From: Promethearchaeota archaeon | Lineage (GTDB): Archaea > Asgardarchaeota > Lokiarchaeia > Sigyniarchaeales > SOKP01 | Assembly (NCBI GenBank): GCA_048938445.1 | Contig: JBHLME010000014.1 | Coordinates: 1-50,002, forward strand | Direction of reading: 5' to 3' | Length of the DNA stretch: 50,002 nt | Shown here: piece by piece, positions 1 through 50,002 of the stretch | Numbering within the stretch: position 1 is the first letter of the stretch | How the letters are laid out: every line of letters starts with the position of its first letter | Translations under genes and position numbers: made by a program | The notes under the pieces: generated by a model | What the model was told of the DNA's origin: nothing | What the model saw: the letters and a program-made list of their open reading frames with translations, nothing else | The model's database searches: none

Positions 1-236
1 GTCTTTCAATCTTATCTTAATTAGATGGTTAATTTCATGCTCCATAATTAGAATACAACCCTTTATTTTTTTATTTTGGATCTTTTAAACCCTTACTACC
101 TAAAAATACATATGAAATTTGGACTTATAAATTTAAGTCCTAATTTTTTTTCATTTTTTTAGGAAGCATTCTTCATTTTCTTATCTTTTGTGGTCTTGCT
201 TGTTGATAATTTCCATCATTTGCTACAAGAATATTA

Positions 237-272
237 CTAAACATTTGTTTAGATTTGGTCAACAATTGTTGA
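237..272. promoter_or_regulatory. Two palindromic boxes (ctAAACATTTGTTTag 237-252; tcAACAATTGTTga 259-272), candidate transcription-factor sites
   Basis: 259-272 is a perfect palindrome, 237-252 near-perfect; same core recurs at 375-386 and 9119-9130. Confidence 0.55.
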
Positions 273-338
273 TGATGTATCAAGAATTGATGCTTGACGG
301 TGGAAGGAGCGATTTTTTATACCAGTATTTATAGGCTA

Positions 339-434
339 AAACTTTAAATTAGTACGATGCCTATTAGTTCTATCAAACGTTTGTTTAAACAAATAAGCAC
401 TTGTTTTATTAAATTTTTGTGGATTTTTTAATAA
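339..434 (+). promoter_or_regulatory. Promoter/leader of plsC block: TATA-like TTTAAA (343-348) plus AAACGTTTGTTT box (375-386)
   Basis: Collinear similarity with 9082-9177 by hand alignment; lies directly upstream of the CDS. Confidence 0.65.
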
Positions 435-438
435 GGTC

Positions 439-2142
439 TTGGTGAATTTTATGGAAAAAGAAAAAAGCAACAAGAGTTTTCTTCAGTGGGAGCAAGAAGA
501 AAAGCCGAAGGGGGAGGAAGAGCTTCATTTTCAGAAACAGAGCAATGAGATGATGAATCAGATATTGAAACTTAATCCTATTGACCCAATCAATGATGTA
601 TATCGGAAATTCATCGATTTGATGAATCTGGAAGAGCAGGAGCAAGAGCTTCAGTGGTGGGCAGCAAATATTTACGTTCACTTCTTGACAAGATTTGTAT
701 GGCGCATCGAAGTGCAGAACGTTGACGGTCATATGTTCCCGCAGTATGGCAATAATAAAGGATATGGCGGTATCCTCGTCTCAAATCACGAATCGCACTT
801 TGACCCGTTTTTTGTGGGAAGTTCAACAGAAAATATAAGAATTAATTGGCTTTCGAAACGCGATAATTTCCGAACACCTCTTGTCAGGTCACTCTTTCGA
901 AATTTAGGCGCTTATGAACACAATAAAGATAACCTTCAAGAGACATGGGATAAATCCAAAAAACTCTTGGAGTCCGGTCAGTGGATTGGTATCTTTCCGG
1001 AGGGCACTCGAAATATAGATGGGTCTATGGGTCCTTTCAAAACAGGAGCCGTGCGCTTAGCCATTGAATGCGGGGTGCCGATTGTACCATCTTGTGTACT
1101 TGGTTCTCGTGATGTCTTACCGAAAGGAAGTATGATTCCGATGCCAAAAAAAGTAACGGTACGCATAGGAAAACCAATTTTTTATGAGCAATATTCTAAA
1201 GACGATATTACTTACGATTTAATTAGGAAATTATCAGACGAGTTGAGACAGGAAGTAGTTGATCTGATCGAAGGAAAGCACGACTACGCTTATTCTGTCT
1301 CGGAAATGAGAAAAAAATTAAGAACTCCAGAAGAACTTTCAATCGGGACTCCTGATAGTGCTCAAAAAGAGTCTAACAAATTTAATAAATATCTAAAACA
1401 TTATTGGAAGAGTTTTTTACAGCTCATTGATGATTCCTGGTACACTCTTATAAAAACAACCGAAGTGCTTGGAATTCGGCGACAATTTGAATTGCTCTGC
1501 TGGCAATTTAATGGACATTTCATAGACAAGTTAATGTGTAATTTATTGATACCATACAAGGCCGTGGATTATGATAAATACTTACCTAAAGAAGGTGGCG
1601 CCGTCGTATGCACTAACCATAATTCTGAATGGGATGTCATCATTAACGCTGTAGCCATCCAACAAGCAGGTCGTAGAGTGTATCAAATGGCCAAAGAATC
1701 ACTATTTCAAATGCCTATAGTCAATGCTTGGATAAGAACACACCTCGCATTTCCTCTGATGAGAGGAGAACATGATGAAGGAGCATATTGGTTTGCGAAA
1801 GAGCGGCTAAATGAAGGAGAACTTGTTCTTGTATATCCAGAAGGAACCACGGTTGGTGGTCCTGAAATACTGGAAGGTCATACAGGTGCAATGCGTTTAG
1901 CAATTGAATGCAAAGTCCCAATCATCCCGATAGGGATTACCGGCACGGAAAATACATATCCTAAACATGCCAAGATGCTTAATTTTGGAAAGGGAAGCGT
2001 GTTCAAGATGGGTCCATTGTTCACTGAACATTCTCAATATTTTGATAAAACAATGCCTGATTATGATGAATTAAAGCGTCTCACGGATAATTTAATGAAA
2101 AAAATTGAAAACTTGCTCGTCTACAAGGATCCAAAAGTATAA
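439..2142 (+). CDS. plsC: Tandem two-domain lysophospholipid (1-acyl-sn-glycerol-3-phosphate) acyltransferase
   Basis: Domain 1 NHESHFD...FPEGTR; domain 2 NHNSEWD...YPEGT; both HxxxxD motifs intact; start may be ATG 451. Confidence 0.9.
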   Translation: MVNFMEKEKSNKSFLQWEQEEKPKGEEELHFQKQSNEMMNQILKLNPIDPINDVYRKFIDLMNLEEQEQELQWWAANIYVHFLTRFVWRIEVQNVDGHMFPQYGNNKGYGGILVSNHESHFDPFFVGSSTENIRINWLSKRDNFRTPLVRSLFRNLGAYEHNKDNLQETWDKSKKLLESGQWIGIFPEGTRNIDGSMGPFKTGAVRLAIECGVPIVPSCVLGSRDVLPKGSMIPMPKKVTVRIGKPIFYEQYSKDDITYDLIRKLSDELRQEVVDLIEGKHDYAYSVSEMRKKLRTPEELSIGTPDSAQKESNKFNKYLKHYWKSFLQLIDDSWYTLIKTTEVLGIRRQFELLCWQFNGHFIDKLMCNLLIPYKAVDYDKYLPKEGGAVVCTNHNSEWDVIINAVAIQQAGRRVYQMAKESLFQMPIVNAWIRTHLAFPLMRGEHDEGAYWFAKERLNEGELVLVYPEGTTVGGPEILEGHTGAMRLAIECKVPIIPIGITGTENTYPKHAKMLNFGKGSVFKMGPLFTEHSQYFDKTMPDYDELKRLTDNLMKKIENLLVYKDPKV

Positions 2143-2157
2143 CTGAAAACAATATTA

Positions 2158-3222
2158 ATGGGAATGAAGAGCATGGAAGCATTTGAAAAAAAAGAGATAC
2201 AAAAATTCAAGATTGGAATTCCACAGGCACTACATTTTTACAGGTATTTTCCTTTTTGGAAAAAAATTCTTGAAGAATTAGATGCGGAGATCGTGTTGAG
2301 TGGTCCTACGAATAAAAAGATCGTCGAAGAAGGGGTTCAACAAGGATTTGGCGAGCTATGTATCCCTGTCAAGCTTTATTATGGTCATGTATTAAAATTA
2401 ATTAGAGAACATCCCGATTTAGATTATCTTTTCGTTCCAAGATATGTTGCGGAGGTAGAGGACGCATATTTCTGTCCTAAATTCTTGTCTCTTCCTGATG
2501 TCATTAAAATCCTTCCTAATTGTCCCAAATTATTGAATTTTGAGGTAAACGTGAAGGAATTTCCGATTACAACCTCTGCGATTGAACTCGGCAAGCAACT
2601 TGGTAAGAGCCAAGCACGTTCTATAGAAGCCTATAATGCTGCGAAAAAGTATTATAAAGAATATCAAGATTTTTTACGAGAAGGAGCGTCGGTGAACCAT
2701 GCCTTGCGCCTTGTCAAGAGGGGGCTTCCTTTTAAATTGCCCAAAAAAAAACAGAAAAGTGATGTAAAGTTTTTTCTTTTAGGTCATGGATATAACATAT
2801 TCGACACCTTCATCAACCTTGATTTCCAGAAAAAACTCGCGGACCAAGGTGTCGAAGTGATCACGATTGAAAACTTGCCTGAAAAAATATTTAAAGTGCC
2901 CGTAGTAATAAACCGAAAACTTCGTAATTATTGGAGGCACGAGGAGGAAATCATGCAATCGATACGATATTTCCTTACTACAGGTAAGGATGAAATTGAT
3001 GGCGTTATTTTCCTCATCAGTTTCGCTTGCGGACCGGATTCTATAATTTCCGAACTTATCATGAGGGACATGAAAGTGGTGGGCTTGCCATTCTTGGAAA
3101 TCATTATGGATGAGCATTCAGGAGAAGCTGGGCTTTTAACAAGAATCGAAAGCTTTACAGAAATGATACGGCGTAAAAAGAAGAAATTGGATATGGAAAC
3201 AGAAAAAGGGAAAGTATCCTAA
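2158..3222 (+). CDS. DUF2229-type acyl-CoA dehydratase/reductase-related subunit (plasmalogen synthase Red1-like)
   Basis: IGIPQAL..YFPFW, LCIPVKLYYGHV, FCPKF, FACGPDS, DEHSGEAGLLTRIESF motifs. Confidence 0.8.
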   Translation: MGMKSMEAFEKKEIQKFKIGIPQALHFYRYFPFWKKILEELDAEIVLSGPTNKKIVEEGVQQGFGELCIPVKLYYGHVLKLIREHPDLDYLFVPRYVAEVEDAYFCPKFLSLPDVIKILPNCPKLLNFEVNVKEFPITTSAIELGKQLGKSQARSIEAYNAAKKYYKEYQDFLREGASVNHALRLVKRGLPFKLPKKKQKSDVKFFLLGHGYNIFDTFINLDFQKKLADQGVEVITIENLPEKIFKVPVVINRKLRNYWRHEEEIMQSIRYFLTTGKDEIDGVIFLISFACGPDSIISELIMRDMKVVGLPFLEIIMDEHSGEAGLLTRIESFTEMIRRKKKKLDMETEKGKVS

Positions 3223-3451
3223 AAATGTCTTTCTGAATTTAACAAGATTCTTCTATGTTGTACTATTTACTACTCCTAATTATTTCATTTTCTTTCTTGG
3301 ATGAGATTATTGATTATTTTATATCAAAAATTACACTTAATTTACTCTCAACATTATAAAAGAAGAAGATATATATAGAACGTTATATAATGATATTCAA
3401 AAAAAGATCACTAAATTAGAATTTAATTTATGATAAAAGAGAGCACGATTA

Positions 3452-4456
3452 ATGATGATTAGTAGTGAATTTCCACCTAATTTTACCTCCGAGCAACTTA
3501 TTAACTTGTATAAAAAAATGTTGGTGATTCGTGAATTTGAGAAAAGAATTTCTAAAGATGTGGGTCGAATTAATTCTGTTTTAGTTCATGCTTATACAGG
3601 TCAGGAGGCCATTGCTGTTGGAGCTTGTGCCGCGATTAATGAAGATGATTACATTACATCTACACACAGGGGCCATGGTCATTTTATTGCCAAGGGTGGG
3701 GATGTTAACTCGTTAATGGCAGAAATATATGGAAAAGAGGGTGGAATTTGTAAGGGTAGAGGAGGTTCGATGCATGTTGCAGATTTTTCAAAAAACATGC
3801 TTGGAGCAAATGGTATTGTCGGAGCAGGACCTCCATTAGCCTTAGGAGTCGCTTTAGCTTCAAAAATGAGAAAAGAAGGTAAGGTCGTTCTTACTTTTTT
3901 TGGTGACGGGGCATCAAACCAAGGTATGTTGCATGAATCGATGAATTTAGCAGCGACTTGGAAGCTTCCTGTAGTTTTTATTTTAGAAAACAACAATTAT
4001 GGCTGGAGCGCTCATACCAATAAGGTAACAGCAATAAAAGATTTGTCACTTCGAGCGCAAGGGTATGGATTTAAAGGCATTACCATAGATGGTAATGATG
4101 TCATCCAAGTATATAATGCTACAAAAGAAGCTGTCGATTATGCACGTGAAGGAGGTGGTCCTACACTAATAGAATGCAAGACATATAGATGGTCGGGACA
4201 AACTATAACAGACGCTGATGACTATCGTTCGAATGATGAAAAGGAAGAAGCAAAAACCAGATGTCCGATTGAGCTTTATAAAACAAGGCTCATCCGGGGA
4301 GAAATAATTGATCAAAACATGATTCAAGAAATTGAAGAAAAGGTATTAGGAGAAATTGAGATCAGCGTTAAATTTGCGAAAAAAAGCAAGAAACCTGATG
4401 TTGATGCCGTATTAAATGATATTTATAAAAATCCAATAAACTTGGGAGGTCGATAA
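3452..4456 (+). CDS. TPP-dependent 2-oxoacid/acetoin dehydrogenase E1 alpha subunit
   Basis: GQEA, STHRGHGH, GRGGSMH, GDGASNQG...ENN TPP motif. Confidence 0.92.
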   Translation: MMISSEFPPNFTSEQLINLYKKMLVIREFEKRISKDVGRINSVLVHAYTGQEAIAVGACAAINEDDYITSTHRGHGHFIAKGGDVNSLMAEIYGKEGGICKGRGGSMHVADFSKNMLGANGIVGAGPPLALGVALASKMRKEGKVVLTFFGDGASNQGMLHESMNLAATWKLPVVFILENNNYGWSAHTNKVTAIKDLSLRAQGYGFKGITIDGNDVIQVYNATKEAVDYAREGGGPTLIECKTYRWSGQTITDADDYRSNDEKEEAKTRCPIELYKTRLIRGEIIDQNMIQEIEEKVLGEIEISVKFAKKSKKPDVDAVLNDIYKNPINLGGR

Positions 4457-4457
4457 A

Positions 4458-5444
4458 ATGACTGAAGGATCGGTTAAAATGAAGGGATTGGAGGCCATTC
4501 GGCTAGCGATTGAAGAAGAAATGGAGTCTGACGAATCAGTATTCATGTTAGGAGAGGATATTGGAGAATTTGGGGGTTGTTTTAAAGTTACAAAAGGATT
4601 AATAGATAAATTTGGTCCTGAGAGAGTTCGAGATACCCCAATTAGTGAAAATGCCATTTTAGGCTGTGCTGTGGGAGCAGCAATGGCAGGAATGCGACCC
4701 ATCGCAGAGATCATGTTCGCAGACTTTTTGTGTGTGGGCATGGAAATGATCGTGAATCAAGCAGCAAAAGCACGGTACATGTATGGGGGTCAAATTGACG
4801 TTCCTGTCACAATAAGAGTTCCATTTGGAACAGGAATAAAGGGTGCTGCCCAACACTCGCAGTCATTTGAATCCTGGTTTATGCATATCCCGGGATTGAA
4901 AGTTGTCTTACCTTCACACGCAAGTGATTTTAAGGGTTTGCTAAAGACTGCCATTCGGGATGATGATCCCGTCATTTTCTTTGAAAATAAGAAATGTTAT
5001 TACTATACCGAAGAGGTGCCTTTAGACAAGAATTTTACCATACCATTTGGTCAAGCAAAGAAATTCACTGAAGGAGATGACGTGACAATCGTGGCAACTG
5101 GAGCAATGGTCCACGAAAGCATTATGGCTGCTAAAAATTTAAAAAAGGAAAACATAAACTGTGAAGTCATAGATCCAAGGACCTTAGTTCCATTAGATAA
5201 AAACACAATCCTCAATTCAGTTAAAAAAACAGGGTTATTAGTCATTGTAGATGAAGGGTGTAAAACTTGTTCCGTAAGTGCAGAGATTGCAGCACTTGTA
5301 GCTGAGGAGGGATTTGACTATTTAAAGCAAAAAATTGTAAGAATAAATACCCCAGATGTTCCAATTCCATACGCTCCAATTTTAGAAAAACAAATCATTC
5401 CAAGTGCGTCGTTAATCGAAGATATAGTTAAACAGCAATTTTAA
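4458..5444 (+). CDS. 2-oxoacid/acetoin dehydrogenase E1 beta subunit
   Basis: GEDIG, DTPISENAI, AEIMFADF, AAQHSQ, DPRTLVPLD; GGAGG RBS upstream. Confidence 0.92.
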   Translation: MTEGSVKMKGLEAIRLAIEEEMESDESVFMLGEDIGEFGGCFKVTKGLIDKFGPERVRDTPISENAILGCAVGAAMAGMRPIAEIMFADFLCVGMEMIVNQAAKARYMYGGQIDVPVTIRVPFGTGIKGAAQHSQSFESWFMHIPGLKVVLPSHASDFKGLLKTAIRDDDPVIFFENKKCYYYTEEVPLDKNFTIPFGQAKKFTEGDDVTIVATGAMVHESIMAAKNLKKENINCEVIDPRTLVPLDKNTILNSVKKTGLLVIVDEGCKTCSVSAEIAALVAEEGFDYLKQKIVRINTPDVPIPYAPILEKQIIPSASLIEDIVKQQF

Positions 5445-5479
5445 TAAATTTAAATTATTAAATCAAAAACTCTTAGTAT

Positions 5480-6811
5480 TTATTCTTGATTTACATAATT
5501 TAAGTAATAATTTTTAATATTCTCGAGATATTTTGGTATTTTTCTATACCAATTGGTCTCTAAATCTTCCAAATTATCATACTGAATGTAAAAGTAAGGG
5601 GAAAGATCAAAAGGAGCACTCTTCTGCCTTTTTTCATTATTAAATAAAATGACTTTTTTTCCTAAAGAAAGAAACATTCCTGTTTCCAGGTATGCATTGA
5701 CATTAGGAGGATTGAGTATTAATAAACCAAAATCGTATGAACGTGCTATCCTACAGAAATCACACGTTTTAATATCCAAACCTGTCACCTCAGATGGAAA
5801 ATCGATTTTAATCAATGAATCCTTGTTCTGAATATCAATTAAAGATTTAATTGTATCAATTTCTTGAGAATATTCACTTTTAGTATCATTTGGAAATTCA
5901 TACATGACAAATCCATTAATGGATGGCTCTTCTATTTTCTGTTTTATTTTATCAATTTTACTGCAAAATGCATCTAGTTCTTCGTGTAAAGGACAGTTAA
6001 GGAACTTTTGTTTATAAAGATAATCTCTTAATTGTTTTTTGTTCTCAACCAGCGCCTTTTGAGATAAAATAATGTCATTATTCAATTGTTCATCTAATTC
6101 TTTGACCTTTATTAATGTTTTATTAAGGTCATATTTAATAGAAAAATCATGTGCTTTATCAATTATGAGTTTAGCAGCAGAAAAATCGTGGTTATATGTA
6201 CGATTCTTTGCTTCTCCTAAAAGTTCCATTATGAAAATAATCTGATCTTCTATAGAAATATCTTCTTCTAGAGATGGAGATATTTCAAGAGATTCTTCTA
6301 TACCTATTATTTTATAAGCTAAAGAATTAAAGGCTTGTTCAACATTTTCTCCTGTCTTTGAAGACGTTTCAAAATAACCGACAAGATTATATGTTTTTAA
6401 TGCATTTTCAATTACACTTGAATTAACTGTATTAGGATGGTTTTCATTCACATATTTTTTTGTTCTAATTAAAACAATGGGCAAGTCTTTATATTCTTCA
6501 CGTAAAAGCGAAATCCATTCTTCAATACTATTAAGAGCATCTTGTTTAGTACCATCAAACATTAATAAAGCACCATTGGCGCCCCTAACATATACATTTA
6601 ATAAATATCTAAATCTTATAGCACCGTTTAAATCCCAAATATGAAATTTTACTGTATACCCATTAATTATAATTTCTTTTACATAGAAATTCACACCAAG
6701 AGCAGAATCAGAACCTTCACTATATCCTCCCCGAGCATGTCTACTTATAAGATCTGTCTTTCCAACCCCTGAATCTCCCGCTACAACTACTTTTAATGTA
6801 TAATCCGTCAT
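5480..6811 (-). CDS. Rab-like small GTPase fused to helical linker and C-terminal nucleoside 2-deoxyribosyltransferase/TIR-like domain
   Basis: KVVVAGDSGVGKT, IWDLNG, ETSSKTGENV; C-terminal NVNAYLETGMFLSLGKKVILF...PFDL...IQY; start placed at ATG 6811 (ORF open to 6904). Confidence 0.75.
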   Translation of the reverse strand: MTDYTLKVVVAGDSGVGKTDLISRHARGGYSEGSDSALGVNFYVKEIIINGYTVKFHIWDLNGAIRFRYLLNVYVRGANGALLMFDGTKQDALNSIEEWISLLREEYKDLPIVLIRTKKYVNENHPNTVNSSVIENALKTYNLVGYFETSSKTGENVEQAFNSLAYKIIGIEESLEISPSLEEDISIEDQIIFIMELLGEAKNRTYNHDFSAAKLIIDKAHDFSIKYDLNKTLIKVKELDEQLNNDIILSQKALVENKKQLRDYLYKQKFLNCPLHEELDAFCSKIDKIKQKIEEPSINGFVMYEFPNDTKSEYSQEIDTIKSLIDIQNKDSLIKIDFPSEVTGLDIKTCDFCRIARSYDFGLLILNPPNVNAYLETGMFLSLGKKVILFNNEKRQKSAPFDLSPYFYIQYDNLEDLETNWYRKIPKYLENIKNYYLNYVNQE

Positions 6812-6959
6812 GATTTTTAGATGATAACCCAGAGGATTTCTTTTTAAAAATAATTTAAAAAAATATTGAATATAATTAAATTTAAAATTTATTGTTTTCT
6901 CCATTTGCGGAGAGGATATGCAAAAATTTACTTATATAATACATTTAAATTTTGTTTAA

Positions 6960-7080
6960 AAAGGGGGCTCCTGCTACCAAGACCAACTACGGTCCCTAAT
7001 TGAAATAGAATGAGCAAGTTGAATGCAATCGTATTTCTACAATAACCAAAAGACAAAAATCCAAGATGGTAGCAGAAACC
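6960..7080 (-). ncRNA. Candidate structured RNA element of unknown class
   Basis: On - strand GGUUUCUGCUACCA pairs over 14 bp (2 G-U) with UGGUAGCAGGAGCC, enclosing further hairpins, followed by CCC and a U tract. Confidence 0.35.
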
Positions 7081-7560
7081 ATTTTTTTTAAAGAATATTC
7101 TCTTTTTAGAATTTCAATTCACTTCCTATTTTAGGGATCTTTCCCTATCGTGACTTTATGGAGATCTTACTGTTTATAGGAAAAAATTCAGCATTAGAAC
7201 ATCATAACAAACTATTCCAAGCACTCTGAAACCAGGGATAATAGTTATAACTCTAATTAAGAACCTTTTCCTTTCGAAATGTAACGCCTCTCTTTGATTG
7301 TAAAGTCATATTTTAAATATATAAAAAAAAGATTCGAATGGTATTATATAAAATAGTGTGGAATGATATTGAAGGAAAGTATTTTTTTTAAATAAACAAT
7401 TCCAGATTGTTTCTTCATTCATCTGAGTATATTGCAATATTCAAGGCTTGCAGATCTGATGAGCCCATTATTTCTTCTCTTATAAAAATTTGGAAAGGAT
7501 AAAAAAAAGAAAAAAAAAAGTGAGTTAAAGTTATTTTATTTTAATGGTTTTTCAGATGCT

Positions 7561-8118
7561 TTAAGGTGTTTTGAACAATTTATTTCTTTTAATCAATATA
7601 AAACTGATTAAGCCTATTATAGCTATACCAGCAAAAATTAGAAAATAATTTCCAAATGGTATGAAGGGTAAACCAACGTTGCACCCTTGCGTAGCACTTG
7701 AAGATAATGTATAAGGAATATCAGTGCCCGCATTAATGAGCTCAATTTTAATGTAATAATAACCATCAGTAGTAATGCAATCGTAATTGATTGTTTCTCT
7801 ATTTGAGGAACCCGTGCTCGAATCAATTACAATCTCATTAAAATCATATAAATATAGTTCAATATCATAAACAGAACTACTCCAATCGATCTGAACTGTC
7901 AGAGCGTGCCCAGTATTCAAATATACTTTAAACCAATCATCATCATATTGACTTATCTGTAAAGTACCATAATAAGTAGTTAAAGCAATTGTATAAGCGT
8001 CGTTAAATGTATCATTCTCTTCATAAGAATCATCAGCTTTAGCGATAGCAATGCTGGAAAAACATATCAAGAAAAAAACACTCAGTCCAAATAATATTAG
8101 TTTTTTAGGTTTTATCAT
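7561..8118 (-). CDS. Secreted, membrane-anchored PPC (pre-peptidase C-terminal)-like domain protein with Loki-type C-terminal anchor
   Basis: Signal peptide; DDSYEENDTF, DDDWFKV, DIELYLYD motifs; IPFGN + TM helix + basic tail. Confidence 0.7.
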   Translation of the reverse strand: MIKPKKLILFGLSVFFLICFSSIAIAKADDSYEENDTFNDAYTIALTTYYGTLQISQYDDDWFKVYLNTGHALTVQIDWSSSVYDIELYLYDFNEIVIDSSTGSSNRETINYDCITTDGYYYIKIELINAGTDIPYTLSSSATQGCNVGLPFIPFGNYFLIFAGIAIIGLISFILIKRNKLFKTP

Positions 8119-8366
8119 TTTTCTTTCGCCATTTTAAATTTGGATAGTCAATTTAAATTTTATAACTTGACAATTTAAAAGTTTTGAAAAAATTTTGATT
8201 GATTGAATTTATTTTTCAATGAAAACTTGAAATTTTAATAATTTACTTCAAGAATTTACCAGATGCCTTTAAATATATTCCTGTTGAATTATATTGATGT
8301 GAGTAAAATTTAAAAAAAAATTAATTATACGTAATAATAGAATAAATAATACATATTTAAGAATAA

Positions 8367-8975
8367 ATGTCGCTAAAAGATGGAATAGACAGTAATGAAT
8401 TGAAAATAAGAAGAGAATTAAGAAAAATTGCCCGTGAGCGTCAAAAGTTTGCTACGGGAATAACACTTGGATTCTTGTCAATCTCATTGGTTTTTTATAA
8501 CTTAATCTATTTTTTCTCAGAACAAAGACTATTTTTTTTTATAATCCTGATTGTTTTAAGCGTCGTAATAAATGTCACCATTTTAACCCTTGTTACTTTT
8601 ATTTTTAGTTCCATCATCCTATCTATTGAAGAAATTAATGATTTTAACAAGAAATACAATAATAGCATCCATCTGGACGATATATGGACAAAATCATTCC
8701 AAAAACCTAGGAGGTTTAACAACATCTTAAGTTTTATTATCCTATTTCTTCTCAATCCAATTATAATTTCATTATTGATCGTGATTGAGCCGATTGGATT
8801 TTATATTAGTTTCGTTGTCAATCTCATTTTGAACTTGATATTTATTCATACGTCAAAAGAATTTTTAAAAGAGGTTTCTAATTACCTATCAGGTTCAAAA
8901 AAATTTATCTACGGTGTTTGGATATTCTCTTTACTAATTCCACTCATATTTGTCATTTTTTATAAATTTCTGTGA
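8367..8975 (+). CDS. Hypothetical multi-pass membrane protein
   Basis: 202-aa ORF with about five hydrophobic segments. Confidence 0.6.
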   Translation: MSLKDGIDSNELKIRRELRKIARERQKFATGITLGFLSISLVFYNLIYFFSEQRLFFFIILIVLSVVINVTILTLVTFIFSSIILSIEEINDFNKKYNNSIHLDDIWTKSFQKPRRFNNILSFIILFLLNPIIISLLIVIEPIGFYISFVVNLILNLIFIHTSKEFLKEVSNYLSGSKKFIYGVWIFSLLIPLIFVIFYKFL

Positions 8976-9081
8976 TTTTCCTCTCTTAATTATTTATTAT
9001 TATTTTTATTTAAATGAAAGGACTCCAAACTTACATAAATGCTTTTTTTTATCTGAAATGAATATATATTTTTTATAGTGT

Positions 9082-9177
9082 AAAGTTTAAATTACTTAGA
9101 TCCCTATTTATTTTATTAAAACAATTGTTTGATCAAATAGATACTTCTTTATTAAAAAAGTGTTAATTTTTTAATAA
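9082..9177 (+). promoter_or_regulatory. Promoter/leader of activase block: TTTAAA (9086-9091) plus perfect palindrome AAACAATTGTTT (9119-9130)
   Basis: Homologous to 339-434. Confidence 0.65.
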
Positions 9178-9236
9178 ATATTTTAAATTCAATCTTTTAT
9201 AACGAGAAAATAGCGTCTCTAGAGGATTCAGTTAAA

Positions 9237-10397
9237 ATGAAAGTTAGCTTTCCAAACATGGGATTTAATCGGGTAGCGTTCAAGACATTCTTTGAGCAAA
9301 TGGGTGCTGATGTTATCGTTCCCGAGCCAACGAACCGAAACACGCTAAAGTTTGGCGTGAAGCATAGTCCTGAATTTGTTTGTTTCCCATTCAAAGCAAC
9401 TTTAGGAGATTTTAAAAATGCGTTGGATCAAGGCGCAGATACGCTAGTGATGGCAATTGATTGCGGTCCTTGTCGTTTTGGTTTCTATGCTAGCGTTCAA
9501 GAGCGCATCTTAAGAGATCTTGGATACAAAGATTTCAAGATGATTCCCTTAGATCAAGCGGATTTACTCGAATTTAAATGGGTTAAGACACTATTCGCTA
9601 CATCTGCTCATAGAGATTTAAGAATGTATGCAAATGCTGTAAAAGCTACTATTTTTCTCTTAAAAAAGGCAAAATTACTTGAAGATATCCAAACAGCCGA
9701 AGGAATCTTCAGAGCATACGAGCAAAATCAAGGGGATACCACGAGAGTTGTTGATGAGTTATTACAGAAACTCGAGGACACAAACACGTTGAAAGGTTTA
9801 CGGCAGTTTCGTGACGTTATAAAAGAAGATTTTTCAAAAATGGATATTGATAAGAAGAGAGAACCCCTTCGAGTAGGGCTCTCTGGTGAGATTCACATAA
9901 GTTTGGAACCTTATGTTAATCTTGACATCCGTCGTAAGTTAGGAGAATTAGGTGTTGAAATTCATCAATCCTTGAGTCTTTACGACTGGGTAATGCATAA
10001 GTTACATTTAAATTATCATCGAAAATGGTTGGAGCATTTGGCACGACCACACGTTCCAATGGATATCGGTGGCGAATGCGTGTGGGTATTAGGAGAATAT
10101 ATCGATAAAGCTAAGGCGGGTTTTGATGGATTCATTCACCAATACCCTTTTACATGCATGCCAGAGGTTACCGCCCGCACGATAATTACAAACAAGTTAA
10201 AGAAAATGTACGATCTCCCAATAATCTATTTCTCTTTTGATGAACAGTCTGGAGTTGAAGGCATGAGGACAAGATTAGAAGCTTTTGTAGATTTAATGGA
10301 GGGTCGTCGTGAAAAATTCAAAAAGGAACAAAGGACTCATGAAGAGTATGGAAACAATTTTTATCACGAATGTATTAAATTAGTTCAAATAGAGTAA
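9237..10397 (+). CDS. 2-hydroxyacyl-CoA dehydratase-family reductase subunit (PlsR/Red2-like)
   Basis: CFPFKATLG, GPCRFGFY, GEIH, PFTCMPE, DEQSGVEGMRTRLEAF motifs. Confidence 0.8.
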   Translation: MKVSFPNMGFNRVAFKTFFEQMGADVIVPEPTNRNTLKFGVKHSPEFVCFPFKATLGDFKNALDQGADTLVMAIDCGPCRFGFYASVQERILRDLGYKDFKMIPLDQADLLEFKWVKTLFATSAHRDLRMYANAVKATIFLLKKAKLLEDIQTAEGIFRAYEQNQGDTTRVVDELLQKLEDTNTLKGLRQFRDVIKEDFSKMDIDKKREPLRVGLSGEIHISLEPYVNLDIRRKLGELGVEIHQSLSLYDWVMHKLHLNYHRKWLEHLARPHVPMDIGGECVWVLGEYIDKAKAGFDGFIHQYPFTCMPEVTARTIITNKLKKMYDLPIIYFSFDEQSGVEGMRTRLEAFVDLMEGRREKFKKEQRTHEEYGNNFYHECIKLVQIE

Positions 10398-10409
10398 TGG
10401 TATGAATAT

Positions 10410-11432
10410 ATGGTTCAAGTATCAGATAAAATAACCAGTGAAGATAACAAGAAAGATGCTTTCTTAGGAATTGATGTCGGAAGCGTTAGTTTAAAATTCG
10501 TCTTGATAGATACAGATGGAAAAGTTTTAACTCACGTATTTTTGAGAAATAAGGGTTCTCCAATTGACTCGGTCAAGGATGGCATGGCAAAGCTAAGAGA
10601 AACAATACAAGATAATGAGGAATTACAGGAATACGCGATAAGAGCATGTGGAACAACTGGTTCTGCTCGTTATCTTACAAAAGCTATAGTAGGTGGCGAT
10701 TTAGCAAAAACAGAGATTATTGCTCATGCGGTTGCAACGCAATCAATGTTTCCTGATGTGAGGACGATATTAGAAATTGGTGGACAAGACTCAAAAATCA
10801 TCATTCTTCGAGATGGAATAATCATTGATTTCGCTATGAATTCTGTGTGTGCTGCGGGAACTGGTTCTTTTCTTGACCATCAAGCATCAAGGTTAGGTAT
10901 TCCTATAGAAGAATTTGGAGGACATGCCGTTAAATCTAAAAAACCCGTGTCAATTGCTGGAAGATGTACCGTATTTGCCGAATCTGATATGATACACAAG
11001 CAAAATGCGGGGCACTCTAAGGAGGATATAATAGCGGGTTTATGTGATTCTTTAGTTAGAAATTATTTGAATAATTTATCCAAAGGTAAGGATTTGGAAG
11101 AACCCGTTGTATTTCAAGGAGGTGTTTCATATAATCAAGGTATCGTAAAAGCTTTCGAGCGTCATCTCAATTGTAAGGTGGTCGTTCCTAAATATAACGT
11201 GTTAATGGGTGCGTTAGGGATGGCAATTCTCGTAAGAGATTTTTACGTGGATCACGAGACAGAAACGTTATTCAGGGGTCTCGAAGTATCGGATCTCGAG
11301 TTCAAGACATCAGCATTTCATTGTGGTGATTGTCCTAATAATTGTGAAATTGTCCAAGTCAAGTTACCTTCAGATGAAAATAAAGTCATAGCCCGGTGGG
11401 GCTCTAGATGTGGTAAATGGGAGGTGTTTTAA
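10410..11432 (+). CDS. BcrAD/BadFG-family [4Fe-4S] ATP-dependent activase with C-terminal Cys cluster
   Basis: GIDVGSVSLK, TTGSAR, EIGGQDSK, MNSVCAAGTGSFL, RCTVFAESD, FQGGV; tail CGDCPNNC...GSRC. Confidence 0.9.
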   Translation: MVQVSDKITSEDNKKDAFLGIDVGSVSLKFVLIDTDGKVLTHVFLRNKGSPIDSVKDGMAKLRETIQDNEELQEYAIRACGTTGSARYLTKAIVGGDLAKTEIIAHAVATQSMFPDVRTILEIGGQDSKIIILRDGIIIDFAMNSVCAAGTGSFLDHQASRLGIPIEEFGGHAVKSKKPVSIAGRCTVFAESDMIHKQNAGHSKEDIIAGLCDSLVRNYLNNLSKGKDLEEPVVFQGGVSYNQGIVKAFERHLNCKVVVPKYNVLMGALGMAILVRDFYVDHETETLFRGLEVSDLEFKTSAFHCGDCPNNCEIVQVKLPSDENKVIARWGSRCGKWEVF

Positions 11433-11639
11433 GTGTCGGACCTATTAAAAAATATTCTCAAGCAATTCAACGAGTTCAGCGAGGATGTTCTCGAGACAAT
11501 CAAGCATAAAGCCCGATTATCCACGCTTTTTGATGTTTATCTTGAAAAAGTTATTCCATCATTCGTAAACGAGAAGGATCTCAAGGAGTATTACGAAAAA
11601 AGGATGGAAGAAGTAAATGAATTTATATATAAATTATAA
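11433..11639 (+). CDS. Small hypothetical protein abutting the activase
   Basis: Starts immediately after the activase stop; GGAGGTG RBS at the end of the upstream gene. Confidence 0.65.
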   Translation: MSDLLKNILKQFNEFSEDVLETIKHKARLSTLFDVYLEKVIPSFVNEKDLKEYYEKRMEEVNEFIYKL

Positions 11640-11656
11640 TTAGAGGTTTAAAACAA

Positions 11657-12340
11657 ATGGTCGAAATTCCATTAGTTACGGAAGAAAAGGATGAGAAAAA
11701 GGACGATCGAATGGCTCTTGCTGGAGATTTGCTCTATGCTGCCGTGAAAGGTATTGGAGGATTGGCATTGAAAGCCTTTACGAATTTGGAAATTGAAGGA
11801 AAAGAGAAGATTCCTCTCTTAGGGAAAGCAATTCTTACGACAATTAGTAAAAATTCGATGCGAGACATGCTCATCATCAGTCAATTAACCGGTAGAAAAG
11901 TGCATTTCATGGTGGATCCAAAACTCATGAAACATGAAATTGCGGGGCCAGTTCTTAAGACACTTGGAATGTTCAGGAGCACTACCAGCAAGGAAGATAC
12001 AGAGCCAATTGATAAGGTGTTTGAAATTTTAAATCAGATGGGAGATTTAGTTGCAATGACTCCTGAAGCCAAGTTTGATCGTGAAATACAAGTCAAATCA
12101 ATAGCCAGCATAATCAAATTTGCAGCTCTTGGAAAAGCACCAATTATTCCGTTGGCAATTTATGGCACGGAGACGAAATTATTTGGCGCAATTAAAGCAA
12201 AGGGTCTAAAAGTCAAAGTGGGAAACCCTATTAATTGTCCCATGAAGCTCACGAGAGATAAAAACAGAGATCAACGATACGAGCTCGCAGAAGATATTGT
12301 AAACATAATTGATACGATGCGAACGGATCCGGATTTTTGA
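11657..12340 (+). CDS. PlsC-fold protein with degenerate catalytic motifs
   Basis: IEGKEKIP..G, VHFM, PIIPLAIYG, VKVGNPI fold signatures; HxxxxD replaced by SKNSMRD and FPEGT by TPEAK. Confidence 0.75.
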   Translation: MVEIPLVTEEKDEKKDDRMALAGDLLYAAVKGIGGLALKAFTNLEIEGKEKIPLLGKAILTTISKNSMRDMLIISQLTGRKVHFMVDPKLMKHEIAGPVLKTLGMFRSTTSKEDTEPIDKVFEILNQMGDLVAMTPEAKFDREIQVKSIASIIKFAALGKAPIIPLAIYGTETKLFGAIKAKGLKVKVGNPINCPMKLTRDKNRDQRYELAEDIVNIIDTMRTDPDF

Positions 12341-12391
12341 TATAAATTGTAAGGAAAAAAGAAAAGAATAATAAATTTGGAGGTAGATCCC

Positions 12392-12613
12392 ATGGAAAAT
12401 TTATTAAAAACAGAAGGAAAATATAAGAAAAGTATAAAAGATTCTGAGTTAAAGAGAATGTTCAAGGAATTGGTTGTAAATGACACGGAGGAGGAGAAAG
12501 TCATGAATGACCTGTTCTATAAATCTGTCAAAATGGTATTTGATACCGGTTTTCATTTAGCCAAGGAGTTAAACGAAGACTTGCTAGCAGATACTCACGA
12601 TAAGAACATTTAA
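12392..12613 (+). CDS. Small hypothetical protein, last gene of activase block
   Basis: GGAGGT RBS before ATG 12392; T-rich tract after stop. Confidence 0.6.
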   Translation: MENLLKTEGKYKKSIKDSELKRMFKELVVNDTEEEKVMNDLFYKSVKMVFDTGFHLAKELNEDLLADTHDKNI

Positions 12614-12913
12614 TATATTTAACTCAACTTTTCTTTTTTCCTCTTTTGATATTAATTTTTTTAAATTTGTAATTAATTCTTCAATTTGAATAGCATTTTT
12701 TTTTTTTACTTATATAGATTGAAAATGGGAAAAATTTAAAGATTTCAAGTATTACGATACAGTTTATAATTGCATCAATATTTTAGTTATTTTATTAGAA
12801 AAGGAAATAGATGCCCAAAATTAAACTAAAATGTCTAAATAATCCAAAGGCTTAAATAAATCTTCTTTTATAACTTCTATAACTCTATAATTAAACATAA
12901 AATAAGATAAATA

Positions 12914-13699
12914 ATGTCTGCTGTAGAACCTACAATTACTAGTGTCTCAGTATTTATTATAATGATAATATTAATCGCCTTTATAGGTGTCTATCTTTTT
13001 TATAAATATACTGAGGAAAAGATTAAAGAACTTTTTTTTTTATCAATATTTCATATTGCTGTGGCCATTGTTGTTTTAATCAGCATGCTTGAGGCATATA
13101 ATTATGGCGTTATTTATTCCATTCTTGTTAACATCTCTTACTATTCAAGTGCTATTTTCTTTTCGATATTCATTCATAAAACATTCTATAAGGAAAAAAA
13201 AAGTCCAATTTATATATTTTTAGCTCTTTTTACGGTGATTTTCATTGTTTCAATAATATCTGCGCTATTATATGTTCCAAATTCACCAAAGGATTTGTAC
13301 TACATGTTAGAAATTCTTACCATAAATATAATAGTAATTTTGATGTTTTTTTGGTATGGATACATTGCAATCAAACAATATAAGGAACTCAAGACGCAAG
13401 ACATTCAACCTTGGATAAAAAGACGATATCAAATTAGTAGCATGACTTCATTCTGTTTCGGAACAAGTGGTTTGGTTTATATTATTTTTGAAATAATTAA
13501 TTGGATACCTGATGAATTATATATAAGAGAAATTAATCTCTTAATCATTGCGATTCTATTGATTATTTTTGGAATTGGTTCTTTTATCGCATGGGTAATG
13601 CCAAAATCACTAAAGAAATATTTTAATCGTAACTTTAGTATACCCTCTGAAGAAGAGATGACAGAAGATGAGATTATGAAACAGATGATGGAGGATTAG
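12914..13699 (+). CDS. Stand-alone 7TM-like membrane protein
   Basis: About seven hydrophobic helices, WVMPKSLKKYF after the last helix, acidic tail. Confidence 0.7.
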   Translation: MSAVEPTITSVSVFIIMIILIAFIGVYLFYKYTEEKIKELFFLSIFHIAVAIVVLISMLEAYNYGVIYSILVNISYYSSAIFFSIFIHKTFYKEKKSPIYIFLALFTVIFIVSIISALLYVPNSPKDLYYMLEILTINIIVILMFFWYGYIAIKQYKELKTQDIQPWIKRRYQISSMTSFCFGTSGLVYIIFEIINWIPDELYIREINLLIIAILLIIFGIGSFIAWVMPKSLKKYFNRNFSIPSEEEMTEDEIMKQMMED

Positions 13700-13701
13700 A
13701 G

Positions 13702-13974
13702 ATGTCCGAAGATATAATACAATTTTTGGGACAAAAATTAGCAGCAAAAATCGACAAACCTTTAATGCCTTCAAAAGGTATCATAAGATTAGCAATCAAG
13801 GATGATCATGGAGAATTTAAAAATATGACGTTTGATAAATTAAAGTATTCTTTAAAAAATGGGTTGAAAAAACGCCTAGAAAGTATTAATATTTCAAATT
13901 CTGATGAAGTATGCAATTATTTACTCAAAGAACTTATTTCAAATCAATCCCTACTTACAATGGCAAAATTTTAA
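13702..13974 (+). CDS. Small soluble hypothetical protein coupled to the 7TM gene
   Basis: 2-bp gap, GGAGG RBS. Confidence 0.7.
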   Translation: MSEDIIQFLGQKLAAKIDKPLMPSKGIIRLAIKDDHGEFKNMTFDKLKYSLKNGLKKRLESINISNSDEVCNYLLKELISNQSLLTMAKF

Positions 13975-14238
13975 TTATTTTTTTTTATTTTAATTTGATA
14001 ACTCCCTTAAAAGGAAATCTTTATTTAAAAATGAAATCTTTAAGGGATATTATTATGAATATATTAATGTAGATTTAAAGAGACCTCTAACAGTTTTGAT
14101 ATGCTTGGACTTATTTAAATTTTTATTCCTAATTTTCATAAATCCTTATTTTTTGATGAATGAAAGCAAAAGATTGTGTAATTGAAAAAAATTTAAATAT
14201 TCAATCTAACATAATAATCTAAATTTAACTTCAAACTA

Positions 14239-14973
14239 GTGAATTTAATTATGTCTTTAGGACCTGTAGATTATGTTAATGGAATTACAAGCATTATTTA
14301 TTTTATTGTTTCAATTATTATCGCTTTTATTATCATGTCAAAATATTTTAAATATAAGACTACTTCTTTTCTTTTTGTAGGATTTTCAACGATTGGTTTA
14401 GTTTGGCCTTATCTTGCTACTATAGTTTCATTTTTGATGATGGTTTTCACTTTAAATCCTCTTCCAGATTCAGCATATTATATCATCGGAAATATCTTAT
14501 TACCGATTACTACATCGACTTGGATTTATGCGGTTATAAAACTTTCACATGAAGGAAAAGAAAAGATAATTGTACCCATTGTATTTATTTTTATGGTTCT
14601 TCTTGCAATAATATATACTATCTTAGTATTTAGCCGACCAGATTTAATAGGAGAGAAATTAGGCATCATTGATGTTAAATACATTGGATTTGGATTATTT
14701 TATTTAATTATCGCGCTAAGTTTTGTTTGGATAGGATTAATCATCTTATTAAAAGATTTAATTCATTCTAGCGCACCCGATTTAAAATTAAAAGGAATTT
14801 TTCTTCTTTTTGGCTTATTAACCTATACAGTTGCTTCAATTTTTGATGGTTTCTTAAATTTAGAAATTCCCTTCCTATTATTAATGCGGATATTGTTAAT
14901 GATAAGTTCTTTTGAGATGTATATTGGTTGGCTTTTACCCAAATCTGTTAAGAAGCTCTTTTTAAGAAAATGA
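14239..14973 (+). CDS. Stand-alone 7TM-like membrane protein
   Basis: About seven hydrophobic helices, WLLPKSVKKLF C-terminus; start may be ATG 14251. Confidence 0.7.
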   Translation: MNLIMSLGPVDYVNGITSIIYFIVSIIIAFIIMSKYFKYKTTSFLFVGFSTIGLVWPYLATIVSFLMMVFTLNPLPDSAYYIIGNILLPITTSTWIYAVIKLSHEGKEKIIVPIVFIFMVLLAIIYTILVFSRPDLIGEKLGIIDVKYIGFGLFYLIIALSFVWIGLIILLKDLIHSSAPDLKLKGIFLLFGLLTYTVASIFDGFLNLEIPFLLLMRILLMISSFEMYIGWLLPKSVKKLFLRK

Positions 14974-15193
14974 ATTTTTTTTAAAAAGTTTAAGGTATAC
15001 ATATAAGAAATTACGTTAGTGATAATTTAAGTTCTTAAAATGGAATGATCCTTTCCTTCTAATCCAGTTCAAAATAGATTTTTTTAATATAGAAAAAAGT
15101 GACTATTTATGCTTCAAATATATCCATAATTGCGATATTAAGTTTTAAATAGGAAAAATATAAAATAAAAAAGAAAATTATTAGCTCATTTTG

Positions 15194-15682
15194 TTAATAT
15201 CTTGTTCTCATTGCTTGAATACGGAGCTTGGCTTTAGTGTTTCCTTCTTTATCTTCCAAGATGATATATTGAGTTTGCGAAGGTAAATCTATGGTAATGT
15301 CCATTTTAGCTATGGTTTGATCCTTTTTGAGATGATCTTTTTCTCTCAAGATTAATGTTAATTTTTGAAAAGATTCTTCCCCTGTTCTTACAGTTTTAAA
15401 TTGACTCCAAATGTTCATATCTGCTTTAGATGTAAAAGTCTGCTCCTTCTTTAATTTAATCACACCTTTAAAAGGAAATCTCGATTTTAAAGCCTTGGGT
15501 CCATCCACCCTCAAGTAGAATTCTCCCACCCATCCTGCGATGTCATAATCCTTAAGAGTTTTCAGTGACATTAATTCTACACTAATATGATATCTCTCTT
15601 TCTCTTTTCCCACATTATCTTGAGTAAAACGCTCACCTGGTGCGTGAGTTTTCTTACCCTTAACATATACACGCTGTCCCAT
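15194..15682 (-). CDS. Hypothetical protein, possible C2-like beta sandwich
   Basis: Alternating beta-strand pattern; DYDIAGWVGEFYLRV and LILREKDHLKKDQTI loops. Confidence 0.5.
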   Translation of the reverse strand: MGQRVYVKGKKTHAPGERFTQDNVGKEKERYHISVELMSLKTLKDYDIAGWVGEFYLRVDGPKALKSRFPFKGVIKLKKEQTFTSKADMNIWSQFKTVRTGEESFQKLTLILREKDHLKKDQTIAKMDITIDLPSQTQYIILEDKEGNTKAKLRIQAMRTRY

Positions 15683-15832
15683 GTTTATTCACGTATACTT
15701 TTTATTCGTATTAGACAATACATTTTTTTTATGTTATAGATAACAAATAATCCTTATTTATTTTAGTTATTATTCCTAAAACAAGAGAAAATTGTGAATA
15801 AATTTTTTATAATATGATTATTATTCTTAATA

Positions 15833-16639
15833 ATGCGAAATCTAAATGAAAAGCAATATAAGAATTCAACTAATTTCAACGCGCGTATCTACTTGCATCA
15901 AAAATTTGGTACTAATAAATATCTTTGGCCATTATGGATTTTTGATAATATTGATAAAGTGAATAATGCGAGAGTATTAGAACTAGGCTGTGGCAATGGA
16001 TTATTATGGAGAATAAACGCAAGTAGAATTCCTGAAAATTGGGAAATTACATTATCGGACTTTTCGGAAGGCATGTTGAAAGATGCTAAAAAAAGTATTG
16101 GAAACGATATAGAGAACATACAATATAAAGTAATTAATGCAGAGAATATCCCGTACGAAGATAATACATTTGATATAGTTATAGCAAATCACATGTTATA
16201 TCATGTCCCAGATAGGCAAAAAGCTATATCAGAAATTTATAGAATTTTAAAGAGAAGTGGTAAATTTTATGCCACAACGGCAGGAAAAGATAGCATGAAA
16301 GAAATAAGAGAACTCATCATGCAATATCATTCCATATCAATTCCAGTAAACTCATCAAATTCTCTTTTTGAAAATTTCTCTATAGAAAATGGAGAGCGAC
16401 AATTACAAGAATATTTCGAAGAGATATCATCAAAAATATATCCAAATTTATTAAAAGTAACAGAAGCTAATCCTTTAGTTGACTATGTTATATCAATTAA
16501 CGATTTGATTCCTGGATTAACTGTTTTAAATGAAAACCAGAGATTAAAATTTACAAAATTCATTCAAGATAAAATAGATAAAGCCCAATTTATAAAAATT
16601 TCATCAGATTTTGGAATATTTATTTGTAAAAAGATTTAA
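15833..16639 (+). CDS. Class I SAM-dependent methyltransferase
   Basis: VLELGCGNG, DFSEGML, FDIVIANHMLYHVPD. Confidence 0.9.
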   Translation: MRNLNEKQYKNSTNFNARIYLHQKFGTNKYLWPLWIFDNIDKVNNARVLELGCGNGLLWRINASRIPENWEITLSDFSEGMLKDAKKSIGNDIENIQYKVINAENIPYEDNTFDIVIANHMLYHVPDRQKAISEIYRILKRSGKFYATTAGKDSMKEIRELIMQYHSISIPVNSSNSLFENFSIENGERQLQEYFEEISSKIYPNLLKVTEANPLVDYVISINDLIPGLTVLNENQRLKFTKFIQDKIDKAQFIKISSDFGIFICKKI

Positions 16640-16732
16640 TCTTATTTTATTATCAAATCTAAGATGAATTCTTTCAATATTTTATACTTTAAAGCAAAAA
16701 TTTGATCCTAAGAAGAAGGAATTCTAAATTGC

Positions 16733-17671
16733 TTATTCATTTTCAAAATCAATTCGATTACTGATAAGGAAAATTACTAAATTACCATGATACATGATTT
16801 CTATACCATTTTTCTTGAAAAAGGAGGTTACTAGTGGTATTAAAGTAGGGCGGAAATCAGGATCATCATATTTGATTAAACTTTCATCAAAAAATTCCAT
16901 CAAATATTTTCGTTCTATAATCATCTTCCTTAGATCTTCTCTTTTAAAGATAGATCTAATATGTTCTAGTGCATCATTCAATTTTGATACTGATTCATTG
17001 AATTTTTTTGGAACTTTCATGTTATTAAGAAATTTTTCATTATCCTTGAGAGTAAAGGTGTTGAACATCTGGTCTTCGGAATTTATATAACCAATTCTTA
17101 TATTATCCTTGGTTAATTTTTCATCAATGGAAATTTTGACAACATATAAGAGCAGGTTAACGAGTTCATTGAATGATAATTTTTCATTATAAGAAGACAA
17201 GAGATAATTATTAGCAATATTGGAATTAAATCCCATGGCACAAGCATTATAAGACCTATAATTCCCATCCTGAGAATTCTTGAATACTTGAAGCCCATTC
17301 TTATCAACTCCAATAAAAAGCAATGTACAACCAAACGGACGTTTCCATCCAAATTGAGAATAATTCTGGCAAAAATGACCTACTCTTTTAGCTAAGGTTT
17401 CAAGCCGAATAGGCTTATCATAAGAGACTTTATATAATTGTGCTTTCTCCCTGGAATAGTTAATTAAAACTCTAGCATCTGATTCTAATCCAGTGCAAGC
17501 CACGCCAACATGCTCGTCAATTTTAAAACACCTTTCTAACTCTAATATTTCTCCTAATGAAGCTGGTTCATCAAGATGAATTAATAAACACGCATCAGTC
17601 TCAGATTTCAAAGCAACAGCGATGCTTCCCCTTTTTACTGCTTCTAAGGCAAAATCTTTTTGATAGTACAT
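16733..17671 (-). CDS. Divergent proteasome alpha-subunit paralog with C-terminal extension
   Basis: FALEAVKRG, KIDEHVG, GLESDARVL, RPFGCTLL. Confidence 0.8.
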   Translation of the reverse strand: MYYQKDFALEAVKRGSIAVALKSETDACLLIHLDEPASLGEILELERCFKIDEHVGVACTGLESDARVLINYSREKAQLYKVSYDKPIRLETLAKRVGHFCQNYSQFGWKRPFGCTLLFIGVDKNGLQVFKNSQDGNYRSYNACAMGFNSNIANNYLLSSYNEKLSFNELVNLLLYVVKISIDEKLTKDNIRIGYINSEDQMFNTFTLKDNEKFLNNMKVPKKFNESVSKLNDALEHIRSIFKREDLRKMIIERKYLMEFFDESLIKYDDPDFRPTLIPLVTSFFKKNGIEIMYHGNLVIFLISNRIDFENE

Positions 17672-17894
17672 TATTCCTTACTTATAATTAATTTTTAGAA
17701 ATTTGTTTAATACTGGAAATTTTGTTGAGAAATATAATAATTATTATAAGAAACAATATGATAGTATTCTTTAAAAACATAACATCGGATATGAACCTAA
17801 ATAAGTCTCAGTAGACCTTATAAGAAGTTCTTAACATTAATTTTACTTCTATTAGATCGCTCAAAAATAATAAAAAATAAAAGAAATAATTTTA

Positions 17895-18107
17895 TTATTT
17901 CTTTATGAGATGATAAAGCCTTATATTACCAGCAGTCTCAGCATTCGTGATGTCAAATCCATTTTTGGTAATGTAATCTTCAATATATTTCATTAAATTT
18001 TGACCAAAATCCTTTTTTTCAAATTCTTCTTTTATAATTCCCGAGGAACCAGTAATGGTCAATGAATGTCCTAAAATATTAACCGCAATTGTTTCAAGTT
18101 TAACCAT
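17895..18107 (-). CDS. Small hypothetical protein
   Basis: 70-aa ORF with protein-like composition in otherwise AT-rich DNA. Confidence 0.55.
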   Translation of the reverse strand: MVKLETIAVNILGHSLTITGSSGIIKEEFEKKDFGQNLMKYIEDYITKNGFDITNAETAGNIRLYHLIKK

Positions 18108-18692
18108 AATGAATTCTAATTCAGAATCAGAATATATAAATATTTTGGATCTTTTACAAGAAACATTATCTCGAAATTATCTAGCAAAAAAATTATACAT
18201 GTCTTCTAATAATCCTTGATTCTTTTCAAGGGATTATAATTTAAAAAAAATCATTATTTCTTTTTTAAAAAATAACTCTGTTCAAAAACTTAAATTTTAA
18301 GTTTTTTGGCCTGAAATTTTATCCTATAGATCTTTCTAAATATACCTGACTTTTTATTTCTCATAAAAAACAATTTCATCTAAATTTTTTAGTAATTTTA
18401 AAATATTCTTTTTTTTTAATTTTTAGATAGCAAATAATCCTTATTTATTTTTATTTGTTATTTATAAAACAATAATACAACTCATTATTTGAAATAAAAA
18501 GAACTTTTTGAATCCTGTAATTGAAATTAATCAATTTCAAGTTTATGAAGAGATTTAAAAAGAAATTCAGATAAGCTACAAAATTCAGAGATATGAATTT
18601 AAGTTAAAAATCGTATTAGTCATAAAAGAAAATCTCAATAGAAAAAAGTATATATAAATATTTTACTTCCTAACTATAACGAAAATCTTTTT

Positions 18693-21665
18693 TTGACAAA
18701 ATTACCAATGAAGCTTACAAATTTTACTATAAAGGATTTATTTACTGATGAGGAGAAATTAACTTTTCTTGTTGGTGCGGGATGTTCTGTTGATGTTCCT
18801 TCCTGTTTACCAGCAGGACGCACTATGATTGAGACGATTATGAATTATACTTGTGTTAAATCTGAACGACATAGAATCCTCCAAATAAAAAACCTTCGAT
18901 TTGAACAAATTGTTGAAATTATTCGAGACACATTAGATAGAAAATTAAAAATAATCGACTATTACGGACAGTGTGACAAACCGAACCTGCAACATTTCTT
19001 CCTAGCTGATAAGATTAAGAAAGGCCATTTTGTAATGACTACAAATTTTGATTTTTTAATCGAATATGCACTAATACGATTAGGTGTTCCTCAAGAAGAG
19101 ATTAGTGTAAACATTACTCAACAAGATTTTGAAACGAATGATAACCCAATTAAATTATTCAAACAAGGAAAAAAAACACTTTATAAAATTCATGGTTCGA
19201 CTAAAAATATAATTACAGAAGAGGATACAAGAGATTCTTTAGTTGCTACAATTCAAGCATTCGGTTCAGGGAAGGAAGGTGAGAACGTATTTCAAGTAGA
19301 ATGGTTTAAGCGTTCTTTGTTCGAGAATATTTCAAAGAATCGTACCCTGGTTGTCATGGGATATTCAGGAAGTGATGATTTTGACATCGTTCCCACGTTA
19401 ATGGTATTAAAACATCTTAAAAATGTTATTTGGATTAATTACACGCAAGATGATTGCGGAATGGAAAAAATTTATGAAATTAATGATCCTACCATTAAAG
19501 AAACTGAAAAGAAAGATAAAATAAATCGAATACTTGAGGATATTTACAGAATGAATAATGCTGAGCATATTTATAGGGTGGATGTGAACACGACGAGATT
19601 AATCGAAGAATTAATTGATTTTAGACCAAATCTAAGTTCAACTTATTTTTCCTTGAGCCCTATAACCTGGCTTAAAAAGAATGTTCCTCTTCCAAGCGAA
19701 ATTGAGGAGTATTATATTCCTTATAAAATATTCAATGATTTTGGCATGTTCGATGATGCAATGAAGTGCTCCAAGATGATCCTTAAAACTGCTGAAAAAA
19801 ATAGCAATAAAAAATGGAAATCTACTGCTTTAAACAACATAGGATTCTTATTATATAGTAAAGGTGAATTAGACGAGGCATTGAAGCTTTACCAGGAAGC
19901 TTTGGCAATTGGGAAGCAATTGGGCGATTTACAGGGGATAGCTTCGAGATTAAATAATATTGGATTAATATTAAAAATTAAAGGAGAATTGGATGAGTCT
20001 CTGAAGCTTTACCAGGAAGCGCTGCTAAATGACAAGCAATTGGGCGATGCGAGGGGGATAGCCACGAGATTATACAACATTGGAAGAATATTATATGAAA
20101 AAGGTGAATTGGATGAGGCAATGAAGCATTACCGGGAAGCACTAGCAATTGAGGAACAATTCGGTTACCTTGGGGAGAAAGCCAGCTCCCTTAATAACAT
20201 CGGATTAATATTAAAAAATAAAGGTGAATTGGATGAGGCATTGAAGTACTATAAAGAAGCACTGGCAATTGGCGAGCAATTAGGCGATATACCGGGGAAA
20301 GCTACGAGATTAAACAATATTGCATTGATATTAGAAGATAAAGGTGAATTGGACGAGGCAATGAAGTTTTACAAGGAGGCGCTGACAATTGACGAGCAAT
20401 TGGGCAACTTACAGGGGAAAGCCACCAGGTTAAACAATATTGGAAAATTATTAGAAATTAAAGGTGAATGGAACGAGGCAATGAATTTTTACAGGGAATC
20501 ACTAGCAATTGACGAGCAATTGGGCGACTTGCAGGGGAAAGCCACCAGGTTAAACAATATTGGATTGATATTAGAGAATAAAGGTGAATTAGATGAGGCG
20601 CTGAAACATTATCAGGAATCGCTGGCAATCGGCGAGCAAATGGGTGACCTGCAGGGAAAAGCAACAAAATTAAGCAATATTGGATCGATTTTAAAGATTA
20701 AGGGTGAATTAGATGAGGCACTGAATCTTTACAGGGAGGCGCTGGCAATTGACGATCAATTGGAAGACCTACTTGGGAAAGCCGCGAGGTTAAACAATAT
20801 TGGATTGATATTAGATGAAAAAAATGAATTGGACGAAGCATTGAAGTATTACCAGGAATCATTGGCAATTACCGAACAATTGGGTTATTTAAGCGGGAAA
20901 ACCATGAATCTTGTAAACATTGGATCATTATTAAGTAGTAAGGGCGAATTGGACGAAGCATTGAAGTATTACAAGGAAGCGTTGGCAATCACAGAACAAT
21001 TGGGGGACTTGAAAGGTAAAGCAACTATTCTTAATAATATCGGATTTTTATTGAAAAAAAAAGATGAATTGAACGAGGCAATGAAGTATTACCAGGAAGC
21101 GTTAGCAATTGATGAGCAATTAGGAGACCTTCGGGGGAAGGTCGCGAGGTTAAACAATATTGGAGGGATCTTAGAAAATTTTGGTAAATTGGATGAATCC
21201 TTGAATTATTACCACAAAGCATTAATAATCGATGAACAATTAGGTGATCAACTAGGAAAAATTTCAAGGTTAAGTTGTATCGGATTTTTACTTAAAAAAA
21301 AAGGTGATTTAAACAATGCCATAAAATATTATCAGGAAGCGTTGGTAATTCATGAACAATTAGGAGATTTAAGAGGAAAGACTAGGAGATTAAATACTAT
21401 TGGATTAATCTTATATGAAAAGGATGAAGTGGACGAAGCAATGAAGTATTTCAGGGAAGCTTTGAAGATTGACGATCAATTAGGGAACTTAAAGGGGAAA
21501 GCTACTAGATTAAACAATATTGGATTTATTTTTCAGAATAAAGGTGAATTGGATGAGGCATTGAAGTACTATAAAGAAGCTCTGATTATCGCAGAGGAAC
21601 TCAATTCTCCAGATGTAAAGACATATAGAAAAAATATTGACTTTGTATTGAATAAAATGAAGTAA
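18693..21665 (+). CDS. SIR2-like (SIR2_2) domain plus TPR array protein
   Basis: FLVGAGCS, TTNFD, KIHGS, MGYSGSD; 40-aa repeats LNNIG...KGELDEALKYY; start may be ATG 18708. Confidence 0.88.
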   Translation: MTKLPMKLTNFTIKDLFTDEEKLTFLVGAGCSVDVPSCLPAGRTMIETIMNYTCVKSERHRILQIKNLRFEQIVEIIRDTLDRKLKIIDYYGQCDKPNLQHFFLADKIKKGHFVMTTNFDFLIEYALIRLGVPQEEISVNITQQDFETNDNPIKLFKQGKKTLYKIHGSTKNIITEEDTRDSLVATIQAFGSGKEGENVFQVEWFKRSLFENISKNRTLVVMGYSGSDDFDIVPTLMVLKHLKNVIWINYTQDDCGMEKIYEINDPTIKETEKKDKINRILEDIYRMNNAEHIYRVDVNTTRLIEELIDFRPNLSSTYFSLSPITWLKKNVPLPSEIEEYYIPYKIFNDFGMFDDAMKCSKMILKTAEKNSNKKWKSTALNNIGFLLYSKGELDEALKLYQEALAIGKQLGDLQGIASRLNNIGLILKIKGELDESLKLYQEALLNDKQLGDARGIATRLYNIGRILYEKGELDEAMKHYREALAIEEQFGYLGEKASSLNNIGLILKNKGELDEALKYYKEALAIGEQLGDIPGKATRLNNIALILEDKGELDEAMKFYKEALTIDEQLGNLQGKATRLNNIGKLLEIKGEWNEAMNFYRESLAIDEQLGDLQGKATRLNNIGLILENKGELDEALKHYQESLAIGEQMGDLQGKATKLSNIGSILKIKGELDEALNLYREALAIDDQLEDLLGKAARLNNIGLILDEKNELDEALKYYQESLAITEQLGYLSGKTMNLVNIGSLLSSKGELDEALKYYKEALAITEQLGDLKGKATILNNIGFLLKKKDELNEAMKYYQEALAIDEQLGDLRGKVARLNNIGGILENFGKLDESLNYYHKALIIDEQLGDQLGKISRLSCIGFLLKKKGDLNNAIKYYQEALVIHEQLGDLRGKTRRLNTIGLILYEKDEVDEAMKYFREALKIDDQLGNLKGKATRLNNIGFIFQNKGELDEALKYYKEALIIAEELNSPDVKTYRKNIDFVLNKMK
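19820..21600 (+). repeat. 15 tandem 120-bp coding repeats (TPR)
   Basis: aaggtgaatt-like word recurs every 120 bp from 19861 to 21541. Confidence 0.9.
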
Positions 21666-21838
21666 TAGTGATAAAATTAAAAGTAGAATCTCCCTTTAGG
21701 TCAATACTATCTTTATAAGATATAAGATTTTCAATTTAATTTGACTCACCATTACAGGATTTTGTTACTTCTATAATTTATACTTCATCTGGCTTTAATC
21801 TATAATTTTCGGTAATTTTTTCTCTAATCTAGTAATAT

Positions 21839-21994
21839 TCAGATTTCATAAAAAAGCGATATATTGATTGATTCGGAATCTTGTGATTGAACTACATGAA
21901 TAATATCAATATCAGGATTTTTTTTTAACCAATCATTCACGACATCATCTTTATTGAAAGAGCGGACAGATAATTTAAATGATATGTATTTCAT
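21839..21994 (-). CDS. 51-aa small protein missing from the ORF track (MKYISFKLSVRSFNKDDVVNDWLKKNPDIDIIHVVQSQDSESINISLFYEI)
   Basis: Hand translation; AGGTGA RBS upstream; beta-alpha-beta-beta pattern. Confidence 0.6.
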   Translation of the reverse strand: MKYISFKLSVRSFNKDDVVNDWLKKNPDIDIIHVVQSQDSESINISLFYEI

Positions 21995-22105
21995 TCCATT
22001 CACCTTTTTTTATTTTTTTCTAGGTTTATTTTTTATATGAAGAAATATAATTAAAATCTATTAATTAAATTTTAATATTAATTAAAAGTCAAAAATGTGT
22101 GAACT

Positions 22106-22789
22106 ATGAAAAAAATAGGACATTTAATAATTGGTTTCATAATTGGAGCGGCATTAGCTAGTAGTGTTTTCATTATACTTCCTTTATTTTACCCAAATGT
22201 TTGCGCTACAAGATATTGTCATACTATCATTATTGATGGGGTGAATGATTTCAATAATAACGAACATTTTACGACTAGCTCAACTGGTTATGACGGGTAT
22301 ATCGCTTGGGATTGTTATTATATATATTTTGGATTGCATGGGCCTGATTTTGCAGCGACTGATGCTAATAAATGGGTTCTGATTTATATTGGAAATGGTG
22401 GTTCGGGTACAACAGCTGGTCAACTATATGGTACTCAAGGTCCAACACTTCCATTTTATGCTACTCATTACATACGATGGCGTCTGGATGATTTTGAGTT
22501 CAAAGCATTTGAATGGACAGGTTCATGGACAGATGCATCTTGGGATGTTTCTGGTGATGCTTATCGGAACTCAACCCTAGAATTCTTTGAAATGAGAGTT
22601 CCTATTGTAGATTTAGGATCTCCTTCAAATGTATTAGCACATGTGAGCATGATTGATGAATTTGGTAATTGGACTTATTCTGGAGTTCCTTCCACATCAT
22701 TTACCGACGGAAATGACCCTGATTATACGAAATTTTTTCTATTTGATTTAGATGGTACTAGCGCTCCAGCAAATTATATTCCAATATAA
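22106..22789 (+). CDS. Membrane-anchored DOMON/CBM9-like extracellular domain protein
   Basis: N-terminal TM; IIIDG..DF, YIAWD..YIYFG, EMRVPIVDLG pattern. Confidence 0.55.
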   Translation: MKKIGHLIIGFIIGAALASSVFIILPLFYPNVCATRYCHTIIIDGVNDFNNNEHFTTSSTGYDGYIAWDCYYIYFGLHGPDFAATDANKWVLIYIGNGGSGTTAGQLYGTQGPTLPFYATHYIRWRLDDFEFKAFEWTGSWTDASWDVSGDAYRNSTLEFFEMRVPIVDLGSPSNVLAHVSMIDEFGNWTYSGVPSTSFTDGNDPDYTKFFLFDLDGTSAPANYIPI

Positions 22790-23075
22790 TTTTTTTTTTC
22801 TTTTTTAGTGAAGCTTACAAAGTAATAATATCTCTTATAAATTTCATCTATTTTTAATTGTTGCTCAAGCAAAATGATTATGAATGATCGTGAAACAAGT
22901 CTTTCGCGTAATTAAATATATATCTTGATATCATATGCATATGTCTTTAAGTAATACCACTTTAATCAAGATTATTTTAAAATTTTGAAAATCTTTGACT
23001 TATAATTTATAGAAATCCTTTTTTTTTTAAAGTGTGCATTATTTTATAAAAATTTAAAGGAGAAAAATATATAAA

Positions 23076-24440
23076 ATGAAGAAGATTTCCAAAGAAGAGC
23101 TTTTAAAAAAATCAGAGATTCCATCCAAAAATGCGTTGAAAATGCATCCATTTTATAGAGGGAAAATTCAAATTCTGCCTCGTTGCACCATTTATAATTA
23201 TGAGGACTTTAGTATTTGGTATTCTCCTGGTGTAGCAGCTCCCTGTAAAGAAATTTTTAAGAATAAAGAAAAAGTATACGATTATACTAGCAAGTGGAAT
23301 TATGTGGCTGTAGTTTCAGATGGCACGAGAGTATTAGGATTAGGTAATATAGGCCCCGAAGCATCTCTACCAGTAATGGAAGGGAAGGCATTACTATATA
23401 AATATTTGGGGGGTGTTGATGCGTTTCCTTTGAGTATTGGCCCCAATTTATCCGCCGAAAAGATAATAGAGTTTGTAAAGTTAATACAACCTACTTTTGG
23501 AGGGATTAATTTAGAAGATATTGAATCCCCAAAATGTTTTACCGTGTTAGATACACTACGATCAGATCCAGAAGTTTCTATTCCAGTATGGCATGATGAT
23601 CAGCAAGGAACGGCATGCGTAACATTAGCGGGATTAATAAATTCTCTAAGAATTGTTAATAAGAAAAAACAGGATGTAAAAATTGTATTTAATGGAATAG
23701 GAGCTTCAAACCGAGCAATAAGCCGCTTGTTAAAAGAGGATGGTTTTAATATTAAAAAATCAATATTTATAGATTCTAAAGGAATTCTATATTCAGAACG
23801 CCCTGATCTTCAAGACCCTTCTGATTATAAACAAGAAATTGCTCGATTAAGTAATCCTGAAGGCTTGCAAGGAGATTGTGGAGTAGCCTTAGAAGGAGCA
23901 GATATCCTCATTTCATTAAGCACTCCTGGTCCTGATGTAATTAAAAAAGAATGGATTTCAAAGATGGCTGACGATGCAATAGTCTTTGCTTGTGCAAATC
24001 CTATCCCAGAGATTTTTCCATGGGATGCTAGAGAAGCAGGAGCAAGAGTTGTTGCTACGGGTAGGTCTGATTTTCCAAACCAAGTAAATAATTCTCTTTG
24101 CTTTCCCGGTATATTTCGAGGCACTTTAGATGTGAGAGCGAGAACGATAACGGATGAGATGTGCATAGCGGCGGCATATGAATTAGCAAATTCTGTAAAT
24201 GATATAAAGGGATGTTTGACTGAAGATTGTATTTTACCAACAATGGAGTATGAAAATTTGTTTATTAAAGAGGCCGTGGCAGTTGGATTAAAAGCTATTG
24301 AACAAAATTTAGCTCGAATTAAATTTTCAGAGGATGAGTTATTTGCTGAAGCTAAGAAACATATTGAAAATGCAAAAGCAAAAACAAACATTTTGATGAA
24401 AAAAGGATTTATTCCTCCTTTTAGAGATTATTTAAAATAA
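23076..24440 (+). CDS. NAD(P)-dependent malic enzyme
   Basis: YSPGVA, DGTRVLGLG, VMEGKA, INLEDI, HDDQQGTA, TGRSDFPNQVNN. Confidence 0.95.
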   Translation: MKKISKEELLKKSEIPSKNALKMHPFYRGKIQILPRCTIYNYEDFSIWYSPGVAAPCKEIFKNKEKVYDYTSKWNYVAVVSDGTRVLGLGNIGPEASLPVMEGKALLYKYLGGVDAFPLSIGPNLSAEKIIEFVKLIQPTFGGINLEDIESPKCFTVLDTLRSDPEVSIPVWHDDQQGTACVTLAGLINSLRIVNKKKQDVKIVFNGIGASNRAISRLLKEDGFNIKKSIFIDSKGILYSERPDLQDPSDYKQEIARLSNPEGLQGDCGVALEGADILISLSTPGPDVIKKEWISKMADDAIVFACANPIPEIFPWDAREAGARVVATGRSDFPNQVNNSLCFPGIFRGTLDVRARTITDEMCIAAAYELANSVNDIKGCLTEDCILPTMEYENLFIKEAVAVGLKAIEQNLARIKFSEDELFAEAKKHIENAKAKTNILMKKGFIPPFRDYLK

Positions 24441-24499
24441 TTTTATTATTATATCAAACTTTTCAAATAAATAAATAAAAATAAGAAGAGCGATTTGAA

Positions 24500-25186
24500 T
24501 TAATTTATCTGTTCTCGACAATTTGGACAATATTTGAAAGGTTTACTAAATTTTGTTTTACAAGTTTCACAATATTTAATTTTGTTCATTTCTGCTTGTT
24601 TTTTTACCACTCCCATATAAACAGGTACAGGTTGCTCGAATTTATATTTTCTACTCGATGGTCTTTCTCTCATTGCTAATAGAGTTATTAGATTTGCCAC
24701 GAATGCACTTATGGTAGTTGGTAATATTAATCCCAATAAATATAGACCGTTAAAGAATGTGAATATATATTCTGTTGGTGAAGCAGTCTGTCCTTGTTCT
24801 ACAGTAATCCAATAAACACCTTCACCTAGTCCAAAAACTTGAATATAATGATCTCCGGATCTATATGGAGAATAAATAATATTTTTATTAATAGCACTAG
24901 TAGTAGTAGTAATCTCATAGCCAGAAATCATATAGGGATCGTCTCCTATTCTAATTTCAACATAATTTTTGGTGAAAGGGATGTATTGAAATTTGATGGT
25001 GTAAACAGTTCCTGTTGATAAGCTAATTACATGGTTTCTTGGAAGATATTCCTCTTTTCTTTCCCAATAGAACGTTGTATTATCAACATATAATCTAGTA
25101 GAAGTAGTATAAGGAATTATTGCTGTAACTATTAAAGGAACAAAAGAAAGTGCAGTTAATATTAAACATAATGCATATTTCTTCAT
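24500..25186 (-). CDS. Membrane protein with extracellular beta domain and C-terminal zinc ribbon (copy 1)
   Basis: N-terminal hydrophobic segment, second TM, CxxC...CxxC; paralog of 25390-26073. Confidence 0.75.
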   Translation of the reverse strand: MKKYALCLILTALSFVPLIVTAIIPYTTSTRLYVDNTTFYWERKEEYLPRNHVISLSTGTVYTIKFQYIPFTKNYVEIRIGDDPYMISGYEITTTTSAINKNIIYSPYRSGDHYIQVFGLGEGVYWITVEQGQTASPTEYIFTFFNGLYLLGLILPTTISAFVANLITLLAMRERPSSRKYKFEQPVPVYMGVVKKQAEMNKIKYCETCKTKFSKPFKYCPNCREQIN

Positions 25187-25389
25187 TTTTTTTAGATTTT
25201 GTCTTTTTTCAATGAATTAATTAAAATTATTATTTAAAATTATAGAAACATAGAATTTAAAGTAATATATAAGATATCACCTAAATTATTCAAAAAAAAG
25301 GAATATATTAATGTTAGAAGATATCACTCTATATAATTTATTTAATAAGATTATAACAAGAAATTTTATCCAAAAAAAAAAGAATTAAA

Positions 25390-26073
25390 TTAAAGTCTTT
25401 GCATGCCACAATTAGGACAATATTTGAAAGATATTCCAAATTTTGTTCCGCAATTTTGACAGGGTTTTAAATTTTTTATTTCCGCTTGTTTTGCAGGCCC
25501 TCCCATATAAACAGGTATTGGTTGCTCGAATTTATATTTTCTACTCGATGGCCTTTCTCTCATTGCCAATAGAGTAATAAAATTTGCCACGAATGCCACA
25601 ATAAGAGTTGGTAATATAAATCCCAACAAATATATTCCATTAAAAAAAGGAATTGTAACTCCATTTGGTGAGGCTGTTTGTCCATATTCTACGATAATAC
25701 CGTAACCTCCTTTACCGGGCCCAAAAACTTGAATATAATGATCTCCTGATCTATGTGGAAAATAAACAATTGTTTTATTCATTAAATCAGTATTAATGAA
25801 CTCTTGTCCAGTAATCATATAGGGAGTATCTCCTATCCTAATTCCTATGTGTTCAATCGATGAAGGTATCATAACATATTTGATGGTATAATAATTTCCT
25901 GCTGTTAAACTAACTACATAGTTTTGTGGAACATATTCTATTTTATATCCAATAGAGCCTATTGGAGCATTAACATGCAATCTTGTACTTGCAATATGAG
26001 GATAAATTGCTGTAAATAATAAAGGAGCAAATGAAAGAGCAGTTACTATTAAACACGCTATATACTTCTTCAT
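25390..26073 (-). CDS. Membrane protein with extracellular beta domain and C-terminal zinc ribbon (copy 2)
   Basis: Shares RSGDHYIQVFG, LLAMRERPSSRKYKFEQP, FKYCPNC with copy 1. Confidence 0.75.
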   Translation of the reverse strand: MKKYIACLIVTALSFAPLLFTAIYPHIASTRLHVNAPIGSIGYKIEYVPQNYVVSLTAGNYYTIKYVMIPSSIEHIGIRIGDTPYMITGQEFINTDLMNKTIVYFPHRSGDHYIQVFGPGKGGYGIIVEYGQTASPNGVTIPFFNGIYLLGFILPTLIVAFVANFITLLAMRERPSSRKYKFEQPIPVYMGGPAKQAEIKNLKPCQNCGTKFGISFKYCPNCGMQRL

Positions 26074-26325
26074 TTTTTTCAGATTTTGTCTTTTTTTTAG
26101 TATTATAAAATATTTTTTTTAATATTTATGATAATAGAAACATATAATTTAAAGCAATATGTAAGATTCCCCCGAGAATAGTGGATAGCTAGTTTAAATC
26201 ATGTTTCATATTTTTAAAATAATCATAATAATATTTAGTGAACTTTAGACATTTTTGTCAATAAGTTTAAATGAAATTCTATCCTATTTAGGTAATGTTA
26301 TAAAATAATTTTAGAATGAGAGAAA

Positions 26326-27135
26326 ATGAGTTTCAAAAAAAATTTAGAAGAATGGGAAACTGTTAAAGAATTAATTTTTTATGATGCAGAAGTTCTATCG
26401 GTGCTTTGGGAAACAAAACCAGAAATAGTTGAGCGCCTTCTTCCCCCGCCATTAAAACCTGTTAGTAAACCTATTGTTAGTGCATTTGTAGCTAATTATC
26501 CTAAGACCAATTTTGGTGTGAGTTATTTAGAGTCTGCAATCTCTTTAAATGCAGAATTTGATGGCGAGGAAGGTAATTATTATCTTGCGATGCATGTGAC
26601 GAATGATATGGCGCTCGTTGGCGGTCGAGAAAAGTATGGTTATCCAAAAAAAATGGGAAATATCTACATTAGTCGAGAAAAGCGAAATGCTGAAGGATGG
26701 GCTGAGCGTTATGGAACGAGACTTCTTGATATTAAAACTAAGTTAAATAATAGATTAAACGCAGCAGATGCTATGGAAATATTTGAAGGAAATATGGGCC
26801 CTGAACTATTAATGATTGGATATAATTATAAACATTTTCCTAGTCCAACTGGAGATGGTTATGACTATAATCCTCGCTTAATCCGTACAGAAGTAGGAAT
26901 TAAACCTAACCAATTTAAACTCGGGCAGGCAGAGATAAAATTAGGAGCTACTGAAAGTGACCCTTGGAGTGAAATTGAAATTGTTAGAGTATTAGGAGCG
27001 TACTTTTTAAAAGGTAATGTTTATTTACGTCAAGGAAGTGTAGTAGCAGAAGTAGGCCGAGAAGAATTTGAACCATATTCATTTATAAAATGGGATATAG
27101 ATTTTCTAAGTAAGATTAGTGCAATTCTAGTATAA
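26326..27135 (+). CDS. Acetoacetate decarboxylase family protein
   Basis: LLPPPL, SYLES, GREKYGYPKK Schiff-base Lys motif. Confidence 0.85.
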   Translation: MSFKKNLEEWETVKELIFYDAEVLSVLWETKPEIVERLLPPPLKPVSKPIVSAFVANYPKTNFGVSYLESAISLNAEFDGEEGNYYLAMHVTNDMALVGGREKYGYPKKMGNIYISREKRNAEGWAERYGTRLLDIKTKLNNRLNAADAMEIFEGNMGPELLMIGYNYKHFPSPTGDGYDYNPRLIRTEVGIKPNQFKLGQAEIKLGATESDPWSEIEIVRVLGAYFLKGNVYLRQGSVVAEVGREEFEPYSFIKWDIDFLSKISAILV

Positions 27136-27201
27136 AAAGACGTCATTTCAGTTAAAAGTGAACCGGATTTTCCTCAAGAGAATCTGTATGATAATTCAAT
27201 T

Positions 27202-28122
27202 TCATTTATAATTGATAATTAACACTCCTGCAAGTACAATTGAACCCCCTAAGAGATTCCACAAGTTAAGAACTTCTTCTCTTTGTAGCATGATTGAAAA
27301 AAGAAGAGTTAAAAAAGGTTCTATATACAAAAATGAGGATACTTTTGAGGATTTCATTTTTTTTTGAGTCGAATTCCATATATAATATCCAAAAATATAA
27401 CAACCTACACCTAAAAAAACCGCACTTAAGAATACATAAATATTCAAAAGATTCCATGCAAAATCTAAGAAATCCCCGCTAACAATAACAAATAACATTA
27501 GTTCAATCATCCCAAAATATGAGATATACTCCAACATTTTAATATTTGATTTAGATTTAACTATTTTCTTCGTTATTGTTGAATAGAATGCCCATAAAAA
27601 TGGTGTCAATAATGCTAGGATATAACCTATAAAATAGGGTGATTGAGGTGTCAAATTCCGTATATCTCCACCCGTTACTAATAAAAATCCTCCAATGGTA
27701 GCGATGCTAAAACCAAGAATCTTAAATTTATCTAATTTTTCTTCAAAGAAGATGAGAGCTAAAATCGTAATGATGATCGGACATAATAAACATACGAATA
27801 ATGCGGGAAGGGTTGGTCCTATTAATTCAATTGCAGTATATTGAGCAAAGAAAAAAAAAGAACAGCCCGAAAAACTCGCTAAAATAATGAGGAGCCATTC
27901 ATTTTTAGAAAATTTATTAGTTTCTTCTTTACTAATAGGTTGATTTTTATTTTTTTTAAAGAAAAAATATAAATCCATTATTATAAACGCAATTGAGGCA
28001 ATTACAAATCTATAAAGCGCAAGTGATAAAGGTGATGTATAAACTACAGCAATATCAACTAATACAAACGAAAAACTCCAAATAATTACCATTATCGTTA
28101 ATTTAATATATTCGATAATCAA
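27202..28122 (-). CDS. DMT/EamA family transporter
   Basis: IIWSFSF, YRF, FFEEK, about 10 TM in two repeats. Confidence 0.88.
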   Translation of the reverse strand: MIIEYIKLTIMVIIWSFSFVLVDIAVVYTSPLSLALYRFVIASIAFIIMDLYFFFKKNKNQPISKEETNKFSKNEWLLIILASFSGCSFFFFAQYTAIELIGPTLPALFVCLLCPIIITILALIFFEEKLDKFKILGFSIATIGGFLLVTGGDIRNLTPQSPYFIGYILALLTPFLWAFYSTITKKIVKSKSNIKMLEYISYFGMIELMLFVIVSGDFLDFAWNLLNIYVFLSAVFLGVGCYIFGYYIWNSTQKKMKSSKVSSFLYIEPFLTLLFSIMLQREEVLNLWNLLGGSIVLAGVLIINYK

Positions 28123-28240
28123 ATTATTGCTATGAAATTGTTTTATTATTATGAAATCAATTTTTAATCAATATTTTATAGTAAAAAGCTTTATTATTAT
28201 TAAACTAACTTATTTAATCATCATTTTTTATTGGTAACCC

Positions 28241-28855
28241 TTGAAGAAAATTGTTTTTAGTCTACACATCGGGCTGATAGGTTCAAATGAATCGGGGAGA
28301 AATGTATTTTTGGATTTTTTAAGAAAAGAATCAATTCCAGTTAATGATTTAAATAATGATAAAGAACAGAACCATTTCTTACAGTTTATTTTAGTATATA
28401 AAGATATACCTATTAAAATTAAAGTGTTTCAAGCCAATGACCTAACTACTATTATTGATAATTATAAACAGATAAAAAATATTGATGTATTAATCTTGGC
28501 CTTGAATTTATACCATTTAAATTCAAAAAATGAATATTGTAAGGATGATCTTGAAAAATTTATAAAAACTTATGCATTTAAAGGAGTTTCGGGTCTAATT
28601 GGATTTGACATGGAAAGAATCTTAAAAGGAAATATCTCAAAAAATTTTCGGATAAGTAGATATAATCTAATTGAAAAAGTTAAAGAATTAGATTTAATGT
28701 ATTGTTTTGAGATAAAGAATGAATTTAAAGACATGATAGAATTATACCAGACGCTCTTGAATGATTATATCTTTAAATTAAAAATTTCCAATCCAGAATT
28801 AATTGAAAAGGCAAAATCTTATGGGAAAGAATTGGTCAAGTTAAAATCTAATTAA
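28241..28855 (+). CDS. Hypothetical protein, probable degenerate small-GTPase fold
   Basis: HIGLIGSNESGRN resembles a P-loop; IKIKVF strand, DVLILAL, YCFEI spacing fits Ras-like topology. Confidence 0.45.
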   Translation: MKKIVFSLHIGLIGSNESGRNVFLDFLRKESIPVNDLNNDKEQNHFLQFILVYKDIPIKIKVFQANDLTTIIDNYKQIKNIDVLILALNLYHLNSKNEYCKDDLEKFIKTYAFKGVSGLIGFDMERILKGNISKNFRISRYNLIEKVKELDLMYCFEIKNEFKDMIELYQTLLNDYIFKLKISNPELIEKAKSYGKELVKLKSN

Positions 28856-28880
28856 AAAATAAAAAATAAAAGAAATTAAA

Positions 28881-29549
28881 TTAAATCAAATTAAAAGGCA
28901 TAAAGATTAATACGGCTCCAAGACCTATTGTATAAATTATTCCTACTACTATTATCTTACTTTTAATTTGAGGTAGATCATGTACGAATAGTGCAGCGAC
29001 AAAAAAATGAAAGTACCCGAAGAAAAATATAAGAATAACACCCCAAGGTGTTGCATTCCACCAGGGATATTCCCAAACAAGTGCTCCCGATATATTTAAT
29101 AGAATTTCCACGAAAACACAAAATATAGAAAATGCTATGGCAAAAAACCACCTATTCGGGATTTTTAAAATCTTATCTTCTTTATGTTCTAATAGTGCCT
29201 TTGCATATATTATACCTGCAATGGAAAACATAAAGGCTATCTCAAGGTTCCATCCAATCATTATAATGAATGAACTATGTCCGGGTGTTGTCCAAAAAGC
29301 AGAATAATTCGTAAATGTAAATACTAGAGCATTCCAAGTTTCATTAATCAGATCCATTCCAAATACAGTTAATCCAGAGAAAACTACATTCCAATTTTTT
29401 GTTTCTCTAGCTTTTTTAATTTCAACAACATATATGTATATGATTATTGCTAATATGGGTATTATATACCATTCATAATTTCCTAAAACTCTACGATTAC
29501 TCAGAGCTTCAAGAGATGCAGCTGTGGGTGGCATTTTAACACACCTCAT
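28881..29549 (-). CDS. Hypothetical multi-pass membrane protein
   Basis: About six TM segments, Trp-rich; likely start at ATG 29534. Confidence 0.7.
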   Translation of the reverse strand: MRCVKMPPTAASLEALSNRRVLGNYEWYIIPILAIIIYIYVVEIKKARETKNWNVVFSGLTVFGMDLINETWNALVFTFTNYSAFWTTPGHSSFIIMIGWNLEIAFMFSIAGIIYAKALLEHKEDKILKIPNRWFFAIAFSIFCVFVEILLNISGALVWEYPWWNATPWGVILIFFFGYFHFFVAALFVHDLPQIKSKIIVVGIIYTIGLGAVLIFMPFNLI

Positions 29550-29624
29550 TTAAATTGTATAATATTTTTTATAATAAGAAAAAAATTAAAAAAAAGTAAG
29601 AAAGACTAACATTTAAAATTATTA

Positions 29625-32342
29625 TTAATTGAGAAATAATAATTTACCAAGAAAGCTAGTTAAATCCATTATCTTTATTTTACCATGCAATTCAGGATGC
29701 TCGTCTAAATAGCAATTTAAGTGTGCCAAGCATTTTGGACAAGCTACGATCAGATATTCTGCACCGGTATTTATTGCTTCTTTAATTCTTTTACCTTGTA
29801 ATGTTTTTGAATTCTCATTACATGAAATATATGCGGATACCCCGCAACATGATGCTAGGTTCTTGTTATTCTGCATTTCAATGAGTTCGATAAAAGGCAT
29901 GGTCATCAGAATATCACGGGGAGCGTCATACAAGTTGCTCATTCTTCCAAGTCTGCATGGATCATGAAACGTGACTTTTATTTTTTCTTGAATTGGAAAG
30001 GAAACGTCATCTAACATTGATTCCTTTAGCATGTACTCCGAAATGTGATAAATTTTAAAATCAAAATCTTCTTTATTTGGGAAGAGAAATGGATATTCGT
30101 GTTTCCAAATATAATACCCTTCGGCACAACTGAAGATCAAAGTCTTCACTCCTGCTTTCTTAAATAATTTTACGTTATGTCGTGCTAATTTTTCAAAGTT
30201 CTTTAAATCACCCTTCCAAAAACTATCATGTCCACAGCATTTTTCATTCGATAACACAACTGGTTTGATATTTTTCTGATTTAATAGTCCAATAACTGAT
30301 TTTGGAATATTAAGATAATCAATTGAATTATATTGTAAAATATTTTGATGTTGCCCATATGAGCATTTTTTTGAGGAGATTCCCGAAATTTGATCACAAT
30401 TACTACAACTTCCACAATTGAGACATCGATTTGCTTCAGAAACAGCCATCTCTTCATTGAATCCTAACTCTATTTCATCAAAGTTTTTCACCCTCGTATC
30501 TATCGATAATTCCTCTATGATTTGTCTGGTCTCAGATTTAACTTCCTTTTTTGGTATGGGTGAAGTCTTATATTGAAATCTATTAACTCTACCTTCTCCC
30601 AAATCTTGACCTCTCAGGTATCGATCTATTGAAATTGCTGCTTCATATCCATTTGCTATAGCAGTAATGGCAACTCCCTTTTCTCCTAATACATCTCCCC
30701 CAATAAATACATCAGGTACATTGGTTTGCATTGTTAAATCATTAAATTCTGCATATCCCCATTTATTATATTTTAAATTCTTTTCTGCTTCTTTAATTAG
30801 TGAAAATTCTGGGATTTGCCCAATAGAAGGAATTAACACATCAATTTTCATTCTAAAGTTAGACCCTTCGATTTCGACAGGTCTTCTTCTTCCAGATTCA
30901 TCAGGTTCTCCAAGTTCCATTCTAATACACTCTACTTCTGAGCAACTTCCCGCTTTACTTATAATTTCAAAAGGATTAGTTAAAAATTGAAATTCAATAT
31001 TTTCATGCTTTGCGGCTTCAATTTCCTCTTCTAAGGCGGGCATTTCATTCTCTGAACGTCTATAAAGAACAATAACTTTTTTCGCACCAAGCCTTAAAGC
31101 AGTTCTAGCAGAATCGATTGCGACGTTTCCGCCTCCGACAATTCCAACTACTTTATTATTGAAATTGTATTTTTTCGTGCCAAGATTTCTTTCTTCAAGA
31201 AACTTGAGACCATAAAATACGTTCTTTACCTCCTCACCCTTGACGTTCATTGCCCTGCTTTCTCCCAATCCTATACCGATGAAAAATGCTTTATAATCTT
31301 GTTTTCTCAAATCTCCGAATGTTAACGAGGGTCCAATCATCGTGTTTGTTTTAATTTCTACACCCATTTTTTCAATAAATTCAATTTCATAATCAAGGGA
31401 TTCATGAGGTAATCGATATTGGGGTATTCCTGTCCTTAATTTACCTCCTTTGTGTTTAGATTCTTCAAATACAGTTGGTTTATATCCTTTTCTTGCGAGA
31501 TAATATGCTGCCGTTAATCCCGCAGGTCCAGATCCAACGATGGCAACTTTTTCTTTTGTTTGTTCTACTGGTTTAATAGAAGATATTGAGTTATTTTCCA
31601 TTTCCCAATCAGCAACGTACCTTTTTAAAGCGCGAATTGCGATGGGTTCATCGATATCTTTTCGATTACATGAAAGTTCACAGGGATGCGTGCATACTCT
31701 TCCGCAAACCACGGGAAAGGGATTTTTTTCTCTTATGAGGTCTAAGGCCTCTTGATATTTCCTCTCTTTTATAAGTGCAATGTATCCTTGCACGTCAATA
31801 CCTGCAGGACATGCTTGGGAGCAAGGTGCTACACCTCCCAAAAATGGAGTACATCCTAAAAAATATCCAATTTCCCCTTTTTTAGCGATTTTTAAACTTG
31901 TGTTGTCTAAAAAACCAAGTTTATTAATACAATCAATCTCATCATTAGCCATGAGCTCTGGAATATTTAAAAATGATCGTCCATGTTGACATTCCATCAT
32001 TTGTTCTTGTAAGACTTCTGATTTAGAAACGAGTTGCCTAAGATTTACCATTATATCAATGATATCAACCCCGACATTTTCTAATGACATTGGGCAATAT
32101 TCCATGCATAATTTACACGTGAGACAATGCCATATATTTGTGTTTTCAATTGCTTCATGTATTCCTAATAAAGTCAAATCTGAAATCAAATTTCGAGGAG
32201 AAAAGCGACCATCAACAGATTGAGGACACACATTTACACAGCGATTACAATTATAACAATAATTCGATGAGACAATGATGTTTTTAAAAACTTCACTTTC
32301 CATTATATCCGTATTTACTTTCGTGCGATTTGATTCTGTCAT
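29625..32342 (-). CDS. Fusion of HdrC-like ferredoxin, GltD/SudA-like FAD/NAD(P) oxidoreductase and CCG (HdrB/D-like) domains
   Basis: CYNCNRCVNVCP, CLTCKLCMEYCP; CGRVCTHPCE, GSGPAG, GGGNVA; EKCCG, FHDPCRLGR, CCG, ACPKC. Confidence 0.88.
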   Translation of the reverse strand: MTESNRTKVNTDIMESEVFKNIIVSSNYCYNCNRCVNVCPQSVDGRFSPRNLISDLTLLGIHEAIENTNIWHCLTCKLCMEYCPMSLENVGVDIIDIMVNLRQLVSKSEVLQEQMMECQHGRSFLNIPELMANDEIDCINKLGFLDNTSLKIAKKGEIGYFLGCTPFLGGVAPCSQACPAGIDVQGYIALIKERKYQEALDLIREKNPFPVVCGRVCTHPCELSCNRKDIDEPIAIRALKRYVADWEMENNSISSIKPVEQTKEKVAIVGSGPAGLTAAYYLARKGYKPTVFEESKHKGGKLRTGIPQYRLPHESLDYEIEFIEKMGVEIKTNTMIGPSLTFGDLRKQDYKAFFIGIGLGESRAMNVKGEEVKNVFYGLKFLEERNLGTKKYNFNNKVVGIVGGGNVAIDSARTALRLGAKKVIVLYRRSENEMPALEEEIEAAKHENIEFQFLTNPFEIISKAGSCSEVECIRMELGEPDESGRRRPVEIEGSNFRMKIDVLIPSIGQIPEFSLIKEAEKNLKYNKWGYAEFNDLTMQTNVPDVFIGGDVLGEKGVAITAIANGYEAAISIDRYLRGQDLGEGRVNRFQYKTSPIPKKEVKSETRQIIEELSIDTRVKNFDEIELGFNEEMAVSEANRCLNCGSCSNCDQISGISSKKCSYGQHQNILQYNSIDYLNIPKSVIGLLNQKNIKPVVLSNEKCCGHDSFWKGDLKNFEKLARHNVKLFKKAGVKTLIFSCAEGYYIWKHEYPFLFPNKEDFDFKIYHISEYMLKESMLDDVSFPIQEKIKVTFHDPCRLGRMSNLYDAPRDILMTMPFIELIEMQNNKNLASCCGVSAYISCNENSKTLQGKRIKEAINTGAEYLIVACPKCLAHLNCYLDEHPELHGKIKIMDLTSFLGKLLFLN

Positions 32343-32548
32343 TTTTTACAAAATTTTATTTTATAATTCAAGTTACTTCAATTTATTAAAACTTAAGAGA
32401 ATATTTCTTATAAATTAAAACTATAAATATTGTTTAAAAAAATAAAGTTTTGATTTAAGGAAAAAATTTTCACATCTATGAGTAAATTTATATGTATGAA
32501 ATCTATTATATTTTTTATAAAATTAATCCTCTTTTTAGGTGATTTTTA

Positions 32549-33304
32549 ATGGGTAGTGTTGATACTAGGTTTTTAATTATAATAGTACAAAGCATTATGG
32601 CAATAATTTTTGGTTATTTAGGGTTTCTTGTTATTAAACGGGACAAAAAACGATTAAACCTGATTTTTAGCGCCTTTTACTTTTTTATTGTAATAGGAAC
32701 GGTATTCAATTGGACATATGCATATCTCCTGCCAGGCGATTTATATTATGTAATACTCTACTTGAATTATTTTACAAATTTCTTTTATTTTGCATCAATA
32801 GGTTTTATTCTTATTTTTATCCTCATGGTGTTAAAATCAGAAAAAATTATTGATACAAAGAAACAATTGCTCTATTTAATAATTAACTTGGGAGTATTAG
32901 GTGGAGTAATGATGATCTTAATTTCCATACCAGTAAGTAATGTCTATCCAGGAGACATCTGGGGAGTTTATTTTAAAGATGCGGCAAATTCTTCACCATA
33001 CTGGACTTTACCTTTCTTTTTAGCAGTAATTCTTATTATAACTGGACTTTCAGTTGCCCCTACATTATACTATCTAATCCAAACTTTAAAACAATTTACA
33101 GATCCAGATTTAAAGCGAAAATTTAAGTATTTCTCTTTTGGATACGTTGAAAGTTGCATGTTTGCTTATATAATAATAATAAATAATTATCTAAAGATTT
33201 TTGCTCCAGGTTTTACTATTATCGCTTTAGCATTAGCGATAATATTAGTAAGTACTGGAGCATATTTAATGTACATTGGAGTAGGTAAGCAGATTTCAAA
33301 ATAA
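32549..33304 (+). CDS. Stand-alone 7TM-like membrane protein
   Basis: Six to seven TM helices, DLKRKFKYF loop, MYIGVGKQ end. Confidence 0.7.
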   Translation: MGSVDTRFLIIIVQSIMAIIFGYLGFLVIKRDKKRLNLIFSAFYFFIVIGTVFNWTYAYLLPGDLYYVILYLNYFTNFFYFASIGFILIFILMVLKSEKIIDTKKQLLYLIINLGVLGGVMMILISIPVSNVYPGDIWGVYFKDAANSSPYWTLPFFLAVILIITGLSVAPTLYYLIQTLKQFTDPDLKRKFKYFSFGYVESCMFAYIIIINNYLKIFAPGFTIIALALAIILVSTGAYLMYIGVGKQISK

Positions 33305-33481
33305 AAAATAATTTATAACCATTTTTTTTATTTTCATATTTTTTTTTATTAATTAGTAATTAAAATGATTTTAAATCGCTCTCTAATAAATAGATTAAGA
33401 TTAAGAGGTAAGAATAACTTTTAATTTTATAAATATACTAAATTATAAATAATAAAACCTTAGTGCCAACATAGCAAAATA

Positions 33482-33829
33482 ATGTCTGATGAACTCGTGC
33501 GCGTGAGGGGAATTGGTCCTCAAGCGGCTGAAAAGTTGATAAAAGCAGGTGTTAGAACCATCGAACAGTTAGCAGAAGCACGTCCAGAAGAATTGGCTTT
33601 TGTTAAGGGGATTGGAATAACCTCCGCCAAAAAAATAATTGAAAATGCCAATGAGTTGATTAGACTTGAAAAAGGTATAGAAAAAGTCTTGGAAGAAATT
33701 AAAAATAATTTTGCTCAATCTTGTCCTAAATGCGGTGGTGAGATGACGAAAAAATTTATTATATTAGGACCTGAAAAAAGATTGGCCGCTAATCAGTGCA
33801 CGCTATGTAAGTTTTATTTACCCACTTAA
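33482..33829 (+). CDS. Helix-hairpin-helix protein with C-terminal zinc ribbon
   Basis: VRGIGP, VKGIG HhH motifs; CPKC...CTLC. Confidence 0.8.
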   Translation: MSDELVRVRGIGPQAAEKLIKAGVRTIEQLAEARPEELAFVKGIGITSAKKIIENANELIRLEKGIEKVLEEIKNNFAQSCPKCGGEMTKKFIILGPEKRLAANQCTLCKFYLPT

Positions 33830-33836
33830 TCGATAT

Positions 33837-34598
33837 TTATATTTTAAGTTTTTTAATAATTTTTTGAAGAATGGGTGCTGCATAATCCTTTAAGAAAATA
33901 TCCGCTAGATAATCCATTTCAGTGTTATCCTTATTAATAAAAATTACCTTGGCACCACCTTTTTTTGCGATACCTGGCATAAAATTTGCCGGAGCAACTG
34001 TAAGTGAAGACCCAATTAAAATAAAACAGTCACAATTAGAACTTGCTCTCATTGCGTTTTCCAATACGTTGGCCGGTAATGCTTCACCAAAAAGAACTAC
34101 ATTTGGTTTGATATACCCCCCACATTCGCACACGGGAAATTTAACGCTTTTTGTATCAATATCGTCATACTTAAATTCATTTCCACATCTAACACACTCT
34201 AAAGCGCCATAAGATCCGTGTAATTCATATATCGGTATATTTTTATAACTCCCGCTTCCAGCCCGCTGGTGAAGCATATCAATATTTTGTGTAATGATTG
34301 CATTCACTTTTCCAAGTTTTTCTAACTCAGCTATAGCATGATGTCCGGGATTTGGTTCTGCATTTGTTAAAATATCTTCCAATTCATTATGCATTTCCCA
34401 GAATTTACTAGGATCTTGAAGAAAATAATGATAACTCGCATATATTGATGGATCATATCTATCCCATAATCCTCCTGGTGACCTAAAATCATCAATGCCG
34501 CTCTCAGTTGAGTGACCAGCTCCAGTAAAAATGACAATGTTCTTAGACTTTTTTATGATTTCGACAACTTTGTCAATTTCCTTATCGTCGATCATCAT
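33837..34598 (-). CDS. cobB: NAD-dependent protein deacylase (sirtuin)
   Basis: TGAGHSTESGIDDFR, TQNID, ELHGS, KPNVVLFGE, GSSL. Confidence 0.92.
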   Translation of the reverse strand: MMIDDKEIDKVVEIIKKSKNIVIFTGAGHSTESGIDDFRSPGGLWDRYDPSIYASYHYFLQDPSKFWEMHNELEDILTNAEPNPGHHAIAELEKLGKVNAIITQNIDMLHQRAGSGSYKNIPIYELHGSYGALECVRCGNEFKYDDIDTKSVKFPVCECGGYIKPNVVLFGEALPANVLENAMRASSNCDCFILIGSSLTVAPANFMPGIAKKGGAKVIFINKDNTEMDYLADIFLKDYAAPILQKIIKKLKI

Positions 34599-34845
34599 AA
34601 TTTGTAAGTATTACTTGGTTTTAAATTAATATAAAATATTCTTCACCTAATATTTTAACGCATAAATTTAGAAACGTATCATTTTTCAAAAAATCAATTA
34701 AATACATGAATCGGATACAAGGAAACTTTATTAAAATTAAGTAAAATAATTTGAACTTTAGTCTGAATAAAAATTAATCAGAATCATATCTAATTTTGGG
34801 GAGTAATTAAATTTTAAGGATAAAAACAAAAAAAAGATGATTTGA

Positions 34846-35985
34846 ATGCAAAAATCTAAAATAGAAGCTCCAGAAATTATTGAGAAGCACTATTTTAAAA
34901 CATTTAAGGCTAAAGATGGGAATTTTTATGGAATTAGATTAGCTCAGCCATATTGTTCAGATGCTTTATTTGTAAAGGATATATTTAAAGATATTTATGG
35001 TTGGAACTATTTGTATCCAATCGTGTATGATAGAGAACAACTCAATAATAGTTTTATAAAAAAAAGTGATTTGTGGTTCATTGGTGAAGATATTCATTCA
35101 AAAGTGGGTGTTGGTATCGGTTTGATTGAAAGGCATAATCGATATTCACTCGAAATGGGTAAATTATGCGTTAAGAATGAATTTCATGGAATCGGTTTAT
35201 CTACTGTTTTAGGAGGCCACATGATTAATTATTTAATCAATATACCTGAATCTAAGTCATTAATCAGGTTTAATTGTGATGTCAGAGCAAATGTCTTGTT
35301 CTCCCAAAAATTTGTTGAAAAAACAAGAGCCAAACCTTATGGATTTATAGCCAATTATAATAATTATACTGATAAACGAATTAACAATGTTTCGAAAGGC
35401 GAACCAATCGTTGATGGCGAATTAGGTTCTGTGGTAATGTATGCTATTTATTTGAGAAAATTATGGAAGATAAGAAGAAAAAACCTGATCCTTTTTGATA
35501 ATGAAGATATCCTTTATCATTATCACATAATGAGAGCTTTAAATCGCCAAATGAAAAAGGATAATATCACTTTAGAAAAGAAAGATGAGTTGAATCAAGA
35601 ATCCTTTACAATTTCAAAAGATTATTATAAAGCCATAATTAAGATAGAAGGGTATCTACGTGAAAACACGTTAAAAAAATTACTAAAAAAATATTCTAAT
35701 TGGAATGTTATTGAATGGAGGATCCCGGCAAACCATCAAGGATTAAATTCCCAGAAAAGTGCATTAGATAACGATTTTATTGTATCTGGTTATGACCCCG
35801 GATCTCTTTATTTACAACAATTAGAAGATGGAATTCTTTTCTGTAAATATCCACGCGGGATTGATTATAGTCAATTTGAGTATATTGATTTGACCCCAAG
35901 GAATAAACTCATAGTTGATAAAATACTTTCAGATATAAAGGGAAAAAAAATTAAAAATATACATCAATCAAAACTCTCATGGTGA
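34846..35985 (+). CDS. GNAT-fold protein (copy 1)
   Basis: MGKLCVKNEFHGIGLS acetyl-CoA motif A. Confidence 0.7.
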   Translation: MQKSKIEAPEIIEKHYFKTFKAKDGNFYGIRLAQPYCSDALFVKDIFKDIYGWNYLYPIVYDREQLNNSFIKKSDLWFIGEDIHSKVGVGIGLIERHNRYSLEMGKLCVKNEFHGIGLSTVLGGHMINYLINIPESKSLIRFNCDVRANVLFSQKFVEKTRAKPYGFIANYNNYTDKRINNVSKGEPIVDGELGSVVMYAIYLRKLWKIRRKNLILFDNEDILYHYHIMRALNRQMKKDNITLEKKDELNQESFTISKDYYKAIIKIEGYLRENTLKKLLKKYSNWNVIEWRIPANHQGLNSQKSALDNDFIVSGYDPGSLYLQQLEDGILFCKYPRGIDYSQFEYIDLTPRNKLIVDKILSDIKGKKIKNIHQSKLSW

Positions 35986-35991
35986 TTTTAG

Positions 35992-36339
35992 ATGTTGGAC
36001 TATTTAATAACAGAATCAAAAAAAACTGAAAAGATTGCAATGAACATGGTAAATAAAGCGTATCCGGATACTGAATCATTACATTCAATTAAAAAAGGGA
36101 TTGAAATTATTGATAAGAATAAAATTATTAGGAAAAAAAAGAAATTAACTTTAGAAACTCCTCGCTTATCAATTATTAATGGTGTACTTACATATTCTGG
36201 AAAGGTCAGTGATGATAAATCACATGTAATAAGTTCGGAAAATGTAAAAGTTGAGATACATGATAAAAAAAGGAACCAAATTCGGATACATAAGTTCAAA
36301 GTTGTTTTAAAAAATAACAAATTCATGATTAAGGAGTAA
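35992..36339 (+). CDS. Small basic hypothetical protein (copy 1)
   Basis: Paralog of 37815-38138 (MVNKAYPDTESL, IRIHKFKV); GGTGA RBS. Confidence 0.75.
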   Translation: MLDYLITESKKTEKIAMNMVNKAYPDTESLHSIKKGIEIIDKNKIIRKKKKLTLETPRLSIINGVLTYSGKVSDDKSHVISSENVKVEIHDKKRNQIRIHKFKVVLKNNKFMIKE

Positions 36340-36666
36340 CCTCAGTTTCCCTAAATATGTTAAATTTTTCATTTTATTTTTATAAAAGCTGCTAAACTAA
36401 TCATTTTATGTTTATTTTTTAAGTTAATTTTAGATTTCATTATTGAATGAAAAAAAAGTTATTTCTTTGATAACAAAAAAAAGTTATTTATCAAAATCCA
36501 TCCTTTTTTACCATTTCCAGTGATAAAATTGATGCGTTTTCAAAAACTTTTAAAATAATGAAACAAAAATACTTAAGTATTATTTATAATTTTAGTAATT
36601 ATTATTAGACTCGACAACGGGATATACTAAAATTTTGGTTTTACAACATACTAAAGGACAAATTAA

Positions 36667-37830
36667 ATGATAAACATCAAGATTAATTATCAAAAGAAAA
36701 TTGAAAATACTTACTTTAAAATCTTTAAAGCAAAAGATGGAAACGCCTATGGAATACGACTAGCATATCCAAACAGTTCAGATGCTGTTTTTATAAAAGA
36801 GATTTTTAAGGATATTTATGGTTGGGACTACTTATATCCAATCGTGTATGATATTGAATTACTTAATAAAAGTTTTCAAAAAGAAAGTGATTTATGGTTC
36901 ATTGCTGAAGATATTGATTCAAAAGAAGGTGTTGGTATCGGTTTATTTGAAAGACATGATCAATTTTCAATTTACATGGGTAAATTATGTGTTAAAAATA
37001 AATTTCATGGTTTAGGATTATCAAGTGTATTAGGGAGCCATATAATTAGTCATTTAATGATGGTTCCAGAATCTAAATCGCTTTTAAGGTTTGACTGCGA
37101 TGTGAGAGCTAATATCATTTCTTCTCAAAAATTTCTTGAAAAAGCAAGAGCAATCCCTTATGGATTTATCGCCAATTATAATAATTATACTGATAAAAGA
37201 ACTAATGAAATCTTGTTAGGAATTCCCATTACAGCTGGTGAATTAGGATCAGTGATAATGTATGCGAATTATTTGAGCAAATTATGGAAGAAACGAAGGA
37301 AAAATATAACTCTTCTTGATAATGATAAAATAATTACTATGTATGAGATTATAAGAAGTATTAACCGCCAAATGAAAAAAGATAACATCATTTTGAAAAA
37401 GGATTATAAGACAAATCATGAATCCTATAGAATCTCAAAAGATTTTTATAAAGCAACATTAAAGATTGAAGGTTATCTATGTAAAAACACGTTAAAACAA
37501 ATATTAAATTATTATTCTAATTGGAACGTAATTGAATGGAGAGTTCCCGCAAATGATTTAGGAATTCACTCCCAAAATATCGCCTTGAATAACGGATTTA
37601 TTGTCTCTGGCTATGATCCTGGTTCTTTTTATCTTAATCAATTAGAGGATACCATTCTTTTCTGTAAATATCCACGAGGAATTGATTTTAGTCAATTTGA
37701 TTATTTAAACCTAACTCGGCGTAATAAATTAATAGTCGACAACATAATGCCTAATCTTGAAGAAAAAAAAATAAAAAAAATTAACCAAACAAAAAAACAT
37801 GAGGTAGAAATACAATGCTGGAACAACTAA
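36667..37830 (+). CDS. GNAT-fold protein (copy 2)
   Basis: MGKLCVKNKFHGLGLS; full-length paralog of 34846-35985. Confidence 0.7.
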   Translation: MINIKINYQKKIENTYFKIFKAKDGNAYGIRLAYPNSSDAVFIKEIFKDIYGWDYLYPIVYDIELLNKSFQKESDLWFIAEDIDSKEGVGIGLFERHDQFSIYMGKLCVKNKFHGLGLSSVLGSHIISHLMMVPESKSLLRFDCDVRANIISSQKFLEKARAIPYGFIANYNNYTDKRTNEILLGIPITAGELGSVIMYANYLSKLWKKRRKNITLLDNDKIITMYEIIRSINRQMKKDNIILKKDYKTNHESYRISKDFYKATLKIEGYLCKNTLKQILNYYSNWNVIEWRVPANDLGIHSQNIALNNGFIVSGYDPGSFYLNQLEDTILFCKYPRGIDFSQFDYLNLTRRNKLIVDNIMPNLEEKKIKKINQTKKHEVEIQCWNN

Positions 37831-38138
37831 AACATGAGTCAAAACAAACAGAAAAAATTGCCCTTAAAATGGTAAATAAAGCATATCCTGACACGGAGTC
37901 ACTATATTTAATCAAAAAAAAGCTTGAAATAATTGATCAAAACGGAATTATCAAGAAAAAAAGGAAATTTACTTTAAACTCACCTTGTCTCACCATAAGA
38001 AACGGAGTTTTGACTCATACTGATATGAAAAAAGATATAAATTTGGATTTAGTTAGTTCAAAAAAGGTAAAAGTAGAAGTCCATGATAAAAAGAATAACG
38101 AAATAAGGATTCATAAATTTAAAGTAATATTAGAATAA
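37815..38138 (+). CDS. Small basic hypothetical protein (copy 2)
   Basis: Overlaps GNAT end; GAGGT RBS. Confidence 0.75.
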   Translation: MLEQLKHESKQTEKIALKMVNKAYPDTESLYLIKKKLEIIDQNGIIKKKRKFTLNSPCLTIRNGVLTHTDMKKDINLDLVSSKKVKVEVHDKKNNEIRIHKFKVILE

Positions 38139-38292
38139 AACTCTTCTGCTATTTTTTCTCCTTTTTAATAGCTATTATCTAATCTAACTTTTTCATATTT
38201 TTTAATTTAAAAAAAATTGGACTCCATTAGTGTTTAATACCTTCATATTTATTTCTTAATTATAATAAAATTATAAATAGAGATTCAAAAAA

Positions 38293-38433
38293 ATGAGCAA
38301 GAAAGAACATTTAATAATGAAGAGAGAAGATTGGGAAAACATGAGATATTTGGATAAAAAAACTGCAATCAAGCAAAGATATGAACGATTATTAGAATTA
38401 ATGGATGATGAATTAGAGGTTAATTTATATTAA
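38293..38433 (+). CDS. Possible 46-aa small protein (MSKKEHLIMKREDWENMRYLDKKTAIKQRYERLLELMDDELEVNLY)
   Basis: Hand translation; purine-rich coding-like stretch within an AT-rich gap. Confidence 0.4.
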   Translation: MSKKEHLIMKREDWENMRYLDKKTAIKQRYERLLELMDDELEVNLY

Positions 38434-38455
38434 TAAAAAAGTTGAAAAAATTATT

Positions 38456-39859
38456 TTATTCAACAAATTCACAAATTTTATCGACTTTTTCTAATGTTTG
38501 ATCAATGATTTCATCCGTGTGCTTCATGCAGGTATAAAATCGGCTCCCTGCAACGGATATAATTCCTTGATCTATAAAAGCCGCACCTAAATGTTCCATA
38601 AATTCTTTACGTTCCTTTAAGGAGGGTGCTTGCTTAGGATCAGATATATCTAATCCAAAAATACAACTCGTATGGAAAAGCAATGATGCTCCATTATTAT
38701 AAGAAAACCAAGGAAGCTCGTGGTTTTGGAACAATCTATTCAATCCATTAGCCAAACGGGTAGCCGCTTTAGTAGCCTTTTCTAGGGCATTTTCTTTTTC
38801 AATTAGATTAATTGTATGATATGCAGCGGCGCAAGTTAATGGATTTGCAGCAATAGTACCTCCAGTATATGCTTTTCTGGCACCCCCCGCAATACCCCCA
38901 GCAACAACACTAATTACTTCTCTCCTGCCACCTATCGCCCCTGCTGAGGGAAAACCGTGCCCAATTATTTTTCCAAATACCGAAATGTCCGGTTTTATAT
39001 TGGTTATTTCTTGACCTCCTCCCATTGCCATTCTAAAGGCACAAACTACCTCATCGGAAATCAGCAGAGTTCCTGTTTCTCGACATAGCTCTTCAACTTC
39101 CTTGTTAAATCCCGGTCGAACAGGGATTGATCCTGATTCACCCCCCATCGGTTCTAAAATTACTGCTGCAACTTTATTTTTCTTTTCTTTAAATGATTCT
39201 CTTAAAGCGTCAATATCATTAGGATAAACTGAATCTATAAATTTGAAGATATTTTTAGGGACACCATGTGCTTCTGCGGCTTTAAGTCCGGGCACGTGCA
39301 TGTCATAAACAAGTTGATCGCTCCATCCATGATAACTCCCTCCAATTTTTATTATCCATTTCCTTTTAGTAAAAGTTCGTGCAACCCTAATAGCCGCCAT
39401 ATCCGCTTCCGTGCCGGATTGATACCATCTCACTAACTCGCATGTAGGAAAATATTTTTGTAAAGCTTCGGCTGCCATATACTCATATTCACATGTTATT
39501 CCATGGCAAGGACCCATATTTTGAATTACTTCAATCATTTTATCAATGAGAGGTTTATAATTATGACCCAAAATTATTGGTCCACCACACATTAAATAAT
39601 CAATTAATTCAACACCATCAAGAGTTTCCATGTAGCACTTATATACACGCTTACTCGTAATTGGAAAGGGAAAATTGAATGCGAGATTGTGCTCCACTCC
39701 CCCAGGAATTATCTTTTTCATGCGTTCGTATACATTTTTTGACTTTTGATGATTTTTTTCTATCCTTTCAACAATGCCTTTGAGTGCTTCTGGTTTAAAT
39801 TCTCTCATAGGAGAATTCACTATTTTATTAATCTTTTCTAATTTTTCTTCATATTTCAA
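38456..39859 (-). CDS. Class III PLP aminotransferase (glutamate-1-semialdehyde aminomutase-like)
   Basis: GPIILGH, SGTEA, SYHGW, ILEP, DEV, FGKIIGHG, GGT. Confidence 0.88.
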   Translation of the reverse strand: MKYEEKLEKINKIVNSPMREFKPEALKGIVERIEKNHQKSKNVYERMKKIIPGGVEHNLAFNFPFPITSKRVYKCYMETLDGVELIDYLMCGGPIILGHNYKPLIDKMIEVIQNMGPCHGITCEYEYMAAEALQKYFPTCELVRWYQSGTEADMAAIRVARTFTKRKWIIKIGGSYHGWSDQLVYDMHVPGLKAAEAHGVPKNIFKFIDSVYPNDIDALRESFKEKKNKVAAVILEPMGGESGSIPVRPGFNKEVEELCRETGTLLISDEVVCAFRMAMGGGQEITNIKPDISVFGKIIGHGFPSAGAIGGRREVISVVAGGIAGGARKAYTGGTIAANPLTCAAAYHTINLIEKENALEKATKAATRLANGLNRLFQNHELPWFSYNNGASLLFHTSCIFGLDISDPKQAPSLKERKEFMEHLGAAFIDQGIISVAGSRFYTCMKHTDEIIDQTLEKVDKICEFVE

Positions 39860-39934
39860 AGATTTTAACCCCTTGTTGTTTTATCTAATAAAATACAATA
39901 ATAAAAAAATTATATATAAATGTTGAGGATTATC

Positions 39935-41305
39935 TTAGACAGAAGTAAACTCGGTTTTCTTAAATCCGAATAATCCTAAAGCTTCTGAAAGCTCTTTATG
40001 TCCTTTATCTTTTGCATACTGTTTAACTGGAATTCCTTGCATAGCCGCATCTATTGCTTGTCTAAATGCTTTCGCACCTGCTATAGGTCCACTTGGATGA
40101 GCATGAATTCCTCCACCACTACCAATCATAATGTTTGGACCGAGATCGTGAACAACTTTCTCTACAACACTCACCGTAATTCCACCGCTTGGCATTGGCA
40201 TTGTTGCTTTGATGTGAGGCGCATTTCCCATAGGCATAACCATTTGTCTTGCTGTTTCTTGAAATCTATCCGCCAATGTTGGTGCTTTTCCATAAGGAGC
40301 AGGGTGAACGATGAAATCACATCCAGCAAGCCTTCCAAATTTACCCAAGATTAAAGGACTAGAGATACCACTCCAAGGATCCTGATAGAATGCTCCTGCA
40401 AGATCCATATGTCCTAGAATGGGTACTTTAACTGATGGGTCTTCCGCCAATTTTCTCATTGCAGAATACCCCACTGATATATGATTTACCATCAACGCAT
40501 TAGCGCCATGTTCTTGAACAATATCCGCTAATTCGAACATTCTCTCCACGCGGTCGGTTATATTAACAGTATAAAGCGTTTTTTCTCCTTTTTCTGAATC
40601 CGCTCTGTCAAGAGCTTCCATGAACTTAGTAACTCTTTCAGTTACAGGATTAAATCCCACATCTGCAATTAATTCATCATCTTTTATCACATCACATCCT
40701 CCGACTGCTGCTTGATATGCAAGTTCAGCTCCCACCTCGGGTCCCGTATAGACACATGGTTTTATCATATTGTTTAAAAGAGGTCGGTCTTTAACACCAA
40801 GTATTTTTCTGGTTCCTACATCTCCAAATTTTGGACCCTTGAATTCTTTTAAAAATTCTTTTGGAAATCTTACATCAACCATCTTTAGAGGACCTCCCAT
40901 AGATATATTCCCATAAATAGTCGTAAATAACATTGGGAATTGAGGCTTGAAATTCAATGGATATGCGACCTGAACACAATACTGGTAATTCTTAGGACTG
41001 TCAAAGAGTTGTTCAGCACCGTCATATTCCAAATCAGGAATTCTCCACCACCCAATGACTTTAGCAACGTGTTTTCTTCTCGTTTCTGGAGTTTCTGCGG
41101 GTACAGGCACGAAGGTTCCAGTTGATTGTTCAATACATACTGCTTGCATCATGTAAAAAGCATCCATCTTACGCGGAAGCATTGCAATATAGGTAGCGAT
41201 TATATGATTTTCATAATCAATATCTTCAGGCAAGGCATTTGGCCTTGATCGAAATTCATCCACAATACTTTGAGACCAATTATCCCAATTCTGTTTTTTT
41301 GCCAT
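39935..41305 (-). CDS. RuBisCO-like protein (form IV)
   Basis: EQSTG, IKPC, IKDDE, Y.VNIT, SGG, GGGIHAHP; K177 and R295 equivalents replaced. Confidence 0.9.
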   Translation of the reverse strand: MAKKQNWDNWSQSIVDEFRSRPNALPEDIDYENHIIATYIAMLPRKMDAFYMMQAVCIEQSTGTFVPVPAETPETRRKHVAKVIGWWRIPDLEYDGAEQLFDSPKNYQYCVQVAYPLNFKPQFPMLFTTIYGNISMGGPLKMVDVRFPKEFLKEFKGPKFGDVGTRKILGVKDRPLLNNMIKPCVYTGPEVGAELAYQAAVGGCDVIKDDELIADVGFNPVTERVTKFMEALDRADSEKGEKTLYTVNITDRVERMFELADIVQEHGANALMVNHISVGYSAMRKLAEDPSVKVPILGHMDLAGAFYQDPWSGISSPLILGKFGRLAGCDFIVHPAPYGKAPTLADRFQETARQMVMPMGNAPHIKATMPMPSGGITVSVVEKVVHDLGPNIMIGSGGGIHAHPSGPIAGAKAFRQAIDAAMQGIPVKQYAKDKGHKELSEALGLFGFKKTEFTSV

Positions 41306-41418
41306 ATTATATCATCTCAATTTTATATTAATTAGGAAATTCTATTGAAATTTCATTTTTGAATTTAAATTATCATTAATATTATTATAATCAATTTTGT
41401 TTAAAAATTTATTCTATA

Positions 41419-41441
41419 TTTGGAAAATTCAAATTTCCAAA
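41419..41441. promoter_or_regulatory. Inverted repeat TTTGGAAA-N7-TTTCCAAA in the divergent intergenic region
   Basis: Perfect 8-bp arms between RLP and putative regulator. Confidence 0.4.
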
Positions 41442-41507
41442 AGTGAAGATTTAAATTAGAGACGATCTTATTATAGTATAAAGGTAAATTGAAAAGGTGT
41501 ATAATTC

Positions 41508-42482
41508 TTGAAAAAAGAAGAAAAAGAATTTTATGATTATGCGGCTTATTATGGTATTTCAGATTTCTCTGATTTATCAATTGCTGAGGTAGCAACTTTA
41601 CAATTTTTGGCTAGGTTTACAATTCCAGTAATTAGACATGAGTTATACACGCAAATTAAACAATTTATAGAATTTCAGGAAGATCACTCAATGTTAAATG
41701 CATTTAGTAGAACTTCTGAAAACCATTCGAAGTATTATGAGTGGATTAAGAAAAAAAAAACCTTTAGCACGTCAAGTTTTTATAATAGCCTTGATGTTTT
41801 AGCAGAGAGAGGATTATTACAATTTAATAAGAGTGAAACAAAAAAGCGATTAAAAATAGAACCTACAAAGTTCACTAATTATATACCAAAATTATTATTA
41901 AAATTTTTAATCAATAACATTGTTCTTAATAGAGAGGAGGATCGATTGATTTCCAGTTTAAAATACTTTCAGGAAGGTAAAAGAGTCCTTTCAATTTGGT
42001 TTTCTGAATACATTGTATTTTCCATAGTTGAAAAATTGGCTAAAACTGTTGAAAAATTATACATCCTTCCTAAAAATGAATCACCTCTCGATGTGAATGT
42101 CATGAAGAAAGAAAAAATAATAGTGACAAATATCGATAATCAGAAGATTAGAGAACCTGAAAATGATTACGATGCAGTTATTGTACCAGTTTATAAAAAA
42201 AATCCAAAATTCCATGGAATGACAAGAAAGCAGATTTTAGATGAAATAATAAGAGTTACTAAGCCTAATGGATTTATTTGTCTCATTACTCTATCTGATT
42301 TACCCTCTACAAATAATCCATATGCGGATGAACTCATAAATTTATATAGATTATTAATGAATAATAGGATTTTTCAAATAACAGAACTTAAAGATGATAT
42401 GACCAATGCGAATCTTAATAATATTGAAGTGCATGAAGAACAAGGACTTCTAATTGGAACAGGATTTAATGGTTCGAATTAA
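41508..42482 (+). CDS. Putative winged-helix regulator with methyltransferase-like C-terminal domain
   Basis: STSSFYNSLDVLAERGLL wHTH pattern; YDAVIV...ILDEIIRVTKPNG without a glycine-rich SAM motif. Confidence 0.55.
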   Translation: MKKEEKEFYDYAAYYGISDFSDLSIAEVATLQFLARFTIPVIRHELYTQIKQFIEFQEDHSMLNAFSRTSENHSKYYEWIKKKKTFSTSSFYNSLDVLAERGLLQFNKSETKKRLKIEPTKFTNYIPKLLLKFLINNIVLNREEDRLISSLKYFQEGKRVLSIWFSEYIVFSIVEKLAKTVEKLYILPKNESPLDVNVMKKEKIIVTNIDNQKIREPENDYDAVIVPVYKKNPKFHGMTRKQILDEIIRVTKPNGFICLITLSDLPSTNNPYADELINLYRLLMNNRIFQITELKDDMTNANLNNIEVHEEQGLLIGTGFNGSN

Positions 42483-42517
42483 AGGATAAATATGAATATT
42501 TTTATTATAAATGAAAA

Positions 42518-44422
42518 ATGGTGATAATAATGGATGAAAAAAATAATAAATATATATTAGCTATTGATCATGGGACATCTGGAGCTAAAACTGCAATTGT
42601 CTCAATGAAAGGTCAAGTATTAGATTGGGCATTTGAAGAAGTACCACTATATCTATCAGAGGGAGGTGGGGGAGAACAAGATCCTAAAGAATGGTGGGAT
42701 GCAATTTTAAAAACTGCAAAAAGATTGATTGATAAAAAAACTGTCCTTGTAGAAGATATCGTGGGAATATGCAATACAAGCCAATGGAGCGGAACAGTCC
42801 CTGTCAATGAAAAGGGAATTCCTTTAATGAATGCAATTCTTTGGATGGATACACGTGCTGCAGAATTAACTCGTAAGTTATGTGGAGGACCAATAAGTTC
42901 TGGAGGTTATTCCATTTTTAAGATTTTACGCTGGTTGAAAAGATGTGGTGGTGGACCATCATTAGCGGGTGTAGATACACTCTCACATATTCTCTGGTTA
43001 AAACAGGAACGTCCCGAGATATATAATAATACTTATAAATTTCTTGAACCTCAAGATTACATTAATTTTAAGTTAACAGGAAAAATGGCGGCTTCTTATT
43101 GTTCAATACACTTACATTGGGTAACCGATGTGAGGGATCCTTATAATATTAAATATTCAAAAAAACTAATTAAAAAAGTAAAAATAGATCGAAACAAGCT
43201 ACCTGAGCTAAAAAAATCTATAGATGTTTTAGGGACTATTTCAGAGGAGGTGGCAGAAATCCTTGGTTTAAAAAAAGACACGAAAGTCATAATGGGTGCA
43301 CCCGATGTCCAGTCTGCCGCTATTGGCTCTGGAGCTGTTGGTGAGTATGCAACTCACATGTATGTGGGGACTTCGGGGTGGGTATGGAGTCATATTAGTC
43401 AAAAAAAAGTGAATATTATTGATAATATTGGTACAGTACCTTCCCCCGTTGAGGGAAAATTTATATTCGGTAACGAGCAAGAAATTGCGGGAGGGACGTT
43501 ATCCTTCTTACGAGATAATATCCTTTATCATACTGATTTACTGTTAATAGAACAATATAAAGATAAACTCGATGAAGTTTTTACTAAATTAATAAAAGAA
43601 ATCTCAGATATGGAAAATCTAAGTGAAACTGAATTAGATTTTATAAAACAACGATTGTTGAATTATGAGGATGAACTCCTCCATGATAATGACATTAAAA
43701 ACGTGAACATTGCCTTAGATAAAATTGCACTTGATTTAGGGAAAGAACAGAAGATTCAAGGTCAAACATTAGAATATCTAAAAGAACAATTTAAAAAATA
43801 TAAAAATGAAGTGCTAAGAGAAGCACCATTAAAGAACGTGTACAAATTATTTGATAAAATAGTAGAGAGAACACCTCCTGGAGCGAATAAACTAATTTTT
43901 ACTCCTTGGTTATATGGTCAAAGAGCCCCTCGTGCGGATGATACCCTAAGAGGTGGTTTATATAATTTTTCTTTAAACATGACCCGAGGAGATTTAATAA
44001 GATCAATTTATGAAGGTGTTGCATATAATACTAGATGGTTATTCGAAGCAGTAGAGAATGTTGTTAAGAAACTGAAAAGCAAGGGTGATTCGGAAGTTAA
44101 GAAAGAAAAGGAAGTCATACCAGAGCTTACTATAATTGGAGGCGGGGCAAAGAGTGATATTTGGTGCCAAATCTTTGCTGACGTTCTCAATAGAAATATA
44201 AAGCAAGTAAAGGATCCAATTCAAGCGAATGCTCGAGGTGCTGCATTTATTGCTTCGGTTGGACTTGGATATATTACATGGGAAGATGTATCTCAGTTCA
44301 TGGAATATTCAAATATATTCACGCCCAATCCAGAGAACCGGGAGATTTATGACCAACTGTTTAAAGAATTTAAAAATATCTACGATATGACAAAAAAAAT
44401 GTATAAACGTCTAAATTCTTAA
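42518..44422 (+). CDS. FGGY-family carbohydrate kinase (xylulokinase-like) with internal helical triplication
   Basis: AIDHGTSGAK, EQDP..WW, WMDTR, GTSGW, PWLYGQRAP, GGGAKS. Confidence 0.9.
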   Translation: MVIIMDEKNNKYILAIDHGTSGAKTAIVSMKGQVLDWAFEEVPLYLSEGGGGEQDPKEWWDAILKTAKRLIDKKTVLVEDIVGICNTSQWSGTVPVNEKGIPLMNAILWMDTRAAELTRKLCGGPISSGGYSIFKILRWLKRCGGGPSLAGVDTLSHILWLKQERPEIYNNTYKFLEPQDYINFKLTGKMAASYCSIHLHWVTDVRDPYNIKYSKKLIKKVKIDRNKLPELKKSIDVLGTISEEVAEILGLKKDTKVIMGAPDVQSAAIGSGAVGEYATHMYVGTSGWVWSHISQKKVNIIDNIGTVPSPVEGKFIFGNEQEIAGGTLSFLRDNILYHTDLLLIEQYKDKLDEVFTKLIKEISDMENLSETELDFIKQRLLNYEDELLHDNDIKNVNIALDKIALDLGKEQKIQGQTLEYLKEQFKKYKNEVLREAPLKNVYKLFDKIVERTPPGANKLIFTPWLYGQRAPRADDTLRGGLYNFSLNMTRGDLIRSIYEGVAYNTRWLFEAVENVVKKLKSKGDSEVKKEKEVIPELTIIGGGAKSDIWCQIFADVLNRNIKQVKDPIQANARGAAFIASVGLGYITWEDVSQFMEYSNIFTPNPENREIYDQLFKEFKNIYDMTKKMYKRLNS

Positions 44423-44471
44423 AGTTTAAAAAAATTAATAAGAAATAATAGAAATTCTTATAATTAATTTT

Positions 44472-45887
44472 TTAGTTGAATAAATTAGTATCATATTTCC
44501 AGAGATCGTTTAAAATTCCTTCTCTTACCGATCCAGCATATCCACGACCTCCAAAGAGCCAGAGATTGTCATCAGAATCTGTCCAAGAAATTGCATGTCT
44601 TCTTGCTCCAGGAATATTGCCCATACTTAGAACACCCTTTATACCATAGACACCATAATTTTCATAAAAGTTAAGGATTCTCTTTCCTGAAAGCCACGTC
44701 CATGTCGAACCGTCAAATTTCCATAGGTCTTTTAGTTCTCCAGAAACACCAAATTCAGGATATCCAAATCCCCCAAACAGCCACAAATTGTCTTGGGAAT
44801 CTATCCAAGAAACAGCACCATATCTACTTCCAGGAAAATTAGCTTGATCAGGAACATATTTTATGCCATGCACACCATTTAAATCGAGAATTTTATGTCC
44901 CGACACCCAAGTCCAGTTTGCACCATTAAATTTCCATAGATCATTTAAACTTCCTTTGCTAGATGATGTCGAATACCCAATTCCACTAAAAAGCCAGAGA
45001 TTATCATCAGAATCAATCCATGAAACGGCATCACTTCTACTACCAGGATAATTTTCCGCATTTGGAATTCCTTTTATACCATAAATCCCACATGAAGCTG
45101 TAGTTTTATTTCCCGATATCCACGTCCAATTCACGCCATCAAATTTCCATAGGTCATTTAAATACCAACCAAATCCTGATTCTGGGAGTCCTTCACCTCC
45201 AAAAAGCCATAAATTATCGTCAGAATCAATCCAAGAAACAGCATAATTTCTACTCCCAGGATGATTCGCTGCGTCTGGAACTCCTCTCGTGCCATATACT
45301 CCTTGTTCATATAATGACTTACTTCCCGATATCCACGTCCAATTCTCACCATCAAATTTCCACAAGTCATTTAGATCACCTGAACCACCAGATTCTGGAT
45401 ATCCATCACCTCCAAAAAGCCAGAGATTATTAGATGAATCCGTCCACGAAACGGCACCCTCTCGACTCCCTGGATAATTAAGCGGACTTGGAACTCCTTT
45501 CGTGCCGTATACACCATTTATATTAGTTGTTTTGTTTCCCGACATCCACGTCCAAGTCACGCCATCAAATTTCCATAAGTCGTTTAAAAGATCTTTCTCT
45601 CCCGATTCAGAATATCCTTCACCTCCAAAAAGCCAAAGATTATCATTAGAATCCATCCAAGAAACAGCGCCATATCTACCTCCAGGAAGATTTGCCGGAC
45701 TTGGAACACCATTCGTGCCATAGATTCCATTTACATCAATTGTTGTGCTTCCTGACATCCATATCCATCCAAGTTCATTGGAAAAATAATTTGAATAAGA
45801 AATATAAAGGTAAAAAACGACTAAAAATCCAAGAGAAGCCCCCATAATGATACCGATGATAATGAGTGCTTTTAAGTTCTTATCCAT
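44472..45887 (-). CDS. Membrane-anchored Kelch/galactose oxidase-like beta-propeller protein
   Basis: Six ~71-aa repeats PGxR..AVSW.DS..NLWLFGG.G...LNDLWKF; N-terminal TM. Confidence 0.85.
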   Translation of the reverse strand: MDKNLKALIIIGIIMGASLGFLVVFYLYISYSNYFSNELGWIWMSGSTTIDVNGIYGTNGVPSPANLPGGRYGAVSWMDSNDNLWLFGGEGYSESGEKDLLNDLWKFDGVTWTWMSGNKTTNINGVYGTKGVPSPLNYPGSREGAVSWTDSSNNLWLFGGDGYPESGGSGDLNDLWKFDGENWTWISGSKSLYEQGVYGTRGVPDAANHPGSRNYAVSWIDSDDNLWLFGGEGLPESGFGWYLNDLWKFDGVNWTWISGNKTTASCGIYGIKGIPNAENYPGSRSDAVSWIDSDDNLWLFSGIGYSTSSSKGSLNDLWKFNGANWTWVSGHKILDLNGVHGIKYVPDQANFPGSRYGAVSWIDSQDNLWLFGGFGYPEFGVSGELKDLWKFDGSTWTWLSGKRILNFYENYGVYGIKGVLSMGNIPGARRHAISWTDSDDNLWLFGGRGYAGSVREGILNDLWKYDTNLFN

Positions 45888-46166
45888 CTTAAATCACAAT
45901 CTAAGAATATTGTTTTTTAAAAATTTTTTTGCTATTTTAGATAGACCAAGCAATATTATTTTTTGTCTTTGATATTTTACTTCGAAACAAAATATAAAAA
46001 TGTTATCTATTCATTTTAAATGAAGAATGAAGAAAATTGAGAAAAATAATATTTCTTAATGAAGAATTTAAAATTATTTATTATTTAGATAAGAAAAAAT
46101 TAATACAAGTAGTTAAATACGTAAAATAAAAAAAAATATGAATAAAAAGTAAATAAAAAAAATTGG

Positions 46167-48017
46167 CTAACCTCTTACTCCTCTCCCTTTTTCCATTCTT
46201 TCTATGTCTTTCTCTTTAAGAGCACGATGTTGGACTTTACCAGTTAAGCTAACGGGAAGCAGTTTGACGAACTCGATATATTTTGGGGTCTTCCATTTTG
46301 CCATATTCTCAAGACACCATGCTTTAATTTCTTCGTTTGTAATATCATTTCGGTGTTCCCTTTTCAATATTACCCATGCTTTAATAGCCTCTCCAGTCAT
46401 TTCATCTGGCAAACCCGCAACAGCGACTTCTTCTATATAGGGGTGATTCCCCATTAGATCTTCAACCTCTTTAGGGAAGACAGAATGCCCTGAGACCTTT
46501 ACTAAGCTTTTCTTCCTATCTCGAATCTCGATAAATCCGTGTTCATCCATGTATCCAATGTCTCCGGTAAGGAGCCATAACTTCCCATCCCACATTTTCA
46601 AATTATCTTCTTTGATGGTTTCTCCAAGATATCCCTTCATGACAATTGGAGCATGTACGCAGATTTCTCCTGTATGTTCGATTCCAAAATTGCCCAATTC
46701 TTTCGTTCCATCACAAATTGGACCAGCTTCGAAATTATCAGATGGAAAAATAGCCCAATCTACTCCAGGTAAAGGTAATCCAAGCTTACCCTTTTTATAT
46801 TCACCCCAGAATGGTGCAATGCTCACGACCGGAGAAGTTTCCGTCAAACCATATCCTACCCTGATAGGACAAAACACTTCCTCCCAAGGTTCCCTCACGT
46901 AATCATGTAAAGGTCCTGCTCCAGAATTAGCAATTTTAATTTTTTCATGTATGTTATATTTCTTTTTAAATTCTTCAACACCCATATTTAGCATATAATC
47001 CGTGAGTCTCTTGAATAACATTTCAACTCCTACATAAATGACACCTTCAGGACAATCTAATTTTGTGATTGTCTCACATAGTTCTTGATCAGAAGGGGGT
47101 TTAGGGAATAAGAGCATTACCATTCCAAGTGCTAAACCTCCATTCATTACACAAGTCATTCCGAAACTATGAAAGAATGGAATACTTCCAACAGTTATCA
47201 TTCCTGGTTTTAATTGTGTCCAAGGTTCCATCATCTTCAGGTCTAAGTATAGGTTTGCATGGGTAAGGACTGCTGCTTTAGGAAGCCCTGTCGTACCACC
47301 AGTCATTAAATAACACGCAGCATCCTCCCATGGATCAATATCTACTTGAATTTCTTTAGGTTCGGTTTCATCAATGATTTTTTTCAAATGATGAATGCTA
47401 AAAGTTTCTGCACTCTCAGGGATTTGGTGAGCATAGGATGGAACTCCTTCTCTTATTCTCTCAAAAATTTCAGGAGGAGCGTTGATAAAATCTAATAGAT
47501 CCGTCCAAATCATGTGTTTCACGTTAGTTTGATCTAAAACTTTATTTGGACCCGCGGTATACAATCTATCCATTACTACTAGAACTTTTGCATTTGTTAT
47601 AGTTAAAGTATGAAGCAATTCCATTGGTTTATATGTTGGGTTTACACCTGCGACAACGGCACCTATACCAATTGCGCCCATATAACAAATCACGAAATTG
47701 GGAGAATTAGGGACGTCGATGGCGACTACATCACCCTTTCGTATTCCTAACTCATCATATAAAAAAGCACCAAACCTGAGGGCCATATCCCACATCTTTT
47801 TTAACGTGTATCTCTCGTGATAAGGCCCTAAAGCAAAGATACATACATCTTTATCCCATAAATCATTTTTATCTGCTTGAAATTTGGTTCCTTCATTTAA
47901 AGGCATCACATTTACATCTTCGATTTGATGAAGCTGATGAGGAACTCCTTCTGGCCAGTAACCTCCTGTAAACCAGACTTTATTTTCATCTACTATAAAA
48001 TCTTCTAATTTTGGCAT
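46167..48017 (-). CDS. Long-chain fatty acid-CoA ligase (AMP-binding family)
   Basis: TGGTTGLPK, GYGLTETSP, TGDIG, DRKK, TGKV. Confidence 0.88.
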   Translation of the reverse strand: MPKLEDFIVDENKVWFTGGYWPEGVPHQLHQIEDVNVMPLNEGTKFQADKNDLWDKDVCIFALGPYHERYTLKKMWDMALRFGAFLYDELGIRKGDVVAIDVPNSPNFVICYMGAIGIGAVVAGVNPTYKPMELLHTLTITNAKVLVVMDRLYTAGPNKVLDQTNVKHMIWTDLLDFINAPPEIFERIREGVPSYAHQIPESAETFSIHHLKKIIDETEPKEIQVDIDPWEDAACYLMTGGTTGLPKAAVLTHANLYLDLKMMEPWTQLKPGMITVGSIPFFHSFGMTCVMNGGLALGMVMLLFPKPPSDQELCETITKLDCPEGVIYVGVEMLFKRLTDYMLNMGVEEFKKKYNIHEKIKIANSGAGPLHDYVREPWEEVFCPIRVGYGLTETSPVVSIAPFWGEYKKGKLGLPLPGVDWAIFPSDNFEAGPICDGTKELGNFGIEHTGEICVHAPIVMKGYLGETIKEDNLKMWDGKLWLLTGDIGYMDEHGFIEIRDRKKSLVKVSGHSVFPKEVEDLMGNHPYIEEVAVAGLPDEMTGEAIKAWVILKREHRNDITNEEIKAWCLENMAKWKTPKYIEFVKLLPVSLTGKVQHRALKEKDIERMEKGRGVRG

Positions 48018-48193
48018 ATTTGATTCACTATATTAAATTTTTTTAAACATTTTTAGTTAAATTTTTATTTTAGATTTTGATTAATATAAAATTTTGATTT
48101 AAACGTATAAATAGTTTTCCCGATTTTTTGCATTCTTTTAATGAAAACAATTACTGTATAGATCATTACTTAATTTCATATTATACACTTAAG

Positions 48194-49087
48194 ATGAAAT
48201 TTAAAGAAACACTTAAAAACAAGCTGAGAGGTATCTTAAATCAACAAGAATTGTCCTTACTCCCAAGTGGATTCCAAACTATTGGAAATAAATTGATAAT
48301 AAAATTAAATCCAAAAATATTAGATAAAAAAGAATTAATTGGAAAGGCACTTTTAGAACTTTTACCTTATATTAAATCAATTTATATTAATCATGGAAAA
48401 ATTAAAGGTAAATTTCGACAACCTGAAAAGATTGAATTTCTTGTTGGAGAAAACAATCCGATTGTTGAACATAAAGAACATGATGTGACATATAGATTTG
48501 ACATTACTCAAATAATGTTTAGTAAAGGTAATATTAATGAGAGAAAACATCTTGCCACACTTGTTCAACCAAAAGAAATAATTGTAGATATGTTTGCTGG
48601 AATAGGATATTTTTCATTACCCATTGCGAAACATTCAGATGTAGAGAAGGTTTATAGTATTGAATTGAATCCCATTTCATTCAAATACTTATCTGAAAAC
48701 ATAATGATAAATCATTTAGAAGATAAAATTGTTCCTATTCATGGAGATTGTAAGGAGGAAGTAATTAAACTTAGTACTTCTGGTATTAGAGCAGATCGTG
48801 TTATCATGGGTGTATTTCCAGCACCAAAAGACTATATTAATGATGCTCTTACCTTAACAAAAAAAGAAGGAACGATATATCACTATGAAGGAGTAGTGGA
48901 TAAAGAACATTACATGGAATTATATGAAGAATTTAAAGAAATTGCTAATGAAAAAGGATATCAAAGTAACTTAAAATCGAAGAGATTCGTGAAAAGTGTT
49001 GGTCCAAATTTATATCATGTTGTTTTAGATATTCTTGTATCAAAAAATATTAAAAAATACCAGAATAACAGTACGTTTTTTAAGTAA
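48194..49087 (+). CDS. taw2: tRNA wyosine-pathway SAM-dependent transferase, Taw2/Tyw2 (Trm5 family)
   Basis: MFSKGNINER, VDMFAGIGYF, ELNP, ADRVIMG, HY; ATG 48194 preferred over TTG 48128. Confidence 0.8.
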   Translation: MKFKETLKNKLRGILNQQELSLLPSGFQTIGNKLIIKLNPKILDKKELIGKALLELLPYIKSIYINHGKIKGKFRQPEKIEFLVGENNPIVEHKEHDVTYRFDITQIMFSKGNINERKHLATLVQPKEIIVDMFAGIGYFSLPIAKHSDVEKVYSIELNPISFKYLSENIMINHLEDKIVPIHGDCKEEVIKLSTSGIRADRVIMGVFPAPKDYINDALTLTKKEGTIYHYEGVVDKEHYMELYEEFKEIANEKGYQSNLKSKRFVKSVGPNLYHVVLDILVSKNIKKYQNNSTFFK

Positions 49088-49201
49088 GTATATTATTATT
49101 TTATTTATTATAAAAAAGATTTGAATGTTTAATTAAAATCTTGATTTGAACAAATTAAAGATCTATAGTAACACATGTAATAAGAAAAAAGAGGAGAATT
49201 C

Positions 49202-50002
49202 ATGCCAGAAAATCCATTAATCGGATTGGATTATTCCCATAACAATAATCTAACTTTAGAAGCCCCTAGTTATGCCGAATTCACGGAATTTTTATTTTCT
49301 TCTGGATATAAACTTGGTAAAATTCAGGCAGGTTTTGATTCAGCAAGTAAATTGGAAAATTATGACATGATATTACTTTCAACACCGAAAAATTCAAATT
49401 TGACAAGAAATGAAATCGAGGTTTTAGATGAATATGTAAAAAACGGTGGAAGTCTCTTGATTGTGAGTTCAAGCGGAGGAGATCTAATAAATGGTACTAA
49501 TTTGAATGAATTATCTCATATTTTTGGATTTGAATTCGTTCCTGATGAAGTGAATGATTCCATGAATTATGTAAATCTTCAAAAACGCCCAATTTTATCT
49601 AAATTTAAGCCACACGTGCTTACTGAACAGGTAAGGAAAATAGTTTATTCTAGTGCATGTTCTATAAAAGTGTTAGATTTTGTTGAGGCAGATGAAAACA
49701 TTAAAATTGATGTAATTCTTAAAGGTGGTCTCAATTCTTGGACGAGAACATTTAATGGTCAAAATTGGGAAGAACAAGATAATCCAAAAATTCCCCTAAT
49801 GATAGCTGTTAATTATTATAAAGGGAAAGTGGTTGGATTTGGAAATCTATCAATTTTTTCATCACTCGGACGAGAATATGGAATAACTGCTCTCGATAAT
49901 AATATCCTTATTGCAAATATCTTACGATGGTTGACTGTTGGAGCATATTCAGAAGGAAAAGTAGTAACAGTTAATTTATTATTGGAATTTTATTATTGGA
50001 TT
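49202..50002 (+). CDS. Partial GIFT (GldG/IFT52/DUF4350-like) domain protein running off the window end
   Basis: Hand translation MPENPLIGLDYSHN...LENYDMIILSTP...EIEVLDEYVKNGGSLLI...TNLNEL...FG...GKVVGFG; GAGGAG RBS. Confidence 0.65.
   Translation, partial: MPENPLIGLDYSHNNNLTLEAPSYAEFTEFLFSSGYKLGKIQAGFDSASKLENYDMILLSTPKNSNLTRNEIEVLDEYVKNGGSLLIVSSSGGDLINGTNLNELSHIFGFEFVPDEVNDSMNYVNLQKRPILSKFKPHVLTEQVRKIVYSSACSIKVLDFVEADENIKIDVILKGGLNSWTRTFNGQNWEEQDNPKIPLMIAVNYYKGKVVGFGNLSIFSSLGREYGITALDNNILIANILRWLTVGAYSEGKVVTVNLLLEFYYWI

Follow-up and report, generated by a model that had tools for sequence, protein, structure and literature searches.

The genes between positions 439 and 12613 of the window (the whole 50,002-nucleotide stretch of Promethearchaeota DNA that was analysed) are best explained, taken together, as a Lokiarchaeial lipid-modification operon with ester-to-ether reduction, a reading that we hold with about even confidence. 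Within it, the functional coupling of a radical enzyme of the PlsA/Ger superfamily to acyltransferases appears probable, and an ether lipid is a plausible product, to which the sequences lead us to give slightly less than even weight. The linkage of the genome's sole PF01553 acyltransferase to a three-subunit relative of ester reductases provides a concrete gene set with which it can be tested whether these archaea produce non-isoprenoid ether lipids.

Operon organisation and conservation

All seven genes of the original prediction were present at the coordinates given below, on the plus strand and in two blocks, and each was also conserved in other genomes. The features are:

439..2142, plus strand: PlsC2, predicted tandem lysophospholipid/glycerol-phosphate acyltransferase; two PF01553 domains, 178.9 bits in 2 stretches (Pfam)
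2158..3222, plus strand: DH1, first catalytic subunit; full-length DUF2229 match (155.4 bits) and HGD-D match at the C-terminal tail (29.3 bits)
3223..9236, no strand: lineage-specific insertion, outside the system (from Pfam)
3452-5444, plus strand: 2-oxoacid dehydrogenase E1 alpha/beta, in the insertion (Pfam)
5480-6904, minus strand: Ras-family GTPase, in the insertion between the two blocks (Pfam)
7561-8118, minus strand: PPC-domain protein, in the insertion (Pfam)
8367-8975, plus strand: membrane protein, in the insertion
9237..10397, plus strand: DH2, second catalytic subunit; N-terminal DUF2229 part (43.4 bits) and HGD-D tail (23.1 bits, below the cut-off of 28.4 bits)
10410..11432, plus strand: Act, predicted ATP-dependent electron activase; single BcrAD_BadFG domain (160.4 bits), TIGR00241 (194.4 bits)
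11433..11639, plus strand: s68, 68-amino-acid protein without Cys, conserved in 16 other loci
11657..12340, plus strand: PlsCd, PlsC-like protein without the catalytic His; PF01553, 29.6 bits (cut-off 23)
12377..12613, plus strand: s78, small acidic protein of 78 amino acids, conserved in 6 other loci (7-row alignment)

Orthologues of DH1 with 69-83% identity were retrieved from 80 loci of other genomes, so the gene set is not a product of chance. All but one of these loci are labelled as Promethearchaeota/Asgard MAGs, the exception being a Nanopelagicaceae bacterium MAG, and the host had thus been correctly recognised as Asgard-like. In relatives the order HAD phosphatase–PlsC2–DH1–DH2–Act–s68–pseudoPlsC–s78 forms one unit, uninterrupted in for example L020, L022, L073, L077 and L082, and in the source genome it is divided by the insertion of approximately 6 kb, whose E1 alpha and E1 beta genes had no match in any of the 80 related loci. 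The two blocks are best explained as halves of one lipid-modification operon typical of one Lokiarchaeia family. Among the 32 loci that extend 6 kb or more downstream, 8 have a DH2 whose start is no more than 300 nt from DH1, and s78 was found in 5.

PlsC2 lies directly upstream of DH1, ending no more than 300 nt away, in 71 of 78 related loci. This linkage, which the original prediction had named as a check, also recurs in a sister family, in which two single PlsC genes adjoin a gene for a DH1-like protein with 47-48% identity (G094:C6, G099:C30), and at one divergent metagenome locus, L154 (PlsCx3-LarA-like-HAD-DH1-DH2-Act). The PlsC2–DH1 pair adjoins a fused PlsA-like/PlsR-like pair in 10 of the 80 loci; one complete chromosome retains PlsC2-DH1-PlsA-PlsR, and DH2, an Act orthologue and PlsCd were not found on it. 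The synteny survey did not support a system widespread across Asgard archaea, as DH1 orthologues were almost confined to one GTDB family within the sample of the phylum. No mention of the PlsC2–DH1 linkage was found in the literature searched.

Activase and catalytic subunits

The two Cys-motif reductase-type subunits of the original prediction were confirmed by their DUF2229 and HGD-D matches and by invariant cysteines (C68, C106 and C291 in DH1; C49, C79 and C307 in DH2), DH2 being a paralogue of DH1 with 21% identity. The AF2 model of DH1 (pLDDT 93.7) matched HadB/C, DCCP and BzdNO/MbdON in Foldseek at TM 0.50-0.58, and both subunits are assigned by sequence to the catalytic-subunit fold of 2-hydroxyacyl-CoA dehydratases, benzoyl-CoA reductases and double-cubane proteins. 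When 149 non-fused D modules were compared with 101 modules from activase-fused proteins, C68, C106 and C291 were found in 100% of both sets, and H77, Y212, D216, W259, D318, E319, H320, T328, R329 and E331 were each kept in at least 88% of both. R95 and K108 are present in 89-95% of the non-fused forms and are replaced by S and Y in the fused forms, so the substrate may differ.

The predicted BcrAD/BadFG activase with a CxxCxNxC...GxRC tail was likewise recovered, and its domain matches identify Act as an ATP-driven electron activase. Its C-terminal Cys4 module (C305-x2-C308-x-N-x-C312 ... G-S-R-C334) was kept throughout an alignment of 21 split Act sequences and 7 fused linkers. The PDB relatives of Act (MbdQ, HadI and HgdC, 121.8-131 bits) span only residues 19-278, and the Cys4 module lies beyond the extent of solved HgdC/HadI-type activators.

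Act, DH1 and DH2 together correspond, by homology, to the modules of fused proteins of the PlsA/PlsR/Ger type, with the same conserved core. Comparison with the fused PlsA-like protein encoded in this genome gave 34% identity between Act and its B2 domain plus linker, and 27% identity for DH1 over the whole D region. In fused proteins of 1385-1395 amino acids, DH2 maps to residues ~990-1394, the PlsR-like module at the C-terminus, and it also maps to the second half of DH1-DH2 fusions of ~750 amino acids; proteins with DH1 followed by DH2 (689-785 amino acids) account for 19 rows in the set of the larger tree.

In both trees, the activase-fused D modules formed a clade with a support of 100 (101/101 and 23/23 rows), equated with characterised PlsA/Ger by architecture only, and DH1 lay outside this clade, nested among the proteins of stand-alone DH1–DH2–Act cassettes. 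The 150 best representatives were all of at most 770 amino acids and none was activase-fused. By these sequence comparisons, DH1 belongs to a separate, large, uncharacterised stand-alone family. Placement against PlsA/PlsR/Ger on the one hand and HgdABC/Bcr on the other therefore gave a divided answer: the HMM scores were not HgdAB/Bcr-like and the modules matched the fused proteins, but DH1 did not join the fused clade. The original interpretation accordingly keeps its module match and its PlsC linkage and loses its position in the fused clade, and the stand-alone family usually occurs without PlsC. The split-subunit set is complete, as proposed, although the genome additionally carries the fused PlsA-like/PlsR-like pair.

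Acylation genes, proposed pathway and alternatives

The expected two-domain PlsC at 439 carries catalytic motifs in both domains (HX4D at H117 and H394, PEGT at 187 and 467), and its translation probably starts at the ATG at 451, since an identical database protein (P0411) has 563 amino acids. Its best NCBIfam model was TIGR00530, 1-acylglycerol-3-phosphate O-acyltransferase (145.4 bits, cut-off 102.95), and a PF01553 search of the genome returned its two domains as the sole matches. Elsewhere the genome has two PlsY-like genes and a canonical archaeal GGGP synthase, and no convincing match to a GpsA-type G3P dehydrogenase was obtained (22.8 bits). Homologues of PlsC2 include LCGC14_1041950, a protein of the original Loki's Castle metagenome.

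The degenerate PlsC at 11657 was also borne out: in all 16 aligned sequences the position of the catalytic His is K, D or E and the PEG motif reads PEA, PES, PEE or PSA, and 57 columns are invariant. PlsCd is a candidate pseudo-acyltransferase that may act as a lipid-binding or scaffold subunit. The two small ORFs are real genes, as judged from their conservation in 16 (s68) and 6 (s78) other loci; the C-terminal 45 residues of s68 are highly conserved in a 17-row alignment, with no match in Pfam, NCBIfam or Atlas.

In the proposed pathway, PlsC2 would acylate an acceptor of the glycerol-phosphate type, perhaps at both of its positions, and the HAD enzyme would remove a phosphate. The acyl-glycerol substrate may be presented by the catalytically dead PlsC-like protein. 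A homodimer of Act would inject low-potential electrons into Fe-S clusters presumably held by the three invariant cysteines each of DH1 and DH2, and the DH1/DH2 enzyme would convert one O-acyl ester carbonyl to an alk-1-enyl or alkyl ether.

It is possible, but unlikely, that DH1/DH2/Act instead modifies the acyl donor or chain, for example by dehydrating or reducing a substituted acyl thioester through radical chemistry, and that PlsC2 installs the modified chain, which predicts that the product is an ester lipid whose chain is unusual, not an ether lipid. Acyl-CoA dehydratases and reductases share the fold and are the closest relatives with solved structures, the stand-alone family stands apart from the fused clade, and the extra basic residues R95 and K108 could bind CoA or a phosphate group. 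The cassette is also present in genomes lacking PlsC: stand-alone DH1-like genes were found in 20/21 and 3/3 members of the Asgard families f5 and f27, with PF01553 in 0/21 and 0/3. However, the subunits score at most 16 bits with the Had/Hgd/DCCP equivalogs of NCBIfam (cut-offs 350-700), the conserved core is that of PlsA/Ger-type fused proteins, and no conserved CoA-transferase, acyl-CoA dehydrogenase or ligase gene lies beside the cassette (neither of the first two was seen among the neighbours of bacterial cassettes), while the pseudo-PlsC encoded among the reductase genes suggests a ligand of glycerolipid type.

We consider it rather improbable that the substrate is neither a membrane lipid nor a glycerolipid, the PlsC enzymes acylating another hydroxyl (of a small metabolite or head-group precursor), with the HAD protein dephosphorylating the molecule and the radical enzyme reducing or dehydrating it. 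No operon protein, PlsC2 included, has a TM-like segment, the HAD protein hits only generic models for small-molecule phosphatases, none of which reaches its cut-off, L154 adds a LarA-like 2-hydroxyacid racemase homologue, and PF01553 includes acyltransferases for, for example, lyso-ornithine lipid (NCBIfam matches). The TIGR00530 match of PlsC2 argues against it, as does the fact that, in the portions of the reports available, the reductase's only relatives to have been characterised act on glycerolipids.

Slightly less probable again is the remodelling or salvage of foreign lipids from bacterial partners or sediment, already named in the original prediction, by re-acylation and reductive conversion or cleavage of esters, in which case the operon would not build the cell's own membrane lipids. 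Given the GGGP synthase, the core membrane does not depend on the operon, and the lack of a convincing GpsA and the MFS transporter genes found repeatedly upstream, at 27 and 13 loci of relatives, are in line with salvage. The conserved operon nevertheless has no lipase, esterase or glycerophosphodiesterase gene, the two PlsY-like genes fit de novo acylation, and the superfamily is not known to run its ATP-driven low-potential reduction in reverse.

An ordinary HgdABC/BcrABCD-type set for fermentation of amino acids or aromatics, next to PlsC by chance, is contradicted by the sequence tests and highly improbable: Act does score on the benzoyl-CoA reductase A, D and Q models and DH1 shares the fold of HadBC and BzdNO, but the cut-offs (313-578 bits) lie far above those scores (75-116 bits), DUF2229 matches along the full length whereas the HGD-D match is confined to the final ~60 residues, the genome has separate HgdC-like activases of 263-267 amino acids (C118, C26), and adjacency to PlsC in 71/78 loci is not chance.

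Relation to known systems

PlsA/PlsR of Clostridium perfringens and Ger (Thermotoga maritima Tmari_0479; Desulfatibacillum alkenivorans SHJ90043) produce vinyl or alkyl ethers from sn-1 esters, according to the sections available of PMC13159169 and PMC8788747. The window system, like these, occurs in the context of anaerobes and has an activase, a Cys4 linker, a DUF2229+HGD-D module and a second D/H module, with the invariant Cys triad and the acid/His core; Act corresponds to B2 plus the Cys4 linker, DH1 to the first D-H module and DH2 to the C-terminal module. It differs in consisting of three separate polypeptides with one activase domain, whereas PlsA/Ger have tandem BB fused to D, in keeping R95 and K108, and in its tandem PlsC, dead PlsC, HAD phosphatase and two small proteins, partners not named in the parts seen of the PlsA/Ger texts. 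Ger homologues have already been reported from Lokiarchaeota and Heimdallarchaeota (PMC13159169, in the part available), those of Lokiarchaeota having been published in 2022.

PlsC2 resembles bacterial PlsC and the 'Lokiarchaeal PlsC' of the lipid-divide papers in its PF01553 match, both catalytic motifs and a TIGR00530 score above cut-off. Unlike these, it appears to carry two active-type domains on one chain of 563-567 amino acids without a TM-like segment, and it nearly always adjoins DH1. Lipid analysis of a cultured Lokiarchaeon gave archaeal lipids only, as cited in the available text of PMC13400652, where it is also noted that ester lipids could have escaped the method used.

The catalytic subunits of HadBC/HgdAB, BzdNO/MbdON and DCCP are similar to DH1 in fold, at 11-17% identity, but the Had/Bzd/DCCP profile matches reach only the last ~65 residues and the window lacks a CoA-metabolism context. 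HadI/HgdC-type activators are of the same ATP-dependent type as Act, which adds the Cys4 module.

In Thermoanaerobacter ethanolicus, a species with a stand-alone DH1 homologue, the membrane-spanning lipid is described as a tetraester (PMC13274423, in the section available), and Table 1 of PMC13159169 gives ger values for T. maritima only; these points speak weakly against an ether product. The role of 'PlsA homologs lacking the activation domain', found in Bacillota, was called unclear in the accessible part of a 2026 paper (PMC13274423). These are the stand-alone bacterial cassettes annotated as 'acyl-CoA dehydratase activase-related protein', located mostly amid sporulation and housekeeping genes, with a PlsC-domain gene within 8 kb in only 1 of 80 metagenome loci. 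DH2 directly follows DH1 in 70/72 metagenome cassettes and Act is next in 57/63. Ordinary cassettes are 30-40% (DH1), 30-38% (DH2) and 49-62% (Act) identical to the window's proteins, and L154 and L180 are closer, at 41-47%, 50-54% and 59-64%, respectively. The cassettes have the same three genes in the same order as the window, and their Act has the same Cys4 tail.

Gene content of the operon and its conservation in relatives

All genes of the original prediction were recovered in a six-frame ORF listing and HMM scans. The genes of the window referred to in the text are as follows.

439-2142: PlsC2, acyltransferase of 567 aa (563 aa if the ATG at 451 is the start, as in P0411) with two PF01553 domains
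2158-3222: DH1, DUF2229 (positions 1-217 of 218, 155 bits) with an HGD-D tail
Between the two blocks: E1 alpha and E1 beta of a 2-oxoacid dehydrogenase, a Ras-family GTPase, a PPC-domain protein and a membrane protein
9237-10397: DH2, paralogue of DH1 (21 % identity) with weaker matches to DUF2229 and HGD-D
10410-11432: Act, activase of 340 aa, BcrAD_BadFG PF01869 (160.4 bits) and TIGR00241 (194.4 bits), with a C-terminal CxxCxNxC...RC
11433-11639: s68, small ORF conserved in other genomes
11657-12340: PlsCd, weak PF01553 member in which HX4D is absent
12377-12613: s78, small ORF conserved in other genomes
18693-21665, plus strand: SIR2_2 and TPR protein of 990 aa
39935-41305, minus strand: RuBisCO-like protein, best match the 2,3-diketo-5-methylthiopentyl-1-phosphate enolase model, below cut-off
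42518-44422, plus strand: FGGY sugar kinase of 634 aa, xylulokinase-like, below cut-off
46167-48017, minus strand: AMP-binding enzyme, long-chain-fatty-acid-CoA-ligase-like, below cut-offs

The database protein P0411 is identical to PlsC2, in which the catalytic motifs HESHFD (at 117), HNSEWD (at 394), FPEGTR and YPEGTT provide both domains with HX4D and PEGT. PlsCd differs from PlsC2 in these PF01553 catalytic motifs: HX4D is absent, and each of the 16 aligned rows has K, D or E in place of the histidine. The HGD-D match of DH1 (29.3 bits) covers profile positions 281-342 alone, i.e. the last c. 60. No usable match to s68 was found in the ESM Atlas, and no RNA data were listed in a sequencing-run search with window 439-3222. 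Prediction of a complex of DH1 and DH2 with PlsCd as the partner chain, run on our own alignments, returned no answer (score 0.00) and weighs neither way. The AMP-binding enzyme, 34 kb from the operon, could be a source of acyl-CoA.

DH1 was used to scan prokaryote genomes, one for each species; of the 88 relatives obtained, 80 loci were kept, all with 69-83 % identity. The record titles of all but one (a Nanopelagicaceae bacterium MAG) name an Asgard (Promethearchaeota) MAG. When the proteins of the window were compared with these loci by tblastn, the proposed linkage to PlsC was found to be kept: PlsC2 ended within 300 nt of DH1 in 71 of 78 loci and was present anywhere upstream in 75 of 78, two loci with less than 300 nt upstream having been excluded from this count. 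Downstream sequence of 6 kb or more was available in 32 loci, of which 18 held a DH2 orthologue, 14 Act, 13 s68, 12 PlsCd and 5 s78, and the order PlsC2-DH1-DH2-Act-s68-PlsCd(-s78) is unbroken, for example, in loci L020, L022, L073, L077 and L082. E1 alpha and E1 beta had no match in any of the 80 loci (tblastn), and the c. 6-kb segment at 3223-9236 is therefore regarded as an insertion particular to the lineage of the window. Judged from the sequences, the two blocks of the window are one operon, split by this insertion, and DH1, here a gene of its own, has been displaced to 7 kb from Act.

Inside the insertion, window 5480-6904 (minus strand) encodes a 474-aa protein that has a Ras/Roc small GTPase domain at its N-terminus, followed by a C-terminal extension of c. 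270 aa in which no confident domain was recognized. Ras-like genes recur near the operon in the relatives too.

A further conserved gene emerged from ORF clustering: 61 of the 80 loci have, upstream of PlsC2 and in its orientation, a gene for a HAD-family phosphatase of 260 aa. The protein matches generic phosphatase models alone, with every score under cut-off. In the genome of the window its orthologue (65 % identity) lies on another contig, C183 (region 20774-25044). A near-copy of the first c. 100 bases of the window (window 1-120) is found on C183, c. 2.2 kb downstream of the phosphatase gene, suggesting that the two contigs may be neighbours separated at a repeat. Near its end C183 turns visibly G+C-rich, as judged by eye with no composition count, and this shift may mark a chimeric join.

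In ten loci PlsC2-DH1 is followed by a fused pair resembling PlsA and PlsR, the characterized anaerobic plasmalogen synthase of Clostridium perfringens, in place of DH2-Act. Four of five genomes with the PlsC2-DH1-PlsA-PlsR arrangement carry DH2-Act-PlsCd elsewhere; in one complete chromosome that keeps the arrangement, no DH2, Act or PlsCd was found. Some relatives have yet another paralogous set, the third: an 800-840-aa fusion of FAD_binding_4, of the GlcD/vanillyl-alcohol-oxidase type, with a DH1-like part, and behind it an Act' (52-53 % identity) and a DH2' (40-42 %) of its own. It is located directly after PlsC2-DH1-PlsA-PlsR at L091:16165-21025 and is also found in loci L052, L067 and L083; searches with DUF2229 and the DH1 profile revealed no such fusion in the genome of the window. 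An in-frame TGA (selenocysteine) considered for these fusions was dropped, as the TGA is the stop codon of the gene itself.

Distribution and lipid genes in Asgard archaea

The search covered 201 genomes sampled evenly across the phylum, with a DH1 orthologue defined by E ≤1e-60. Of the 40 genomes in the GTDB family of the window 37 carry an orthologue, as do two of the three in its sister family (47-48 % identity) and a single genome, 76 % complete, from a further family; the remaining 24 families yielded none. An Asgard-wide distribution was therefore rejected, the orthologues being nearly confined to one GTDB family of the sample. Some loci (L030, L031, L036, L046, L053 and others; DH1 72-78 %) bear the NCBI titles Thor-, Hermod-, Hod-, Odin- or Borrarchaeota, which conflict with the near-single GTDB family; labels or bins seem inconsistent.

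PF01553 was detected throughout the window's family but for one genome (39 of 40) and in all three genomes of the sister family, where two single-domain PlsC genes adjoin the DH1-like gene (G094:C6 and G099:C30), and also in families f14, f22 and f25, where no DH1 orthologue was found. Stand-alone DH1-like genes were detected by profile search in families f5 (20/21) and f27 (3/3), in which PF01553 was found in 0/21 and 0/3 genomes and full-length fused proteins of c. 1400 aa in 18/21 and 3/3. Fused PlsA-like orthologues (66-69 % identity) occur in 7 of 41 genomes of the window's family, including the window's own.

The two domains of PlsC2 are the sole PF01553 matches in the genome of the window. 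A GGGP synthase and two proteins resembling PlsY are also encoded there, and the presence of a GpsA-type G3P dehydrogenase is doubtful. The PlsY-like PF02660 matches (C69:352-876 and C145:27398-27955) lie within open frames of c. 410 aa, and bacterial PlsY has c. 200 aa, about half of these frames, which suggests a fusion to another domain. According to the available part of one source (PMC13400652), bacterial PlsY and PlsC accept both stereoisomers of glycerol phosphate, so an absent G3P source is not fatal to a reading of the operon in terms of glycerolipids. The same part of that source cites a cultured Lokiarchaeon for which archaeal lipids only were reported, by a method that may have missed esters.

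Relatives of DH1 and the stand-alone cassette

An exhaustive HMMER search with DH1 against 1.84 billion cluster representatives matched 2703 proteins at E ≤0.001 and 412 at ≤1e-30. The best 150 of the 2703 were all of ≤770 aa, either stand-alone or DH1-DH2 fusions, with no activase domain found in them; 149 were new identifiers (132 of 300-399 aa, 8 of 600-799 aa and 9 shorter fragments). The longer proteins obtained in a word-indexed search were three FAD_binding_4-DH1 fusions (282-291 bits), DH1-DH2 fusions (184-250 bits) and activase-fused proteins of 1000-1440 aa, all at ≤161 bits.

Trees were constructed with FastTree (255 rows) and IQ-TREE (LG+G4, quick search, 80 rows), both with DH2 modules as root, from rows picked by similarity to DH1, among which the characterized PlsA/Ger proteins were not included. 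The activase-fused DUF2229 (D) modules formed a single clade with support of 100 (101/101 FastTree rows, 23/23 IQ-TREE rows), which is equated with PlsA/Ger by architecture alone, ten fused clusters bearing MAG labels only. The DH1 of the window was outside this clade in both trees, and its expected place among the activase-fused proteins was thus not borne out. It belongs to a clade (support 97-99) of Asgard orthologues, FAD fusions, four stand-alone proteins, one of them from a cluster labelled Omnitrophota, and the metagenome loci L154 and L180. The fused clade is either sister to the stand-alone forms or nested among them, the tree backbone fitting both.

When D modules were aligned (149 non-fused, 101 fused), C68, C106 and C291 proved invariant, and H77, Y212, D216, W259, D318, E319, H320, T328, R329 and E331 conserved at ≥88 % each, in both sets; R95 and K108 are particular to the non-fused forms. 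The AlphaFold model of DH1 (pLDDT 93.7) aligned at TM 0.50-0.58 and 11-17 % identity with HadB/C, the double-cubane protein and BzdNO/MbdON; a PDB sequence search gave no structure of a DUF2229 protein among its matches.

Metagenome contigs were scanned with a profile of 40 stand-alone proteins, giving a further 80 loci. DH2 directly follows DH1 in 70 of 72 loci with room, and Act is next in 57 of 63, so DH1-DH2-Act is a widespread three-gene cassette. Separate genes (c. 330, 370 and 330 aa), the order DH1-DH2-Act and the Cys4 tail on Act characterize this cassette, and the set of the window agrees with it: the order is kept in the contiguous operons of its relatives, and in the window itself DH1 is displaced by the insertion. 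The cassette Act is 49-62 % identical to that of the window (59-64 % in L154 and L180), and named members of the stand-alone family include Thermoanaerobacter species, Chloroflexota and Clostridia. Recurrent neighbours are the sporulation and housekeeping genes GerA, SpoVAD, sigma factor, D-Ala-D-Ala carboxypeptidase and FBP aldolase, the surroundings being otherwise variable; CoA-transferase or acyl-CoA dehydrogenase genes were not found near the metagenome cassettes. The available part of a 2026 paper (PMC13274423) describes extra PlsA homologues without an activation domain, of unclear role, in every Bacillota screened.

An HMM of the PlsC domain from Asgard proteins matched one of the 80 metagenome loci, L154 (L154:2442-11168), a divergent cluster that contains triple-PlsC (876 aa)-LarA-like-HAD (490 aa)-DH1 (47 %)-DH2 (54 %)-Act (59 %). 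In L180 a HAD protein as in L154 precedes the cassette. The LarA-like protein of L154 belongs to the lactate racemase family, being a homologue of the nickel-pincer racemase, and here lies in a glycerolipid-type cluster.

Proposed function and comparison with known enzymes

The subunits did not score as Hgd or Bcr types when checked against the HgdABC/BcrABCD models: DH1 reached ≤16 bits with equivalogs whose cut-offs are 350 (DCCP) and 700 (HadC), and Act 75-116 bits with Bcr models whose cut-offs are 313-578. With scores so far under the cut-offs the set is not regarded as Hgd or Bcr; a 2-hydroxyacyl-CoA dehydratase or benzoyl-CoA reductase is expected to have a full-length HGD-D or an above-cut-off equivalog match, whereas DH1 has neither.

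The coupling of the DH1 clade with PlsC occurs in three settings, as a tandem fusion in the window's family, as two genes in the sister family and as a triple-domain protein in L154. Together with the conserved, catalytically dead PlsC in the reductase block and the occasional adjacency of a PlsA-like pair, this makes a functional link between acylation and the DH1-type radical enzyme likely. To our knowledge, this module set has one characterized chemistry only, in which the ester at sn-1 of glycerol is reduced to a vinyl or alkyl ether, and for that reason the same reduction is the best single guess for the reaction. The ether reading is held back by the separate tree position, R95 and K108, the uncharacterized family and the report, as cited in PMC13400652, of archaeal lipids only, and also by the many cassettes with no PlsC nearby or even in the genome.

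The full proposal, which is tentative and on balance rather doubtful, is that one Lokiarchaeal family would make non-isoprenoid alkyl or alk-1-enyl ether glycerolipids from a dedicated operon. PlsC2, the only PlsC-type acyltransferase of the genome, would feed a three-subunit, ATP-driven ester reductase, of which the dead PlsCd would be the substrate-presenting subunit, and the products might have G1P as their backbone or be lipids of mixed isoprenoid/alkyl type. If true, ester-to-ether conversion would have a second and independent enzyme lineage, and archaea closely related to the lineage of the eukaryotic host would have a real 'mixed membrane' chemistry.

The PlsC homologue of Lokiarchaeota has long been discussed in papers on the lipid divide as a hint of bacterial-type lipids. 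In the window's family the gene is almost never alone, being the first of an operon with enzymes of the ester-reductase superfamily, which is, as far as we know, the only one known for the oxygen-free conversion of ester to ether lipids. A vague possibility thus becomes a defined set of seven or eight genes, open to expression and assay, and a long-standing question becomes directly testable. Lipid work on Lokiarchaeal cultures is given targets, namely dimethyl acetals and 1-O-alkylglycerols, with ester-preserving extraction. The stand-alone DH1-DH2-Act family is large and uncharacterized, and its function bears on where the bacterial ether lipids that serve as palaeoclimate proxies come from. 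A 2022 paper (PMC13159169, available part) already reported Ger homologues from Lokiarchaeota, Ca. Prometheoarchaeum among them, and from Heimdallarchaeota, together with the idea that bacterial-type ether lipids might be made by Asgard archaea. The full-text literature searched contained no description of an archaeal stand-alone form with three subunits, of the operon of Lokiarchaeal PlsC, pseudo-PlsC, HAD phosphatase and two small proteins, or of the near-obligate PlsC-DH1 linkage, although the proteins could be listed in the supplements to the 2022 and 2026 papers. No link to eukaryotic plasmalogen synthesis emerges from the analysis; the accessible part of a 2025 preprint traces that pathway to myxobacteria.

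A PlsA-like pair is present in the window's own genome at C143:20998-27457 (= L011:5999-12458), consisting of a 972-aa protein with two activation (B) domains and a D region (BBD) and, downstream, a 470-aa PlsR-like protein with no Pfam match; the pair adjoins a radical SAM/SPASM gene, and an ABC-2 transporter is found downstream. Act has 34 % identity with the second activase domain of the 972-aa protein, in an alignment that extends through the Cys4 stretch, and DH1 has 27 % identity with its whole D region. DH2 matches the 470-aa protein weakly, and aligns with the C-terminal module of bacterial fused proteins of 1385-1395 aa (P0307, P0312) and strongly with the second half of DH1-DH2 fusions of c. 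750 aa. The Cys4 module CxxCxNxC...RC was found in 21 of 21 stand-alone Act tails and 7 of 7 fused linkers; its use as a family criterion, between activase and DUF2229, comes from our own alignment and not from a publication. The solved activators HgdC, HadI and MbdQ span residues 19-278 of Act only.

Ger has two activation domains, DUF2229 and further short D and HGD-D (H) domains (BBDHDDH), and BBD on one polypeptide is kept in all alkyl-ether producers, according to the available part of the 2022 paper (PMC13159169); PlsA/PlsR of C. perfringens is a two-gene form, as described in the accessible parts of PMC8788747 and PMC9702350. The BcrAD_BadFG activation module of PlsA/PlsR/Ger is present in Act, and the DUF2229 and HGD-D module followed by a second D/H module corresponds to DH1 and DH2. 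In PlsA/PlsR/Ger BBD is on one polypeptide, whereas the window has a single activation domain, carried by a protein of 340 aa without DUF2229, and DH1 is encoded by another gene. The assignment to PlsA/PlsR/Ger consequently holds for the parts, the Cys4 module and the conserved core, and fails for BBD on one chain and for placement in the fused clade. As far as sequence comparison can tell, the split set of the window resembles the PlsA/Ger type both in its parts and in its conserved core.
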